From Marsupella aquatica (Eukaryota > Plantae > Marchantiophyta), in NCBI GenBank assembly GCA_973895155.1, contig OZ316891.1:21566513-21630512 (forward strand): a DNA stretch of 64,000 nt, written 5' to 3'. The translations under genes and the position numbers were made by a program. Positions 1-64,000 of this stretch are shown here, piece by piece. Each line of letters begins with the position of its first letter. The first letter of the stretch is position 1. The notes under the pieces are model-generated. The model saw only the letters and a list, made by a program, of their open reading frames with translations. It searched no databases and was not told the DNA's origin.

Positions 1-525
1 TTCTCTTTCGTTCGCTCGTGCCTCATGCGTTGGACAATCTAACAGTAACGAGAGGCATCACCGAGTTAGGAACTGCAATGATGACGCCATGGAAAGGAGT
101 GATGAGTGATCCAACATAGAATCATGTCCACTTCTTCCTTCATGGCAGCAGAATGTCGAGAAAATTGCCATGATTACTTTGTCATCAGATCAACTTGCCG
201 AGAGAGAGTTAGTTATTATTCAATTGAAATACAATTCAGAATGCGGGTGGGCAGCGGTTACTCAGGGTAAAAACAGGGAAGGTGGGCCTCCTACTAATTG
301 AACAGTTTGTTACCTAGGGTAAATGAAACGATTATTTTTCAAACATTTTTACATCAAGGTTTATGGCACGGCATCCTCAATTTTACCAAAATCCTGCCAC
401 AAACACGAACGGTGAAGTAATTTTATTTTGTAAACCAATACATACTTGTTTGGAATGTGTCATGATGACGTGGCGCGCTGTGGAGTCTCGAATTTTGGAA
501 GGGACCTCTAGTGGGGTCCATAATT
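1..525. repeat. Dispersed repeat, copy of 31612-32073 (runs off the left edge; probable right end of a TIR element)
   Basis: TTCTCTTTC..GTGCCTCATGCGTTGGACAATCTAACAGTA..CCGAGTTAGGAACTGCAATGATGACGCCATGGAAAGGAG is collinear with 31612 onward. Both copies end in GGAAGGGACCTCTAGTGGGGTCC(A)TAATTA, after which they diverge. Confidence 0.9.
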
Positions 526-899
526 AACAAACATGAAGTACTCTAATACAAGGTTCTGCTCTCTTTTTATAGAGGGGTAGTCTTTTAAATTTGTAGGGCC
601 AGAAGGAATAAACAAAATTAATTACAATAGTGCGAAGGGAAAATGCGATATGGTATTTCAAGCAAAGGAAAACGGGCTGCAAATGCAAGAGAGTCCTTTA
701 AACTTCAACATTTTTTCCTCTCACTGGAATGTGTTTGTACTCAGTGGCCGCTATCTCGTATCTCAAATACCTATGTGCAATGGATGGGTTATTGAACACA
801 AACACAAAAGTGTATGGCCCAGATCATGACACACAACATTTCTTGATAACTACATCATAAAGCTTATAATTTCCTGTCTCGCCTTGGCATACTTTTCAC

Positions 900-1386
900 C
901 TCTACATGTTTTTCTAATCAACATATTTATCTCTCCTCAACATCTTTTCCTTGCTTTGCCATTTTTTCTCATCTTTTCTCACATTGATATCTTTATTGGA
1001 TCACAACATTTTTTCACACTTTGACACTATTCCCACCTTGACATCTTAACTTTTTAATTCTCATCTCGTCACCTAGCTTTTTTTTATCTCACCACGACAT
1101 TTTAATTTCCCTTACCCTCAATATCTTTTCTCTCCTCGACATCTTTTCCTCATCTTGACATTTTTTTTCTCACCTCACCATATTTTCTCTCCTCAACATA
1201 TTTTTTTCATCTTGACCTCTTTTCCTCAGTGTACTTCGGCATTATTTTCTCTCATCAACATATTTTTTCATCTTGATGTCTTTTTCTCACTTTGATATCC
1301 TTTCTAACTCAACAATTTTTTCTTCACTTTGATGTTTTTCTCACCTCAACATGGATCTTTTGTGCAACACATAGGTATTGAGCTAG
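900..1386 (+). mobile_element. Non-autonomous Helitron 3' end with degenerate subterminal ~20-bp tandem repeats (5' boundary not defined)
   Basis: ATCTTTTGTGCAACACATAGGTATTGAGCTAG|T (ends 1386) matches the reverse complement of the Helitron end at 15977 (ATCTTTTGTGCAACGCCCGGGTATTGAGCTAG|T). It is preceded by TTTTCTCACCTCGACAT-like repeats. Confidence 0.7.
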
Positions 1387-1395
1387 TTATATATA

Positions 1396-1673
1396 CTCGG
1401 GCGTCTCACTATATGGATGCCTCCCTATCACCTGCAAAGGCCCCGGACCCCCTAAAATGTAAGCAAAAATAATAAGTTTTCAACCCCTATAAGTTGAAAT
1501 ATTCAAAACATTGGTTTGAAAAACCCTAATGTTCTTGTAAATCTCAAAATTGGATTTAAAAGACCCTATTCTTATTCTGAGAAAATTCTTAAGTTTTTCC
1601 CTTTGAACCAATAAAAAGACCCTATCCTTTGTCGCACATGATGTGTCATTTTTGTGGAAGTGAAACCTGCGAG
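1396..1673 (+). mobile_element. MITE, family A (~280-300 bp)
   Basis: Imperfect TIRs CTCGGGCGTCTCAC..GTGAAACCTGCGAG with 8-bp TSD TATATATA; collinear with copies at 46255, 50445 and 50782. Confidence 0.9.
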
Positions 1674-1884
1674 TATATATATAACACTGCCAGAAGAAAG
1701 GAATGTCAAACAAGGAGACTTGGCAAAAGGATCCAATAACAGGAGGGAAATGAGAAGACAGAAAGGCTGACCCGAGAGACACGGAAAAAGGACCAGCCCA
1801 TTAAAGGCAGGGAAAAGAGAAAACCCACGAGAAGGCCAACCTTCCTTACTTTTAGTGCCTTTTATGAAAGCAGTGCGTATTTAT

Positions 1885-3368
1885 ATTTACGGACCCCCAT
1901 GAGAGGTCTCTTGCAAATTCCCTACCACAAGGTTGCACCACATTACCACAACCAGCCACAAACAGGAATGATCCTACTTTTAACAACAACAAACATGCAC
2001 ATTCATGTTTGTGGCAAAAGCAACGTAATTTTTGGGGCACCATGCCGTAAATATTAAACGTAAAGAAAACCAAAATACAAAGGAGGAGATGTCATTTAGT
2101 AAAATAAAGTTACTATTCTGATGTTTGTCAAAGATATATCAGTGTTTTATATCAAAATGCTTGTATTTTTAATTGTTTGCAAGTTTGAAAAAATCAATCG
2201 ATAGAAATGGACATAGTTAGAAGCTCTTTGGCTTCACATTGTAAAACTAAATAATCAATCTCCTTAGTACTTGATAAAATCTGTCAATGTTTGATTCATT
2301 GGAAACTCAAGATCAAGATTTAGAAACTGGTGACCTCTTTAGTAGTGTCTTGATAAAATCTCTCAATGTCACTCTCATTGGAAAGTTAGAGTAAAACTAG
2401 AAACTTGTCATCTCCTTAGTACTTGGAAAAATCTATCAATGTTAGGTTCATTGGAAAACTAGAGAAATTCATATACTCATGATCTCTCTAATTCTTGACC
2501 AATAATTTCAATGTCACACATTAGAAAGCTAGAGAGATTGAAAACCTCATGATCTCTTTAGTACCGTGACAAAATCTGACATATAATTGTCAATGTCGGA
2601 CTCAATGTTGGAAAGCTAAAAGAATTCATGAACTCATGATTGATCAAAATTTCTTATACTCACACTTATTGGAAATGCAAAGAAATTCAAAAACTCATTT
2701 AGTACTTGACAAAATTTGTCAATCTGAGGCTCATTGGAAAACCCTTTTTCGATTAAGAGATATCACAATCTCGTCACTGTAACAAACTTAGCCGTTGCAA
2801 ATTGATTTCTTTGATTACATCGCCATCGCTTGTCCACAATGCTTGCTTCCTGGCTTGAATTGTTCGCATCCCTCCAATCTTCAGCTGAAGCTCACTCTCA
2901 ACACATGTTGACGCCAAATGCAGCCTCTATGTCAAAGAAACAATTGTTGGTCTCCCCCTCACACCATAGCTTTCTTAAACAAAAAAAAACTACAAATCCT
3001 TCATGTGAAGTGATGGCTCGTTCATTTTGTGCGTTCTTCCCACTGAATCGGCAAGCGCTCTTCCGCCAATAGTTGAGTGTTGTCCTCTAGTCCTTGTGGC
3101 GGTAATGCTCAATGTAATTCACAAACGATCAATCAGGAATGGTAGAAACACGATTTCTCTAATGTGTAAGCAAAAACCGTCAAACCTCAATTCCTTCACA
3201 TTCAACCTTCCATTTGATAAATCTCCTCTATGTTTTGAGTGTTTGCTTTTGTACGAGCACACAACAAGACCATCGGGAGACTCAAAATCGTCGGTTATCG
3301 CCTTGCTGAAAATTGATTTCACTTCATCACACACACATTCCTTGGATGAACATGGGGGTCCACAGATT
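1885..3368. mobile_element. Non-autonomous TIR DNA element (~1.5 kb) inserted in one unit of a ~115-bp tandem duplication
   Basis: Ends TACGGACCCCCATG (1888) and CATGGGGGTCCACA (3351) are inverted. The flanks 1836-1887 and 3371-3431 are found joined, as an empty site, at 3437-3548. Confidence 0.7.
2230..2745. repeat. Degenerate ~60-bp tandem repeat (about 8 units)
   Basis: Recurrent TTAGTACTTGAYAAAATCTGTCAATGT..CATTGGAAA at ~2265, 2340, 2416, 2490, 2558, 2640 and 2699. Confidence 0.8.
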
Positions 3369-3679
3369 AATTTTCATGTAGAGTAATAAAGTTTATACAA
3401 TAAAGTACTATAACCAATGCCGTAATGCCCCTGGCCCAACCTTCCTTACTTTTAGTGCCTTTTATGAAAGCAGTGTATATTTATATTTTTCATGTAGAGT
3501 AATAAAGTGTATACAATAAAGTACTGTACCCAATGCCATAATTCCCCCCAAAAGGAGAGCTTACTATACTAAAGAGAGAGAACTAAGGCTTGAGTTTTGA
3601 GAGGCCATTGATATCATAACTTCAATCAATATTGTACATTTAAAGGACTAGGAGATTTTTTTTTTAAAATAATTTTAGT

Positions 3680-5640
3680 AAAAGGACATGATGAGAATTT
3701 TCCTAATGAGTTCATGAAAGTACTTTGAAACTGAAGCCAATGTCGACCACCAGGTTGTCCTCCACTTTTTATGTGGATTGACTTTGCCAAACTAGATTAA
3801 ACTAACCTAAGGTGACATGTATTGGTCTGGGAGATGTGGGGGTTCATAATTTGTGTTGAACCCTTGCCACCATAAAGCCCGGTTTGTACTTGTCGGACAA
3901 ATAGGGGGTTGGGGTCCGACAACCAACATATGTTGCCCTGGTCTATCCCAACCGGGTGACAGGTGATGGGGTTGGGTGAGCCGGGAGGTCAGGAGGCGGG
4001 AGGTAGTCATGGCGGGGCAGGGCGGCCGGGTTGGGTTTAGGGTGAATAACTATTGGTGGTAGTCGTGAAACTCGACTAGTACCTTAACACTTAGCTCCGG
4101 CGTCGTCTGACTCCGACGCCGAGCTCCCTTATAGTCTAGGCCCGGATAGGCCATCCGGGGAGGACTTAGCATGGGGAGACTTGTGGGCAACAGGGTGTGG
4201 CACTGGCGAAGGCAAGGCGCTAAGCTAGTGACACACACTAAGGACTTAGACTAACTGAGGGCTGGTCACATTAAGGGAAAAAGGGCCGAGCTCAAGGTCG
4301 ACTGTTCGGACCCCCGAACGGACTTTGAGTTCTAAGGGCTTTAGTGAGAGCTCCTCTTGGGCCCAAGGCCAATGGAGTTGACTCCATGGGCAACGGACTC
4401 TTGGGGCACGAGTTTGGTCAATTGGGGGCCCCGAGAAACGATGGGATCTAAGGGCTAAAGGCACTCCGCTTGCGGACGCCTAACTAGAAAGTTATGGGCA
4501 TTGTCAGTTGGTGGCACGCCCAAACATGTGGGTTGGGGTCTAGGTGGGGGGGGCCAAAATTTGGGGACCAAAGTTGGTCCGGGGGTAACAGGTGTCCAGA
4601 AGCATATATGAGGGGAGTGGTGTCTCTCTGGGGGGCTAAGGGCGAGCCAAAGTCATGAGCCGTGGTGGTTGCGACACTAAGGGAAAACGCCAAACAAAAA
4701 TGACGATAACTTTCCAATGGGAAGTCCGTTGGGGTACTTCTTGGTTGTGTTGGAAATCTCTCAAGGAGGGCTACATCCTCCTGAGCTCAAATAGGTATGG
4801 GGGCGCCATAGGTCCTTGGGGCTTGCGAGGGCTATCTCGCCCGCTTGCCAAATCCTGCCGAAACAGCAGCCAAGCTACGTTCAGTCTGTCAAGGGAGCTT
4901 GCATTGGGGAAGCAAGGCCAAGTAGGAGTGGAGGTTGAGTTCCAAAGGGCACTTGGCCTCTACACCATTAGTGGGGCGAGATCCGGGAGTTGGTTGTTAG
5001 AGTCGAGGCCATTCTGGTCCCAACGTGTTGAGACAAGCTTTAGGACAAGCTACACTATTTGGGCCATGAGCATGTCTTGGGGGCAGGGCGATCAGTTGGT
5101 GATAGATAAGTATGAGGGGGAACCCGGCTGCGCCCAAGGAAAGAGCTATTCTGGACGAACAGTGGGTGTCGGTTCTGGTTCCGGCTTATGACATCGGGAG
5201 GACATATCACTGACCTACTTACCAATGTTTGTTTAGCTTGAGTAGGATGCTAGACTTGGGGAGATCTAGATCCTAAAGGGTTATTTACCGAGATGATTTG
5301 TTGCTTGTGCAGACAATGAGGACCGTTGAGTAGCGGTCGTGTTGGAGAGCAAGTGCGGCTTCGTATGGGAGGGACCGTCGGTGGTGCAAGGGGCACTAGG
5401 TTGCTTGCTCAAGGTATTACGTGGACCGAGGCATTCGGGCACCAGGGGCATTTAGGCGTGGGTGCTGGGATTGGTGAGGGCGCTGGGTGGCAAGGTCCAT
5501 CACTGTGATCTTGACTACCTCCTGCCTATCTCTCAACCTCCTCCAGGCCTCCTCCCAACATCCTCCCTACCGCCTCTCAACTACCTCCCGACCACCTCCC
5601 AACCTCCCAACCTCCAAAAATCCTAATCATATGACTTTTC
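3680..5640. mobile_element. Possible long-TIR (Mutator-like) non-autonomous element with GC-rich interior
   Basis: Inverted matches AAAGGACATGATGAGAATTTT (~3681) / AAAATCCTAATCATATGACTTTT (~5617), and GGGAGGTAGTCA (~3998) / TGACTACCTCC (~5512). No TSD found and no recognisable protein. Confidence 0.35.
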
Positions 5641-6499
5641 TTGTGGCAGTGTTTTGACGCACCCTCATAGGGCATCTCAAAGCTTGGAAATTTATTATGG
5701 ATGATAGCATTTGGTCATAGACAATAGGTCATAACTTTCTCACAAGACTTTGTAATTTTTAGTTGTTGTTTTTCCTTTCACCAACCTCTAAAGTGACTAA
5801 AAGTTATAGCATAAGACCAATCCTTATGACAAAAGCTTATGGACTATGAAATGTGTAGTCCATATTTTGTGCCCATAACACATAACTAGGGAGTTCAGGT
5901 ACATCAAATTGTCAACTCCGCTACACCCTATAATGACTATCAAATTGTCAGCTTTGAGACACCCTATAATGGCTCCAACATTCTCAGTCGTCCTGAGAAA
6001 ATTAAGTGCGTCTCCTATTAAGTGTGACTCCTGCTTGTACCATGCTATCCATCCCTTCCGGTCCCGGTGCTTCGGTGGGGAGGTCGCTGGTTCTACATCA
6101 AACTCCTGACCTTCCTTTTCCTTCTGTTCATGCTTATGCGCCCTCGCTCTCTACTGTAGATGGTGGTGCTTGTGCCCTTCTACCACCTCGCCCTGTTGGC
6201 GTTGCACCCGTCCCCTGATGTGCTACGAGCTTCCTTTGCTGGCGGCTCTGATTGCAGCCGCATTCTCTGCTTCTCTTTTCTTTGCCGCTTGAGCTGCTAC
6301 TTCCCCCTTGGCGTGGCCTCCTGAGCCAATCTTCTCCTCATTGGTCTTCCTCCCCAAGCCCGCAGACTTGTAAGTTGTGTTACCTTTTGCATCTGTTCTT
6401 CCTTCAATCCCCGATTCTGTCCCATTGCCTTGTATTTTACTCGAGGAAAGTGGAAAACGTAGTTTTTCCGCCGTCGCGAACCCAGAAAGCAGTATCCCG

Positions 6500-9000
6500 A
6501 ATTAACACAATTCCTCTTATACCATCCGTCACTTCACCAAAACTTTCAACTGTTCTCTCAAATGAAAGTGCATCACCCCACCTTCCCGAAGATCATCACG
6601 CCCAACCCCTAAGCATAAAGGATGACCCAGCTGTGTACACCCAAACCCTGAAACCACGGCCTCCGAAGCTCTCGTCGCTCTCTCAGCCCCTCTCAATAGC
6701 CCACAGCACAGTCTGATACTTTGCAATTTCTACATTTATGAAACTAAGTTAGCTCTCTTCTTCGGGAGCTCGGATGAAGGGCCAATTGCGAGGTCCTGGC
6801 GGTGGCAACTTCCTTCTCTTAGCTCCATACCTTGTCAAAAGATTGACAGCCACAACTCCAAGGAATTGAAGCATAATGACCTATGAAAAGTTTGAATTGA
6901 ACTCTAAATTTGAGGCCACACTCTCAACATCCGTTTGACACTAACCTTGCGGTCGTTGCCAAGCTCCAAGTAGACGTTCAAATTCGACTCGAGACCATGA
7001 TGATCTGAGTCATTCTCTCGCATCAGTCTTCATCAATTCACCATTAGTCTTCATCAATTCACCATTGTTTTCCGAGCAATTATCTTCAGAAAGCCTGACT
7101 TGTCAGAAAACTGTTATTGAAAGTTTTCACTTGGGTATCCATTCCCGTATTCATGATGACCCAAAAACCACTATGCACAGTAGAGGTGTTGAATTAAAAC
7201 ATAAGTTCTGTGTTGACAGAAAATAATTGCCTCTGTCAATTATTGCAGGAACGATCCTGGTTTCTGAAGTTGTAAGCTCTCGAGGATCATTTAAAGGCAC
7301 AAATAAGTTGTTAATCTGAAGAAATATCCCCAGGATCACCAATTGCTTGCGCATGTGTCTAGTAATTGTAATTAGTCCCGAAATCGGAAAGCATCCCATG
7401 TCTTTAGCCGACAATTCTCCAATTTATATATTTCAACACCAGACACTGCATTCGTCATGGCTTAATATGGATCTCAAGCCCACATCCTGAGACCTTCCTC
7501 TGGCTCGGATTTCGGATACACATTAAAGGCAGACATGGTCCACTTCGTACAAAGTCAATAGACCTTGTCATTACATTGGAGATCTCATAAACTTAAGGCC
7601 AGTGGTCTTTATTTGTTTCATTAAGAACTCACAAATACACTCGAGAAACAATAAACATCCGCTTCATGAGGTCTCAATTGGATGCCATGAAACATCCCAG
7701 GAGCTCCCTATGATTGAATGAATTACCAAAATCAGACCTGGTCCTCGTTAGACGGTCTCAATGCATCTCACATGTATATTGCAGAAACTCATTCCCTCAG
7801 CTTCGAAATTCGTATCCTCTGAAATTCAGGCTTGGCCCCCTTTATACATACCTGACAGGCGAAACCGTTGTCAAGAATAAAGCACCTCAATGTATGAGCT
7901 CTTTATTAATTTATTGACTTGCTATGCTGAAGTCTCTGAGCTTTACCAGGGAATAGTCGTAGGGGAAAGTTGCCAAGTTTGACTGTGTATAATAAACATA
8001 ACCGTTCCCCATGGATTGGTGTTGAACTGTGATCTTGAATTCTCGAAAATGTTCTATGCAATCCCAATTACCTCGAAGTGGTTAAGCGACACTCAGTTCA
8101 GATGGAAGTACTGCAATCCGATTAATTGTGCTTGCAATCTCAGCAACGATCGTTGGTCAGAAGATGTCTGATGTGCTCAGTCTGGTCGATCACTTGCGCC
8201 TGGGGAGAAGCTTGAAGCTTCGGTTTGGGACGCTGTTGCTCCTTTGCTGCCCACATGTACATATAAGCAGCCGGATCTGCGAGCAATTTAGCACTCTGAT
8301 TAATTGGTGGCAGTCATTACTAAATGTGAGGTCTCAACACCCGATTGTTTATTTGCATGGCCAAGGTAGACCGAAACTGAGGGACCTGTTTTGTTAGCTA
8401 TGAAACTGTTAAGGATCGGCACTCAATTGCTAGTTCGCTCCAGTAATAGAAGTAGGAGTCTAACGTACTACTGCCCACCTGGAGGCTCAGAGTTGAGTAG
8501 ATCTGTAATGAAGCGTGTAAGTAGTTTGTGGACGTCTGGTCTGCATCCGTGGTTTTCCATGGCTTTCCGCCTAGGATTGAGGCGAGCCGCATCCCTCTCC
8601 TTTCCTATATCATCGCCTGCCATAGTTTCCTCGACTTGCAATCTTCAACTTTCTCCCGAGGAACCAAAATCTCAGAATCTAAGCTCTGTAAAGTGTTGGA
8701 GATGCATGGCTCCAGTTTATCACCTCTTATGATTATTTCACGAAGCTACCGCAATCTAAAATCCAACGCGCATGCAGATAGATATATCAAACTTCGGCGT
8801 CTGGCTGTAGAATTTTGAATCTGTAAGAATTCTGCTCAAACATAGCACTTCTTTCGTAATGATGATTCCACCATGAAGCTACAGGGACTAATAATTCCCA
8901 TATGAAGCTGCACTAAAGCCAGGAGGGGAGCGATCCAAAGTACCAGACGAATGAACACTCATAGCACGGGATCAAAGGAGCGAGCGAGCGCGCGCTCGTA
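6500..9000 (+). mobile_element. Possible highly decayed LINE relic
   Basis: Only scattered, frameshifted motif-like fragments (LQE near 7245, KAP near 7880). Weak pattern recognition only. Confidence 0.25.
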
Positions 9001-10699
9001 TTTCTTATAAATTCACTTCACAATGGTTAAGAGTCAGACGCGAGTCGGACTGGCATCAGCCTGTGCCCTTTGCAGTCTCAGGAACTCCGAAAATCCTCGT
9101 TCGGATCCAAATCAAGTTTATGGATCAAAGATACGAAAAGTTGAGCTGTTCAACCAACGCTGACAGTGACCCTTCTGCAGACCATCCTGAACTTCTAATG
9201 AAAGCCTACCTATGCGTCATTTTGAGATTGGTGCAGCCAAACGAAGTATCCCTTGAAACGAATGACATAATGTCCTGGACCCTAAACCCCTCCCTCCACC
9301 TTCACTTTCCGAGCGCTGGAGACACAGCAGAATACGCAACATTATAACCTATCAAATTCTCTCTATCATCTTAGGGGGCATCTTAGCGGGCATCTGTGTT
9401 CGATAGAGCAAACGGATCACTGGATACAACTATAAACTTTTGCCCACAAATGTTTCGAGATTGTGTCGAATCACCCCTGTCAAAGGACTGTAAAGACATC
9501 AACGAAGGTTTGTCCGCTTCTATCGGACAGAGGGTCTGGCTATTTATTCTTTCATAAAGACTCCGTTCAGCAGTTCAGAAATCGTCCCTCCACAATGTTC
9601 GTGCTGTAAAGGTAAAGGGAACGAAACTGTTGGCAGCTACATGACAAAGCTGACTCTGTCTTGAGGGCAGAGAAGTCATCAACTGGCAAGAGAGAGGGAC
9701 TACCCTGCTTTTGCTGACCAGTGTGAAGATGTAAGAATCATTCCTGCTGTGTTCCGTGTGCATAGGGCCTTCAACTTCTGGGGTCACGCATAAGTCCGTC
9801 AAATAGTCTAGCTTTTCTGCTGCACTTGAGGAGCAACAAGTATACGTGCATCCACAGTAGTCAAAGGCAAACATAACCATCCATTTGATTGGCATGTAGA
9901 CTCAAGGTCTGGCATCGTTTGCAACCTTCATCTTTCATGCAAGGCCATGACCCTACATCTGACTGACACCACTCTCTTGTTCTTCGCCTTGTCCCATAAT
10001 ATCTGATCAATTCGACCGTCCGACAATTTTCCTTTCATTTGAACATTTGGGGAGATTGCCGTATGAATGTATGGTCCATCGTTACTTGGTCAAATTTCTT
10101 GATGTGCAGATTAATGCGGAGAGACTTTGTTTGATCACAATGACCATGATTCATCTATACTGCACATTCTAAAGTAAACAGTGCCAGGGATTCGGACGAA
10201 ATATGGCGATCAAGGTACTAGGGTCCCAGAAAGAAACTTACATGGAAACTATATGTGCCACTGGCCAAAGGGTCAACCATGGCATACAAGTCACGTTGCT
10301 CCATTTCGGGTATGCGGTTGCCCACCACCTTGCTCCTTGAGGCGAACTGCTAGCCGTCGCGATCATCAAACGGGTCCTCGTCCTCGCAGCTAGAAGCTCG
10401 TAGTCTCATGGAAGAACCTGCCTAGACAAAGAATCAACTCCGATCAACTATAGCAACATTCCCATACTTTCAATTCAGGAGAAACAGCTTCTTTGTCACT
10501 GACACCAGTGATGTACAATTGGCCAACGTTTTTGTTTTCCTCAAAAAAACCAAAAGAATTTCATTCAATTAGTCAGCATACAGAAAGGGGGAGTCCCAGA
10601 AAGGAACGTCAACCCAGGTGGACTGAAGGTCAATGTGCCTGGATCGGTCAAGCCGGAACCAGGTAAGAAGCTGGCCTCTGGAAGGCAATCCAAACGAGC

Positions 10700-12200
10700 A
10701 ATTCGGAGACTACATAGGAGCAGCACACTCCCAAAGACCGGCCAGTGATGAAGGACCGGCTAGGTCCAAAACAGTGGTTCCTTGCTAAGAAGGAATCTAT
10801 CAGTTTAAAGTAGTACAGCCTCAGAACCTGAAGTCTAGAGGGTTTCATGGTGGCCGTGGTGGGACCGGCTGAACTTGGAGAGTCTCTTCGTGAATTTGCC
10901 AGAGTCCATTCCATGTACCATAAGCCATTGCCATTTCATGCTGAGCTGCCCCGTGTGTGATCTTTTCATTTCGAATCATGGCTCTAAGTCTGGTCCAGTC
11001 TCGTCTGAGGTAGATGCCAAGTCGATGCCATGCTTTCCTGATAACTCCGTGTGGATTGGGCTGAGTGTGCTCAATAAAGTGTAAGCATCGTTCCTTCCAG
11101 ATGGCCAACGTTTCAGTCCATGAATTGACTTGACTAAAACATTTTCTAATATATCTACTAAACTTATCTCCAAGCTTTTGAAGGCATTACACAGATTTCA
11201 TGCATGTAAGAAATGGAATACATTCGTGGGGATCTCAGTTGATATTGCAAGGGAGTTGAACAAACTCTGGTAGTGATCAATAGATTGAGACAGACGAGCC
11301 CCAACAATGAGTTGAAGGGGCTGAACATGAACAGTCCAGTTTCAGTGTTGCTGGGGACGTCCCTCCAACTTCTTGTCCCCAAACGAGGTGTACCGGACTT
11401 TTCATAGGGAAAGGCCTCTAGAAAGTACCTTAACAAAAAGTTCTTACAAAGGTCAGGTGAATTCTGCACGCCACCATTTGGGAACGTATTTGTATGATTC
11501 ATTCGTTTCCGTTAGTTGTATAATCAGCTAAGCTGATCCAAATCTCAAATCCAGAATTTGATTCTAAAGGATCTTGAATTTGGAATTCCAGCCACCTTCA
11601 CTTTAGGCTTGAATGACTCGACAACAGCTGCGTCATGAGAGTATGTTACCATACAATCTCTCAACCTGCCTTTTGAGACGACATCAACCCGGAGAAGAGG
11701 ATCACACGGACGTGGTCCAATGAACAAGGTTCTGGATGATTGTGTTCCAATTTTTTCCGCTTTGAAATATGTTGGCGTGAGGAAGACAATTATCCTTCTC
11801 ACGACATTGCCTATACAATACTTCTGCCTTCTTTACCATCGAAAACTTCTGAAAGAGTTCGACAACTACTTCATTCCGAAGTTGTAGACCATTTGAGTTG
11901 ACGAACAGGAAGCCAGCCAGAAGAGAAAATCCATAACATGATGATTTTCGTGTCATCAAGGTACTCAAGTCTTGCAGCTATTGGAGAGCTGAGAGCAGAT
12001 AAAGCCAGGAATCTATCTGTTTCTGTATTTTTGGTACAGCCAGCGATCAAAATGGCCAATAAGATAATCGCAGAGCTTCCTCGGCCCCACGGGTGTTCAG
12101 TAGATTTCTTCGATCCGAGTAATCTCCCAGACATTCATTTCAAAGTCTGTTACTAAAGATCTGCAGACCACGAGACGCGAGCCACCGCGTCATACATTGG
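10700..12200 (-). mobile_element. Decayed LINE ORF2 fragment (RT and C-terminal region)
   Basis: Fragments in the expected order: GRGSSAIILLAILIA (RT motif-like), PRPCDPLL (GCPLSPLL-like), TYSHDAAVV (YADD-like) and AIWKERCLHF..VIRKAWHRL (plant LINE C-terminal WxIWKxR motif). Many frameshifts. Confidence 0.5.
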
Positions 12201-12352
12201 TCTCTCGAAAAACTATCGAAAGCTGTAGAGCAACCGAAACTGTTGCCGGAATTCAAGGTGCGGACCAATTTACAATGAGCCAATCCTGACTCAAAGATTT
12301 AGTGGATCCCCAACCATTATATATACACGGAGTATTATTACAACCAAAAATC

Positions 12353-13915
12353 TCAATAAACGTATCTAAACTCGACATTCTCCTTATCCGTCAAGTTTCC
12401 CCATGTATCCTCCAGTGAATTGATCTCCACGCCTTCGCTTCCCAACTTCTTCTGTCGTCGCTCCTTCTGCCGATTCGCCCAAAAATAATACAAAAACAGC
12501 ACCACCGTCACAGCTGCTGCGCCCGCCTGCGTAGCAAGGATAGTGATCTTCGCAGGACGGTACTCCGGGGCGTCTTTTGCTCGGAAGGTCTGCGGCCCGA
12601 TAATGTTTCCAACCGAAAAGGCCCCGACGATCAGCGTACTTGCAACAGCTCGTTTCGTATGCCCGGCCACATTCGACATCGTCCATTGATAGAGAATCAC
12701 CAGAACCGCCGTGACTGTGTTGACGAGATAAATGCCTGCCAGCTGCGCTGCCTTGTTCGAAGTCGGAGCGAACGTCAGCAGACAACCGGCGATGATCCCG
12801 CAGCTGCAGCATGCGATGAGCCAGAACCAGCGATGCCCGTTCTTGATGAATCGTGCGCCATAGCCAACGATGAGCGCGCTGAGGATGGAGACGACTCCAG
12901 AGGGCATGTTCAGGAGCGCGGCAATCTTCGGCTTGTATCCCAGGTTGCGGATGAGTGTGGAAGAGTAACTGCTGATGACGCCGGAGGAGGTGGAGATCAA
13001 GACGGTAATGATCGTCAGAAGCCAGATTTGCACATCCAACAGCAATTCCACAAGTTGCGAAGGCTTGAAGTGGCGGTTCTCGACCCCTGTCCGGTTCTCG
13101 CCGACATGGTTCAGCAAAGCTACTTTCTCCGTAAGGTTCATCCACTTCGCCCTCATCGGGGTGTCCGGCAGAATCCATCCCGTGAGCACTCCGATCGGCA
13201 CCGTCACAAGGCCCAGCACGAGGAACATAAGTCTCCAACCATTGAGGCTCGCCCCGGGATTGACGTGCTGGAATGCGAACGATATTAGACCGCCGATTAT
13301 CTGCGCGAAGCCGAGCCCGCAATACCAGAAGCTGAACCGGGGAGCTTGCTCGCTGCGGGTATAGTATTGCGACGAGATCAGCATCAGGCATGGCCCAATG
13401 ACTGCTTCGAAGATCCCCAGGAAGACGCGCGAGACGAGCAGGGTGGTGTAATTGGTTGCTGCGGCTGTGCAGGCTGTGGCGAAGCCCCAGGCGATGACGT
13501 TGCCGCAGAGCCATTTTGCCGCTGGCAGTTTTTGGACGATGTAGCCGTTCGGCACTTCGGCAATTAGATATGCGATGAAGAGGGCAGTGGATGCGTTGGA
13601 GTAATCATTGCCTCTAAGGTGCAGGTCCTTATTGAGGCCCATCACAGCTGCATAATTGAGGAGTACTTTGTCGAGGAACTGCATCGTGTAGCAGAGGAAC
13701 ATGACTGGCATGATTCGCCCGTCGATTTTCCTCCTGAGCGCTGCAAGGTTGACCACTCTTGAGATGTCGACGTAGCCAGCATTGGAAGCGGTTTGCATGT
13801 ACTTGAATGCTTCATCGAGGTCGCTGCTGTTATTGCCGGGGCTGATGTGGGATGCCCCAGCTGATATTCCTCCAGAGGACTCCAACGTCCACTGTCGAGG
13901 TGTCGTCGTCGCCAT
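12353..13915 (-). CDS. MFS transporter, anion:cation symporter (Dal5 allantoate permease/Thi73-like) family; intronless and fungal-like
   Basis: Intact 520-aa ORF with ~12 hydrophobic segments and family motifs LRRKIDGRIMP, QFLDKVLLNYAAVMG, RVFLGIFEA, YYTRSEQAPR, LPDTPMRAKW, NVAGHTKR, GNIIGPQTF and C-terminal LTDKENVEFRYVY. Confidence 0.93.
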   Translation of the reverse strand: MATTTPRQWTLESSGGISAGASHISPGNNSSDLDEAFKYMQTASNAGYVDISRVVNLAALRRKIDGRIMPVMFLCYTMQFLDKVLLNYAAVMGLNKDLHLRGNDYSNASTALFIAYLIAEVPNGYIVQKLPAAKWLCGNVIAWGFATACTAAATNYTTLLVSRVFLGIFEAVIGPCLMLISSQYYTRSEQAPRFSFWYCGLGFAQIIGGLISFAFQHVNPGASLNGWRLMFLVLGLVTVPIGVLTGWILPDTPMRAKWMNLTEKVALLNHVGENRTGVENRHFKPSQLVELLLDVQIWLLTIITVLISTSSGVISSYSSTLIRNLGYKPKIAALLNMPSGVVSILSALIVGYGARFIKNGHRWFWLIACCSCGIIAGCLLTFAPTSNKAAQLAGIYLVNTVTAVLVILYQWTMSNVAGHTKRAVASTLIVGAFSVGNIIGPQTFRAKDAPEYRPAKITILATQAGAAAVTVVLFLYYFWANRQKERRQKKLGSEGVEINSLEDTWGNLTDKENVEFRYVY

Positions 13916-15459
13916 TGGAAGCTTTTTTAATTTTCTTCAATGCTATGTCGAGGTCTCTGCTGCTCTTCCGGCTCGTGTTGATGTGGGATGATGCCACAGC
14001 TGCCTAGGTTGTGTGGACATTGATTAAACAATCTTCTCCTCGGAGGTACAGTACTATTTGGTTTTTGGTGGCGACGGATTTCGGAACAATTTAGAAGGGA
14101 CTGGCTTCAATTGTCACCCAATAGAATGGTTCCGGGTAATCATCTGTCTCTGCCAACAAGCCTTGATTTGAGAGCGCGATGATGAAATTCTTCACAAAAT
14201 TACTGGAAGCAAGCACAATGTTGACCTCCCTTCCATTGATTCTTTGGCTTGCTCAGAAGCACGTCATTCTCTGGAGACTAGAGCAGGGTAGCAAGGACCC
14301 CGGGCAAGGACAAGAGCTGTCTCTTAATCGTGCAGCCATCATGCACAATGGAGCGAATTACGACATTTTCTAAAGCCTGAACGAAGCACGGAAGAAAAAT
14401 GCACGACTTGCAACAAAAGTTGGCACATTGGAGGAATCAACAGTAAGAAGAGGCTAAAGCTGAAACGAACAGCCAGAAAGCAGGTTTTAGCTCGAACCTG
14501 TGATCGAAACCTGTCACTCCTTAAAGCTTCTTTCACAATTGCCAATGCCGCAGATCTCTCCTTTGTTTTTTGTCAGGTTTCTGTGCTTCTCTTGCAATAA
14601 TTGCAGGAATCCAAAAGCAGATTGTATCCGTCATCCTCTGAGCTCGGAGTTCTGTGCCGGACATGGAGGATATAGCAAAACCTCATTCGCTCACTCGCAA
14701 ATGACTCTACAGCTGAAGTGAGCCCTTTCTTCTTTAGTCACTATCCTCGATTACTCCCTGAAAAACATTCCAGCCAGAGCCCTCCGAATAAGAATTTCTT
14801 GACCTACTCGCACCTTATCCCGCAACGAACTCCTCTGCTCTCCTCTCTAATATACGGGAGCCATTCAACACAGAAACGATTCTTTGACTAGGCTTGACTG
14901 GAAAATCTTTGATGAGGAAAGCTTTCTTTGACTTGACTTGAATTGACTCAATTCGAACTCAAAAGCAGGTCGTCGAGATGAGCTTGAGTTCACCTGCGCC
15001 AATTCTCCGACATTTGGCCGAAAATTGTCCGACATCATGTCCAGCTGCATGTGTTCTTTACTAGTATTATTGTTTTGTGGAATCATTTGAGCGAACTGCT
15101 CTTTCTTTCCAGTGCTGGCCCCACTACACTGCTTTCGGCGCTTTGACTCTCGTCGAGCGCGGGCTTTGTCTCACAAGCTAGCCCATAGTGATATTTTCAA
15201 GCCCTCTTAGAGCATATCCAGAGCTACTCGGTTGGTCTATTGTAAGAAATTTGTGAATGACTAGAATTGGTTGAAGGCCCTTGTCAACAGAGAGAGTGAT
15301 AAACCTTCTGAGCAGCTCAATAATAATGCCCAAACTAGCCCGGATAGTATTCTGATTCTCTTGCCCGTCTCATTTCCATGAAAACAATTTATCACACCAA
15401 ACTAGCCCAGGTACTATTCCAATTCTCTTGCCTCTCTCATTTTCATGAAAACTACACAT

Positions 15460-15856
15460 CAAGTGTGATGAAACATAGGATCACTTTATTGGTTTTAGAT
15501 GAAGATTTAAAAAAGTTTGTAAACTAATTTTAGGATATTTTAATCTAATTTTGAGATATATAAGAAAGGATAGAGTTTTTTAAACCAATTCCAAGAACAT
15601 TTCAGATTAGTAGGGGTAAAAAAATTCCAACAAACCAAACTCTTTTTCTAAGTTTTAGGGTGTGCCAACTCTAAAGCTGTAGTAGTAAAGGGGGCTCCAT
15701 ATAGGGTCCTAGTAACTGCATTTCACATATGAGATGTACCACATCACTCCATACCACGATAAATATTCTTATTTTCTTTAAATTAATGAGTGCACATCGT
15801 ATATTACCACATTTCATGTATGATTATCGGCAAGCTCCATATAGTGAGACCCCAAG
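15460..15856 (-). mobile_element. Diverged relative of MITE family A
   Basis: Ends CATATAGTGAGACCCCAAG (15838-15856), matching the family terminus. 15470-15620 aligns loosely with 50480-50650. Confidence 0.5.
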
Positions 15857-16002
15857 CTAATTATGTCCATACATTTTATTGATTTCATGTTCACCATTAG
15901 TTTGCTGGAGCTAATTAGTGAATCAGTTTAGTGAGAGGAATTGACTATCTACCTCTAAGGACAAAATTATATGGAACTAGCTCAATACCCGGGCGTTGCA
16001 CA

Positions 16003-16400
16003 AAAGATGTTGCCTCGGCCAAGAAGTCGTTGAGAGAAAAGACATCGTGTCCGGGATCATGTCGGCCAAGACGTAGTTGAGAAAAAAGATGTCGTGTCGG
16101 CCAAGTTGTCGTTGAGAAAACAATTGTCGTGTCGGCCAAGACATCTTTGAGAGAAAAAATTTTGTGTCGTCCAAGATGTCGTTAAGAAAGAAGATGTCGT
16201 GTTGGCCAAAACATTGTTGAGAAAAAAGATGTCGTGTCGGCCAAGTCGTCGTTGAGAAAAAGTTGTCGTGTCGGCCAAGACATCGTTGGGAGAAACGATG
16301 TCGTGTCGTCCAAGACGTCGTTAAGAGAGAAGATGTCGTGTTGGCCAAAACATCGTTGACAAAAAAAATGTTGTGCCGGCCTAGATGTCATTGAGAAAAA
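16003..16400. repeat. Helitron subterminal minisatellite, ~37-40-bp unit, about 10 copies
   Basis: Repeated GTCGTTGAGAAAAAAGATGTCGTGTCGGCCAAGAC immediately inside the Helitron 3' end. Confidence 0.92.
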
Positions 16401-16619
16401 ATTTAACAATGTTGTATAGCACAAAATGGTCAATAAGTAAAATATCTTGTTAGTGAAAGATGTTATGAAGTAAAATATCTTGTTAAGTACAAAAGTGAAA
16501 GTATAACATTGTCACTTGATAAATCATTTTGAAGAGAATACATAGGATGAGATCTTTGTTAATTTAGTAAAGAACTTCATCATATACAATATTTTTGGTC
16601 AACTTTGCTTCTCCATCTT

Positions 16620-17985
16620 CACCTGCATCTTCAGTGTCTAGAAGTAACACTTTTATCCTTGTAGTACATGTTGCTCTTGAAAAGGCAACCTACAATTGAC
16701 CATGACTGAAAACCAACTTAGAAAGTTACAATCCTACATGTTCTTAAGTGTCTTATTAATAGTCATGGCATATGCCACGTACTCAAACCGGGAATTGGAC
16801 TCTTCGCAACATGAAAGGAAGTCTCTCATCTAATGTCAATGGAATATGTGGTATGAACGTTATGCTCTTTGCATGTTTGCTTGCAAGAACCCATAGCCCC
16901 TCTATGACACAACTATTGATTGTACGTACTATGAGTCGTGTCTAGTTAAATAATCATGTAGTGAAGTCAACATTACGTAAAAGAATAACAGCGCATCCAA
17001 CTCTAAGTACCAGCTTGTGTGGAGACAAACCTATGGGTGTGAGCATATTCAAGAACTCAGTAGGGTAAAAATCAAGTCTTTCCAATTGATGTGGGCAATC
17101 CATACTTAAGAAGGTGTGCGCATCTCTTGCGAGCCCTTCAAATATTTGAACTATTGATCTCTGGTGCCTCCTCATTCGTTGGCGCCAATATTGTTCTCTT
17201 GCTTAGGACCTTGTCATCAATAGTTTCCAACGATGGATAAATTGCACATTGAATCAAGGAGTCAGACAATTTATCAACAATGTTCTCCACCATGGATGGT
17301 GAGACCATAATCATGTTATTTAACGCTCCTTGCTTTGGCAAATTATCACCCCCAAGTTGAAGCCAGGAGCCATTCTTGAAAAGTCTGGTTCCCAAACTCA
17401 ATTGACGTGGATGTAACATGCGCACACATATTCTTTGTCAGCTTGAGCGTTTTCACATAGTGCCAAATATGAGATTTCTTCATTCAAGCATCCTCCCACA
17501 ATCTGTGCATGGCTTGTTCTTGCCTTCACCGGCAACACTTGTTGAAAGTCCCCTACAAATGCAACCACCAATCCCCAAACTTTTGGTTGTTTTCTCTTAT
17601 GTCCCAAAGTGTCCTGTCAAGCACCTCCATAGCATGTCGAGAACCATAGGTGCTTCATCCCACATAATGAAAGTTGTCTTTCGCAATAATTCAGCAAGCT
17701 CCGTTACTTTGCTTTTTCACGTTGCATAGTGATTGAGCATCGGATTTAGAGGAAGCTTAAATCTTAATGTGTTGTGCAACCTCCATCCAACAACAAACTT
17801 GCAATTCCAGAAGAGGCCACAGCCAATGCTACGTCCCCATCAGCTCGCATCCTATGTAGAAGGACATTCTCCACAAAGGTCTTCCCCGTCCCTCCTGGCC
17901 CCTCTATGAAGAATGTGGAAGCCTCATGACCCCAAACCACCTCCAACATTGCAGTGTAAGCAGTACATTGGCCAACATTCAATAG
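16620..17985 (-). pseudogene. Helitron PIF1-like helicase (frameshifted)
   Basis: FFIEGPGGTGKTF (Walker A), VASSGIASLLLDGG, WDEAPM, GDFQQVLPV, RTILAPTN, YPTEFLN..PHKLVLRVGCAVILLRN, AMTINK, FSHGQL. Confidence 0.93.
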
Positions 17986-18166
17986 AGCGGACGCCTCAGA
18001 AAGCGTCCCATCGGTCCCGCTTCGCGAAATCAGTCCACAATGCTGGACGCTTCAGAAAGCGTCTCAAAATTTTCCAAACATAATCTTTTAATCTACTATT
18101 CTAAGCCCTTCCATACTAGTATTTCTTACAGATATGAAATATACCTATCCCAGCCCTCCACTCAAA

Positions 18167-21100
18167 CTACGACATGTCCTCATGCGCGGAATAGAAGTGA
18201 TAGGGCTTTAATCTAAAGCCATTAATTCTAGTGTCTAAGGGGGATCCATCTAAAGTGGTTAAGGATACAGAACCATTAGGCCATATGTTCTCAATTCGAT
18301 AAGGGCCGATCCAATGGGTATGTAATTTACCCGGGAAAAGCATGTAGCGGGAATCAAAAACTAACACTAAATCATTATTAGCTAGCTTAACCTGTTTAAG
18401 CTTTTTATCATAAGAGTGTTTCCGGTTTGCTTGGACTACAGCAGTATGTTCTAAGGCTAAAAGTCTATTTTCTTCTAATTTCATAATATCAACAAACCGA
18501 CTCTCGATACTTGCTTCAGGGGTGAATCTCTCAGGAATAAGTAAGCGCTCAGTAGGAATGGAAAACTCAATAGGGATAATACTATCAACCCCATAAGTTA
18601 AATAAAATGGGGTTCTAAGGGTGGTAATCTTTTCAGCAGTACGGTAAGCCCAAAGCGCAGAGTGCAATTTTACATCCCAGTCAGTCTTGTGAGATTCCAC
18701 CATCTTATTCAGAATCTTGCCCATAATGCCATTAGCTCTCTCCGTTAAGCCATTAGCTCGGGGGTTGTAAGGAGTAGTTTTGCGATGCTTGATAAGATAT
18801 ATGTCAGTAATTAACTCAATAGTTGAGTTAAGAAAATGTAGACCCCTATCGCTGACCAACTCCAAAGGACACCCGAACCGAGTAATAATATGCTCAAAGA
18901 GAAAAGCAGCCGCTGTTGTAGCATCATTCTTGCGAGTGGCTTTAGCCTCCACCTATTTGGTGGCATAATCAGTGGCCAGAATAATGTATTTGCTACGACT
19001 TTTCCTAGCGGCTGGTGAAATTGGGCCTACAAAATCAATACCCCATTTCTCAAAGGGGGCCAAAGGAAGGATGGGAGTGAGTGGCCATTTAGAAGATGCA
19101 GTGGGTTTGCCTACTCGTTGGCATGGATCACAGGTTTTAATAAAATTGTAGGTGTCCTTGTGCATTGTGGGCCACCAATATCCGGCATCTTGAATTTTCT
19201 TAACAGTGGTGGTAACTGCATAGTGTCCACCTGTCTCACCAGAATGTAAGGCTGCAATTACCTGTGGAATTTCTCTCATCTCAAGGCAACGCCGTAACCT
19301 TTGATCAGGGCCTTGCTTAAATAAGGTGCCTTTGATAATTGTATAAGGACCTACCTTATGTGCAAAAACAGCCCTCTCCTCAGCATTAAGTCCTTCTGGA
19401 AAGACCCCACACAGCAACATCTTCACAATATCAAAATATTTCGAGGACTCGCCTTCAATGTGCCAAAGGTGCTCATCCGGAAAGTCGTCAGACAGGTTGT
19501 GGTCATTCTCTGTACCTGGAAGTCTAGACAAGAAGTCGGCATTCTCATGGTGTTTCCCTGGACGGACTTGCACCTCGTAATCAAATTCCTGAAGCAGGAG
19601 GACCCATCTAGCCACCCTCCCCGACAGGTCAACTTGATTAACCAGGTATTTCAAAGAATGATGGTCCGTGTGAAAGATGATCTGATATCCAAGAAGATAA
19701 TGACGAAACTTTTTGCAGGCAAAAACAATGGCTAAGGCTTCTCTTTCGGTAACTGTATAGTTTTTCTCAGCAGCACTCATCTGCCTACTGGCATAATAAA
19801 TGGGATGATCCCTAATGTCATCATCCTTTTGACTCAAGTTAGCTCCGATGCAGAAAGCAGATGAGTCAATGAAAACATGAAACTTCCTACTCCAATCTGG
19901 TGGGGAGAGAATGGGCGCAGTCACAAGGCGGTCCTTTAGTGTTTGAAAAGCTTGCTGTCTTTCTTCATTCCAAACATAAGGTTCATTTTGTTTGAGCAAT
20001 TTGGTCAGAGGCATAGCAATATCGGCATGTTTATGAATGAATCTGCGATAATACCCGACATGCCCTAAGAAGGCACGGAGTTGCTTCAAATCCGTCGGAG
20101 GTTGAAGTTCCATGATCACCCGGACCTTTTCTTTGTCCACCTCTATGCCACGCTGAGAAATGACATGGCCGAGCAAGATACCTTCCTGCATTCCGATGAA
20201 GCACTTCTCGGGGTGTAAGCACAATTGAGCTTCCCGACACTTCTGGAAAGTCTTATCGAGGTGCATTAAATGGTCAGCCGCCGATCCATACACACAGAAA
20301 TCATCGATGAAGATCTCCATGAAGTGCCGAAGGTACTCCTGAAAAATAATCATCATGATACGCTGAAAAGTGCCTAGGGCATTACACAACCCAAATGGCA
20401 TCATTGCATACGCATATGTACCCCAATCTGTTGTGAACGTGGTCTTGTCCCGATCCTCCTTTCGAATGGAAACCTGGTTGTACCCAGAGTATCCGTCCAG
20501 AAAAGTATACAACTCATGCAATGCGACCTGATCAAGCACTAGATCTATGAAGGGTAAGGGATAATGGTCCTTCCTGGTGGCTGCATTCAATTTCCGATAG
20601 TCCTGACACACGCGGATTTTTGTCTTTCCATCAGGTCCCGCCTTCTTGGGTACAATGACAATGGGGGATACCCATTCACTACTCAAGACGGGGTAGATGA
20701 AACCAGCAGCAGTCAACTTATCCAGCTCCTCCTTCACAAGGACAGAGTACTTGGGGTTCAAACGGTACTGCCTTTGACGGACTGGCACTGCCCCTTCCAT
20801 CAAGTCTATCCGATGCTCTCCCAGATGAGGGTGGATGCCCTTCAAATCTGAATGACTCCATGCAAAAACATCCTTGTACTGGGTCAACAACTTAATTTAC
20901 AAGTCCCGCAACTCACCCTGGATATGCTTTCCTATATTAAGGAACTTGCCAGGTTCAATCTCAACTTTTTGACAAGCCTTAGGGTCCACTATACCATCCG
21001 TTAGGCCTGCTGGCCTAAGCTCCAAATCACCAACATCAGACTCACTGATTTCCGGAGAGGGAGGGTGTTTTCCATTACCGGAGGATACGCCATGCATTTG

Positions 21101-23698
21101 CTGATCTGAGAATTGTTTCCCTGTATCATGGCCGACTCCTTGTAAGTTTGCTTTCTCCCCTTCCGGTGGAAATTGTCAAAAAGGGTCCTCAGAAGCTAAT
21201 CCAGTCTCCACAACTGGATCAGATAGGTAAACCTCCAAATAGCGTACCTCCTCCAACTCAAACTCCAATGGCTCCAGAATCAGGTTGGAATCCGAAAAGT
21301 CTGACGTATACCCGTCGTCAGTTTGCGTCTCGCCCTTATGATCCTCAGTAGCCCAACTCACCACCACCTTGGGTTTACCAAAAGACATCTCTTGAGCTTT
21401 CCAATTTACCTGCACTTGGGCTTTATACAACCAGGGGCGGCCTAACAAGACTGGAAAGCTGGAAGGTACCTCTGGACTTATTATCACATATTCCAAAGTA
21501 AATGGAACACCAGCAATCAGAGTATCTACCTTACTTAATTTTCCCGCGGGAACAACTCGAGATTGGTCCGCCATCCGCAGGATCTTGGGTGTTGGTTCAA
21601 ACTTAGTAAATCCAAGATTAAATGCAGTTTGCTGAGTCATGAGGTTGACGCTGGAACCACCATCCACTGGTACTCTCCTCACAACACATCCTTGAATTTG
21701 TACGTCCAGCTCTGGTGGTCCCTTATCCTCCCATTCCAAACGTAATACATCCACCTCTGGCAACTTACGCCGCCTTCGCTTTCCTGCCAACAATCCTCTC
21801 AATTGGCGTCTATAAACCGGGTTGTCTTGCAACAACTCACCAATGGTGATATGAGCAAGATGGCCCTTCACGTCTTCTACAATATCATATCCCTATTGCT
21901 TTAACACAGGTCGTTCGGGCTCCTTCACCACTGGCTTCTGAATTGAATGCGAGGTGTGATCTTTAACTAGTTCCTCTAATTGAGCTTTTACTTCTGAAGA
22001 AATGTCAGGTAAAAAATATTTGGGATCATAGCGATCATAAGCTGGGTCCTGATCCTTGGGTAGGCCTTCCTCAAATGGAGCTCGTTCCTTCGGCTTAGGT
22101 CCCTTCTTTTGGTGCTTCGCTACTGCTCGTTTCTCCTCTTTCCGCTTGGAACGAGTAGTTGCATAGGTATCCGTTAGAACTTTGTCCCGATCCTGAACTC
22201 GAGCATTAGGCATGCCCACCACCCCTGGCTTCACCAAGTGATCCACTAACACATCAGGAACAATTCCGGCCAGTGGTTGAGCAAACGTGGAGTGGCCTAT
22301 CACTTCCACTCTGTTCACATCCCCATGGTGGATCATTCCACAATGCTCAACCTCTTCAGAGTACACCATCCTCACTTTAGCCTCTGGTCTGATTGTCTCC
22401 TTGACAGGCTCTTGAGCAAAGCGAACCATCATTTTTGTTTTAGGCGGATTTGGACATTCCACAGGCAAGTGCCCTTCCTTGCCACAATTTCCACATATAG
22501 GGGTGTATCCCTCTTCTCTCTTCGGATATGGACATTGCGGTGAGTAGTGGTCCGGCTGACCGCAATTCCAACAGGATCCTTTTTGCCGTGGAGCTCCTCT
22601 AGGGGGGTATCCTCCTGGAGGTCCCATAGGCGGCCTGGGAACAGGTCTGTTGAAGGCAGGTTTTGGCGGTACCCAATTATTCATTGGTGGAGGGGCAGGT
22701 GGGAAATACTGACCTCCTGGTGTTGCCTGAACTGCATATGCCGGCTCGTATTCGTAATCTTCTACCTCCTCCGGTCCTTCCAAGTAATTTACTGCCATAC
22801 GCCAATTTGGGCACTCCGTCGGATAGTGCCCTTGCTGATTACAATGGGTACACCACACGTTTGTCCTCATGGTTGGTGGTAATCTTCGCACAGGTTTCAC
22901 CGCAGCAATATGTACATTCAGCTTAGATAGTTTCCCGGTTATTTCCTCCATCATGCGATCCATTTTTTTCTGAGTAGAAGTCTTAGGCTCTACCTTCGAG
23001 GTTGACTTCTTCTTTTTGGAGGCGGACTGTTCCGAATCTGAACTAGAACTAGAGCTAGCGCTTGCACTAGTGCTTGAATCCGTACTCTCATCGTCTTCAC
23101 TACTGCTGCTGTCACTATCGTCCTTCTCCGAATCAGATTTAGACTTTGATTTTTTCTTCTTTTTCCTCTTATCTTTCTTCAAGTCTTTCCTCACTCGCTT
23201 TTTCTCAGAAATTTCAGAATCCACATACTTCTGTGCTGATTCCTGAACTTCCTCCAAAGTAGTACCACCTTCACGCCTGACATATCGAGCAATTCGTGAC
23301 GGCAATCCGTTGATAAACCAATCCTTCACAGTAGACTTAGATGTGGCTGGATTATATTGGTCCACCAAATCCAACAGTTTATCCGCATATTTCCTCACAG
23401 ACCCATGTTTCTTCATGTGTAAATGAGAGATCCTAGCAAAAGCTCGAGCGGCAGACCCCTCCTCTTTGTACTTAGCCAAGAAGGCAGCCTTCAACTTACC
23501 CCAGTCATGTTTATCTGGAAAGCGATCATACCACTTTTGAGCTCTCTTCTTCATCAGTCCACCAAATAAATTAGCCTTTTTCCGCATCTTGGCTTTGTCC
23601 ATTTGAAGCTGCAGCAGCTTCAAATTCCTTCAAATAGGCTTCTGCATCCTCTTTAGATGATCCAAAGAATCTATCATATCTCACATTGTTACGAGCCA
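18167..23698 (-). pseudogene. Gag-Pol polyprotein (Gag with 3 CCHC knuckles, aspartic protease, RT, RNase H, integrase), disrupted
   Basis: MARNNVRYDRFFGS gag start; three CX2CX4HX4C knuckles; VDGGSSVN protease; LDGYSGYNQ and FIDDF RT; FIDSSAFCIG RNase H; HHCC plus WGIDF..SDRGLHF..NGLTERANG integrase. One frameshift at ~23580 and in-frame stops at 21893, 21176, 20897 and 18953 (YATK*VEA, where W is expected). Confidence 0.95.
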
Positions 23699-24237
23699 TT
23701 ATAGTAGGACTTAGATTAGGGATGGGTAAGGCAGATCGGATGGCAAACGGATTAGTCCAAGTTTGAGGACTTAATACAATAGAACTACTAGATTCTGAAC
23801 TACTGCCGGAGCTCTTCTCGCCTGAAGACGACCCTTCTGATGAATTAAATGCTGTGAAGCCTTCAAGTTCTTCTAGAGTTGGATTCTGTTGTAAAATCCC
23901 TTTGACATCTGATGGTTTCCGTGAATGCTGTGGTGGACCAATCAACTTGGGTCCGGATCGCAAATTCACATATAAGGGTCTACTGGGTGCAGGATTTTCC
24001 AGAGTCCCTTGGGTTACCCTAGTCTGAATGGAGGTTACCTTCCTTGTCACACTTCCCGGTAAAGGGAATTCTGATGCTTGAAAATCAGACAGGAGGTCTC
24101 GATTCCACAGCCTTGCTCGAGGATTCTGATTTATAAGAAGCTTTCCTCCATTTCTTTTTGATTTGGCGAGCTTCCTCCGACATACCTCATTCTTAGCAAT
24201 AGTAAAACTTCTCTCCCTAGTTAATTGTCTTGCTACA

Positions 24238-24591
24238 TTACTGAATCCAGGTCGTACTCAGAAGTATTGAAGGAAGATGTGATTCATGAGGCCCCATTAT
24301 GAAGAAATCCAGGTGGTACAGGCGATCACCAATTTGAATAGGTACTACCCTCATCTCCCCCACAGGTTTAATCAATTGGCCATTGATCCAGAACTGTGTG
24401 TAAGTTGGTAAAATTGGTGCGAGAGCCAGATTCTGAGCCAAACGAATAGAAAGCAAATTAATTCGAGAGCCCCTGTCTATTGAAACTTCCTTAATCAGGT
24501 ATCCCGCCAATCTCACCTGAGATTCAAAAGAACTTTGGATGGCTCTTGTGAACACATTGGAGGGATGCATGGTAGCTTTGATTACAAGCAT
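24238..24591 (-). other. Extra retropepsin-like domain upstream of gag
   Basis: LAGYLIKEVSIDRGSRINLL..KPVGEMRVVPIQIG..LDFFIM..SILLSTTWIQ aligns end to end with the element's own protease IQGCVVRRVPVDGGSSVNLM..VPAGKLSKVDTLIAG..LEYVII..PVLLGRPWLY. Confidence 0.7.
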
Positions 24592-25524
24592 CTTTCAATG
24601 CCACTCAAATTTTGAGAAAACACCCACTACAGATGGAAGCGGTCACCTTGGCTTTTCCCAAGGGGCATGCCTCTTGCACCTTGTGTCGAGGGATTCGAAC
24701 AGGTATGTCCATTCAACTCTTGGGAATCCAAAGTGTCTGGAAACCCATTTAATGCCTTGGAGATCTTCTCCTGACCCCTCTTCATATCCTTCTTTGGCTA
24801 GGTTTACCGCAGCACTTCCTATCTCATCCTCCTATTGGGCCCCATTTCACCTTGAAGCATTGTACTAGCCAATTCCGAAATAGAAATTACAGTATATCTC
24901 TCCTGAGTAATCCTACCATTTAATCTCAGCATTACCAAATGCAAATTCAAACCTTCCCACCATATTATGGACAGCCAATGAACTCCCCTTCTACCCCTCA
25001 CACTTAACACCCATGTTTGCACATATTGATTATGCAAATTCCTAACTCGTAGGGAGCCTAATGATCTAATGGGTGGGGGCATTCTTCAAGAATCCTCCAC
25101 CCCTAAGGTTGGCTTACAGCCTAAGTATCTCAATAATTTTTAGCATTGGCTCTAACACTTATCCTAAACAAATTGATCTCTTCAATAAAAAGGGTAAAAC
25201 TCTTTCCAAACTTCGCCTATAATCCACTGATTATCTTAATCTCGATTCCTACACACAAAAATCTCTTTCTTCACATGGAAATCAAGCACCCTTGAGGCTA
25301 TCCTTTTTGGCCTTAATTTCCTTCCTTCTCCTTCTCCTATTAAGGAGGGCTTCCTCCCTCATCATCTCCCGGAAAGCTTCCGGGGCATTTGCTAGGGTGA
25401 AGGGTCGAACCTCCAGCACCTGAATTGGCCATTATCCTGAATCTTCCATTAAGTAACTCCTTCTGACCAATTCAACCTCCTCGGTTGGCATTCACTGCCT
25501 TGATATCAATCCATTCCATACTGT

Positions 25525-25542
25525 TCCCCGGCAGCGGCGCCA
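25525..25542 (-). promoter_or_regulatory. Primer binding site (tRNA-Asp type)
   Basis: Minus strand TGGCGCCGCTGCCGGGGA, 9 nt inside the LTR end; one mismatch from the Athila-type PBS TGGCGCCGTTGCCGGGGA. Confidence 0.9.
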
Positions 25543-25551
25543 AAAATCATA

Positions 25552-27295
25552 TGTCGTATAGCCAGAAGAACAAAAAGGAACACTTTTTACATAAAGACTC
25601 GGAATTCGATCCCTTTAAGAACAGATTTGGAAAGAATTGAATGAATTTATCTCTCTGAGTAATCTAAAGCTCTCAGCACATAGATTTCTTGTTTCTCACT
25701 AAAAGATCAAATAAACAAAACACCAAAGTAAATAAACTTCTGTCTTATGAGTCAAGAGAGAGTCAATTATGGTCTGAAAACTCTGATTAGCTATTGCCAC
25801 TCCTTCAAAAAGGACTATGGTCTTAGAATAGACATAAAACAAATCTCATAACTCACTAATTTCTCTTCTGACTAAATAAAATTGCATGATAATGAATTTC
25901 CAATTTGCTAAACAAGTACTGCTCTGGTTACAAATGTAATGATATGACTTAAGATGCCGGCAACATGGTTTGACATCAGTGATACGCAATTCCGTCAAAC
26001 ACTAAATCATATTCCATAAACAAAGTAACGGTACTGAATACTCTAAGAATCAAACTTTACTTCTCACATATCAAACAACAACTCTTGAATTAGCTAGCGA
26101 ATCTTGACCCTTCAAGCAAGCCTAGCAGTGAATTCAATGTAAGTCACAGAAGTTTGTAACTGAATTCAAGTATCAAGAAATTTCTTGAATTCATAAATTC
26201 AAACATAAGTTTTACTTCCATACAAGACTTCTCTTGTTAAAATGGAAGGAGGGAAACTAACAGAAGTCTGATTGGAATTGTCCCCCCTTCCTTCCGAATG
26301 GAAAAACCATGAGGTTTTATAAGTAAAGGTTCCCTTAACTGAAAAGGCATGACTTTTCAAACCTCAAATATCTAAAAGACAATCCTAAAAGAAATAAAGA
26401 AATGCATTGGAGACTTAGTGGACGCTTTGTAGAGCGTCGGTGCTTTCCGGTAAAACTAATAAACAGTGGTGTTAATCTAATTTTAACTTCTAAACTAAAA
26501 GTCGGAATGAGCTGAGACTTTTCTAGAGTACTCTACTACATATAATCTCTATGCTGACAAAGTTTCAGACTTTTCTGAGATCTCTAAGTGCCTCAAATAA
26601 ATCGGTAAAAGTGGCACGGTGTTATAAAAGTGCGAAAACTGAAACTTTTTCTAAGTGTTGGGAACATAGTGGACGCTTCAGAAAGCGTCCAAAACTACAA
26701 AGGACTTTTATGGACGCTTCAGAAAGCGTCGGCTGAATTTTGAGGTTTTGGTCGCGGCGTCCGTCTTCCGGCCTTCAGGTGGGACGCTTCAGAAAGCGGC
26801 GAAGTCTGGCTTGGCGGACGCTTCAGAAAGCGTCGATTCTGCTTTGTCTTCGAACACGGCCGAACAGTCGAGGCGTCACTTCTCATGTGGACGCTTCAGA
26901 AAGCGTCTCATCGGACTTTGGGGTTAGCGGACGCTTCAGAAAGCGTCTTAAAGCGTCCGGTGTCTGGTTCGAATAGACGTTTCACGAAGCGTCTTCTGTT
27001 CCGTGGTATCGGTGAAGGACGGCTCAAAAAGCGTCGTGGTTAAGGGGGTCGCATCTGGTTGGCAGCACACATGGACGCCTCTGCTGTCTTGAGGTTTATT
27101 GGCTTTGTAACTGGGGACGCTTCAGAAAGCGTCCTTAGTTAGACTGAAGTGAGTTAACCGCCAAATTGAAAGTAGACGCTTCAGAAAGCGTCGTTTTTGC
27201 TCAAAAAGTTTGAAACAATTCAGATTTTTCTCTTATGGTCGTGTTTCAGCAAAAGTCTCCTTTCCACAGCTCCTGCTTAGCCAATTGTTGTAACA
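25552..27295 (-). repeat. 5' LTR (~1.74 kb) of the Athila-like element
   Basis: Minus strand TGTTACAAC..ATACGACA, followed by the PBS. Candidate TATAAAA at ~26315-26321. Helitron coding sequence resumes right after 27295. Confidence 0.8.
26420..27192. repeat. Array of palindromic GGACGCTTCAGAAAGCGTC motifs in the LTR
   Basis: Copies at ~26420, 26671, 26712, 26782, 26816, 26889, 26929, 26975, 27017, 27115 and 27174, with unrelated spacers; two more at ~17989 and ~18045. Confidence 0.92.
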
Positions 27296-28760
27296 AATCC
27301 TCATGGCAATAAGACATCTCCTCCCGAATAAGTTGATTCATGTTCGCCAGAGCTTCACAAAATTTCTCTAAAGGGAGGGGCAATCCAAATTTGCCCAACA
27401 TCTTCCCTTGGGTGTGCAATGTCTATCCAATCAAATACAGGACAAAGCTCCTTTGCGATTCTTCTGAGGGTCCAAGAATACCCATGTTGAGGAGGCAATG
27501 AGAACAATCATCGCCCAACCTTGAAGCGTGACTGTCCAAGGATCTCAGGGTTGTGTTGGACCTCCAAAGATGAGGATGACGTGATGAACAACCATCAAAG
27601 CTATGAGCTGGTTTGCATCATTCAGGCCCACCTCACTAAGACACCTATCCCACTCAACATCATCTTGTACAATCCACATGCGAGGGCGGCTTCTTTGAAC
27701 GTTAGATGAACCACATTCTCAAAAGTACAAAGATCTTCAAAACTCTTAGCCCCAATGACAACAATCAAGAGGACTTGCAGATAATATCTCTCCCTGCAGA
27801 TGGTGCCACAAAGTATATTCTCTCGTATATTCTCCCATTGTTGAACCCTTGTTGATGTGGACTCCATTTGCGTACCTCCTTGTTCCACGTCCATTCTTGA
27901 GGGAAAATTGTATACGTGACATGGCATGTTGATTCAAACATTGCGTTTATAATCTTGAACCCTCCTGTCAAAGTGGTGTCCATGTTTGATTCTCTTTCAT
28001 CCATGTCTAAATTATCAGCATCTTTGTTGTCTGAACATTACTTCATGCTCCCTAACTTTTACAATGCACTTGGAGACGCTAGACAGAAGTACTACTCTGC
28101 CATTTTAAATTGCAATATTTGTCACATCCCTTCCTTTGCATATACATAGCGTGCATCAAGATGTGTTTTGATTTCATCCTGCAACTCTCCAACTTCCACC
28201 GATGCCTGATTATGCCCCTTGTATACATACTTGTATAAGTACTTAATCACCTTAATGGAACAACAAAATCTCAACATTAATGTGAGCATTGTATTCATGC
28301 TCAAGTATGGGCTATAGGGCACAACCCATCGATCTGTTGTCAAATCTAAATCCATTCTTGTCCTTGTTGAATGACTGCCCATTGTCTCACCGCCAATACA
28401 AAGGATAGTCTCCGTCCCCAAATTGTGTCTTTGAGGAGAATTCATGAGGATAACATTTAGTACACTTTCAATCTAGCTTCCATGCATGACAAGTTGGGAT
28501 AACCTATGCCACATCATGGACCATGGGTCGTGCACTTGGTTATAGTCTCATGAAGTCGAGTATATTTTACTATATTAGGGATCTCGACACACACCAACTG
28601 ATCCACCTTGTTAGGGGTGCGAATCTTATGCCATTCTGCCAAAATGATCAACATCTGGGCATGAGGCAACCCATGCTATTGGAACTCTATGACATACAGA
28701 GAGCAATGGGCCTTCCTAAGACCCCTTGGTGAACCTCTACCAACAACGCCCTTAGCTTCA
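27296..28760 (-). pseudogene. Helitron Rep (HUH) region, decayed
   Basis: VIEFQ*HGLPHAQMLI (EFQxRGxPHxH motif), RWVVPYSPYLS, CCSIKVIKYLYKYVYKGH, RIYFVAPSAG, GAKSFEDL..TFKEAALACGL, NQLIREEMSY. Confidence 0.9.
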
Positions 28761-30484
28761 GTTTGAAGCATCATGCCACAATTTCATGTCGGGACGGATG
28801 ACAAAATGGTAGTATTGGTTTATGTTCTGGAAAACTTGGGCTGGAGTGGGCAGCAGCATCATGGACTGGGACGGGCAGTGTACAAGGCAATGGGGAGAGC
28901 ATTAACTCGGCATAAATTTAACACGCGGTGTTGGAAGCTAAAGATAATTCCTCTGTTGCAATGTAAGGAATAATCTATACTGTTCAGTGTTGGGTTAGTG
29001 AACCTCACCAGATGTTCAATTTCTGCTATGATTAGTCTATAGTTGCACTAATCATCATCCCTGACACTAGCAAAGGCATGTCCCACTCTCACATAAAGTA
29101 ATGCATGGCATTTGTCTGTTTCATCCAGTTATATTCCTTGCTTGAAAGAGCTATCAAAAATTCTGCTGAGCATCACCCAATTATTGATCTATCTTCCATA
29201 TTATGCCCGCTTTTGGTAGTGTGGCCCACATAAAGTCATTGGTAGTAATCCTTCCTAAAGTGTAGACCAGATCATTGCTCTTTTTCACCTTGTGATTTAT
29301 CAGGCGCACTGGTATGCCTGGCCAACTCTCACAAAACATTGTACATGGCATTCGTCTCTTTCATCCAGTTTTATTCCTTGCTTGGTCCACCTCCAGAGTT
29401 CAGTTGGTCTACTGTAAAGACTCCCCTATTCCAAATCAATTTGGCTGTTTACTGCTTTCAGATTTCTTTTAAGAAAGCTTTTAACTTACCTAGATTTCAA
29501 GAGAGTCTAATTCTTCTCTCAACAAACGCCTTCCATCAATATTTCTTCACGTAGAATTTGTTGAGCACGTTGGATGGTTTTGCTTACTGCTAAGAAACAT
29601 TGCGGGATCTGTCTAGGGAGAAAAGTTTTTCTGATGACAACCATTCATCCTTTACAAGAAAATTATGAAGTCTTTCCTCTCCTGGCAATAGATTTCTTAT
29701 ACACATGCTTTGTCCAGTAGTGGAACAATATAATTCAATACTACAATGGAGAGCTCAGGGAAGGCTCTAGAGAGTAATATAGTGTTCCAACTAGCTATGT
29801 TGGTTGGGCTTCAACTTGAGTTGCATTCTACTACTTGAGTCTACGCAGATTTTTGTCCATTGTCAACACTAACAGTTTTCATTTATGTCCTTATCTTTTC
29901 ACTGCAGCATCACAACTCATGATACAGTTTTGTTTTGTTCTTTTCATATCATTTTAACTTTTGTCCACTATCCGAACATAGTCAATTTAAAGAGGGAGTA
30001 ATATTAAAACCTCTTAGGCCCTTAAGTATATTAGGTTTAATATGCTATCACAGCATTAATATGGCTAAAATGTTAGGCATTTTCGCATGTGTAGGCTTAA
30101 AATGTAACAATAGTTCCATCAAGTACTTGATTAAGGTTAGATGTGTCATTGTTATATTCAGTAGCAATACTTAGCTTGTGAATGGAACCAAGGCTCATTG
30201 CTACAAATCCATCTAAGAAAAACATAGAGCTTAGTCTATGAAAACTTGGTGTGTAATGGGTTTAGAGTTCAATAAAACTTTCTTGTGTGTTGGATGGATG
30301 TAAACTGTGGTGAAATGAATCACACATCTCTTGTGTGTTTGTGAGTTGTTGTACATGTGCATGTTAGCTTTGAGTAACATTTGTTTTCTCAACAACATGT
30401 AGCACCTCAAAACTCAAGCTCTTGCTCTTATTTTTTGGAGCATCACAACAGCTTACTATGTACATCATTTATTGAGTTAACTTT

Positions 30485-32073
30485 TAATTAGTTCGTGGAC
30501 CCCCACCTGTTTTGATTGAGATTGAACAGTAGATAATTATTGATATAGATAAATGTGTTATACAGTATTGAGATTGAAAAGTAGGGAGATATGTATTGGA
30601 CAATGGGTGATGTAGAAAAATTGTGTTATGCAATGTGTGACGGTGAAGATATCTTTATTGGGACTACTCAATTTTTTTGCATGATACATCATAGTGTTCT
30701 GAAAAATAAAATTCTGTACGACATGGAAACAACTATCATTTTTTTCCCACTGAATCACATGGCATTGAATTTCCGCTTGGATGTAGTGGCTTGAGTGGGT
30801 TCTTCCGTTGTTGTTTGGGCAGGGACATCCGATAGCAGGCCCTGGTCGCTGCTCCTCCTCAGTCTGTCGATCAGGGACTGAGATTGCTGATGTGTCAGCC
30901 CTACCAGCATATCAAGTGACATCTTAAAACCATGTCTCAATCTGGTCAGTTGCTCTAGATGAGCTCCCTTTGTGACTTGGATCGTGTACTGTCCTTATGA
31001 ATTGTTCGTGATTCTTCCTTGGTTTAGTGATTGGTTTCTCCTTCAAACTAATTCCTGAATTCCTTCTTCTTTCTGCTCGATCAGCATATAGTCTCTTCGA
31101 TTCCTTTCGGTGATTTTCGTTGTTCCCTTTTGCCTCGGTTCTTACTGGCTTGCTCTTTGGAGTCTCCGGGAGTTGGCGCTCATTCAATTCACGAGTGACA
31201 ATATTCTCAATTCTCCATCAGTTTCCACAATGTGATTGATCGTTTTCAATTTTCTCATTCTGTTTTGGTGTTGTCCTTATGTTATTCCTTTGTGAATTTG
31301 GACTGTTTCGAGAAGCACGAGCACATCATTTCTGATGCAGAGGAAGTTGACAGAAGTTTCTCTAATTCCATTCCCTACTGTTCATGTACTGGTGTGAACC
31401 AACCATGTTACAAGTGGGGTAATGGAGGATGGTAGTCCTCTTGCTGCACCATTATGATCTCCATGTACCCCCTTCCAATGAATCCGAAGAAGCGAAGTTC
31501 AAGGCTGGTTGGACGCAAAATGAGCGTTGGTGCCTTTGTTTATAGCTCATATCTTTGTAAGTGGAACGTAGTCACGTAGACGAGGCCCTTATTGGACCCT
31601 GCTAAGCTTGCTTCTCTTTCATTTTCTCGTGCCTCATGCGTTGGACAATCTAACAGTAGCGAGAGACATCACCGAGTTAGGAACTGCAATGATGACGCCA
31701 TGGAAAGGAGCTCTGAGTGATCCAACATAGAATCATGTCCACTTCTTCCTTCGTGGCAACAGAAGGTCGAGAAAATTGTCACGATTACTTTGTCATCAGA
31801 TCAAATTGCCGAGAGAGATTTAGTTATTATTCAATTGAAACACAATTCAGAATGCGGGTGGGCAGCGGTTACTCAGGATAAAAAAATGGAAGGTGGGCCT
31901 CCTAATAATTGAACAGTTTGTTACCTAGGCTAAATAAAATAACTTTTTTTCAAATATTTTCCTCATTTTACCAAAATCATGCCACAGACATGAATGTTGA
32001 AGCAATTTTATTTTGTAAACCAATCCGTACCTGTCTCAAATTTTGGAAGGGACCTCTAGTGGGGTCCTAATTA
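30485..32073. mobile_element. Probable TIR element (~1.6 kb) with gene-like interior; right part duplicated at 1-525
   Basis: Left TAATTAGTTCGTGGACCCCCAC and right GTGGGGTCCTAATTAG are loosely inverted and share the GGACCCC core with the 1885-3368 element. Confidence 0.5.
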
Positions 32074-34239
32074 GTTTCTTTCCCAGATTAACTCAAGTTC
32101 TACATAAGCCCAACCTGGCATTTTGGAAACAAACTGGGCTCAAAGCCCTCACTCAAGGGGCATTATATCACAAAACCTATCGTGGAGAAATTACTTCACT
32201 TCATGCTTTCACTCGTTGTAATTCTCAGGATATTTTAAGAGAAGAACATTGAAGATACTCGTCACCTAGTTTTAGTCACCTAGTTTTACTACAACTAGTA
32301 AAAGCAAAATTTAGGGTTAAAAACTAGTAAGCATTATGGACAATAATAGCAACTCAAAATTCAAACTGAAGCTTGCATGCCCTGTCTAATTACTGTATAC
32401 ATCATCTTGGGCTGAAGCACTCAATCCAGAGGCATTATATCACAAAATTCACTCATATCAAGGGGCGTTATATCCCTCACTTCACTATAACCAGAGCAGC
32501 CATTAATCGAGGGCCTTATATCACATTGCTATGCGGAGCATCTCTGTTTCAGTTTTCCTAGTCCATTTTTATCTGGTTATTATTTTAATTTTAATTTCAC
32601 CTATGAGGGTTGTCTTTTTTGTTATTCCATCAGTTTTTAATTTATCTGAGACCCCCCCTAATATGTTATTTGTTATTCCAAAATTCTTCCTTTTCCTATT
32701 TTGCTCTTGTCCTTATTTCCACAGTTTTTATTTTTCTCTTGAAAATACTCGACATAAAATCATTCTTGCTTGCCAGGCTCGAACCCCTACCCACCCCATC
32801 CAGAAGGCCACCACCATTGAGCTATGCTATTATGCTGCCATCAAATTTCTGACATGATATTTATTACTTAATGCTTTTATAAATTCTATGGCCTGTACCA
32901 CGCAGGCTGTCCAAGATTGCTTAGCTCTCGTTCTTCACAATAACTTTACAATAAATTATTTTCTGTATTTCATTCAAGCGATACTTTAATAAATCAAATA
33001 CCACATGAGAATATTATTTTTACATAAATTTCAATAAATTAAGATAACAAAGTGTTAGAATTAGAACTGTTTAGCTATATCACAAAATTCTCTCTAACTA
33101 TGATGTTATTCGATACAAAAACACCTATACCGTGAATTCTTCGTTTCAATGGTGTACATTTGAAATTCTGAGCTCAATTACAATGTACAGCACATAGACC
33201 AAAATACAATAACCAAAACTGAACTTGACATAGAACTCGTGTTAAGAGGTTACTCGTGGGAATCTTTGTTTCAATGGTGTGAGTTCTGAATTTTGTTGGG
33301 CTCAATCAAATGTACAGAACATGAAGTAAAACAAGTTACAACAGAAACCTGAGCTTAAAATGAAAGCCGTATTAAGAGGAAAGGCGTTGTGCTGAAAATA
33401 GCCAATATGGGACGGAGAGAAGCAATGCAAAGAGATGTAATCCAATGGTTTCAATAATTACGGATCTCTCCCTAGGCTTCCGTTTTTATAAGAGAACATT
33501 GATATTGATTTTACAAGCATAAAGGGCTGCTGACAAATGGACCCAAGAAGGAGCTTCAGGTTAAATGAACTCACAATTTTATTTGACCATGTACATCTAT
33601 CTGATAAAGACCTATTGAAAGCCAAGATAACGCCTGAGGACTCAGGGGGCATACTTGAGGTTGGGGGTAAAATTGGAAACAGTCGCAGTGGCACTCCCCA
33701 TCTGTTTATGAGCAAAGCTTGGGCATTCAGGCTAGAACATAAAAACTCAACTCTGCACATTCGATCAACAGACAAGAGTCCCTAAAGGATATCTTGTGAA
33801 GGAATGCTTTCTAAGAAAAAGCAAAAAGAAAAACTCAGGCGAACACCCTCCTCCAACCTATCACCCTCCTCCAACCTATCACCTCTTATATAGAGACTCA
33901 GAATTTGGATTGTCATTCAGCGGTAGGATCTCCAGTTGAGGCTGAAGCCAAAGTTTGGGATCACTTTCTATACAAATCCTAAAGTGATCTATCATTTCCC
34001 CGGATGACGCTATCTGAGAACAATTTTCAACAGTCAGAGGAATGAGGATAATTGCTACTGGATGACAGGTATTCGTGGGCAATAGTTCAGAAGCACTGCT
34101 CTCCAGTTAAAGATCAGCGAAGGCTCCACGCTGCAATACATCTTGACGATGATTTTTCCGAGCATGCTGATACAGGATTTGGCACTAATGTTTGTCCTTC
34201 CCATGGGGTATTGATACCTTTCAAAGGCCAGGGTATCAA

Positions 34240-36674
34240 TCAAGCTCCTGCAGCCAGGAGTGCTTGAAGATCCCTTCTCTTCTTGTCAAGATCCTGCACA
34301 CATTGAATACATTAAGAACAGCATAAAATTGCTACACTGAAAAAAGGGACGAGAGCTGCAACATTTAAATGTCGGCAACCTCTAGAAGTTGACTGCTTAG
34401 ACAAAGAACGTTGAACGCTTTATCACCTCGAGGTCTTTGACAGCTTGCTCTCGCCACTGTTTCTTCTGTATGCGCCTGCGCTTGAGTTTCCTCATGCAAA
34501 AGAGTCCCTAATCCAAATGCCAAATATTGGAAACGATTAATATCAAACAGTCAGCGTCTCTTGGAACCAAGGATTCGCTAAATATCCATGCCCACGTTGA
34601 AGGACGTTGCCTGAAGTCAGAATTCGCAGTGCAGCAAACTGTGACCAAAATCCAAAATAACTGTAATAACAGGTAATGAACTTTCCCGATTTAATCTAAA
34701 GTCTGCGAGGTGTAGGAGTTCACCGCAAGAGAGTAGATGATACCACAGCCGAGTAGCATAAAGGCGGCAACGTTATGCATTACGACCTCAAATCGAACTT
34801 CCCAGCTGGCACCTGATAGTGCCTTGGTCAAGACTGCAACACTGATAACACAAAGTACTCCTTCAGAATGACAAGCAAGTCAATAGTTACGAGTTAAACC
34901 CTGCTATGAAGCAAAAATACCCAATGATAATATCAGTTTCGATAACTAAGCAGAGGCAAGAATTAAAAAAGGTGATTACTAAAGAGTAAAACTTTGTTAC
35001 AACAACATTGGCCCACACGAAGTCCAAAGCATCCCAGAACTGAAGATTAAAGGAAAAAATACTAAGTAGCTGATAAAATGGAGTGTCCTACAAAGGGAAC
35101 AGAACTTACAAGATTTGAAGCATCCCTCGGCCAAACCAGTACTCCAAATACTGCATCCACGAAATGAAGATATCACCACTTTGTTCAAAAAGTACATCCA
35201 GTGCAGAGAACGATGACTCACGTGAGCAGTAGCAGGTACCTATTAAACGTTCCACAAGAATGTTGCAACGAATGATTTTCATGTGCAGTAAGTGATACAT
35301 GGATGGGGTGCACACTTACCGGCCAGTGGCGGAAGAGCCATTCCCATTCCGTCTCTGCGATAGCAATAAAGCCAGCAAAAATAACTGTGTAGACTCGTAG
35401 GACGGCCACGAAAATCTGTCACAAAATTCCGCGACACTTATCATTCAGTTACGTGTGTCAAGCCATATCTCAGAGCAATGCATCACTAGGGCTTGCAAAT
35501 TCCAAACTCCCTTCCTCTCGCCTGCTAGAATCCGTAGTTTTAGGTTAGGTTCCCTGGTCTCGCCCATGATCAGAGCTAGGTGCCTCCGTGGTGGTCCTGG
35601 GATGGCACTCATGTCATCCATTTAAATGAATGAAGTAATTGCCTTAATCCCTGCCTTCTGCTCAGATAAAGTTTTTTTTATCCTTTCTCCCATACATGCT
35701 TAAACAAACGAAGACTTTGTTTCCCTGCCCAATGACAGGTTGATGGTTTGGGTGAATGAATGCTTCCTGTAATATCTAAGGTAACAATAGGAAGAACATG
35801 GTTTAGCTTCCCGCTAGAATCTCGTCTATTTTCATCGCTGACTTAGTCCCATCCGTTCGGGGGTTGAAAGCAGGTTTTACAGGATAAGAGGGTTCAGTAA
35901 GTTCCCAGCCTCCATAAAGTTAATTCTGTCTCAATTCAGCGTCCTCTGTTTCCCCTCTTGCTGATCGCTTAGCCCCATTATATGGGAGAGAAGTCTAGAC
36001 GAGTGGGAAGAAAGTAACTAAAGCATTTTCAAGGGGGAGCTTTTACACCTTCTTGCGTATGACAGCAGTTACTTACGACAGTGTACAATGAGTGCTTCCA
36101 AGCTTTTAAGACCTCTGTCTTGAACCTTACTTTCAGGCAGTAGATTGTCGCTATGAGCTAGTTAGTTTCAGTTCCGAGGGATGCTCAGTCTGTTCGAAAA
36201 CAGAGAACATAACGCAACCCAATGCGCTATCTAGTAGTCGTGAGACCCCTCTTTTACCCGGTTCAGCACATCGGAGAAAGTTCAATCCGTTCATTGACAA
36301 AAAGTCCATGACTTGAGGGTTTTTTGTGGTGCTAGAACGAATGCATGTCCGGACGAAGAGGAATAAACTAACGGAGCAGAGAGGAAGAGGAAGAGGGAGA
36401 GAGAGACGAAGATACGCACCTTCACCTGCCATCTGAAGGAGCGCAAGAGCGAAACCAAGTTGACGACCAAGCACAGAATGGCGGCAATAGCCGTGAGGAT
36501 TGTCAGGGACCTGAACATGATCAGGGCCAAGTCCATATCTGCGTCCCGTTCCCTGTCGTCAGGATCTCGCACCTGCTGGTACTCCCCCCGGTTGTGCACA
36601 TCCACCGCTCTGTGGTCCGGTGGTGGTGCCTCATGGTGCTGCGGATCTGAATTCTCCCCTTTAGCTCCCGCCAT
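34240..36674 (-). CDS. COPI-associated / Golgi apparatus membrane protein TVP15-like, 6 exons, ~214 aa
   Basis: GT-AG exons 36674-36420, 35415-35320, 35150-35110, 34841-34724, 34507-34427 and 34293-34240 total 645 nt in frame. Motifs LRVYTVIFAGFIAIAETEW, YLEYWFGRGMLQIFVAV, LLGCGIIY, and a C-terminal basic coiled coil. Confidence 0.88.
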
Positions 36675-39600
36675 GGTTATTGCCTTCTCCTCCCCTTCGT
36701 TCCGTCACGAGTTCTCACGCCAAACTGATCCACCCCAATGCTCAGCTCAAACCCAACAATCTTCCGTCCTTGTCAAGTACCTAAAATCGCTCAAATCATC
36801 GTCAAGCAGAAGCACACGAATACTCAGTACAAACCCGACAGTCTTTCGTCCCTGTCTAGTCACCTAAATCGCTCAAACGAAAGCACAACAAATCTCAGCA
36901 CAAACTCAACAATCTTCCGTCTCTAACACTCCAACGGTCATCAACCGACGGCACAACAGCGATCAGCACGAACGCAACAATCTTCGGTCTCTATCTAGCA
37001 CCCGAATTGCTCGAAGGATGGGGTCTAATCACCGTAATGTTGGGCCTTCACCGTTTTGCCCAGAACTCAATCAAAGACATCTCTCAGCTCGAAGTCCCAA
37101 ACCACTTCTTCGGACTTCGTTCGTGTACGGGAAGTGGTCGGCATTTTGGGAAAATGCACGTATCTCATATTTTGGTGTTTTTACTATGATTTACTTTTGT
37201 TTTTTATTACAGAATAAATTTCAGCAGCATTACATGTCATTCTGAGAATGATGACCCCATTGCGAGAGTAGATAAAACATTGATGTATTAATGTATACTA
37301 GTAGCCCAATGCAGTGACTTATAGAGTATTCTGGTGATGTTAACCATAACTCAAATGGCCAAGTAGAGAAGGTGAAGGGAGTCTGCTGAATGTGCCTGGT
37401 AATTGGATTTCTAGAAGAGTGTGAGTAATTGGATAAGCCTGGTAATTGGATTTCAAGAAGTGTGTGAAAGAGGGGGAAAGGGATGGGTTGGGTGTGGAAA
37501 GGTGCATTGGGGCACCTTTAGGCCCATTCATGATTAAGGAAAAATTCACCTTATTCAAACATTGAGAGAGCTTCCCATCAAAATAGTGTCTCAAAGTTTC
37601 AGAGTTGTGGATGATGGGTTTTGGCCACAAACAAAAGGTCATAGCTTTTTCACAGAGTTATGTAAACGTTTGTTCATGTTACATGCCTCTACAATGACTC
37701 GTGGTGACATGTGACCAATCATTAGGGTAAAACATTATGGATTATGAATTTGGTAGTCCATAACTTTTTTTGTTTGTAACCTCAACTACTAAAATAAAGG
37801 CCCCTCAAATTTTGAGATTTGAGACCCCGTATTGACACTTTGTAAATGAACCATGAGAAAGAGGTATAGGGAGCCCTTCTCATGCGTACCCACTGGTCTA
37901 TTGGGTTAGTTGTGTGTAAAATGTGATCAACGGGTTTTGCAAGTCCCTGAGTGCATTATGATAAACTTAGAGTATTAGTACATTTTTCAGAATTTTTCTT
38001 ACAAACACAAAAGTATCCATGGACCTTCACATTTTTGCCAAGATGCTCAGATGCAAAACTGATTTTTCTGCTCAGATGGTACACATGATGGACGAGAGTG
38101 ATATGTGACAGAAAACAAGACATCTTTGAATTCTTAGATCTCTCAATGCTTAATGAGCTTAATGAGAGTTTGCATACTTGTTGGAACCGTCCTCTTCTGA
38201 TGAACCCCAAAATAGTTTATTCCTTTGCATATCGAGGCAGAATGGAAAGTCAATATTTTCTTGTAAAAGCCTATAGGAGGTGGGATGAGTATGAGCCGGT
38301 GACAGTGTAAAGGGTGTCACAATACATGGGGATTGTATCTTTCACAAGCTTGTTCCACCCGGGCTCAATAGACTTGTACTATAACTACGCAAGACTACCC
38401 CTTTGAAAACATTATTCATTTAATTCTCTGTGAATTTAGCAAATAACAAAGCCACCAATCATGTCATAGATGAAGGCCCATATATGGGGATGGTTCCAAT
38501 CCTGTGTTCCAAGTGTGGTTTCTGTTATTCAGTAGTTTACATTGTCAATGAAGTCATCAAACCAAATAAATTAAAAGTAGATATTAATTACTTATTAATT
38601 AAGGTGCATCAGTTTGAAGCATATGTCTTATCCAAAGTCTACGGACTCAATGATTTTTTGTCAATTTATGCTAATTTTGACTATATTTTCAGATCATGTC
38701 AGCCAATTTCTCTAAAAGCCTAAGAGCCTATTAGCCAAAATCTATTGGCTCCTTAAATTTACGGATATCCAATAATTATTCACAGGAAATTCTAATAAAA
38801 AGTATTTCTCGTATTTTAATACTTCCCATCTATAAATTCGTTTTGAGCGGAAAGTTTGCAGAGAGGCCAAAATAATAAGATAAGGTGTTTGGAATCTAGC
38901 TTCGGCTGAAATATTTAGGCGCGAACAGGATAGATGCTGACATAACGCCAGCTAAGGCCACGGCTCTCCAACAAAGATACGACACGTGCAGATCCCTTCC
39001 AACACGTGTCAGCACTTGGCAGTACTCTCATGGCAGATGCACAGTGTCTACGTAATGTCCTAGCATAGAAAAAGATTGGAAACCTGCCAATTGTACATAA
39101 CTAGGCACATTTTAAGGAGTTCAGATCTCCACACGTTTCACTCAAGTCTAAGAGATACCTTACACGTGGGCTCCCCCAATTTGCTGCACCTGCCAATAAC
39201 CAGCCTAAGTTTACTGGGGCTGATTTGGCATGATAGCAGCTTTAGCTTGACGTTTGATGAAATTTAAATCTTTTGTAATTAATTGTTTCGATTTGTGAGT
39301 CATAAGAACATCACCAAGCCAGGGTATATTGGTCACATCAAATACCAGTCAAAGAGTTGTTTAATCACTATATGTGATTATCATGGCCAACCAGCTCCAA
39401 TCTTTTTTCAATGTTTATTATGTTCCTTTTTGGGAGTCATAAGAACATCACCGACCCACGGGATGTTGGTCAGTTGGTACATTACCCAGTCAAATAGTTG
39501 TTTAATTACTAACTTAAAGCCCAAATGGACATGCACGTTGTGTGTGAAGCCCTCCCTGGTGGATAAAACAACATATGTTTGGATGTTGGTTTTTTCATTT

Positions 39601-42600
39601 CTGTTAAAAAAATACATTGTTAGTAACCAAATTATCACTTTTGTCCAAAAAACTTCCCTTACTAACTCTGTCACCACTTCTATCTTAAAGATACTTTGTG
39701 TGTGACCAAAGTACTTTAATTGAGAGATTTGTTTCATTCTCCCAATACTATTTACATAGTTACTCTAACCATTTTTCATAGAGTCTAATAATAAAAGTAA
39801 AATATGGACTACATTTAGGTCCTTATATACTTATCTTATGTGGCCTTCATGGTAGATGACACTTTGAGTAGATAGAGTGCTTCACATTTTACTCATACCA
39901 CCTCAAGTAGTTTGCTCGATGATAAACATCAAATGAACTTACAAAACAAGTCCTGGTTGGACTGAGCACGTGAACATGGGGTCTCCAATGGACTTTATAT
40001 ACGTGACAGTAAAATGAAGTTACACAAATGCATGATCGTATGCATAAGGGTTGTGTGGATGGACAGTGAGTTTCTGTCAACTATAATTATTTAGGAATCA
40101 GTTAATGAGGCCAAATTTGCAATCTAACCTACTCAAATGGCAATTTTGGCACTCAGGTCCACAGCCAATGCCTCGCCCATTGCTTTTTAGGCCTAGCAAA
40201 AACATTACTAGATGGACTCCATCCACAAGTAGTCCAGTCCCTTACTGCACTTTTAATGCGACGCAGTATGAGGCCGTCTCAAACCCAGACCTTAACAAGT
40301 TAAGGCCCTTCCGTACCCCAAGTGTTACGGGAGCTCCCAAAGGAACCCCACGGGCAAAGTCCGACTTAAGTCATTACCTTAACCATAGTCCGTTAATATT
40401 GGCGCAAATACTATGTTGGACTGTAGTGCACAACGTCCAACTAGTCCAACTATTTGACTGTGAGCATAACCTGCAATTTGTGAGCTCTAGAGTGCCATCT
40501 TTTCAAGCAAGAAGTCAGTAATATTGTTTGACCCTTGCAATTAAGGTTGCGGGTGCATGCAAATTTTTCCTGAATTTCTGATTGATCATCGTCGTGACAT
40601 TGTCATTGTATGGTTTGTGCTTTGGGATCAATGAGTGAGGGTGGCAACCTTGTATCAAATGCCAGTATTGTCTAACTCAGTGATCTCTGCCGACATGGAC
40701 AGGTTCTGAAAGAGGTCATTGACATGGACTCCTTCCTCATTGTATATCGAAGACCTCATCGACATTGACATTACCAAACAACTGAACAGGGTCACCTTTT
40801 TGGGGTTTAGGGTTTACAATTTATAATTTAGGAAGTGACTGTTTTATGTGACCGACATCATGTATCCGTTGTCCTGGTGGGTTTAGGGTTTAGTTTGGAC
40901 AGGGTCACATTAGGAGGGTAGAGCATCGGCCTGTTTTCAGATTAGGCATGTTGCTTTGTTAGAAACTATGGATCTTGGTGCACTCAGATGTGAGCTACGT
41001 ACTGATCGATAGGACACAACAAAAGCTTAGATTGGAATTGCATACGCTTTTGGCTACTAAGGAACAAGACCGTGCTTGCATTTGAAATCCTCGTTATCCC
41101 CTACAATGTCACCCTCTAGTGAGTAACTTGAATCCAACATTGCCTGATGATCTTGTGGACTTGCACATCTGGCCCCGGATTCGATCAATGCTCAAAGGTG
41201 TCGCGGTTTTGGATCCAATTCAGGATTGTCATCATCTAGTCTTTTCCTGACAGTGCAATCAATTGCTCATATTAATAGGAAATGGAGACATTTGATAACA
41301 AACTCCATACTATGGGGTGCAATGATTACAATTTAATATTTTGTCATAGTCTAAGATGGGCTAGAGTGACCCCCTTGTTCTTTCAAGATTTAGTGAGAGC
41401 GTTCCCATCGATCGATGTTTGGAATCGGTTGTCTCAAAGTATCTTAAATAAAAGGATCGATTCGTGGTTATTATGTGCTTTGGAGAAAGTGGACTGCTAC
41501 CTCTCAATCTATGGTGTTGAGCAAGAGCAAGTAGAGTCTTGGAAAAGGACTTGTGTTGATAACTAGTACATTGAACACAAGTAAGACATGATAATGGTCG
41601 TCCTGTCAATCGTGACCATTTTTAGCTACATTGACTAAGCACAAATGTGAAAGTTGTTTGCCCACATCAAATGCCATCTCAGATACCAGCTGATGTTATT
41701 GGCTTGCATTAGTTTTTTTTATAAAATTAGATTGATTTAGTGTCACCTAATCCTAATTTTAGCATAATAGAACAATTTTGTACAATAAATTTTGAATAAT
41801 AAATTTTGAATAATAAAAATTTTGACGTCATTTGAGCATAATCTTAGTGAGGTGTACGTTCTTGTTATGTCAGCAACCTCTTTGACATACAAAGTAGTAC
41901 ACAATTCTCCTTGTCTTGGAGAGGTCATTTAGCATCACTTTGTCCTTCAATTTTGCCATGATCAACCAATTTTGTATGATAATTTATGAATAATAAAATA
42001 TTTGATATCATCAATACCTATGAAACAATCTCTCCTCGTGAAGTCAGCGAGGTTCTGTGTGTCGTATGCTATCAAAAGCAAATATCATCGAATATATGCT
42101 AAAAACTCAGTGTTCGTTCCCGTGGAAGAACAAGAATGGGATGAAAAGTGTTTGAGTGGTTTAGAGATGGTACTCAACATCTATAAGAAAAATAGAATCT
42201 TAACCAAAACACAAGGAATTAATAAAATAGGAACAAAGTGATATTTGCTGGACAATAGAATCTTAGAGCTTTTAGAGGTATAGTTTAACAATATTTAACT
42301 CCGTCACCATGTCTTAAGAAAGAGCTATAGCATTATTTGAGACGTTGATAAGTCAAACATAACCTTGCTATAACTGCTCTCTAGGTTTCTATCATAAATC
42401 TAAGTTTAAGAAGTGTCTATGCTCACAAAACCCAAGATAAGTTTCGGATTGTGTATATAGTAGTGTGTCATTAAAATGCCGGCAACATGTTTCCTTCTTC
42501 AGCGATGCGCAATTCCAAAGGAAAAACTAATGCATATTCAGTATACCACAATGGTACTTCAAATCCGTGAATTAAGAATGTCGCTACTTCTTAATCATAT

Positions 42601-43094
42601 AGATTTCTATTTCTTGATTTCATGCAATACTTATCTTCCAAAGATAAGTCCTTCATGTAAATACATAAATGGACAACAAATGTTGTAGTTTGGATTAGGC
42701 ACCGACCAACGGATCTTCTAATACATTCCACAAACTGTATTTTTATGGGTTTTACTTCTTACGGTAATTGCAACATGCATTACCATACGAAGGAGGGGTA
42801 GACTCCTAGCACAAGTAATCAAATTCCAAGGTATGCAAATCTTCCTTGCAAATTTGCATTACACATACAAGGGACAAAACTCCAAGATGAAGAGATGCAA
42901 ATAACTATCCACATTGTCTCAAAATGAGACTGGTATCACAATAAGTACATGAGATCGCCCACGGGCTAAGGAGAATGAAGAGACATGCCTCTTCATTTCC
43001 TAAGTCTAAACTAAGTAAAGTAAAAGTCAACTTTGACTAAGGGATAGTCAAATGGTCAAAACTAAGTAAAAGTCTACAAAATAAAATACTAATC

Positions 43095-44933
43095 TCATAT
43101 TGTAATAGGAGGAGGGTCGACTACAAGTAGAGGGAGGCGAGCTACATAACCAAGGGCTATCTTCCCTTTGGTCCTCTGTCCCTTCAAATACTGTCGACAG
43201 AAAAGGTCCTCACGGTAACGAATCAAATGAGGCTCACTGGTCTTCCGGATGGGATGTCCATCCGGTCCGATCCAAACAAAGTAATCTGATGGCCATGGAA
43301 TGTCTGGAGCTGGAAGAGGGAAAGGTGCTATGACCTTTCTACAATGATAAACCCAACTCCAAAGGTCAGGAGTCTCAATCGTGGGTAATCTCAGCTTGTC
43401 GATAGGTAGCCATAGAATATCACGAGAAATCGGAACCATGTCGTAGGTGTGTGGAAAAGGAAAAGACTCACGACCAAACATAAGTGGAGGTAAAGGAGGT
43501 GCAAGAGGAGTGTGTGCGTCGATGAGTGACATAATCATCCTATCAAACTGGGCGGGAAAGACAAAAAGAGGCTCAATGTCGGCAACAGAAGAGACAATAG
43601 GAGGCTGAGACATCAAAGGAGTAGGAGCTATAAATGGTACATTGGGAGGCTCTATATTCTCAGGCTCAGGCTCAATCTCGGGAATAGGCTCAGGAATAGG
43701 TTCATCTCCTTCCATTGTAGGAGAGGAAAATGAATCATCAAGGGGTGATAGGGTGGTATCCTCAATAGAGGAAAATGGATCTGGAGGGGGTACCGGTGAA
43801 GGGGGTAAAGGAGATGGAGGGTGCTCAGGTGAAAATGTAGGAGGGATAGGGGAAAGAATGGGATCAGGTAGAGGGGGTGTAGGTGAGGATGGAGGAGGGA
43901 GTGAAGGGTCAGCAATAGGTAGCTCCGGCTCATCCACATCCATAGGGTGATCAGGCTGTGGTGAAGGTGCAAGGGGTGAAACATGAGGGGGTGGGACGGT
44001 ATGAGACTCGGAAAGCAAAGCACGAATACAGTCAAGTAACTGTAGAGGGGTACAACTCAAGAGTCTAGTGGCCTCATCTACCAAATACTGGTTGAAACCA
44101 GCCACACTAGCTAGTCGCTCAGCATCACCAACAAAATCAGTCCATGACGGATAAGAAGTGGAAGCAACAAAAGAGGGAGAAGTCATCCCTGGTAGATCTG
44201 GTGTTGTCATCTGCTCCACTGGAGGGGGTCTCGGAGATGTCGTCGGTGGTGGAGTCAACTCTCTCGCTAACTTTGGCTGAGGTAGCTCAAAGTGTCTCGC
44301 TCTCCTCCTCCAATCGCTCAGCTCCACTGGTAACAAGCAGCCTCTCGAAAAGTAAATGTGCGCCAAGTAGGGTGTCAGATAGGTATCACCGGTAGTAGAC
44401 AAGACAACCACTTGCTTGGCGATCACCTCCGAAAGAGCTAAGGCCCAGTTGATCCTCCTCTTGCCGGTCCATGATACAATGATAGAGCTGGTCAAGTAAA
44501 CCATAGCCCTGGTGGGTTTGGTCGGATGAAAGATAGGTACAAGGAATCGGAGTAGATGAGCTAACTCCCGGTTCCTGCACTGATCAATCTTCCAACCAGA
44601 CCTTCGGTCCCTGGTACCTCTAAAATAGGGGACAGTCAAGTCCCCTCCAACAGAGATAAGTCTCTCTCCCTCCTGGCTCAACTGGTACACCTCAGAAATA
44701 ACGGTGGTGGTACACACATCAGCTGAACCTCTAGTAGAACTCCGAAAAGCACCAGCTCGGGGTGGACAAAGAAAATCGGCAATGATGGACCCATGCACCA
44801 TATCCCAAGGAAGAAAAAGTAAGGAACTCAAGCCCATCTCTACCAGGTTACTAAGGAGTCTAAAGTAAGCCTTAGGACCTGGGGGTAAGGTCACCCTAAT
44901 GGCCTTACTAATTGGTAAGCTTCTGGTGGCCAT
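43095..44933 (-). CDS. Uncharacterised 612-aa TE-associated protein (globular N-terminal ~220 aa, Pro/acidic-rich middle, small C-terminal domain)
   Basis: Uninterrupted ATG-to-TGA ORF with no gag/pol motifs. Segment GWKIDQCRNRELAHLLRFLVPIFHPTKPTR..INWALAL..TYLTPYLAHIY is reminiscent of retrotransposon accessory ORFs (recognition from memory, not searched). Confidence 0.8.
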   Translation of the reverse strand: MATRSLPISKAIRVTLPPGPKAYFRLLSNLVEMGLSSLLFLPWDMVHGSIIADFLCPPRAGAFRSSTRGSADVCTTTVISEVYQLSQEGERLISVGGDLTVPYFRGTRDRRSGWKIDQCRNRELAHLLRFLVPIFHPTKPTRAMVYLTSSIIVSWTGKRRINWALALSEVIAKQVVVLSTTGDTYLTPYLAHIYFSRGCLLPVELSDWRRRARHFELPQPKLARELTPPPTTSPRPPPVEQMTTPDLPGMTSPSFVASTSYPSWTDFVGDAERLASVAGFNQYLVDEATRLLSCTPLQLLDCIRALLSESHTVPPPHVSPLAPSPQPDHPMDVDEPELPIADPSLPPPSSPTPPLPDPILSPIPPTFSPEHPPSPLPPSPVPPPDPFSSIEDTTLSPLDDSFSSPTMEGDEPIPEPIPEIEPEPENIEPPNVPFIAPTPLMSQPPIVSSVADIEPLFVFPAQFDRMIMSLIDAHTPLAPPLPPLMFGRESFPFPHTYDMVPISRDILWLPIDKLRLPTIETPDLWSWVYHCRKVIAPFPLPAPDIPWPSDYFVWIGPDGHPIRKTSEPHLIRYREDLFCRQYLKGQRTKGKIALGYVARLPLLVVDPPPITI

Positions 44934-45289
44934 AGCTCAGAAAATCTGAGAAGGCTCTAGAGCTCTCCTCCTAAAACCGGTTAAGCATGGAGGCTCAAGA
45001 ATGAAATCTCAGGGATCTAAGGTAGCTGCGCTACTATGGGAGAAGGAATGAACTGAAAAGAGATCAAAATGAAGGAGCTCTGATCAGGTGAAGCTCTCGA
45101 AATTGCAATTTCTTCAATTCCAAGAAATTAGAGAGCATCGATGACCCAATACTCCGCAACGTCTCATCAATGGCAGTTCAGAATTGGGGTGAACATTCTC
45201 TAGGCAACTGCGCTCCTATAGCAATTGAAATGAGCTCGAATGGTGGTCTATCGAGTGAGCACTAAGGGTCGAAGCTCGCGCCCTACTAC

Positions 45290-45680
45290 CGGCCGCCATG
45301 GACGTCCCTCAAAGAAAACTGGAGAAAAAGGTTTGGGCCGGCGCGGACGTCACATTAGGTTGTGGCGGGGTGGACGTCCCGGACGTCCCTACGTGGAGGC
45401 CGTCCAAGACATCCTCAAGTTTTTCATGCGGGCCGGCGCGGAAGGAGTTGGTTGTCCTTGGCAAAAAGTGGGTGCCGTCCTGGCCGTCCCTGTGTAGAAG
45501 CCGTCCAAGCCGGCACCGTCTTTGCCGTCTTTGTGAGGAGGCCGTCCAGGACGGCGCCGTCCCGGCCATCCCTGCGAGGAGGCCGTCCAGGACGTCACCT
45601 CATTTTTGAAGCTCCTTTCAACTTCTTGCCGTCTTGACGTCTAACATGTGAAAACCAGAGTAGCCTTGACGTCTTCCAAT
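45290..45680. repeat. CpG-rich palindrome cluster upstream of the 612-aa ORF
   Basis: Repeated GGACGTCC, GCCGTCCAGGACGGC, GAGGCCGTCCA and TTGACGTC motifs. Confidence 0.85.
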
Positions 45681-46254
45681 GGTATCCTTACCCATTTGAG
45701 CTTATACTAACTTAAATTTGCTTAAAGGGCCTTATAAAAACTTTAAAAATTTAAAAATTTATGGTTTTGATACTTTAACTCTCTTTTTTAGAATAATCAC
45801 CTAATTACACTGTGAGATGAGTCTTTGAAAGGGTCGTGTTATATCTACTTATGTGACAAGCACCAACCGTCCGTTGGACACTATTGTTGAAATTAATTTT
45901 GTGGGGCGCAGACAATAATAATCCGCAAAATCTTAGAGACCCTCTCTAAGATGGATAATATATAGGAGACCCCGTAATATATCAAAAACCTCATCCCATA
46001 ATATATTGGAGACCTGTTTGACAATGTTATTTTTGTTCATCTGCTCCTAGCAATAAAACCATAAGTCTTGGTCAAAATGTTTGAGGTCAATCATCCATAC
46101 ATTGTTTACGCTTTGGTTGCAACATCATGGAGGTCTCCACTTTACTCTATTCAATTGTTCAGCATGGAAGGATCGATGCGCAGAGGTGTTATCATGAGAA
46201 GTGCTCGACATGGCTTGAGAAGTTTAGGATGACCATTAGTGAGCAAAAATCGAT

Positions 46255-46540
46255 CTTGGGGGTCTCACTATATGGGGACCTCCTCATCACCTATGATGTT
46301 TTTAGGCCTTGGACCCCCTAGAATGTAAGAATTTATTTTTTGTATTTCAACCCCTATACAGTTGGAATATTCCAAATTTTGGATTAAAAAGACCCAAATG
46401 TTCTTATAAATCTCCAAATTGAATTTAAAAGACCCTATTGTTCTTCTACAAAAATTCTTAAGTCTTCCCTTAGAACCAATAAAATGACCCTATTTTTGTC
46501 GCACGTGATATGTCATTTTTGTGCAAGTGAAACCCCCAAA
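46255..46540 (+). mobile_element. MITE, family A
   Basis: CTTGGGGGTCTCAC..GTGAAACCCCCAAA; TSD AAATCGAT/AAATTGAT (1 mismatch). Confidence 0.88.
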
Positions 46541-47369
46541 AAATTGATAGCTCTTTTTGATAAGTTGTCGACATTTATGGACTTCTGGTCAAGAGCCTAT
46601 GTGTTATCCATTGCGGAGTTAGGAAGCCCTAAAGTAAAGTCTCATCCCCGACCTCCTGAATGATCTGATGGAGGGACACATTTGGCCTCTACTTCAAATC
46701 AAATTTGAATCATTATGCAAATGCACATAGTAGTGATAATGATGCTATGTCATTCAACAAAATCAACAAGTGTCTTGTCAAGAGTTAGTAGGAAATGGAG
46801 ATTCCTAATGACTCACTCAAAGGGATGGAAAAACATAATTTAAGTGTTGTTGGAATCCTTGAAAACATATATGAAGATTGACATTGGACTCGATCATCAC
46901 TCAACCGTGTCCACATTTTGACTCCTCTTGCATTAAATTCCTTCTATCGATGCCCTCGCCATGACCTATATCATTGAAGTCTTGGGTGACATATTATGTC
47001 TAGAGGACAGAGAGATATGAGAGGGATTTGTGTGACAGTTTGTTTTATTTGGAAGGGTCAAACTATGGGTGGAGAACAGGCTTAACACATTCAGATTGTG
47101 GTATGACATTATATATATATATAGCGGGTTGGGAGAGCAACAATCCCAATAGTGGATAGAGGTTTTATAGTGATGATATTTGATCATGAATCTTGTTCAA
47201 AGACCATTTTAAGAAGAGGTTGGCCCAGAAGTTGGTCAACCACCATTGTTGGTTTAGTTTGGATAAAATTTAGAAGGATGTATCTTCGATCACTTGGTAG
47301 TTTTTTTCAGATCAATTTAGTATCATGGACAAATTTTGTACGAGTTATGTGATTAATAAATTACTTGAT

Positions 47370-47960
47370 CGACATTTGCATGGCGAACATGTTTTGCACA
47401 ATGTTTTTCAATGTCGACTACGTACCTTACCAACATGCAAAACTCTATGTCGGCGAGGGTCTCATAGGTGATTCTTGGCCAGATCTCGGCAGCCCTCTTC
47501 GAGCTAGAATGCTAGTGTACGTCAGATCACTTAACTCCATGTTGGAGACTTCCCAATAGTCAGAGAATCTTGCCGACATGCAAAACTCTTGACTTCATGT
47601 TGGCAACGGTCACTAAGATAATTCTTGGCCAGATCTCGACGGCCCTCCCTAAGCTATGTTGATGTACGTCAGATTGGTTAACTCCATGTTGGAGACTTGA
47701 CTATAGAGACGACCTTGACGACATGCAAAACTCTTAACTTCATGTCAGTAAGGGTTTCTAAGATAATTCTTGGCCAGATCTTGGAGGCCCTCTCCGAGAT
47801 GCTTGCGTGCCTCAAATTTCTCCAGGGGACAATAGAACTTGATGACAATTGATCTTCCAAGTGAAAGATAAGACACCACCACAACTCAGAGACCCTCTCA
47901 CCTTAGAGTCATTGGCCTCCTGGACCAACCTTAGAGACCCTCGCCGACATGGGATGACTC
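47370..47960. repeat. ~145-bp tandem repeat (about 3 units) with GCCGACATG/CATGTCGGC inverted motifs
   Basis: ACATGCAAAACTCT..ATTCTTGGCCAGATCT..TAACTCCATGTTGGAGACTT repeated at ~47430, 47575 and 47720. Confidence 0.8.
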
Positions 47961-48739
47961 ATAGTGGAGTCAGAATGACATAGCGCTTGTACAGTCCCAA
48001 AAACTAATCATGACGATCAACTGAAAATGTATGGTCTTTGACCATTAGAAGTCAAATTCAGGGTCAAATCACCATAAACTCAGTTGCGCGTGTTGGCCAA
48101 ACTTGGAGTGCATCTGAATAGAACTCAAGACATTTGCCTATCCGTGTACGTAATTGCCATGCACATCCTTCTTGGCTAGCATAACTATGGCATATGCATA
48201 CTCCCCGTATGAGATCTCCACCAAACCAGCCTCCAACAAATCCTAGGTTTTGCTTAATTTGAATCAAGGCCCTCCTAATGTCACTATACCAATATGGTCT
48301 ATGAAAGATTGGTGCATCACTAGCCAATTCAATCTGAATACCAAGGCCTTTCAGCATTCCCAATTCCTTCATCCTGAATGCAAAACAATTCCAGTAACTC
48401 TTCAAGAATTGATGCATTCAACGTCTCTCCCCTCTTTCAACTTAGAACCAATTTGTGGCTCCCAACTTTCCATCAATTAAAGCTATGATGTCTTCCTTTG
48501 GGGTTGAAGAGATAGCCAATGATTGCTATTTAGCAATAGTTTGAGCAGTCTCAACCTGCTCAACAATTTGTCTAGCCTTGGCCAATCCTGCCATAGGTCC
48601 ATGGACGGTTTGATCGCCCTAGCTATGGTTGCTACTATCTTAGTAGGCCGCCAGCTCACCAATGAATGGACAATCAATAATACCAGTAGAATGCATCCGC
48701 AATTGTTCATCTAATTCTAAGTTCATAATCCAAGTCTAG

Positions 48740-49690
48740 CAATTCAAATCCATTGATTGACTAAGGACCTCACGGCATGAGCTTTCTGACACAAAGGTAA
48801 TTGCAGTGGTGTCTATCAAAAATCCCATAACATGCTCTCTTTCATTGGTAGTAGGCTCCACTAATTGCTGTAGAGTTGTATCCCATACAAGTCTTAGAGG
48901 GCCATCTGCTCGAAAAGCATATGAAGCAGATCAAATGGCTCACAAAAGTGGGTAATGCACGATGTGGGCACCCAACGACATTGACCACTACCAATGGAGG
49001 TCTGTCAGGTTGGGTCAGACCTTGGGCACAACGCCCTAGATCCAAAACATCATCCACCACCAAGGCTGTTGATCAAGGGATATTATCAAATGCTTGCTTC
49101 ACAACCTCACATGGTAACAAATTAGTCCACCACAAGCGTGGACAATGTGCAAGAGAATCCACACGTGGAACATCCAATAACACTGTAGCAGGCCCAATTC
49201 ATGGCCTGACCTAATGAACATTGGCAACAAGTCATATGATGATCATCACCAATAATGACACATTCTTCTTAATATAGGCAAGAGAATGTGTTTGATGCAA
49301 CTAAAGATGATGCAACACACATAACATCTCCCAAAACAATGCAGATCATGGATCATGAAGTCCGTGTCCAAATCCTGCTCTAGATTGGCCTTGACATGGC
49401 CAACCAACAATCACCAAATCAATGGGGCCAACACGACGCAGATGATCCACCCCTAGCAATGAAATATCAGTAGGTAACGCATGTTGATAGCCACAAACAA
49501 CATTCACTGATAGCAACTGTGGATAACAATCCACCAACATAGTCACATAACGCTTGCAATGGGACTCTTTGTGCTGTCCCATCTTTCTCCACATACAAGT
49601 AATGACGCACAAGAATTTTTGCTTGAAGAATAGCAGCCAATTTTGTGCCTATCCCACCAAATAGATCCAACAAACAAATACCCTCCAAAG
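48740..49690 (-). pseudogene. DNMT3-like C5 cytosine methyltransferase domain within pol
   Basis: Motif I LLDLFGGIG; II YLYVEKD; IV PIDLVIVGWPCQGQS; VI YIKKNV (ENV decayed); VIII LLDVPRVDSLAHCPRLWWTNLLP; IX NEREHVMGF..TT; X REVLSQSMD. Frameshift at ~49555 plus stops. Confidence 0.88.
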
Positions 49691-50444
49691 GATACTGCCA
49701 TGCAATGGGACCGAGTGATATCCAATGGTGAAAGGGTCAATGGTCCATTTGCAAGAGATTGATCTGCTCTTGACTATAGTGTAAAATCATGATGCCATGC
49801 ATTGATCATGTACCAATCGAGTAGCTGCACTTTGTGGTACTAAGCTAGGCTTGTGAAGTACTACCCCACACTAGTGGAACAACATTGTCAATAGGTAACC
49901 CCCACATCATTTGCTCCTTATGTGACTCCGGCCTCCAATGATGGAGCATCTGCTACATGCGCATTACTTACCCTCAATCAAATCATCAGGCCCATTGACA
50001 ACATCACTATAGTAAATATTTCCAAAGACAATGGTGTTGATTTAGAGTCTCCTACAGGTCCACTAAATTGCATTGGTAATCTGCTTAATCGAGTGTCTCT
50101 AGATTGCCAATCAGGGTGGTAGGAAACTAATTCATCCCAAAAATCAAGAACAAATCCCATGGGGTAAAGCACTATAAACCCCACCAACACATCATGTGAT
50201 TCAACCTTAGTCACAATAGCTTGCGACTGTATGTGTGAACTATCTTTTACAAGATCTTCTTGAATCCTCAAATCAAGTGGGAGTCTGATGATATGTTGTG
50301 TGGGTTTAGGTCCCCCTAATGAAGCCTGAATGGGAAAGGGACAGTCCTCCAAATCATCTGGATGCAATCCTAGTCCCCATATTTTCAACTTCCCCAACCT
50401 CGTTCCCAACATCAAGGATTTCAGGAGCACCAGTATCCAATAAT

Positions 50445-50740
50445 CTCGGGGGTTTCACTTCCACAAAAATGGCATATCACATGCGACAAAGGATAGGGTC
50501 ATTTTATTGATTGTAAGGGAAGACTTAAGAATTTTTGTAGAAGAACAATAGGGTCTTTTAAATTCAATTTTGAGACTTATAAGAACATTAGGGCCTTTTT
50601 AATCCAATTTTTGGAATATTCCAAGAATATTCCAACTTTATAGGGGTTAAAAAATAATTTTTTTTCTTACATTTTAGGGGGTCCAAGGCCTAAAAACGTC
50701 GCAGGTGATGGGGAGGTCCCCATGTAGTGAGACCCCCGAG
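50445..50740 (-). mobile_element. MITE, family A, inserted in the protease active-site motif
   Basis: TIRs CTCGGGGGTTTCAC / GTGAGACCCCCGAG; perfect TSD CCAATAAT (50437-50444 and 50741-50748). Confidence 0.95.
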
Positions 50741-50781
50741 CCAATAATACTTGCTTTGGCTGGTATATTGCTCCAGAAGGC

Positions 50782-51082
50782 CTCGGGCCGGGGGTCTCAG
50801 CATATGGATGTCTCCCCATCACCTACGACGTTTTTAGGCCTTGGACCCCCTAATATGTAAGAATTTTTTTATTTTTCAACCCCTATAAAGTTTAAATATT
50901 TCTTGGAATATTCCAAAAATCTGGTTATAAGGACCCTAATGTTCTTATAAGTCTCAAAATTGGATTTAATTGACCATATTGTTCTTCTCATAAAATTCTT
51001 AAGTCTTTCCTTCAAACAAATAAAATGACCCTATACTTTGTCGCATGTGATATGCCATTTTTGTGGAAGTCAAACCCCAAAG
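50782..51082 (+). mobile_element. MITE, family A, opposite orientation
   Basis: CTCGGGCCGGGGGTCTCA..GTCAAACCCCAAAG; perfect TSD CAGAAGGC (50774-50781 and 51083-51090). Confidence 0.93.
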
Positions 51083-53289
51083 CAGAAGGCCCAACTAATT
51101 GGAAGATACCATTTCGATTATCCAATGATGCAACACTAGGTTTAAACCTAGTTCTTTCAAATGTAGGACGTGTTGATAAATCTATCAAGGTTCCTCATTG
51201 CTGCTACATGTCATGTCTCACCATTGGCAATAGGTGGAGTCAACTCCACTACTTTAGAATTGGGTGTTGCTTGTGCGCAAGAAGCAACAACTAGAGTATC
51301 CTTGCATAATGTGGCCGCCAATTTGAACACATCAGCTGAACTAACTTCCAATGTCAACATATCTGTAGCTAAAAATAATGGCATGCGCACGATATATAGC
51401 GAGATATATAGTAGTGGCCGCCCCCAACAAGATACTTGTCATCCATGATACAACATCACCTGATGTCGCTAACTTACCTCCATCTGGGTTAGTCCAAATT
51501 GGGTTCATAGAGGTAGTGTGAATTGTATTTGACAATGTAAACGACTGGGGAAGCTTTGTTTGACAACAAGCATCCCCTCTTTGAGGATCCAAATCTACTA
51601 GTGCTCCTCGGGGCTCAAGGGCTTTTGCTTCTCCTTGAGTCAATGTTGTTGATGCATCCATATGTGCAATGCCACACATGAATCCCATGGTGGCAAGATC
51701 TCCATAAGCCCCATAAGATATAGCTAGCTCCATAGTATGTAGAAGCTCCATCACCAAAAGCAAGTCTCACCTGAGAACTAGCCATAGCAGCTAGTTGTTG
51801 TTCTAATTGAGCAATGTAAGCATCCTTAGGATCCGTGATAACGACAAGAGCAACATCACCTCCTTGTCTTCCTACATGTGGCATGCCTGGGCCATGTCCA
51901 CCACCTCTACCTCCTCTTCCCTGATCATACGCACATGGTCCTCGATCCCCACCGTAGTTCATGATGGAGTATAAAATACCTATCTTTGGTGTGTCCATAA
52001 ACTCCACAATGATCACACTGTCGTTGATCAGGCGTAGATGCTTCTCCTTGCCCAGTATTATTGGGGAGATATCTCTATGCATGATCCCCACCACAAGTCC
52101 AAGATCTTGACGATCTTGACGATCCCCACCACAAGTCCAAGATCTTGATGATAGATCTCTGACTAGTAGATTCCCGTGTTGTAGGCTTCTCCCTCTGGCT
52201 CTTACGTGCAGCAGACTATGATGTGGGTGTCACCTTGGCAAATCCGGAAGTCACCACCCTCTCATTCACTATGTTGAGCTCAATGCGCTCGGAAAGTGCA
52301 AAAACAACTGCCAATGTGGGATCTGAATCCCTAAGTGGAGTGACATCTCTCATTCTAAGTCGTAGCTCCTTATCTAGAATGACATTAATACGAAAGTTTG
52401 GCTGCTTGGCTTCTATCACTCTCTTTGTGACAGTAATCAATTAATCTTTGCATACGGATGTATGACTCACGTAGACTCTTTTCGAGTCTTGCGCTGAAAC
52501 TCTTGAAGACACTTCAACTTATCAGGTCTCACACCCTGATAATTGTGCTTCTATAATACCTTAAAGAACTCCATTACAAGGTTACATGTTGGTGCAACTC
52601 TAGTCCCTGCCACAATCACACCGGTTGGAGTAGCAATGGATGTTGCTGGAGTACCACTCTGGCTAGTGCTGCTAGTTGAAGCAACAACTATAGCAATGGG
52701 TTGGGCAACTGCACTTGTGTCATAAGTGATGAACACATAGTTTGGTGACCAATGTTGTCTTCATGCCTCAATATCAATCAAATGAGCCTTTTGAAACTCA
52801 TGGTATGGGGCCACCTCGTCACGCATCATCCTCAAAAGGAGTATATTGAATAGCGTACATTCACGCATGACGCAAAACGGAGGGGTGGCCCCTCCAAATT
52901 CTGAAATAATCTCTTCCATGTCTTAAAACAATGTGGCGTTATTCAATGTCTGCATATTGCACTACGTATCAAACTTTTGGATGTTCAAGTCATCCAAATT
53001 AATATTGCCCACTACACTAGAGTACCTCCTCGGGCCTTTTTTTGCCCCATACATCTCATCCATATCCCACAGCAATGGTGCAATCACTTGATGATAAGGA
53101 GAATTGGTCATTGAGTCCTTGTTAGAATCACTAGTATATGAAATCCCGTTGGTGACTGCTAGTTAGCAATGTTGTTGGCCAAAATTGCACTCCACTTTGA
53201 GTGAAACCAGCCCATTGTCCCTTGGGTAGCCCCATATCACCAAAGGACTCCATGATGACCAATTTGTTCTAACCTTCAACACCAACTAG

Positions 53290-53447
53290 CTTGATTTGGG
53301 ATCAACCTGCTCTCCACACGAATAGGCTTGATCCAGGATTACCTCTCTCAATACAAATTGGTTTGATCCGAGATCAACCCTCAACACAAACTACCTTGAT
53401 CCGAGATCAATCCTCAACACAAATTACCTTGATCCGGGATCAACCCA
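53290..53447. repeat. ~33-37-bp tandem repeat (5 units) with TTGATCCGAGATCAA palindromic core, in the 5' leader of the DNMT-gypsy
   Basis: CTTGATCCGAGATCAACCCTCAACACAAAYTAC-like units at ~53290, 53328, 53363, 53395 and 53428. Confidence 0.85.
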
Positions 53448-53985
53448 CCGCACTCACGCACGAAACATGCCACAATATTTGGACCAAATCACTAAGTATT
53501 CAATAATGTTGTTGTTTCTGTGTGTCCTAGATTGCTGCTACACCTTGCCTCTTCGCGGTGCGCTAAGTCTCGTTGACAACACAATTCACCAACATTCAAT
53601 TGCACTTTCTTTGTAGAAATGCACTTCCCATCAACACTAAATTTGACAAATCTCAAATCTCAAATGTATACCTCTAACTATCAACTCCCAATTGGAACCA
53701 TCCCCAATCAGGACCACAAACAATCACAAGTCCAAATGACTTGCCTTCACAATACAACAGCAAATGCTTTTAGAAATCCGCACACAATAGTCAACAATAG
53801 CTTCTGATCGTCGATGCACAATCAATCCTTCACAATGTTGTAATTGGGGCTGTAAATTGATAGGGACTGCAACTCCAAAATTGCAACTTAGCAACTCGAA
53901 GCTCCACATCCACTAGAGCTTTGTATAACAGATCGAGTACCAGTGATCTGTTCAACAACAAAACCTGATCCGAGCTACCACAAAT

Positions 53986-54617
53986 TGTCAACAACAAAAC
54001 CAAAATGAAATTGAACTTCTGTTTGCACAGTCCCCCAGGACCCTCACTTAGTGTAAAAGAAGTGGACCCCCTACGATCGGACCCTCTTCTTGTTTACCCC
54101 TTGTTATTTCCATTTTACTATAAAATTTTGATTCCCTTATTATCGGTAATGATTATAATTATTTGTTCAAAAATGAATAAAACTACCCTTCAAGCGTTTG
54201 CACGTCCTCCACATATTAGTTAAGACTAAGGCCTGGGACACAGTCCGCACAACAGAATTTGAAGTTGATCTTTCAATGTAATCTTGACTCAAAATCAAAC
54301 AATGATCGGTGCCAATCCAACAATGATCCTGCCTGATGCAATGACACATGTATGTCAAGCCCAACGCACATTGTGCTTCAAGGAATCTGCGTTACATGCA
54401 GCACACACCCTAGTCAGCCACACCATAGCTACCGGAGCTTGTGCTCAAATGCTCACAAGCTCAACATTAAAAGATGAGGCTTTTGAGCCAACAGAAGGGG
54501 ATAACTGTCCCTCACACAAACACAAACTAAACACTAAATGCTCATATAGCACACAAAAAAACCTCTATACCTAGATAGTACAATATATACTATATTATCA
54601 CTCTAAATGGTGTGACA
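53986..54617 (-). repeat. Candidate 5' LTR (~630 bp) of the DNMT-gypsy element
   Basis: Minus strand TGTCACACC..TGTTGACA with 5-bp inverted termini, followed 5 nt later by PBS-like TGGTAGCTCGGATCAGG. No second LTR in the window to confirm it. Confidence 0.45.
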
Positions 54618-55344
54618 TGTTGCAGTCACCAAACGTAGTAGGGTTGGAGATGCAGTCCATGAGAGGAGGGATCTCGGTGCAAATGATTGAATTAGGATGC
54701 GACATCAAAATTCTTGCCTGATACTGGGTGAGCAGATAATTATGAAGGTCTTGCAGCAGTTTGGGTAACAAAACTCTGTTGGAGCATTTTGGCAAATGTG
54801 GAGGCCCATGTTTGCTTCAAATTCACAAGAGGGTGGGATATTTATTGTCTATATTTTAGTTGTGGTGGGGTAAAACAAGTAAATGTTATTTTTACAAAAC
54901 TCAAATTCAGTAGGTTCCAATACTAAAGTGGAAAGGAAGTGAAGGAATTCATCCAAATAACTTTCATAACTAAAATTTGTTTGTTGTCACATTGGCATGT
55001 GAATTGTAACTTAGAAAGTCATGCTCCCATGGATTACAATGTTGGACTTTTGAACCCCATGGGCCACCTGTCCCAAAATTCGAGTATAGTTGTCATAACT
55101 TGATGTTCATAAATATCAAATATTTTTTAGTTTTGAGGATGTGCTACAGGAGTAGGTAAGCTACACTCCATCAAAGTCGTTTTGGTTGGATTATCCATCA
55201 GAGAATGAAGAGGGATATATTTTATTAGATTAATTTTCGTTGTGTTAATATGAAATTTTAGGGCTTGTAGTTTTTAATGTCTCCTGTTCACTAGTTGCCT
55301 TTAGGGTGAAAAACTAAAAATTATATTCATAATCATCAAGTTCT

Positions 55345-55545
55345 AAGCCCAAAACTCCAATGGACCACCAAAATGAGATCCACAGTGCTGTCCAACATGA
55401 AGGTCCATCCGGGCTATACACCCAAAGCTCCAATGGACCACCAAAATGAGATACACCCGACCACTATACACCCAAAGCTCCAATGGACCACCAAAATGAG
55501 ATACACCCGACCACTGTGTCCAACATGGAGGTCCATCCGGGCTTC
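55345..55545. repeat. Short tandem repeat (3 units)
   Basis: CCCAAARCTCCAATGGACCACCAAAATGAGAT at ~55348, 55421 and 55471. Confidence 0.85.
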
Positions 55546-56769
55546 CTGGTTTGATGAATTTTCCATGACAGAGCGACATACTCCAAAATTTGATCTTGAA
55601 CAAAAAGCCCCTAATCATAGTTACTCTGTTTATAATGTAGACGCAGAAGACCTCCAACCTTCTGTACATCCATGGTCAATCACAGTTCTCAAGAAGACAT
55701 ATAAGAGCTGCCTCCCTTCTAGACATCCTCTGTGTCTCTAGGAATCTAATTTGACCTGAAAGAGACTGAGAAGCTATACTGTATGCAAATCCTCTCGATG
55801 TTTCAGGTTACAAGGAATGGTGAAATGGGGTCGCTGACAGCAACCAATCCAAGGACAACTCTATCTTTACGCAGCAGAGGACGAGCTCGAGGTTCAATAC
55901 AGTGACACAAGCAAGGAAAGAAGGAAACAAGGTTCCAAACAGAGGCTGCTTCAATGGCAGAAGCAGGTGTAAACCTGTTCTTCAGGAGCTGTTTAAACGG
56001 TTTTTGTCCATCTCAGAAGTAGATGGACACTGGAAAGCAATCCACAATTGAACTGATAAAGATGAACATGTGAGGCTACTCAGTTAAGAACAAATTTGCG
56101 TCGATTCAGAACGTCCTGTGTGGAAACATTTGAAAGTTTCAGAATATTTATTCATCAGCATTTCTTAATTATTTATACATGAAATTTGAAGGATTCTGGT
56201 CTAATGGGATCTCAGCTGCCTGCAGCTTGCAGAGTAATTTCCTTATCGAGACAATTCTCATGAGATAGAAGCTACAGCCAGAGCCTTCACAACAGACTGG
56301 GAAAACTTTCCATTCGAGACCCTCTGCCACCTTCGTTGCATATTGCATATTGCATATTGCATATTGCATAATGACAAATCTCATTACTGAGCTGTGAGCG
56401 TGATTCCAACAAATCAGCACTGGAAAAGAATCAAGTACGCTATCAATGGGTTTATATGTGCAATGAATAACCTGTGACAGCTCCCCACCGGCCACTGCTC
56501 GCGAGAGTCATCTTTCATACTCCTAGTCGGACGACTAGTAGTAGCTCCCAAAAAAATTAGAATATAACCGTTCCCAATTGCCAGTACTTTGAGGCCTTTC
56601 TATAGCAAAATCTCACCCAAAGGAAAAGGAGTAGCCGTCTCTTGACAGACCAAGGGCATCAAGAAGTCAGGTTTAAGTTCATGTACATCAAACAATTTGA
56701 AGGGTTTCGATGGGTTGTTGAAGGACCACGCGCATCCTCAGTCCCGTTACAATGGGGCTAAGTAATTAC

Positions 56770-59700
56770 CTACTTATTAAATGATTCCTCTATCTGGTCA
56801 AGTGTCTTGCCTCGTGTCTCCGGGACAAAAAGGGCTACGAAGATGGCTGCGCACAAACTAATAAAAGCAAATAACCAAAAAGTTCCTGCACAATTCCAAA
56901 CACTATGTCAGGTTCTCTGAACTATTCTCCACGCACACCATCATCACCTAGATGAATGTTTTGGAGAGCGAGACAACTGACATATAGCTAATGAAAACCT
57001 TCATCCCTGTACCTGAATTACTCCATTCAAAAAAGAAGTTGAACGTCAATGTTATGACCCAAGCGGTGGACCAGTTGACTAAGGAAGCCAAACTCCCAGC
57101 ATTAGCCTTCACGTGATTTGGGAAGATCTGCCCCCAGATGTTATATACGCCAACCATTGTCAATATAGCAAGTCCAATGCTAAAAAATCAAGCACACACT
57201 TCATGATCCAAACCAAGCAGAAAACGCAAATAGAAGTCATATGCTTCGTGAATAATTTGCAAAACGAAAAGAATTGTACCTCTGCAACTAAGACCCAAGG
57301 AATAGGACCCAGTCCGATGGCAAATGCACCTATAAACACCTGTGAACATGTCCCAAACATACCACGAAATGACCTTTAGCTGTAATATGTCAAAAGAAAC
57401 AACAGGACGAAAAGAGGAAATAGATGCAAGGTTAGCTCTATCCACCATTAATTCATCACCTGGTCGCTTGAACAACCCAGCATAGAATACCCCAATAGGC
57501 TGGTAACGTGCTCCCAATGTGACTCAGCATTGAAGTGCACTATAACTAAAACAAGGCAAAACCTTACCAAAAGACACGACAAGGCAAGAATGTCAATAAA
57601 AATCTCCATTCCAGCAGACATTGTACCCTCCTCTTCAATTCCCTGCAATTCAACAGTCCCCTCCGGTTACATGACTTTCTAACCTTCCAGTTCAATCTCA
57701 GTTTAAACATCAAAGACTGCCATGCATGCATTGCACGATCCAAAGTCTGTCTTGAAATTGGTTAAGTTATCCTATGCCTATTCAGCATTGTAGCGGGACA
57801 CAAGCACAATTCTCAATATGGAAACTCAGATATGAGATGGTACAATGAGGAGGCTGTGCTTACTTTCAGGTAGAACGCTAGCCCCACAAGGAAGAGACTT
57901 AAAGCCATGCCACTGGTAGACACCTGAACATAGAACACCAAATCTTAGCTGTGGCAGAAAGTGAAGAGCTTTGTAGTTATCGATTATTCTGTAGAAATTC
58001 TGAAGCACATCACATATTTGGATGGGAATTCAACACTTGCCAAGAGAAGAAGACGTCGACCAGCTTTGTCCACTAATCCTGCCGATATAAGCGTTACTAT
58101 AACCTGCAAGGCCGCTATGGAAAGTGCGGCTAGAGTTGCAGAAGGGACACCTGCACGACAAATTCAATGATCAGTCGGAATTAACAAACAAAATTCGAGA
58201 TTGACCATACATTCTGACGATTCTACGGTACATTACAATTACAAGAGAAACGACATCAAGCTCAGATTCAGGTGTCAAGGTACAGCTAGCATCGTAGGGG
58301 CCCGTAGATAAATACAACTTAGTGCAACAAAATTGAGTACACCATACCACTACAAGAGAGAAACTTGCCTGCTGCTAGAAATATAGCAGTCGAGTAAAGC
58401 ATCACCCCATTAATACCGGTGATTTGCTGCGCCATCTGCACACCGCATCCAGCCTAAAGTAGAGATTGCAAAATCGAGAAAACCAATTAGATAAGGTGTA
58501 CATTGCAAATCGGTGTCGACATATCGTATAGGATTGTATTCATAGGTGCATTTCAGAATGTTTTGCAGGCGTAGCGCACGTCAGCATGTGTGACGTGCTA
58601 AGCACACACCATCAGAGGATATTTACCTCGATTCGTGAAACATGACCCCTTTTTCCCGTACAAACGACCCCTCTATCGTTCGTTTTAGCTGATTTGGAAG
58701 TTACCAATCCATTACTCCCAGGCATGTGATATAGAAGAACTCACAAGAAGGGGTCGTCTATATCTCTTCGCGAAAACATCCGTAAACTTGGATTTTGGTT
58801 GCTGTTTGATCGTCTCCGCTGCTGCCTGAACATTTACATATCCACTTATGATGAAATGTCCCACTCAGTGCCACCATGAGATACAAGAAACAGAGTGGGA
58901 ACGAAACATTTCACTCTCTATGCACTGCCGGTGATAATGCGTGAAGGGGGAACCTTAGTTTCACTAAATTCGCGAGAGATATTGTAATCTTTTCCCCTCA
59001 AAAACTGCAGGGCTGATGCAAGCTCCTCATGCCTGTCCACGCTGGCCTGCAGTAGCCGTCAATTCATTACCATCTCTCCAAGCCTTGAACTATCAAACTC
59101 ATAAGGTTACATGTTGTGCTGATACGTTTACTTTCCTAAATTTTCTTTGCAAAGTGATTTTGTGATATTGTCTGCTAATAACTCGCTCAAAGTGAGGTCA
59201 GAAGACTGGTCTCGGGCGTCAACCTCCGGCTATTGACCCACTATTTTAAGTGGGGTTACAAACCTAATGGATTGATTCAATCCGCTGGAGACGTTGACAA
59301 CATACTGCATAGGCTATCGACGACCAGTTTCCCCCAATGCCCTACCTCTATTGCTACAAATGCCGGCCAGTAATGAACACTAAGTAGCAACATTACTTAT
59401 CTATCCCCCGTAAGCCGTCCGAACTGCAGATGTTTAGCGAAGCGATCAACTTTAAAAAATCGAAATGAGCAGAGCATTCCGAGCAAGACATCAATGACAC
59501 AGAAAGCACATGAATGATACGACGTACCAGCCAATGAGGACTTTCTGGAATAAAAATGAACCCAACTAGGGAAAGTACACATGGTATTGTTCCTGCAAAC
59601 GCAAAACAGAAACACCTGGGTTCATTATCATTTTAGGAACCAGTACCAGGAAATGCTTACACATGCATTGGATTTTGTGTCGCCTGCAATGATCCAAGTC

Positions 59701-62700
59701 AATATTATACGAAGTTTCTTACTCACCAGCTGCTGCTAGGATGCGCCAGGGCAAGAATATACCAACAGCATATGCGATAAAAACCCCCAATACACAGGAG
59801 AACTGTTCAAGCCAGGACAGTGGAACCGGGATAGGTCAGATAGATAAATCACTGCTAGATTTTTACAAAAAGACGATATTGCGTTTAAAATAGATTCCAA
59901 GGGAAACACTGATTAAATAGTGCAAGGTCCTCACGGTACCCCACTGCACTATACACACTCAGACACGATTTTCTCGACTAAAAGTAGCAGATGGCTTCTA
60001 CTCGCTTGATATAATACCATTTAAGCGAAAATTTACAAAGAGTGACAAATTTACCTGCTGCATGGCACTAAGAAACCCTCGCAAATGCCGGGGGGCAGTC
60101 TCCCCAATGAAAGTTGGGACCTGCACCACGTTTCAGATATTACAGGCAAGCGAAAAAAATTAGAGAAGGTAACACTCTTAGTATTCACCAGATCAACTCA
60201 AAGGATGCAGTAACAGATTCTGTGTAAACAAAGACAATTCATAGCAATTGCATGTCCGGGACAAAGTAAATTGAGCTTCAAACTCTAATGCTCGCCGAAA
60301 CCCTGTTAACGTGTTCATCTTGGGAAATACGCCCATGTTGTCTCGATTCAAAGGAACTTACAATAAAACAGACAATACCACCGGCAACACCAGTCGCAAT
60401 CCTCCCGATGTACAGGAGAGTTGTGCTCTGCATAACAAGAGAGACACTTCGTGATGAGGAGCTGGGATCCAAAGCGTACATATCTCAAGTTCTCATGAAA
60501 ATCTGGCTCCCATATATAAACAAATCTGATGGGAGCAGGGCAGACTTAGAGCAGGTCGTCCGAATATCTGAAAAAGGTTGAGCATTACCCCAAATTCACA
60601 ACAACAAACTCAAGTCCAAAATAACTCTTGCACATTTGAAACATGGCTAACGTCCACACCTGTCCATAACAGTATTCATGAAGCAGTTGGAACTAGAGAG
60701 TGGGAAAGGGAGAGATGAGGACAAATAATATTTACCTGTGCAAAACTTATGAGAAGAAATCCTGCTATACAGGGTACGCAGACCAACCTCAGTCCCTGCA
60801 GTTGACGAAATATAATCAGCCCAAAAGAAAGCCTAGGTTCTCCTTGAAAAGCCACAGATTCACACAAAATCGGTCCATCCAATTGAGGGTTTAGACACTC
60901 ACTCCTCTTCTGCCGAAGTAGTCTGCAGTGAGACCGCTCACAGCCGCACCAGCCATTGCACCCAAAGTGATAAGTGAGCCGAAGGTAGAGAACTGCAACA
61001 TCATACACGTACATAGGTCACAACCATCGCTCTGACGACTCCCTTCATCACCTCTGGAAATCTTTAGAATCAACTCCAGCCGACAATTGTGGACAGACAG
61101 CATACCTCAGATGTGCTGAGGTTGAGTTCTGCTTGCATCGCCTCTTGAGTCGGAGAAGTAAACCCGAGCTGGAGACAATGCAAAGTTGAGGGCATCAACA
61201 TTAGAATATCATGGCTCAGCCCTGCAATGTGGAGACTGAACGCAAATCAACATTCAATTGAAAACGGACACGCACGACAGCACACAGGAATTGGGCTGAG
61301 AAGATCATACAATAAGCTCTGGGATTGCTACAAAGAGCATTCTTCTGAAAGAAATGCATTTCTTGCCGTAATCTAAATAAACATCTTGAGAACTAATTAT
61401 CCAACTACAAAGAACCGAAATCATTGAGAGTGACGCATTTTCGGTGGCAATATTTCAGCGAATAATTAGCCATTAGCCATTACTCGAAGACACACGAGGA
61501 ACAAATTTAAGAAAAAATCTAACAATTAGTACCCACTATCATCCGTATCTCGACCCAGACGAACGCAGGACTCAAATTCTTGAGGTAAGTCACCAAATGC
61601 TCAGAAGTCAGACTCAGGATTTTCCTCTCAGTATCGTTGGAGTGAGCCTCGCGTTGGTGAGAGAAAAAGTACCAGATATGTCACCAATTGCACAAAAATA
61701 ACCATACAATCCAAAAGGCTAAAATCAGGATAACTTATTCAGAAGAATCATCGACTCAATCCGGAACAATTAGAGTTGACACATGAAAAACAGCAGAAAT
61801 AGAACTTCATCGGTTGGATGTAAGGTGCGATCTAGGGGGGGGGGGGGGGGGGGCGGGGATAACTTGACAGGCTCCGCAGTCAAAAGCCACAATTCCGAAG
61901 ACGTGAAAGCTCACTTCGCCCAGAATAAATCAATTTAGAAGAAGCTTGAATGTAGCAATTTTCTCGAGATTGAGCAATTCCGGACAGTCGAGTGCGAAGA
62001 AACCAAGAGGTGGAAAGCTTAGAAAAATAAATTTGTGCGTCGTCCTTCCGCGGACTTCTGTGACAAAGCTACGGTACGCGAAAACCACACGAAAAGTGGC
62101 ACCCATTCAATGCACTCCTTGATTGCCAACATGGATGGGCCATTTAGTATCTTCCTCACCAGCGCTTTCTGGGTTGGTGACCCTCTTGAATGCTCACCGC
62201 TATCGCTAAATTGATACACTCTCAGAGCATGAAACAGAGAGTGTTTATTGACAAATTGACACCAGAGGAGCAGGGCCTGCAAGCGAAAGAGAATAAACAA
62301 AAAAGTGTGCATAGTATGATGTCCACAGGGCCGCTAAAAGGTCATGGGACACCGCCAATCTACAGAGGATCCCCCAGGTCCACAATCGCAAAGCAGACCA
62401 AATGGTCAGTAAAAACCAGACACTAGACATAGCACGAATTCCAGCACACTACTAGACAGAGAAAGAAAGAGGAGACAGAAAATTACCCCATATCCGAGCG
62501 CGATGTTGCCCATAATGGCGCACAAAGTCGATGCGTATACCCATGTGTGTTTGACTCTGCTCTCTTCTCGTGTGATATGCCGAGACCTAGCGTGTACCTT
62601 CTTCAGTAGAGGCGCTTTCAACGGATTGTGATACTGATCTGACCGCCCTCTCGCAAGACGGTCACCTCCTACTACTCCGGAGCGTTGAGAATATGGTACT

Positions 62701-62906
62701 CCAGAGCGTTGAGTTGAGGGTATTCCGGAGCGTTGAGATGATGGTACTCCGGAGCGTTGAGATGATGGTACTCCGGAGCGTTGAGATGATGGTACTACTC
62801 CGGAGCGTTGAGATGATGGTGCTACATGCTGGTGCACTGCTGGTGCTGCTGCTCCGGGTGCTGTAGATGACACCACCGGCGGTCGAGAGGGTTCCTTGGC
62901 CTCCAT
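56770..62906 (-). CDS. ERD6-like sugar porter (MFS, SP family), many short exons
   Basis: Spliced fragments LGFTSPTQ, FSTFGSLITLGAMAGA..ADYFGRRG, LLYIGRIATG, VPTFIGETAPRHLRG, FFIPESP, QQITGINGVMLY, LVDKAGRRLLL, AFAIGLGPIPWVLVAE, IFPNHVKANAGSLASLVNW, VPETRGKTLDQIE*; GT-AG introns; exon 1 is 62906-62487. Confidence 0.93.
62676..62822 (-). repeat. Coding minisatellite (21-24 bp) encoding (V)PSSQRSG x6
   Basis: CTCCGGAGCGTTGAGATGATGGTA units in exon 1 of the sugar transporter. Confidence 0.95.
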
Positions 62907-64000
62907 CCCTCCTGCACCTGACGTTGGGTGGGCTCACTCACTCCTCGCACCTCCTCAGAGGCCCTCTTCAGCTGCGAAGCTCGAGAAACCCAACCCAACC
63001 CAACCCAACCCAACCCCGGAGCTTTTCTCACGAGCCTCCCATAAAAAGAAGTAGAACGAGATTGTCCTCGATTTTGCAGGCGCCCTGTTAAGAATCCAAA
63101 TTCCCCGTCTGTGAGATCGTCCCCACGATCTTTCTCCTCGCAGCCACACCCAAATTGCACCAGCGCAATGTCGACAATGGCTCCACCGAAGAATTCGAGC
63201 TAAAAGACGAAGAAACCCAGTAGCTCTGAATTAAAATCCTCAGATTCCAGCCTTTTCCTCCATACCATCAGTCAGTCAGTCCGTCCAGCCAAAGACCGAT
63301 CCCCCATTTTCTGCACTGTGTGCTCTCCTGGTCCAGTGAATGGCGAATGTGTAGCTCCCAATACACCCGATCTTCTCCTCCTCCGCTCGCGTCCTTACCA
63401 TCTGACAACAGTCAACTGCCGTACACGGAAAAGACGACAAAAGCGAGAATGGAAGCCACGCCACACAATATCAATCCTCCACACACAGTCTCAGTTTTTA
63501 CACAATGTTTTTTGCTCGATCCTCCCCTCCTCCTCCTCCTTGTCGTGGACGATGAAGCAAAGTCTCAATCGGTACAGTACCCTTCCAATCTGCTCGATCT
63601 GCTCACGGCTCCTCACTCCAGCACCCTCCTCACTCCTCTGTCTGCCTCTTGCACACAGTGAACTAAATATTTACTGTCTACACTCCACAATCGGAATCGG
63701 AATAGCAAGAGACTGGTTGTCAGCCTCTTGCACACAGTGAACTGAATGATTGCTGCATACACTTCAGTCACTTCTACAATCTGAATAGCAAGACACTGGT
63801 CTGATTGTGTCCGTCTGCCTGCCAAGGAGTAACTTCCCTGTTGTCCAGATCTGCTTTGAGCTCCCCAACATCTCCCTCTGACGATCTAGCTATCGGAGGC
63901 AGAATTGGACGAATGCAAACTGTTCAATCTGACGCTCTCTCGGATCAGATTACCGATTCGTTCTCGTGGAGGATAAGCTCATGGCCTTCCATCCTTCAGT

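Follow-up and report, generated by a model that had tools for sequence, protein, structure and literature searches.

A 3750-nt unit in the liverwort Marsupella aquatica (contig OZ316891.1) is likely a solo LTR belonging to an Athila/Tat-like Ty3/gypsy family that this non-seed plant holds in high copy number, and a 612-aa ORF probably lies inside the LTR of that family. This placement of the ORF is the most likely one because of an empty insertion site, the depth profile, collinear diverged copies and homology to the LTR of a neighbouring gypsy element. The ORF is a member of a real gene family and encodes a conserved two-domain protein, whose N-terminal domain is, judging from a structural model, probably related in fold to VANC/PMD. 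The features found in the window, the whole 64,000-nt stretch analysed (positions 21,566,513 to 21,630,512 of the contig), are listed in Table 1.

Table 1. Features of the unit and of the neighbouring gypsy element, in window coordinates.
Feature	Position	Strand	Remark
3750-nt unit, TGTAAT...ATACGACA	42060..45809	-	likely solo LTR, Athila/Tat-like Ty3/gypsy family
Left copy of target-site duplication CTGTG	42055..42059	.	letters and empty-site contig
Right copy of target-site duplication CTGTG	45810..45814	.	letters
AT-rich 5' end of unit	45651..45809	-	GC 0.28
GC-rich array, GACGGC/GACGTCC motifs	45290..45650	-	candidate cis-target
356-nt leader, array to ATG	44934..45289	-	no TATA[AT]A
612-aa ORF, sense to LTR	43095..44933	-	runs 44933->43095
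N-terminal domain, aa ~10-215	44289..44906	-	predicted VANC/PMD-like fold, confident model
Small three-helix unit, aa ~264-310	44004..44144	-	pLDDT 80-90 for aa 281-310
Pro/acidic low-complexity linker, aa ~315-458	43560..43991	-	predicted disordered
Conserved C-terminal domain, aa ~459-600	43134..43559	-	W.WVY..R...P..P..P...W...Y..W...DG; pLDDT 52-85; no fold match
AT-rich region 3' of ORF stop	42621..43094	-	not homologous to neighbour LTR
Terminal part of unit	42060..42620	-	homologous to neighbour's PBS-adjacent LTR end; includes motif 42476-42489
Neighbouring gypsy element, LTR 3' part	25552..27244	-	array 26420-27200, TATAAA at 26321, no ORF
PBS of neighbouring gypsy element	25525-25542		9 nt beyond its LTR

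A preliminary description of this DNA had proposed TG...CA ends and a CTGTG target-site duplication. Both were found, with the TG...CA ends on the minus strand of the unit and the duplication flanking both sides. In contigs of public assemblies, the empty site was recovered in 2 of 4 runs, where the contig was a net 3755 nt shorter (3750 + 5). Contig depth dropped at both unit ends, with many copies in differing flanks, and in run X2 the exact junction contigs broke off 29 nt into the unit on either side, the pattern predicted for many copies with common termini in unlike flanks. Measured as summed contig depth, which is crude, the unit reached thousands in every bin (hundreds to ~1400 in run X2) against 0-449 in the two bins of the left flank.

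The 3' end ATACGACA, a terminal octamer, is common to the unit and the LTR at 25552, as had been claimed, and ATGCCGGCAACATG occurs at 42476 and 25954 only. The last 560 nt of the unit matched the neighbour LTR at 62% (327 of 526 aligned columns; z 12.5, E 1e-8), and the homology was confined to the 3' part. A further copy of the octamer at 38977 belongs to no related LTR. Comparison of the 5' end of the unit with the neighbour's post-integrase stretch gave a score of 57, below the shuffle maximum of 74, with TGTAA alone in common. The neighbour's PBS begins with TGGCGCC, 9 nt past its LTR, and we take it to correspond to tRNA-Asp. The PBS of the Athila clade is that of tRNA-Asp, 5 bp after the LTR (PMC1142308). 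In the neighbour's pol, about 100 aa lie between RH and integrase, and Pfam returned no second RH match.

The unit contained neither a PBS-like TGGCGCC nor TGGTATCA, no gag-pol was found inside it, and the AT-rich region after the ORF held no PPT-like tract, its purine runs all being shorter than 10. Its first 500 nt and last 1100 nt aligned with a score of 114 (shuffle mean 114.6), and there is therefore no terminal direct repeat; on all these points the preliminary description was right. Its proposal of a solo LTR with the ORF inside is supported by the empty site, the family-wide depth and the collinear diverged copies, but among the public assemblies no full-length element, and no PBS or PPT adjoining the unit termini, was seen in any copy. 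Searches of viral contigs and of metagenomes found no related loci; the only pattern match (L001) fell in a GC-rich stretch of coding sequence that looks bacterial, and we regard it as a chance match. The contigs with long relatives were mostly 2.3-4.8 kb, about LTR size, an observation given no weight since short contigs have many causes.

In 500 block shuffles, the longest frame had a median of 138 aa and a maximum of 272 aa, and 612 aa was never reached (0/500). Among the 12 of 44 indels listed, all four ORF indels of known length were divisible by 3, although two could go back to one event, and six of the seven in the unit outside the ORF were not. The length of the linker differs among copies through in-frame indels. 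No canonical TATAAA was present upstream of the ORF, and no AATAAA anywhere in the unit, which leaves the promoter-ORF-polyA cassette of the preliminary description putative. The ORF had been described as intact among broken transposon frames; the neighbour's gag-pol does carry in-frame stops, yet open stretches of 578 and 647 codons remain there, so an open frame of 612 codons is by itself no proof of present function.

An exhaustive protein search with the N-terminal domain gave 272 relatives at E<=0.001 and 97 at 1e-10, the named ones, such as CAM6082980.1 and CAM6098715.1, from the liverwort Calypogeia fissa. The C-terminal domain was present in 6 of 155 relatives (best E 3e-32) and the motif of the three-helix unit was common to the P0002 cluster (4/155), while many relatives have quite different tails, often coiled-coil-looking. 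Word-indexed protein searches with the ORF returned no relatives, a blank that reflects low sensitivity rather than absence given the exhaustive result. Pfam gave 0 matches for the ORF; in 151 proteins searched, PF20167 appeared once at E 0.005, below the cut-off, and PF10536 had no match. In the ESM atlas, 22 of 30 matches fell in the PF20167 set with a score of 0.91, a lead only, as they share 159-165 of 256 features where true family members typically share 170; a search there with aa 455-612 gave no usable match. Sequence searches of the PDB gave nothing useful, the alignment-search matches all lying in the coiled-coil part, nor did Rfam for the unit.

The preliminary description had suggested AlphaFold for the N-terminal residues. 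A single-sequence model was unusable (pLDDT 31.6), but a confident model was obtained, in which most blocks of aa 11-210 exceeded pLDDT 90. Against this model, the VANC21-DNA structure 9LNK scored Z 7.5 (rmsd 4.3, 199 residues aligned, identity 10%) and was the sole match at Z>=5 of 48,161 chains, the next scoring 3.9; unrelated models often reach Z 7-8 according to the tool, so the value is middling but isolated. The structure 9LNJ scored Z 7.3; of the matches listed by Foldseek it had the best TM-score and rmsd, with the VANC structure at rank 3, E 1.4 and prob 0.28. A profile search against the PDB found no VANC chain at E<=10, and a viral structure library gave no match at E<=0.001. Likeness of fold by itself demonstrates no function. 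The suggestion of a trans-activator or anti-silencing factor, made from the letters, nevertheless gains independent support from the predicted VANC21 match, at the middling score given above.

The array of the unit has a GC of 0.61, a CpG o/e of 1.0 and direct repeats of 33-41 nt. It holds 16 GGACG/CGTCC motifs against a shuffle mean of 1.5, and the neighbour LTR holds 14 against 1.3; neither count was reached in 300 shuffles. The claimed likeness of the two motif clusters was seen in this enrichment, but the GGACG/CGTCC core is all that is shared: BLASTN found no match between the arrays, and the unit carries mostly direct GACGGC/GACGTCC repeats while the neighbour carries GGACGC-N8-GCGTCC inverted repeats. 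Since the neighbour LTR has a similar array without an ORF, such arrays need no linked gene.

We propose, with about even confidence, that the unit is a solo LTR carrying an accessory gene whose VANC/PMD-like N-terminal domain binds the LTR's own array and keeps the LTR unsilenced. The neighbour's layout suggests that plus-strand priming may have come to start directly after integrase. The 3' internal block, array plus extra ORF, would then have turned into U3 and the gene would be present in both LTRs, as for MMTV sag and HIV nef. A promoter located at the array or behind it would drive expression, and transcripts would end in the conserved LTR 3' part. The protein would bind the GACGG/GGACG repeats sequence-specifically and locally relieve silencing or activate, as VANC does on the tandem motifs of VANDAL elements. 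That the protein has such an anti-silencing or activating effect on its own array is a tentative suggestion that falls somewhat short of even odds. LTR-LTR recombination is the main host route of retrotransposon removal. Here it would leave gene and target intact, and solo LTRs could act as trans sources of the factor. The fullest version, in which liverwort gypsy elements hold a VANC-like sequence-specific anti-silencing system wholly within the LTR and active solo LTRs reawaken the family in trans, is doubtful.

The ORF may instead lie inside the LTR and serve another accessory role, such as chromatin or integration-site tethering, a particle or RNA chaperone, or a host-protein decoy, with the array acting as an enhancer for host factors. 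This reading is unlikely, though it agrees with the ORF-less array of the neighbour LTR, with the diversity of tails among relatives, and with host PMD proteins, which promote silencing and whose molecular function is described as open in part of PMC5418596. However, the one structure matched is that of an anti-silencing protein bound to DNA in a sequence-specific manner, and the motif array adjoins the gene as in VANDAL elements. An envelope-like role was rejected, as the protein has no transmembrane segment (best 19-residue hydropathy 1.38).

A less probable explanation is that LTRs in this family are shorter, that the ORF is an ordinary 3' extra ORF, and that this copy is a double-deletion derivative: the LTR array was joined to an internal array, and the PPT was then lost together with the 5' portion of the 3' LTR. 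Sense extra ORFs of plants normally lie between pol and the 3' LTR, according to parts of PMC7264820 and PMC6317226. The neighbour has arrays in two places, in the LTR and directly after integrase, a substrate for such recombination, and in organism B the depth of the ORF exceeded that of the unit's 5' part 1.8-2.8-fold; some relatives there have a differing upstream region, which could reflect a fast-evolving array or an internal location of the ORF. However, two deletions are required, and the predicted deep joints, skipping the ORF or linking its 3' side to an LTR start, were absent from the best 15 of 45 joints. An internal ORF would also give an ORF/3'-part depth ratio of 0.5 or less, but the ratio was 1.01-1.40 in all four runs. 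Diverged copies in the public assemblies join the ORF to the 3' part of the unit and are collinear across the ORF end; one, with 62 differences, is continuous over 42886-43355 including the stop codon. It is very improbable that the unit is, instead of an LTR, a non-autonomous DNA element of VANDAL/MULE-like or other type with a VANC-like gene: the fold match belongs to a DNA transposon protein and the unit is without gag or pol, but it has TG...CA ends, a duplication of 5 bp (about 9 bp in MULEs), no terminal inverted repeat longer than 3 nt, and homology over 560 nt to a PBS-adjacent gypsy LTR with the same terminal octamer.

The ORF in its LTR was compared with known systems. The 3' extra ORF of Athila ('env-like', PF03078/PF20167 Transposase_32; sunflower Athila 14 ORF(+), part of PMC11728184) is likewise a sense extra ORF of an Athila/Tat-like gypsy element; the Marsupella ORF is a language-model look-alike of PF20167 and would, in a 3' LTR, sit downstream of pol. 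In contrast, it lies between the two LTR termini, is followed by no PPT-like tract, and lacks both a Pfam match and a transmembrane helix. Rather than standing between pol and the PPT or 3' LTR, it runs into the LTR 3' part in the Marsupella copy and the aligned contigs, with no second LTR start. The ATHILA ORF2 mRNA is described as spliced in part of PMC7197481, while for the Marsupella ORF its own promoter region is likely instead.

The binding sites of VANC, from the VANDAL (Mutator-like) DNA transposons, are short motifs within non-coding tandem repeats (part of PMC5735166), and the accessible text of PMC13547354 describes the protein as dicot-specific and as resembling MAIN/PMD. The likeness to VANC consists of the predicted fold over 199 residues (9LNK/9LNJ), a short motif that recurs in a non-coding array within the element itself, and a conserved domain with a variable low-complexity region. 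However, the carrier is a liverwort LTR retrotransposon with LTR-type ends and a 5-bp duplication, not a VANDAL, the identity is 10%, and the motif is unlike YAGTATTAY. PMD (PF10536) extra ORFs of Ogre/Tat and host MAIN/MAIL1 offer another gypsy-borne accessory domain structurally linked to VANC, and PMD-A is encoded by gypsy elements (parts of PMC5418596 and PMC6317226). The Ogre/Tat ORFs are described in those parts as internal, and PF10536 is not matched by the Marsupella family.

MMTV sag and primate lentiviral nef (PMC2664473, in part) are long sense ORFs in the 5' part of the LTR and so occur in both LTRs and in solo LTRs, but the protein is unrelated, the host element is a plant retrotransposon, and the LTR is nearly three times the 1.3 kb of MMTV. 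Rice Retrosat2, RIRE3 and RIRE8 have very long LTRs (>3 kb), many solo LTRs and an extra ORF; their ORF0, however, is upstream of gag-pol and outside the LTR, and they belong to the chromovirus lineage (PMC3485330, in part). A literature search largely confined to the main text of open-access papers turned up no description of a plant LTR with a long ORF in it.

The role of the extra ORFs of plant retrotransposons is a long-open question, and in the literature examined, as far as its accessible parts go, they are sited internally. If an extra ORF lies within the LTR, the logic of solo-LTR formation changes, as the host's deletion route would leave intact accessory genes. If the proposed system is real, effector gene and target array travel as one unit that is doubled at each transposition. 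It would be the first such anti-silencing system in a retrotransposon, would give a function to Athila/PMD-type extra ORFs, and would imply that the VANC fold already existed in early land plants. The predicted VANC-like fold beside a defined array allows a direct test, with one domain and one 360-nt array, of sequence-specific anti-silencing in retrotransposons, and the protein could be a new epigenetic effector, programmable by motif, from a plant lineage that has a tractable model.

At ORF position 74, the Marsupella copy has Cys where 81% of aligned relatives have Trp, and it differs at many sites from nearly all aligned contigs of the public assemblies, so this copy may be decaying.

The 3750-nt solo-LTR-like unit, with its 612-aa ORF and its motif array, is a real feature. 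The unit had the termini and the flanking pentamer duplication given in the preliminary description, and the GGACG cluster noted near its 5' end was also recovered, with 16 GGACG/CGTCC motifs against 1.5 expected and none of 300 shuffles holding as many. This array is the densest GGACG/CGTCC cluster in the window, and the second lies in the neighbouring LTR. Searches of the unit for a PBS-like TGGCGCC or TGGTATCA, for gag or pol and for a terminal direct repeat were all blank, in agreement with the reported absence of a PBS, gag/pol and an internal direct repeat.

Features of the window and their positions
Feature	Position	Strand	Remarks
Solo-LTR-like unit	45809->42060	minus	starts TGTAAT, ends ATACGACA, CTGTG on both sides
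Motif array	45290-45650		
612-aa ORF	44933->43095	minus	
Neighbouring gypsy element	17982-27244	minus	
Gap between neighbour LTR end and PBS	25543-25551		9 nt
228-codon open stretch	23574-24257	minus	
Major facilitator transporter	12353-13915	minus	intronless, 520 aa, PF07690 (E 1e-40)
MITE-like family	46255-46537, 50448-51078, 1396-1673, 15437-15626		inverted pair of 630 nt, near-perfect, at 50448-51078
Dispersed repeat pair	1-449, 31612-32034		86% identical

Contigs from four of six listed public runs (two organisms, two studies) were aligned to 41500-46300. An empty-site contig, found in 2/4 runs, linked 42052 and 45813 through 5 intervening letters; the 3755 nt lost on balance correspond to the unit together with one copy of the duplication. 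The contig differed from the flanks by ~10%, and its pentamer agreed with the duplication at 3/5 places, so, judged by sequence, it represents an empty site that is orthologous or paralogous, and an allele other than that of the window. One run, X2, possibly the source of the assembly, gave two exact junction contigs, one per end and each ending 29 nt inside the unit, the pattern expected where termini are common to many copies.

Summed contig depth, which by the tool's own warning is not copy number, was high across every bin of the unit and dropped at both ends. The depth ratio of the ORF to the 3' part was 1.08, 1.40, 1.01 and 1.13 in the four runs, and that of the ORF to the 5' part was 1.07, 1.12, 1.76 and 2.79. 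Where each element has two LTRs and solo LTRs add to these, an ORF lying internally would be expected at half the depth or less. Diverged copies run on past the stop codon and enter the 3' part (62 differences over 42886-43355), and none of the best 15 of 45 joints skipped the ORF or returned to the LTR start. In the second organism the ORF was deeper than the 5' part, which may reflect either fast divergence of the arrays or an ORF in another setting in some relatives.

The noted kinship between the 3' end of the unit and the PBS-adjacent LTR at 25552 was borne out by alignment. The last 560 nt of the two were identical in 327/526 aligned columns, with a score of 300 against a mean of 170 and a maximum of 216 for 300 shuffles. 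The LTR at 25552 has a PBS 9 nt beyond its end, followed by gag-RT-RH-integrase. Upstream of about 42620, the unit is no longer homologous to this LTR.

The 612-aa ORF is uninterrupted as first described, and none of 500 block shuffles gave one as long (maximum 272). Other TE ORFs had all been called broken. The gag-pol of the neighbour is, yet stretches of 578 and 647 codons remain open in this dead element, and an uninterrupted frame is therefore weak evidence by itself. In the partial tables, the ORF length changes of known size (+12, -129, -129 and -39 nt) were all in frame, while 6/7 listed indels elsewhere in the unit were not multiples of three. With aa 1-228 as the query, exhaustive searching by HMMER recovered 272 relatives at E<=0.001 and 97 at 1e-10. 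Among 30 clusters checked, five bear an organism name, in each case the leafy liverwort Calypogeia fissa, and two are labelled 'hypothetical protein'. The N-terminal domain (aa ~10-215) lies near the N-terminus in proteins that reach 800 aa and differ in their tails. The C-terminal domain (aa ~459-600) also occurs in 6/155 relatives, five at E 4e-17 or better and two from one cluster. On this evidence, the ORF product is an old, two-domain accessory protein. At residue 74 the window copy has Cys, against Trp in 81% of relatives, and it may be decaying. A second architecture (P0011, P0017, P0027, P0042, P0047 and P0061) has the N-terminal domain and an acidic linker, but then, in place of the ORF's C-terminal domain, a conserved block that looks like coiled coil.

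The ORF had no Pfam matches. PF20167 (Transposase_32) was touched by 1/151 proteins, below cut-off, and the ESM atlas pointed likewise to it (22/30 matches, 0.91) with marginal feature overlap; this domain is present in a sunflower Athila 3' extra ORF (PMC11728184). AlphaFold was given a 95-row alignment made up of all 6 C-terminal-domain relatives and, for the most part, short relatives of the N-terminal domain; the majority of the long ones that carry a different tail were excluded. It modelled aa 11-210 confidently. Against 48,161 solved chains, the sole match with Z>=5 was 9LNK, VANC21 bound to its target DNA (Z 7.5, rmsd 4.3, 199 residues, 10% identity; next 3.9). The sister entry, 9LNJ, had a Z of 7.3 with VIA; Foldseek placed it third by E-value (1.4) and first by TM-score and rmsd. 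A sequence profile search did not reach VANC. The score of this match to the predicted domain is middling, and it gains weight because it is isolated, spans most of the domain and has a plant-transposon accessory protein as its target. VANC has a known structural link to the Plant Mobile Domain, which is associated with gypsy elements (PMC13547354, PMC5418596).

VANC proteins recognise short motifs that recur in tandem in non-coding DNA (PMC5735166). Here the CpG-rich array and the gene share one LTR, with 356 nt from the array to the gene downstream of it. By analogy, the two could form a module in which a VANC-like factor made by the LTR would bind to the array and hold LTR promoters in an open state. 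With both components inside the LTR, such a module would be doubled per transposition and would outlast solo-LTR formation. It may have originated when plus-strand priming just past integrase converted the usual 3' block into U3, as suggested by the neighbour, where a purine-rich tract from 3 nt past the integrase stop is followed by TGTAAG at 18130 and by an array 70 nt further, a layout that looks like an LTR start straight after pol. No TATAAA was found upstream of the ORF and no AATAAA in the unit. Since the neighbour LTR has an array and a TATA without an ORF, such arrays can presumably also be plain enhancers.

In position, the ORF resembles the retroviral U3 genes MMTV sag and nef (PMC2664473). 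Its product is not itself a VANC because the carrier is wrong, and is possibly alike in action. It departs from Athila 3' ORFs in both Pfam content and position. Surveys divide plant extra ORFs into those 5' and those 3' of the polyprotein (PMC7264820, PMC6317226), and long-LTR rice elements carry ORF0 upstream of gag-pol (PMC3485330); a literature search of limited coverage found no report of an ORF inside a plant LTR.

The neighbouring element looks circularly permuted. It begins within the motif array of the LTR, continues through LTR 3' part, PBS, gag-pol, purine tract, TGTAAG and array, and then ends. It splits a Helitron helicase whose frame resumes on either side, with a 4-nt TGAA overlap and without TG...CA ends, which would fit insertion of a one-LTR circle, or of an array-to-array excision circle, without integrase. 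Its 9-nt LTR-PBS gap exceeds both the 5 bp described for Diaspora/Calypso and the window of 0-5 bp in the REXdb survey (PMC6317226), and elements of this kind could escape standard pipelines. The 228-codon stretch lies just ahead of the neighbour's gag and, in another frame, overlaps its beginning; it is likely the frameshifted gag start.

The transporter lies in an island of 51-55% GC; it resembles the fungal allantoate-permease type, and horizontal transfer is possible. The high-copy MITE-like family was very deep in 4/4 runs.
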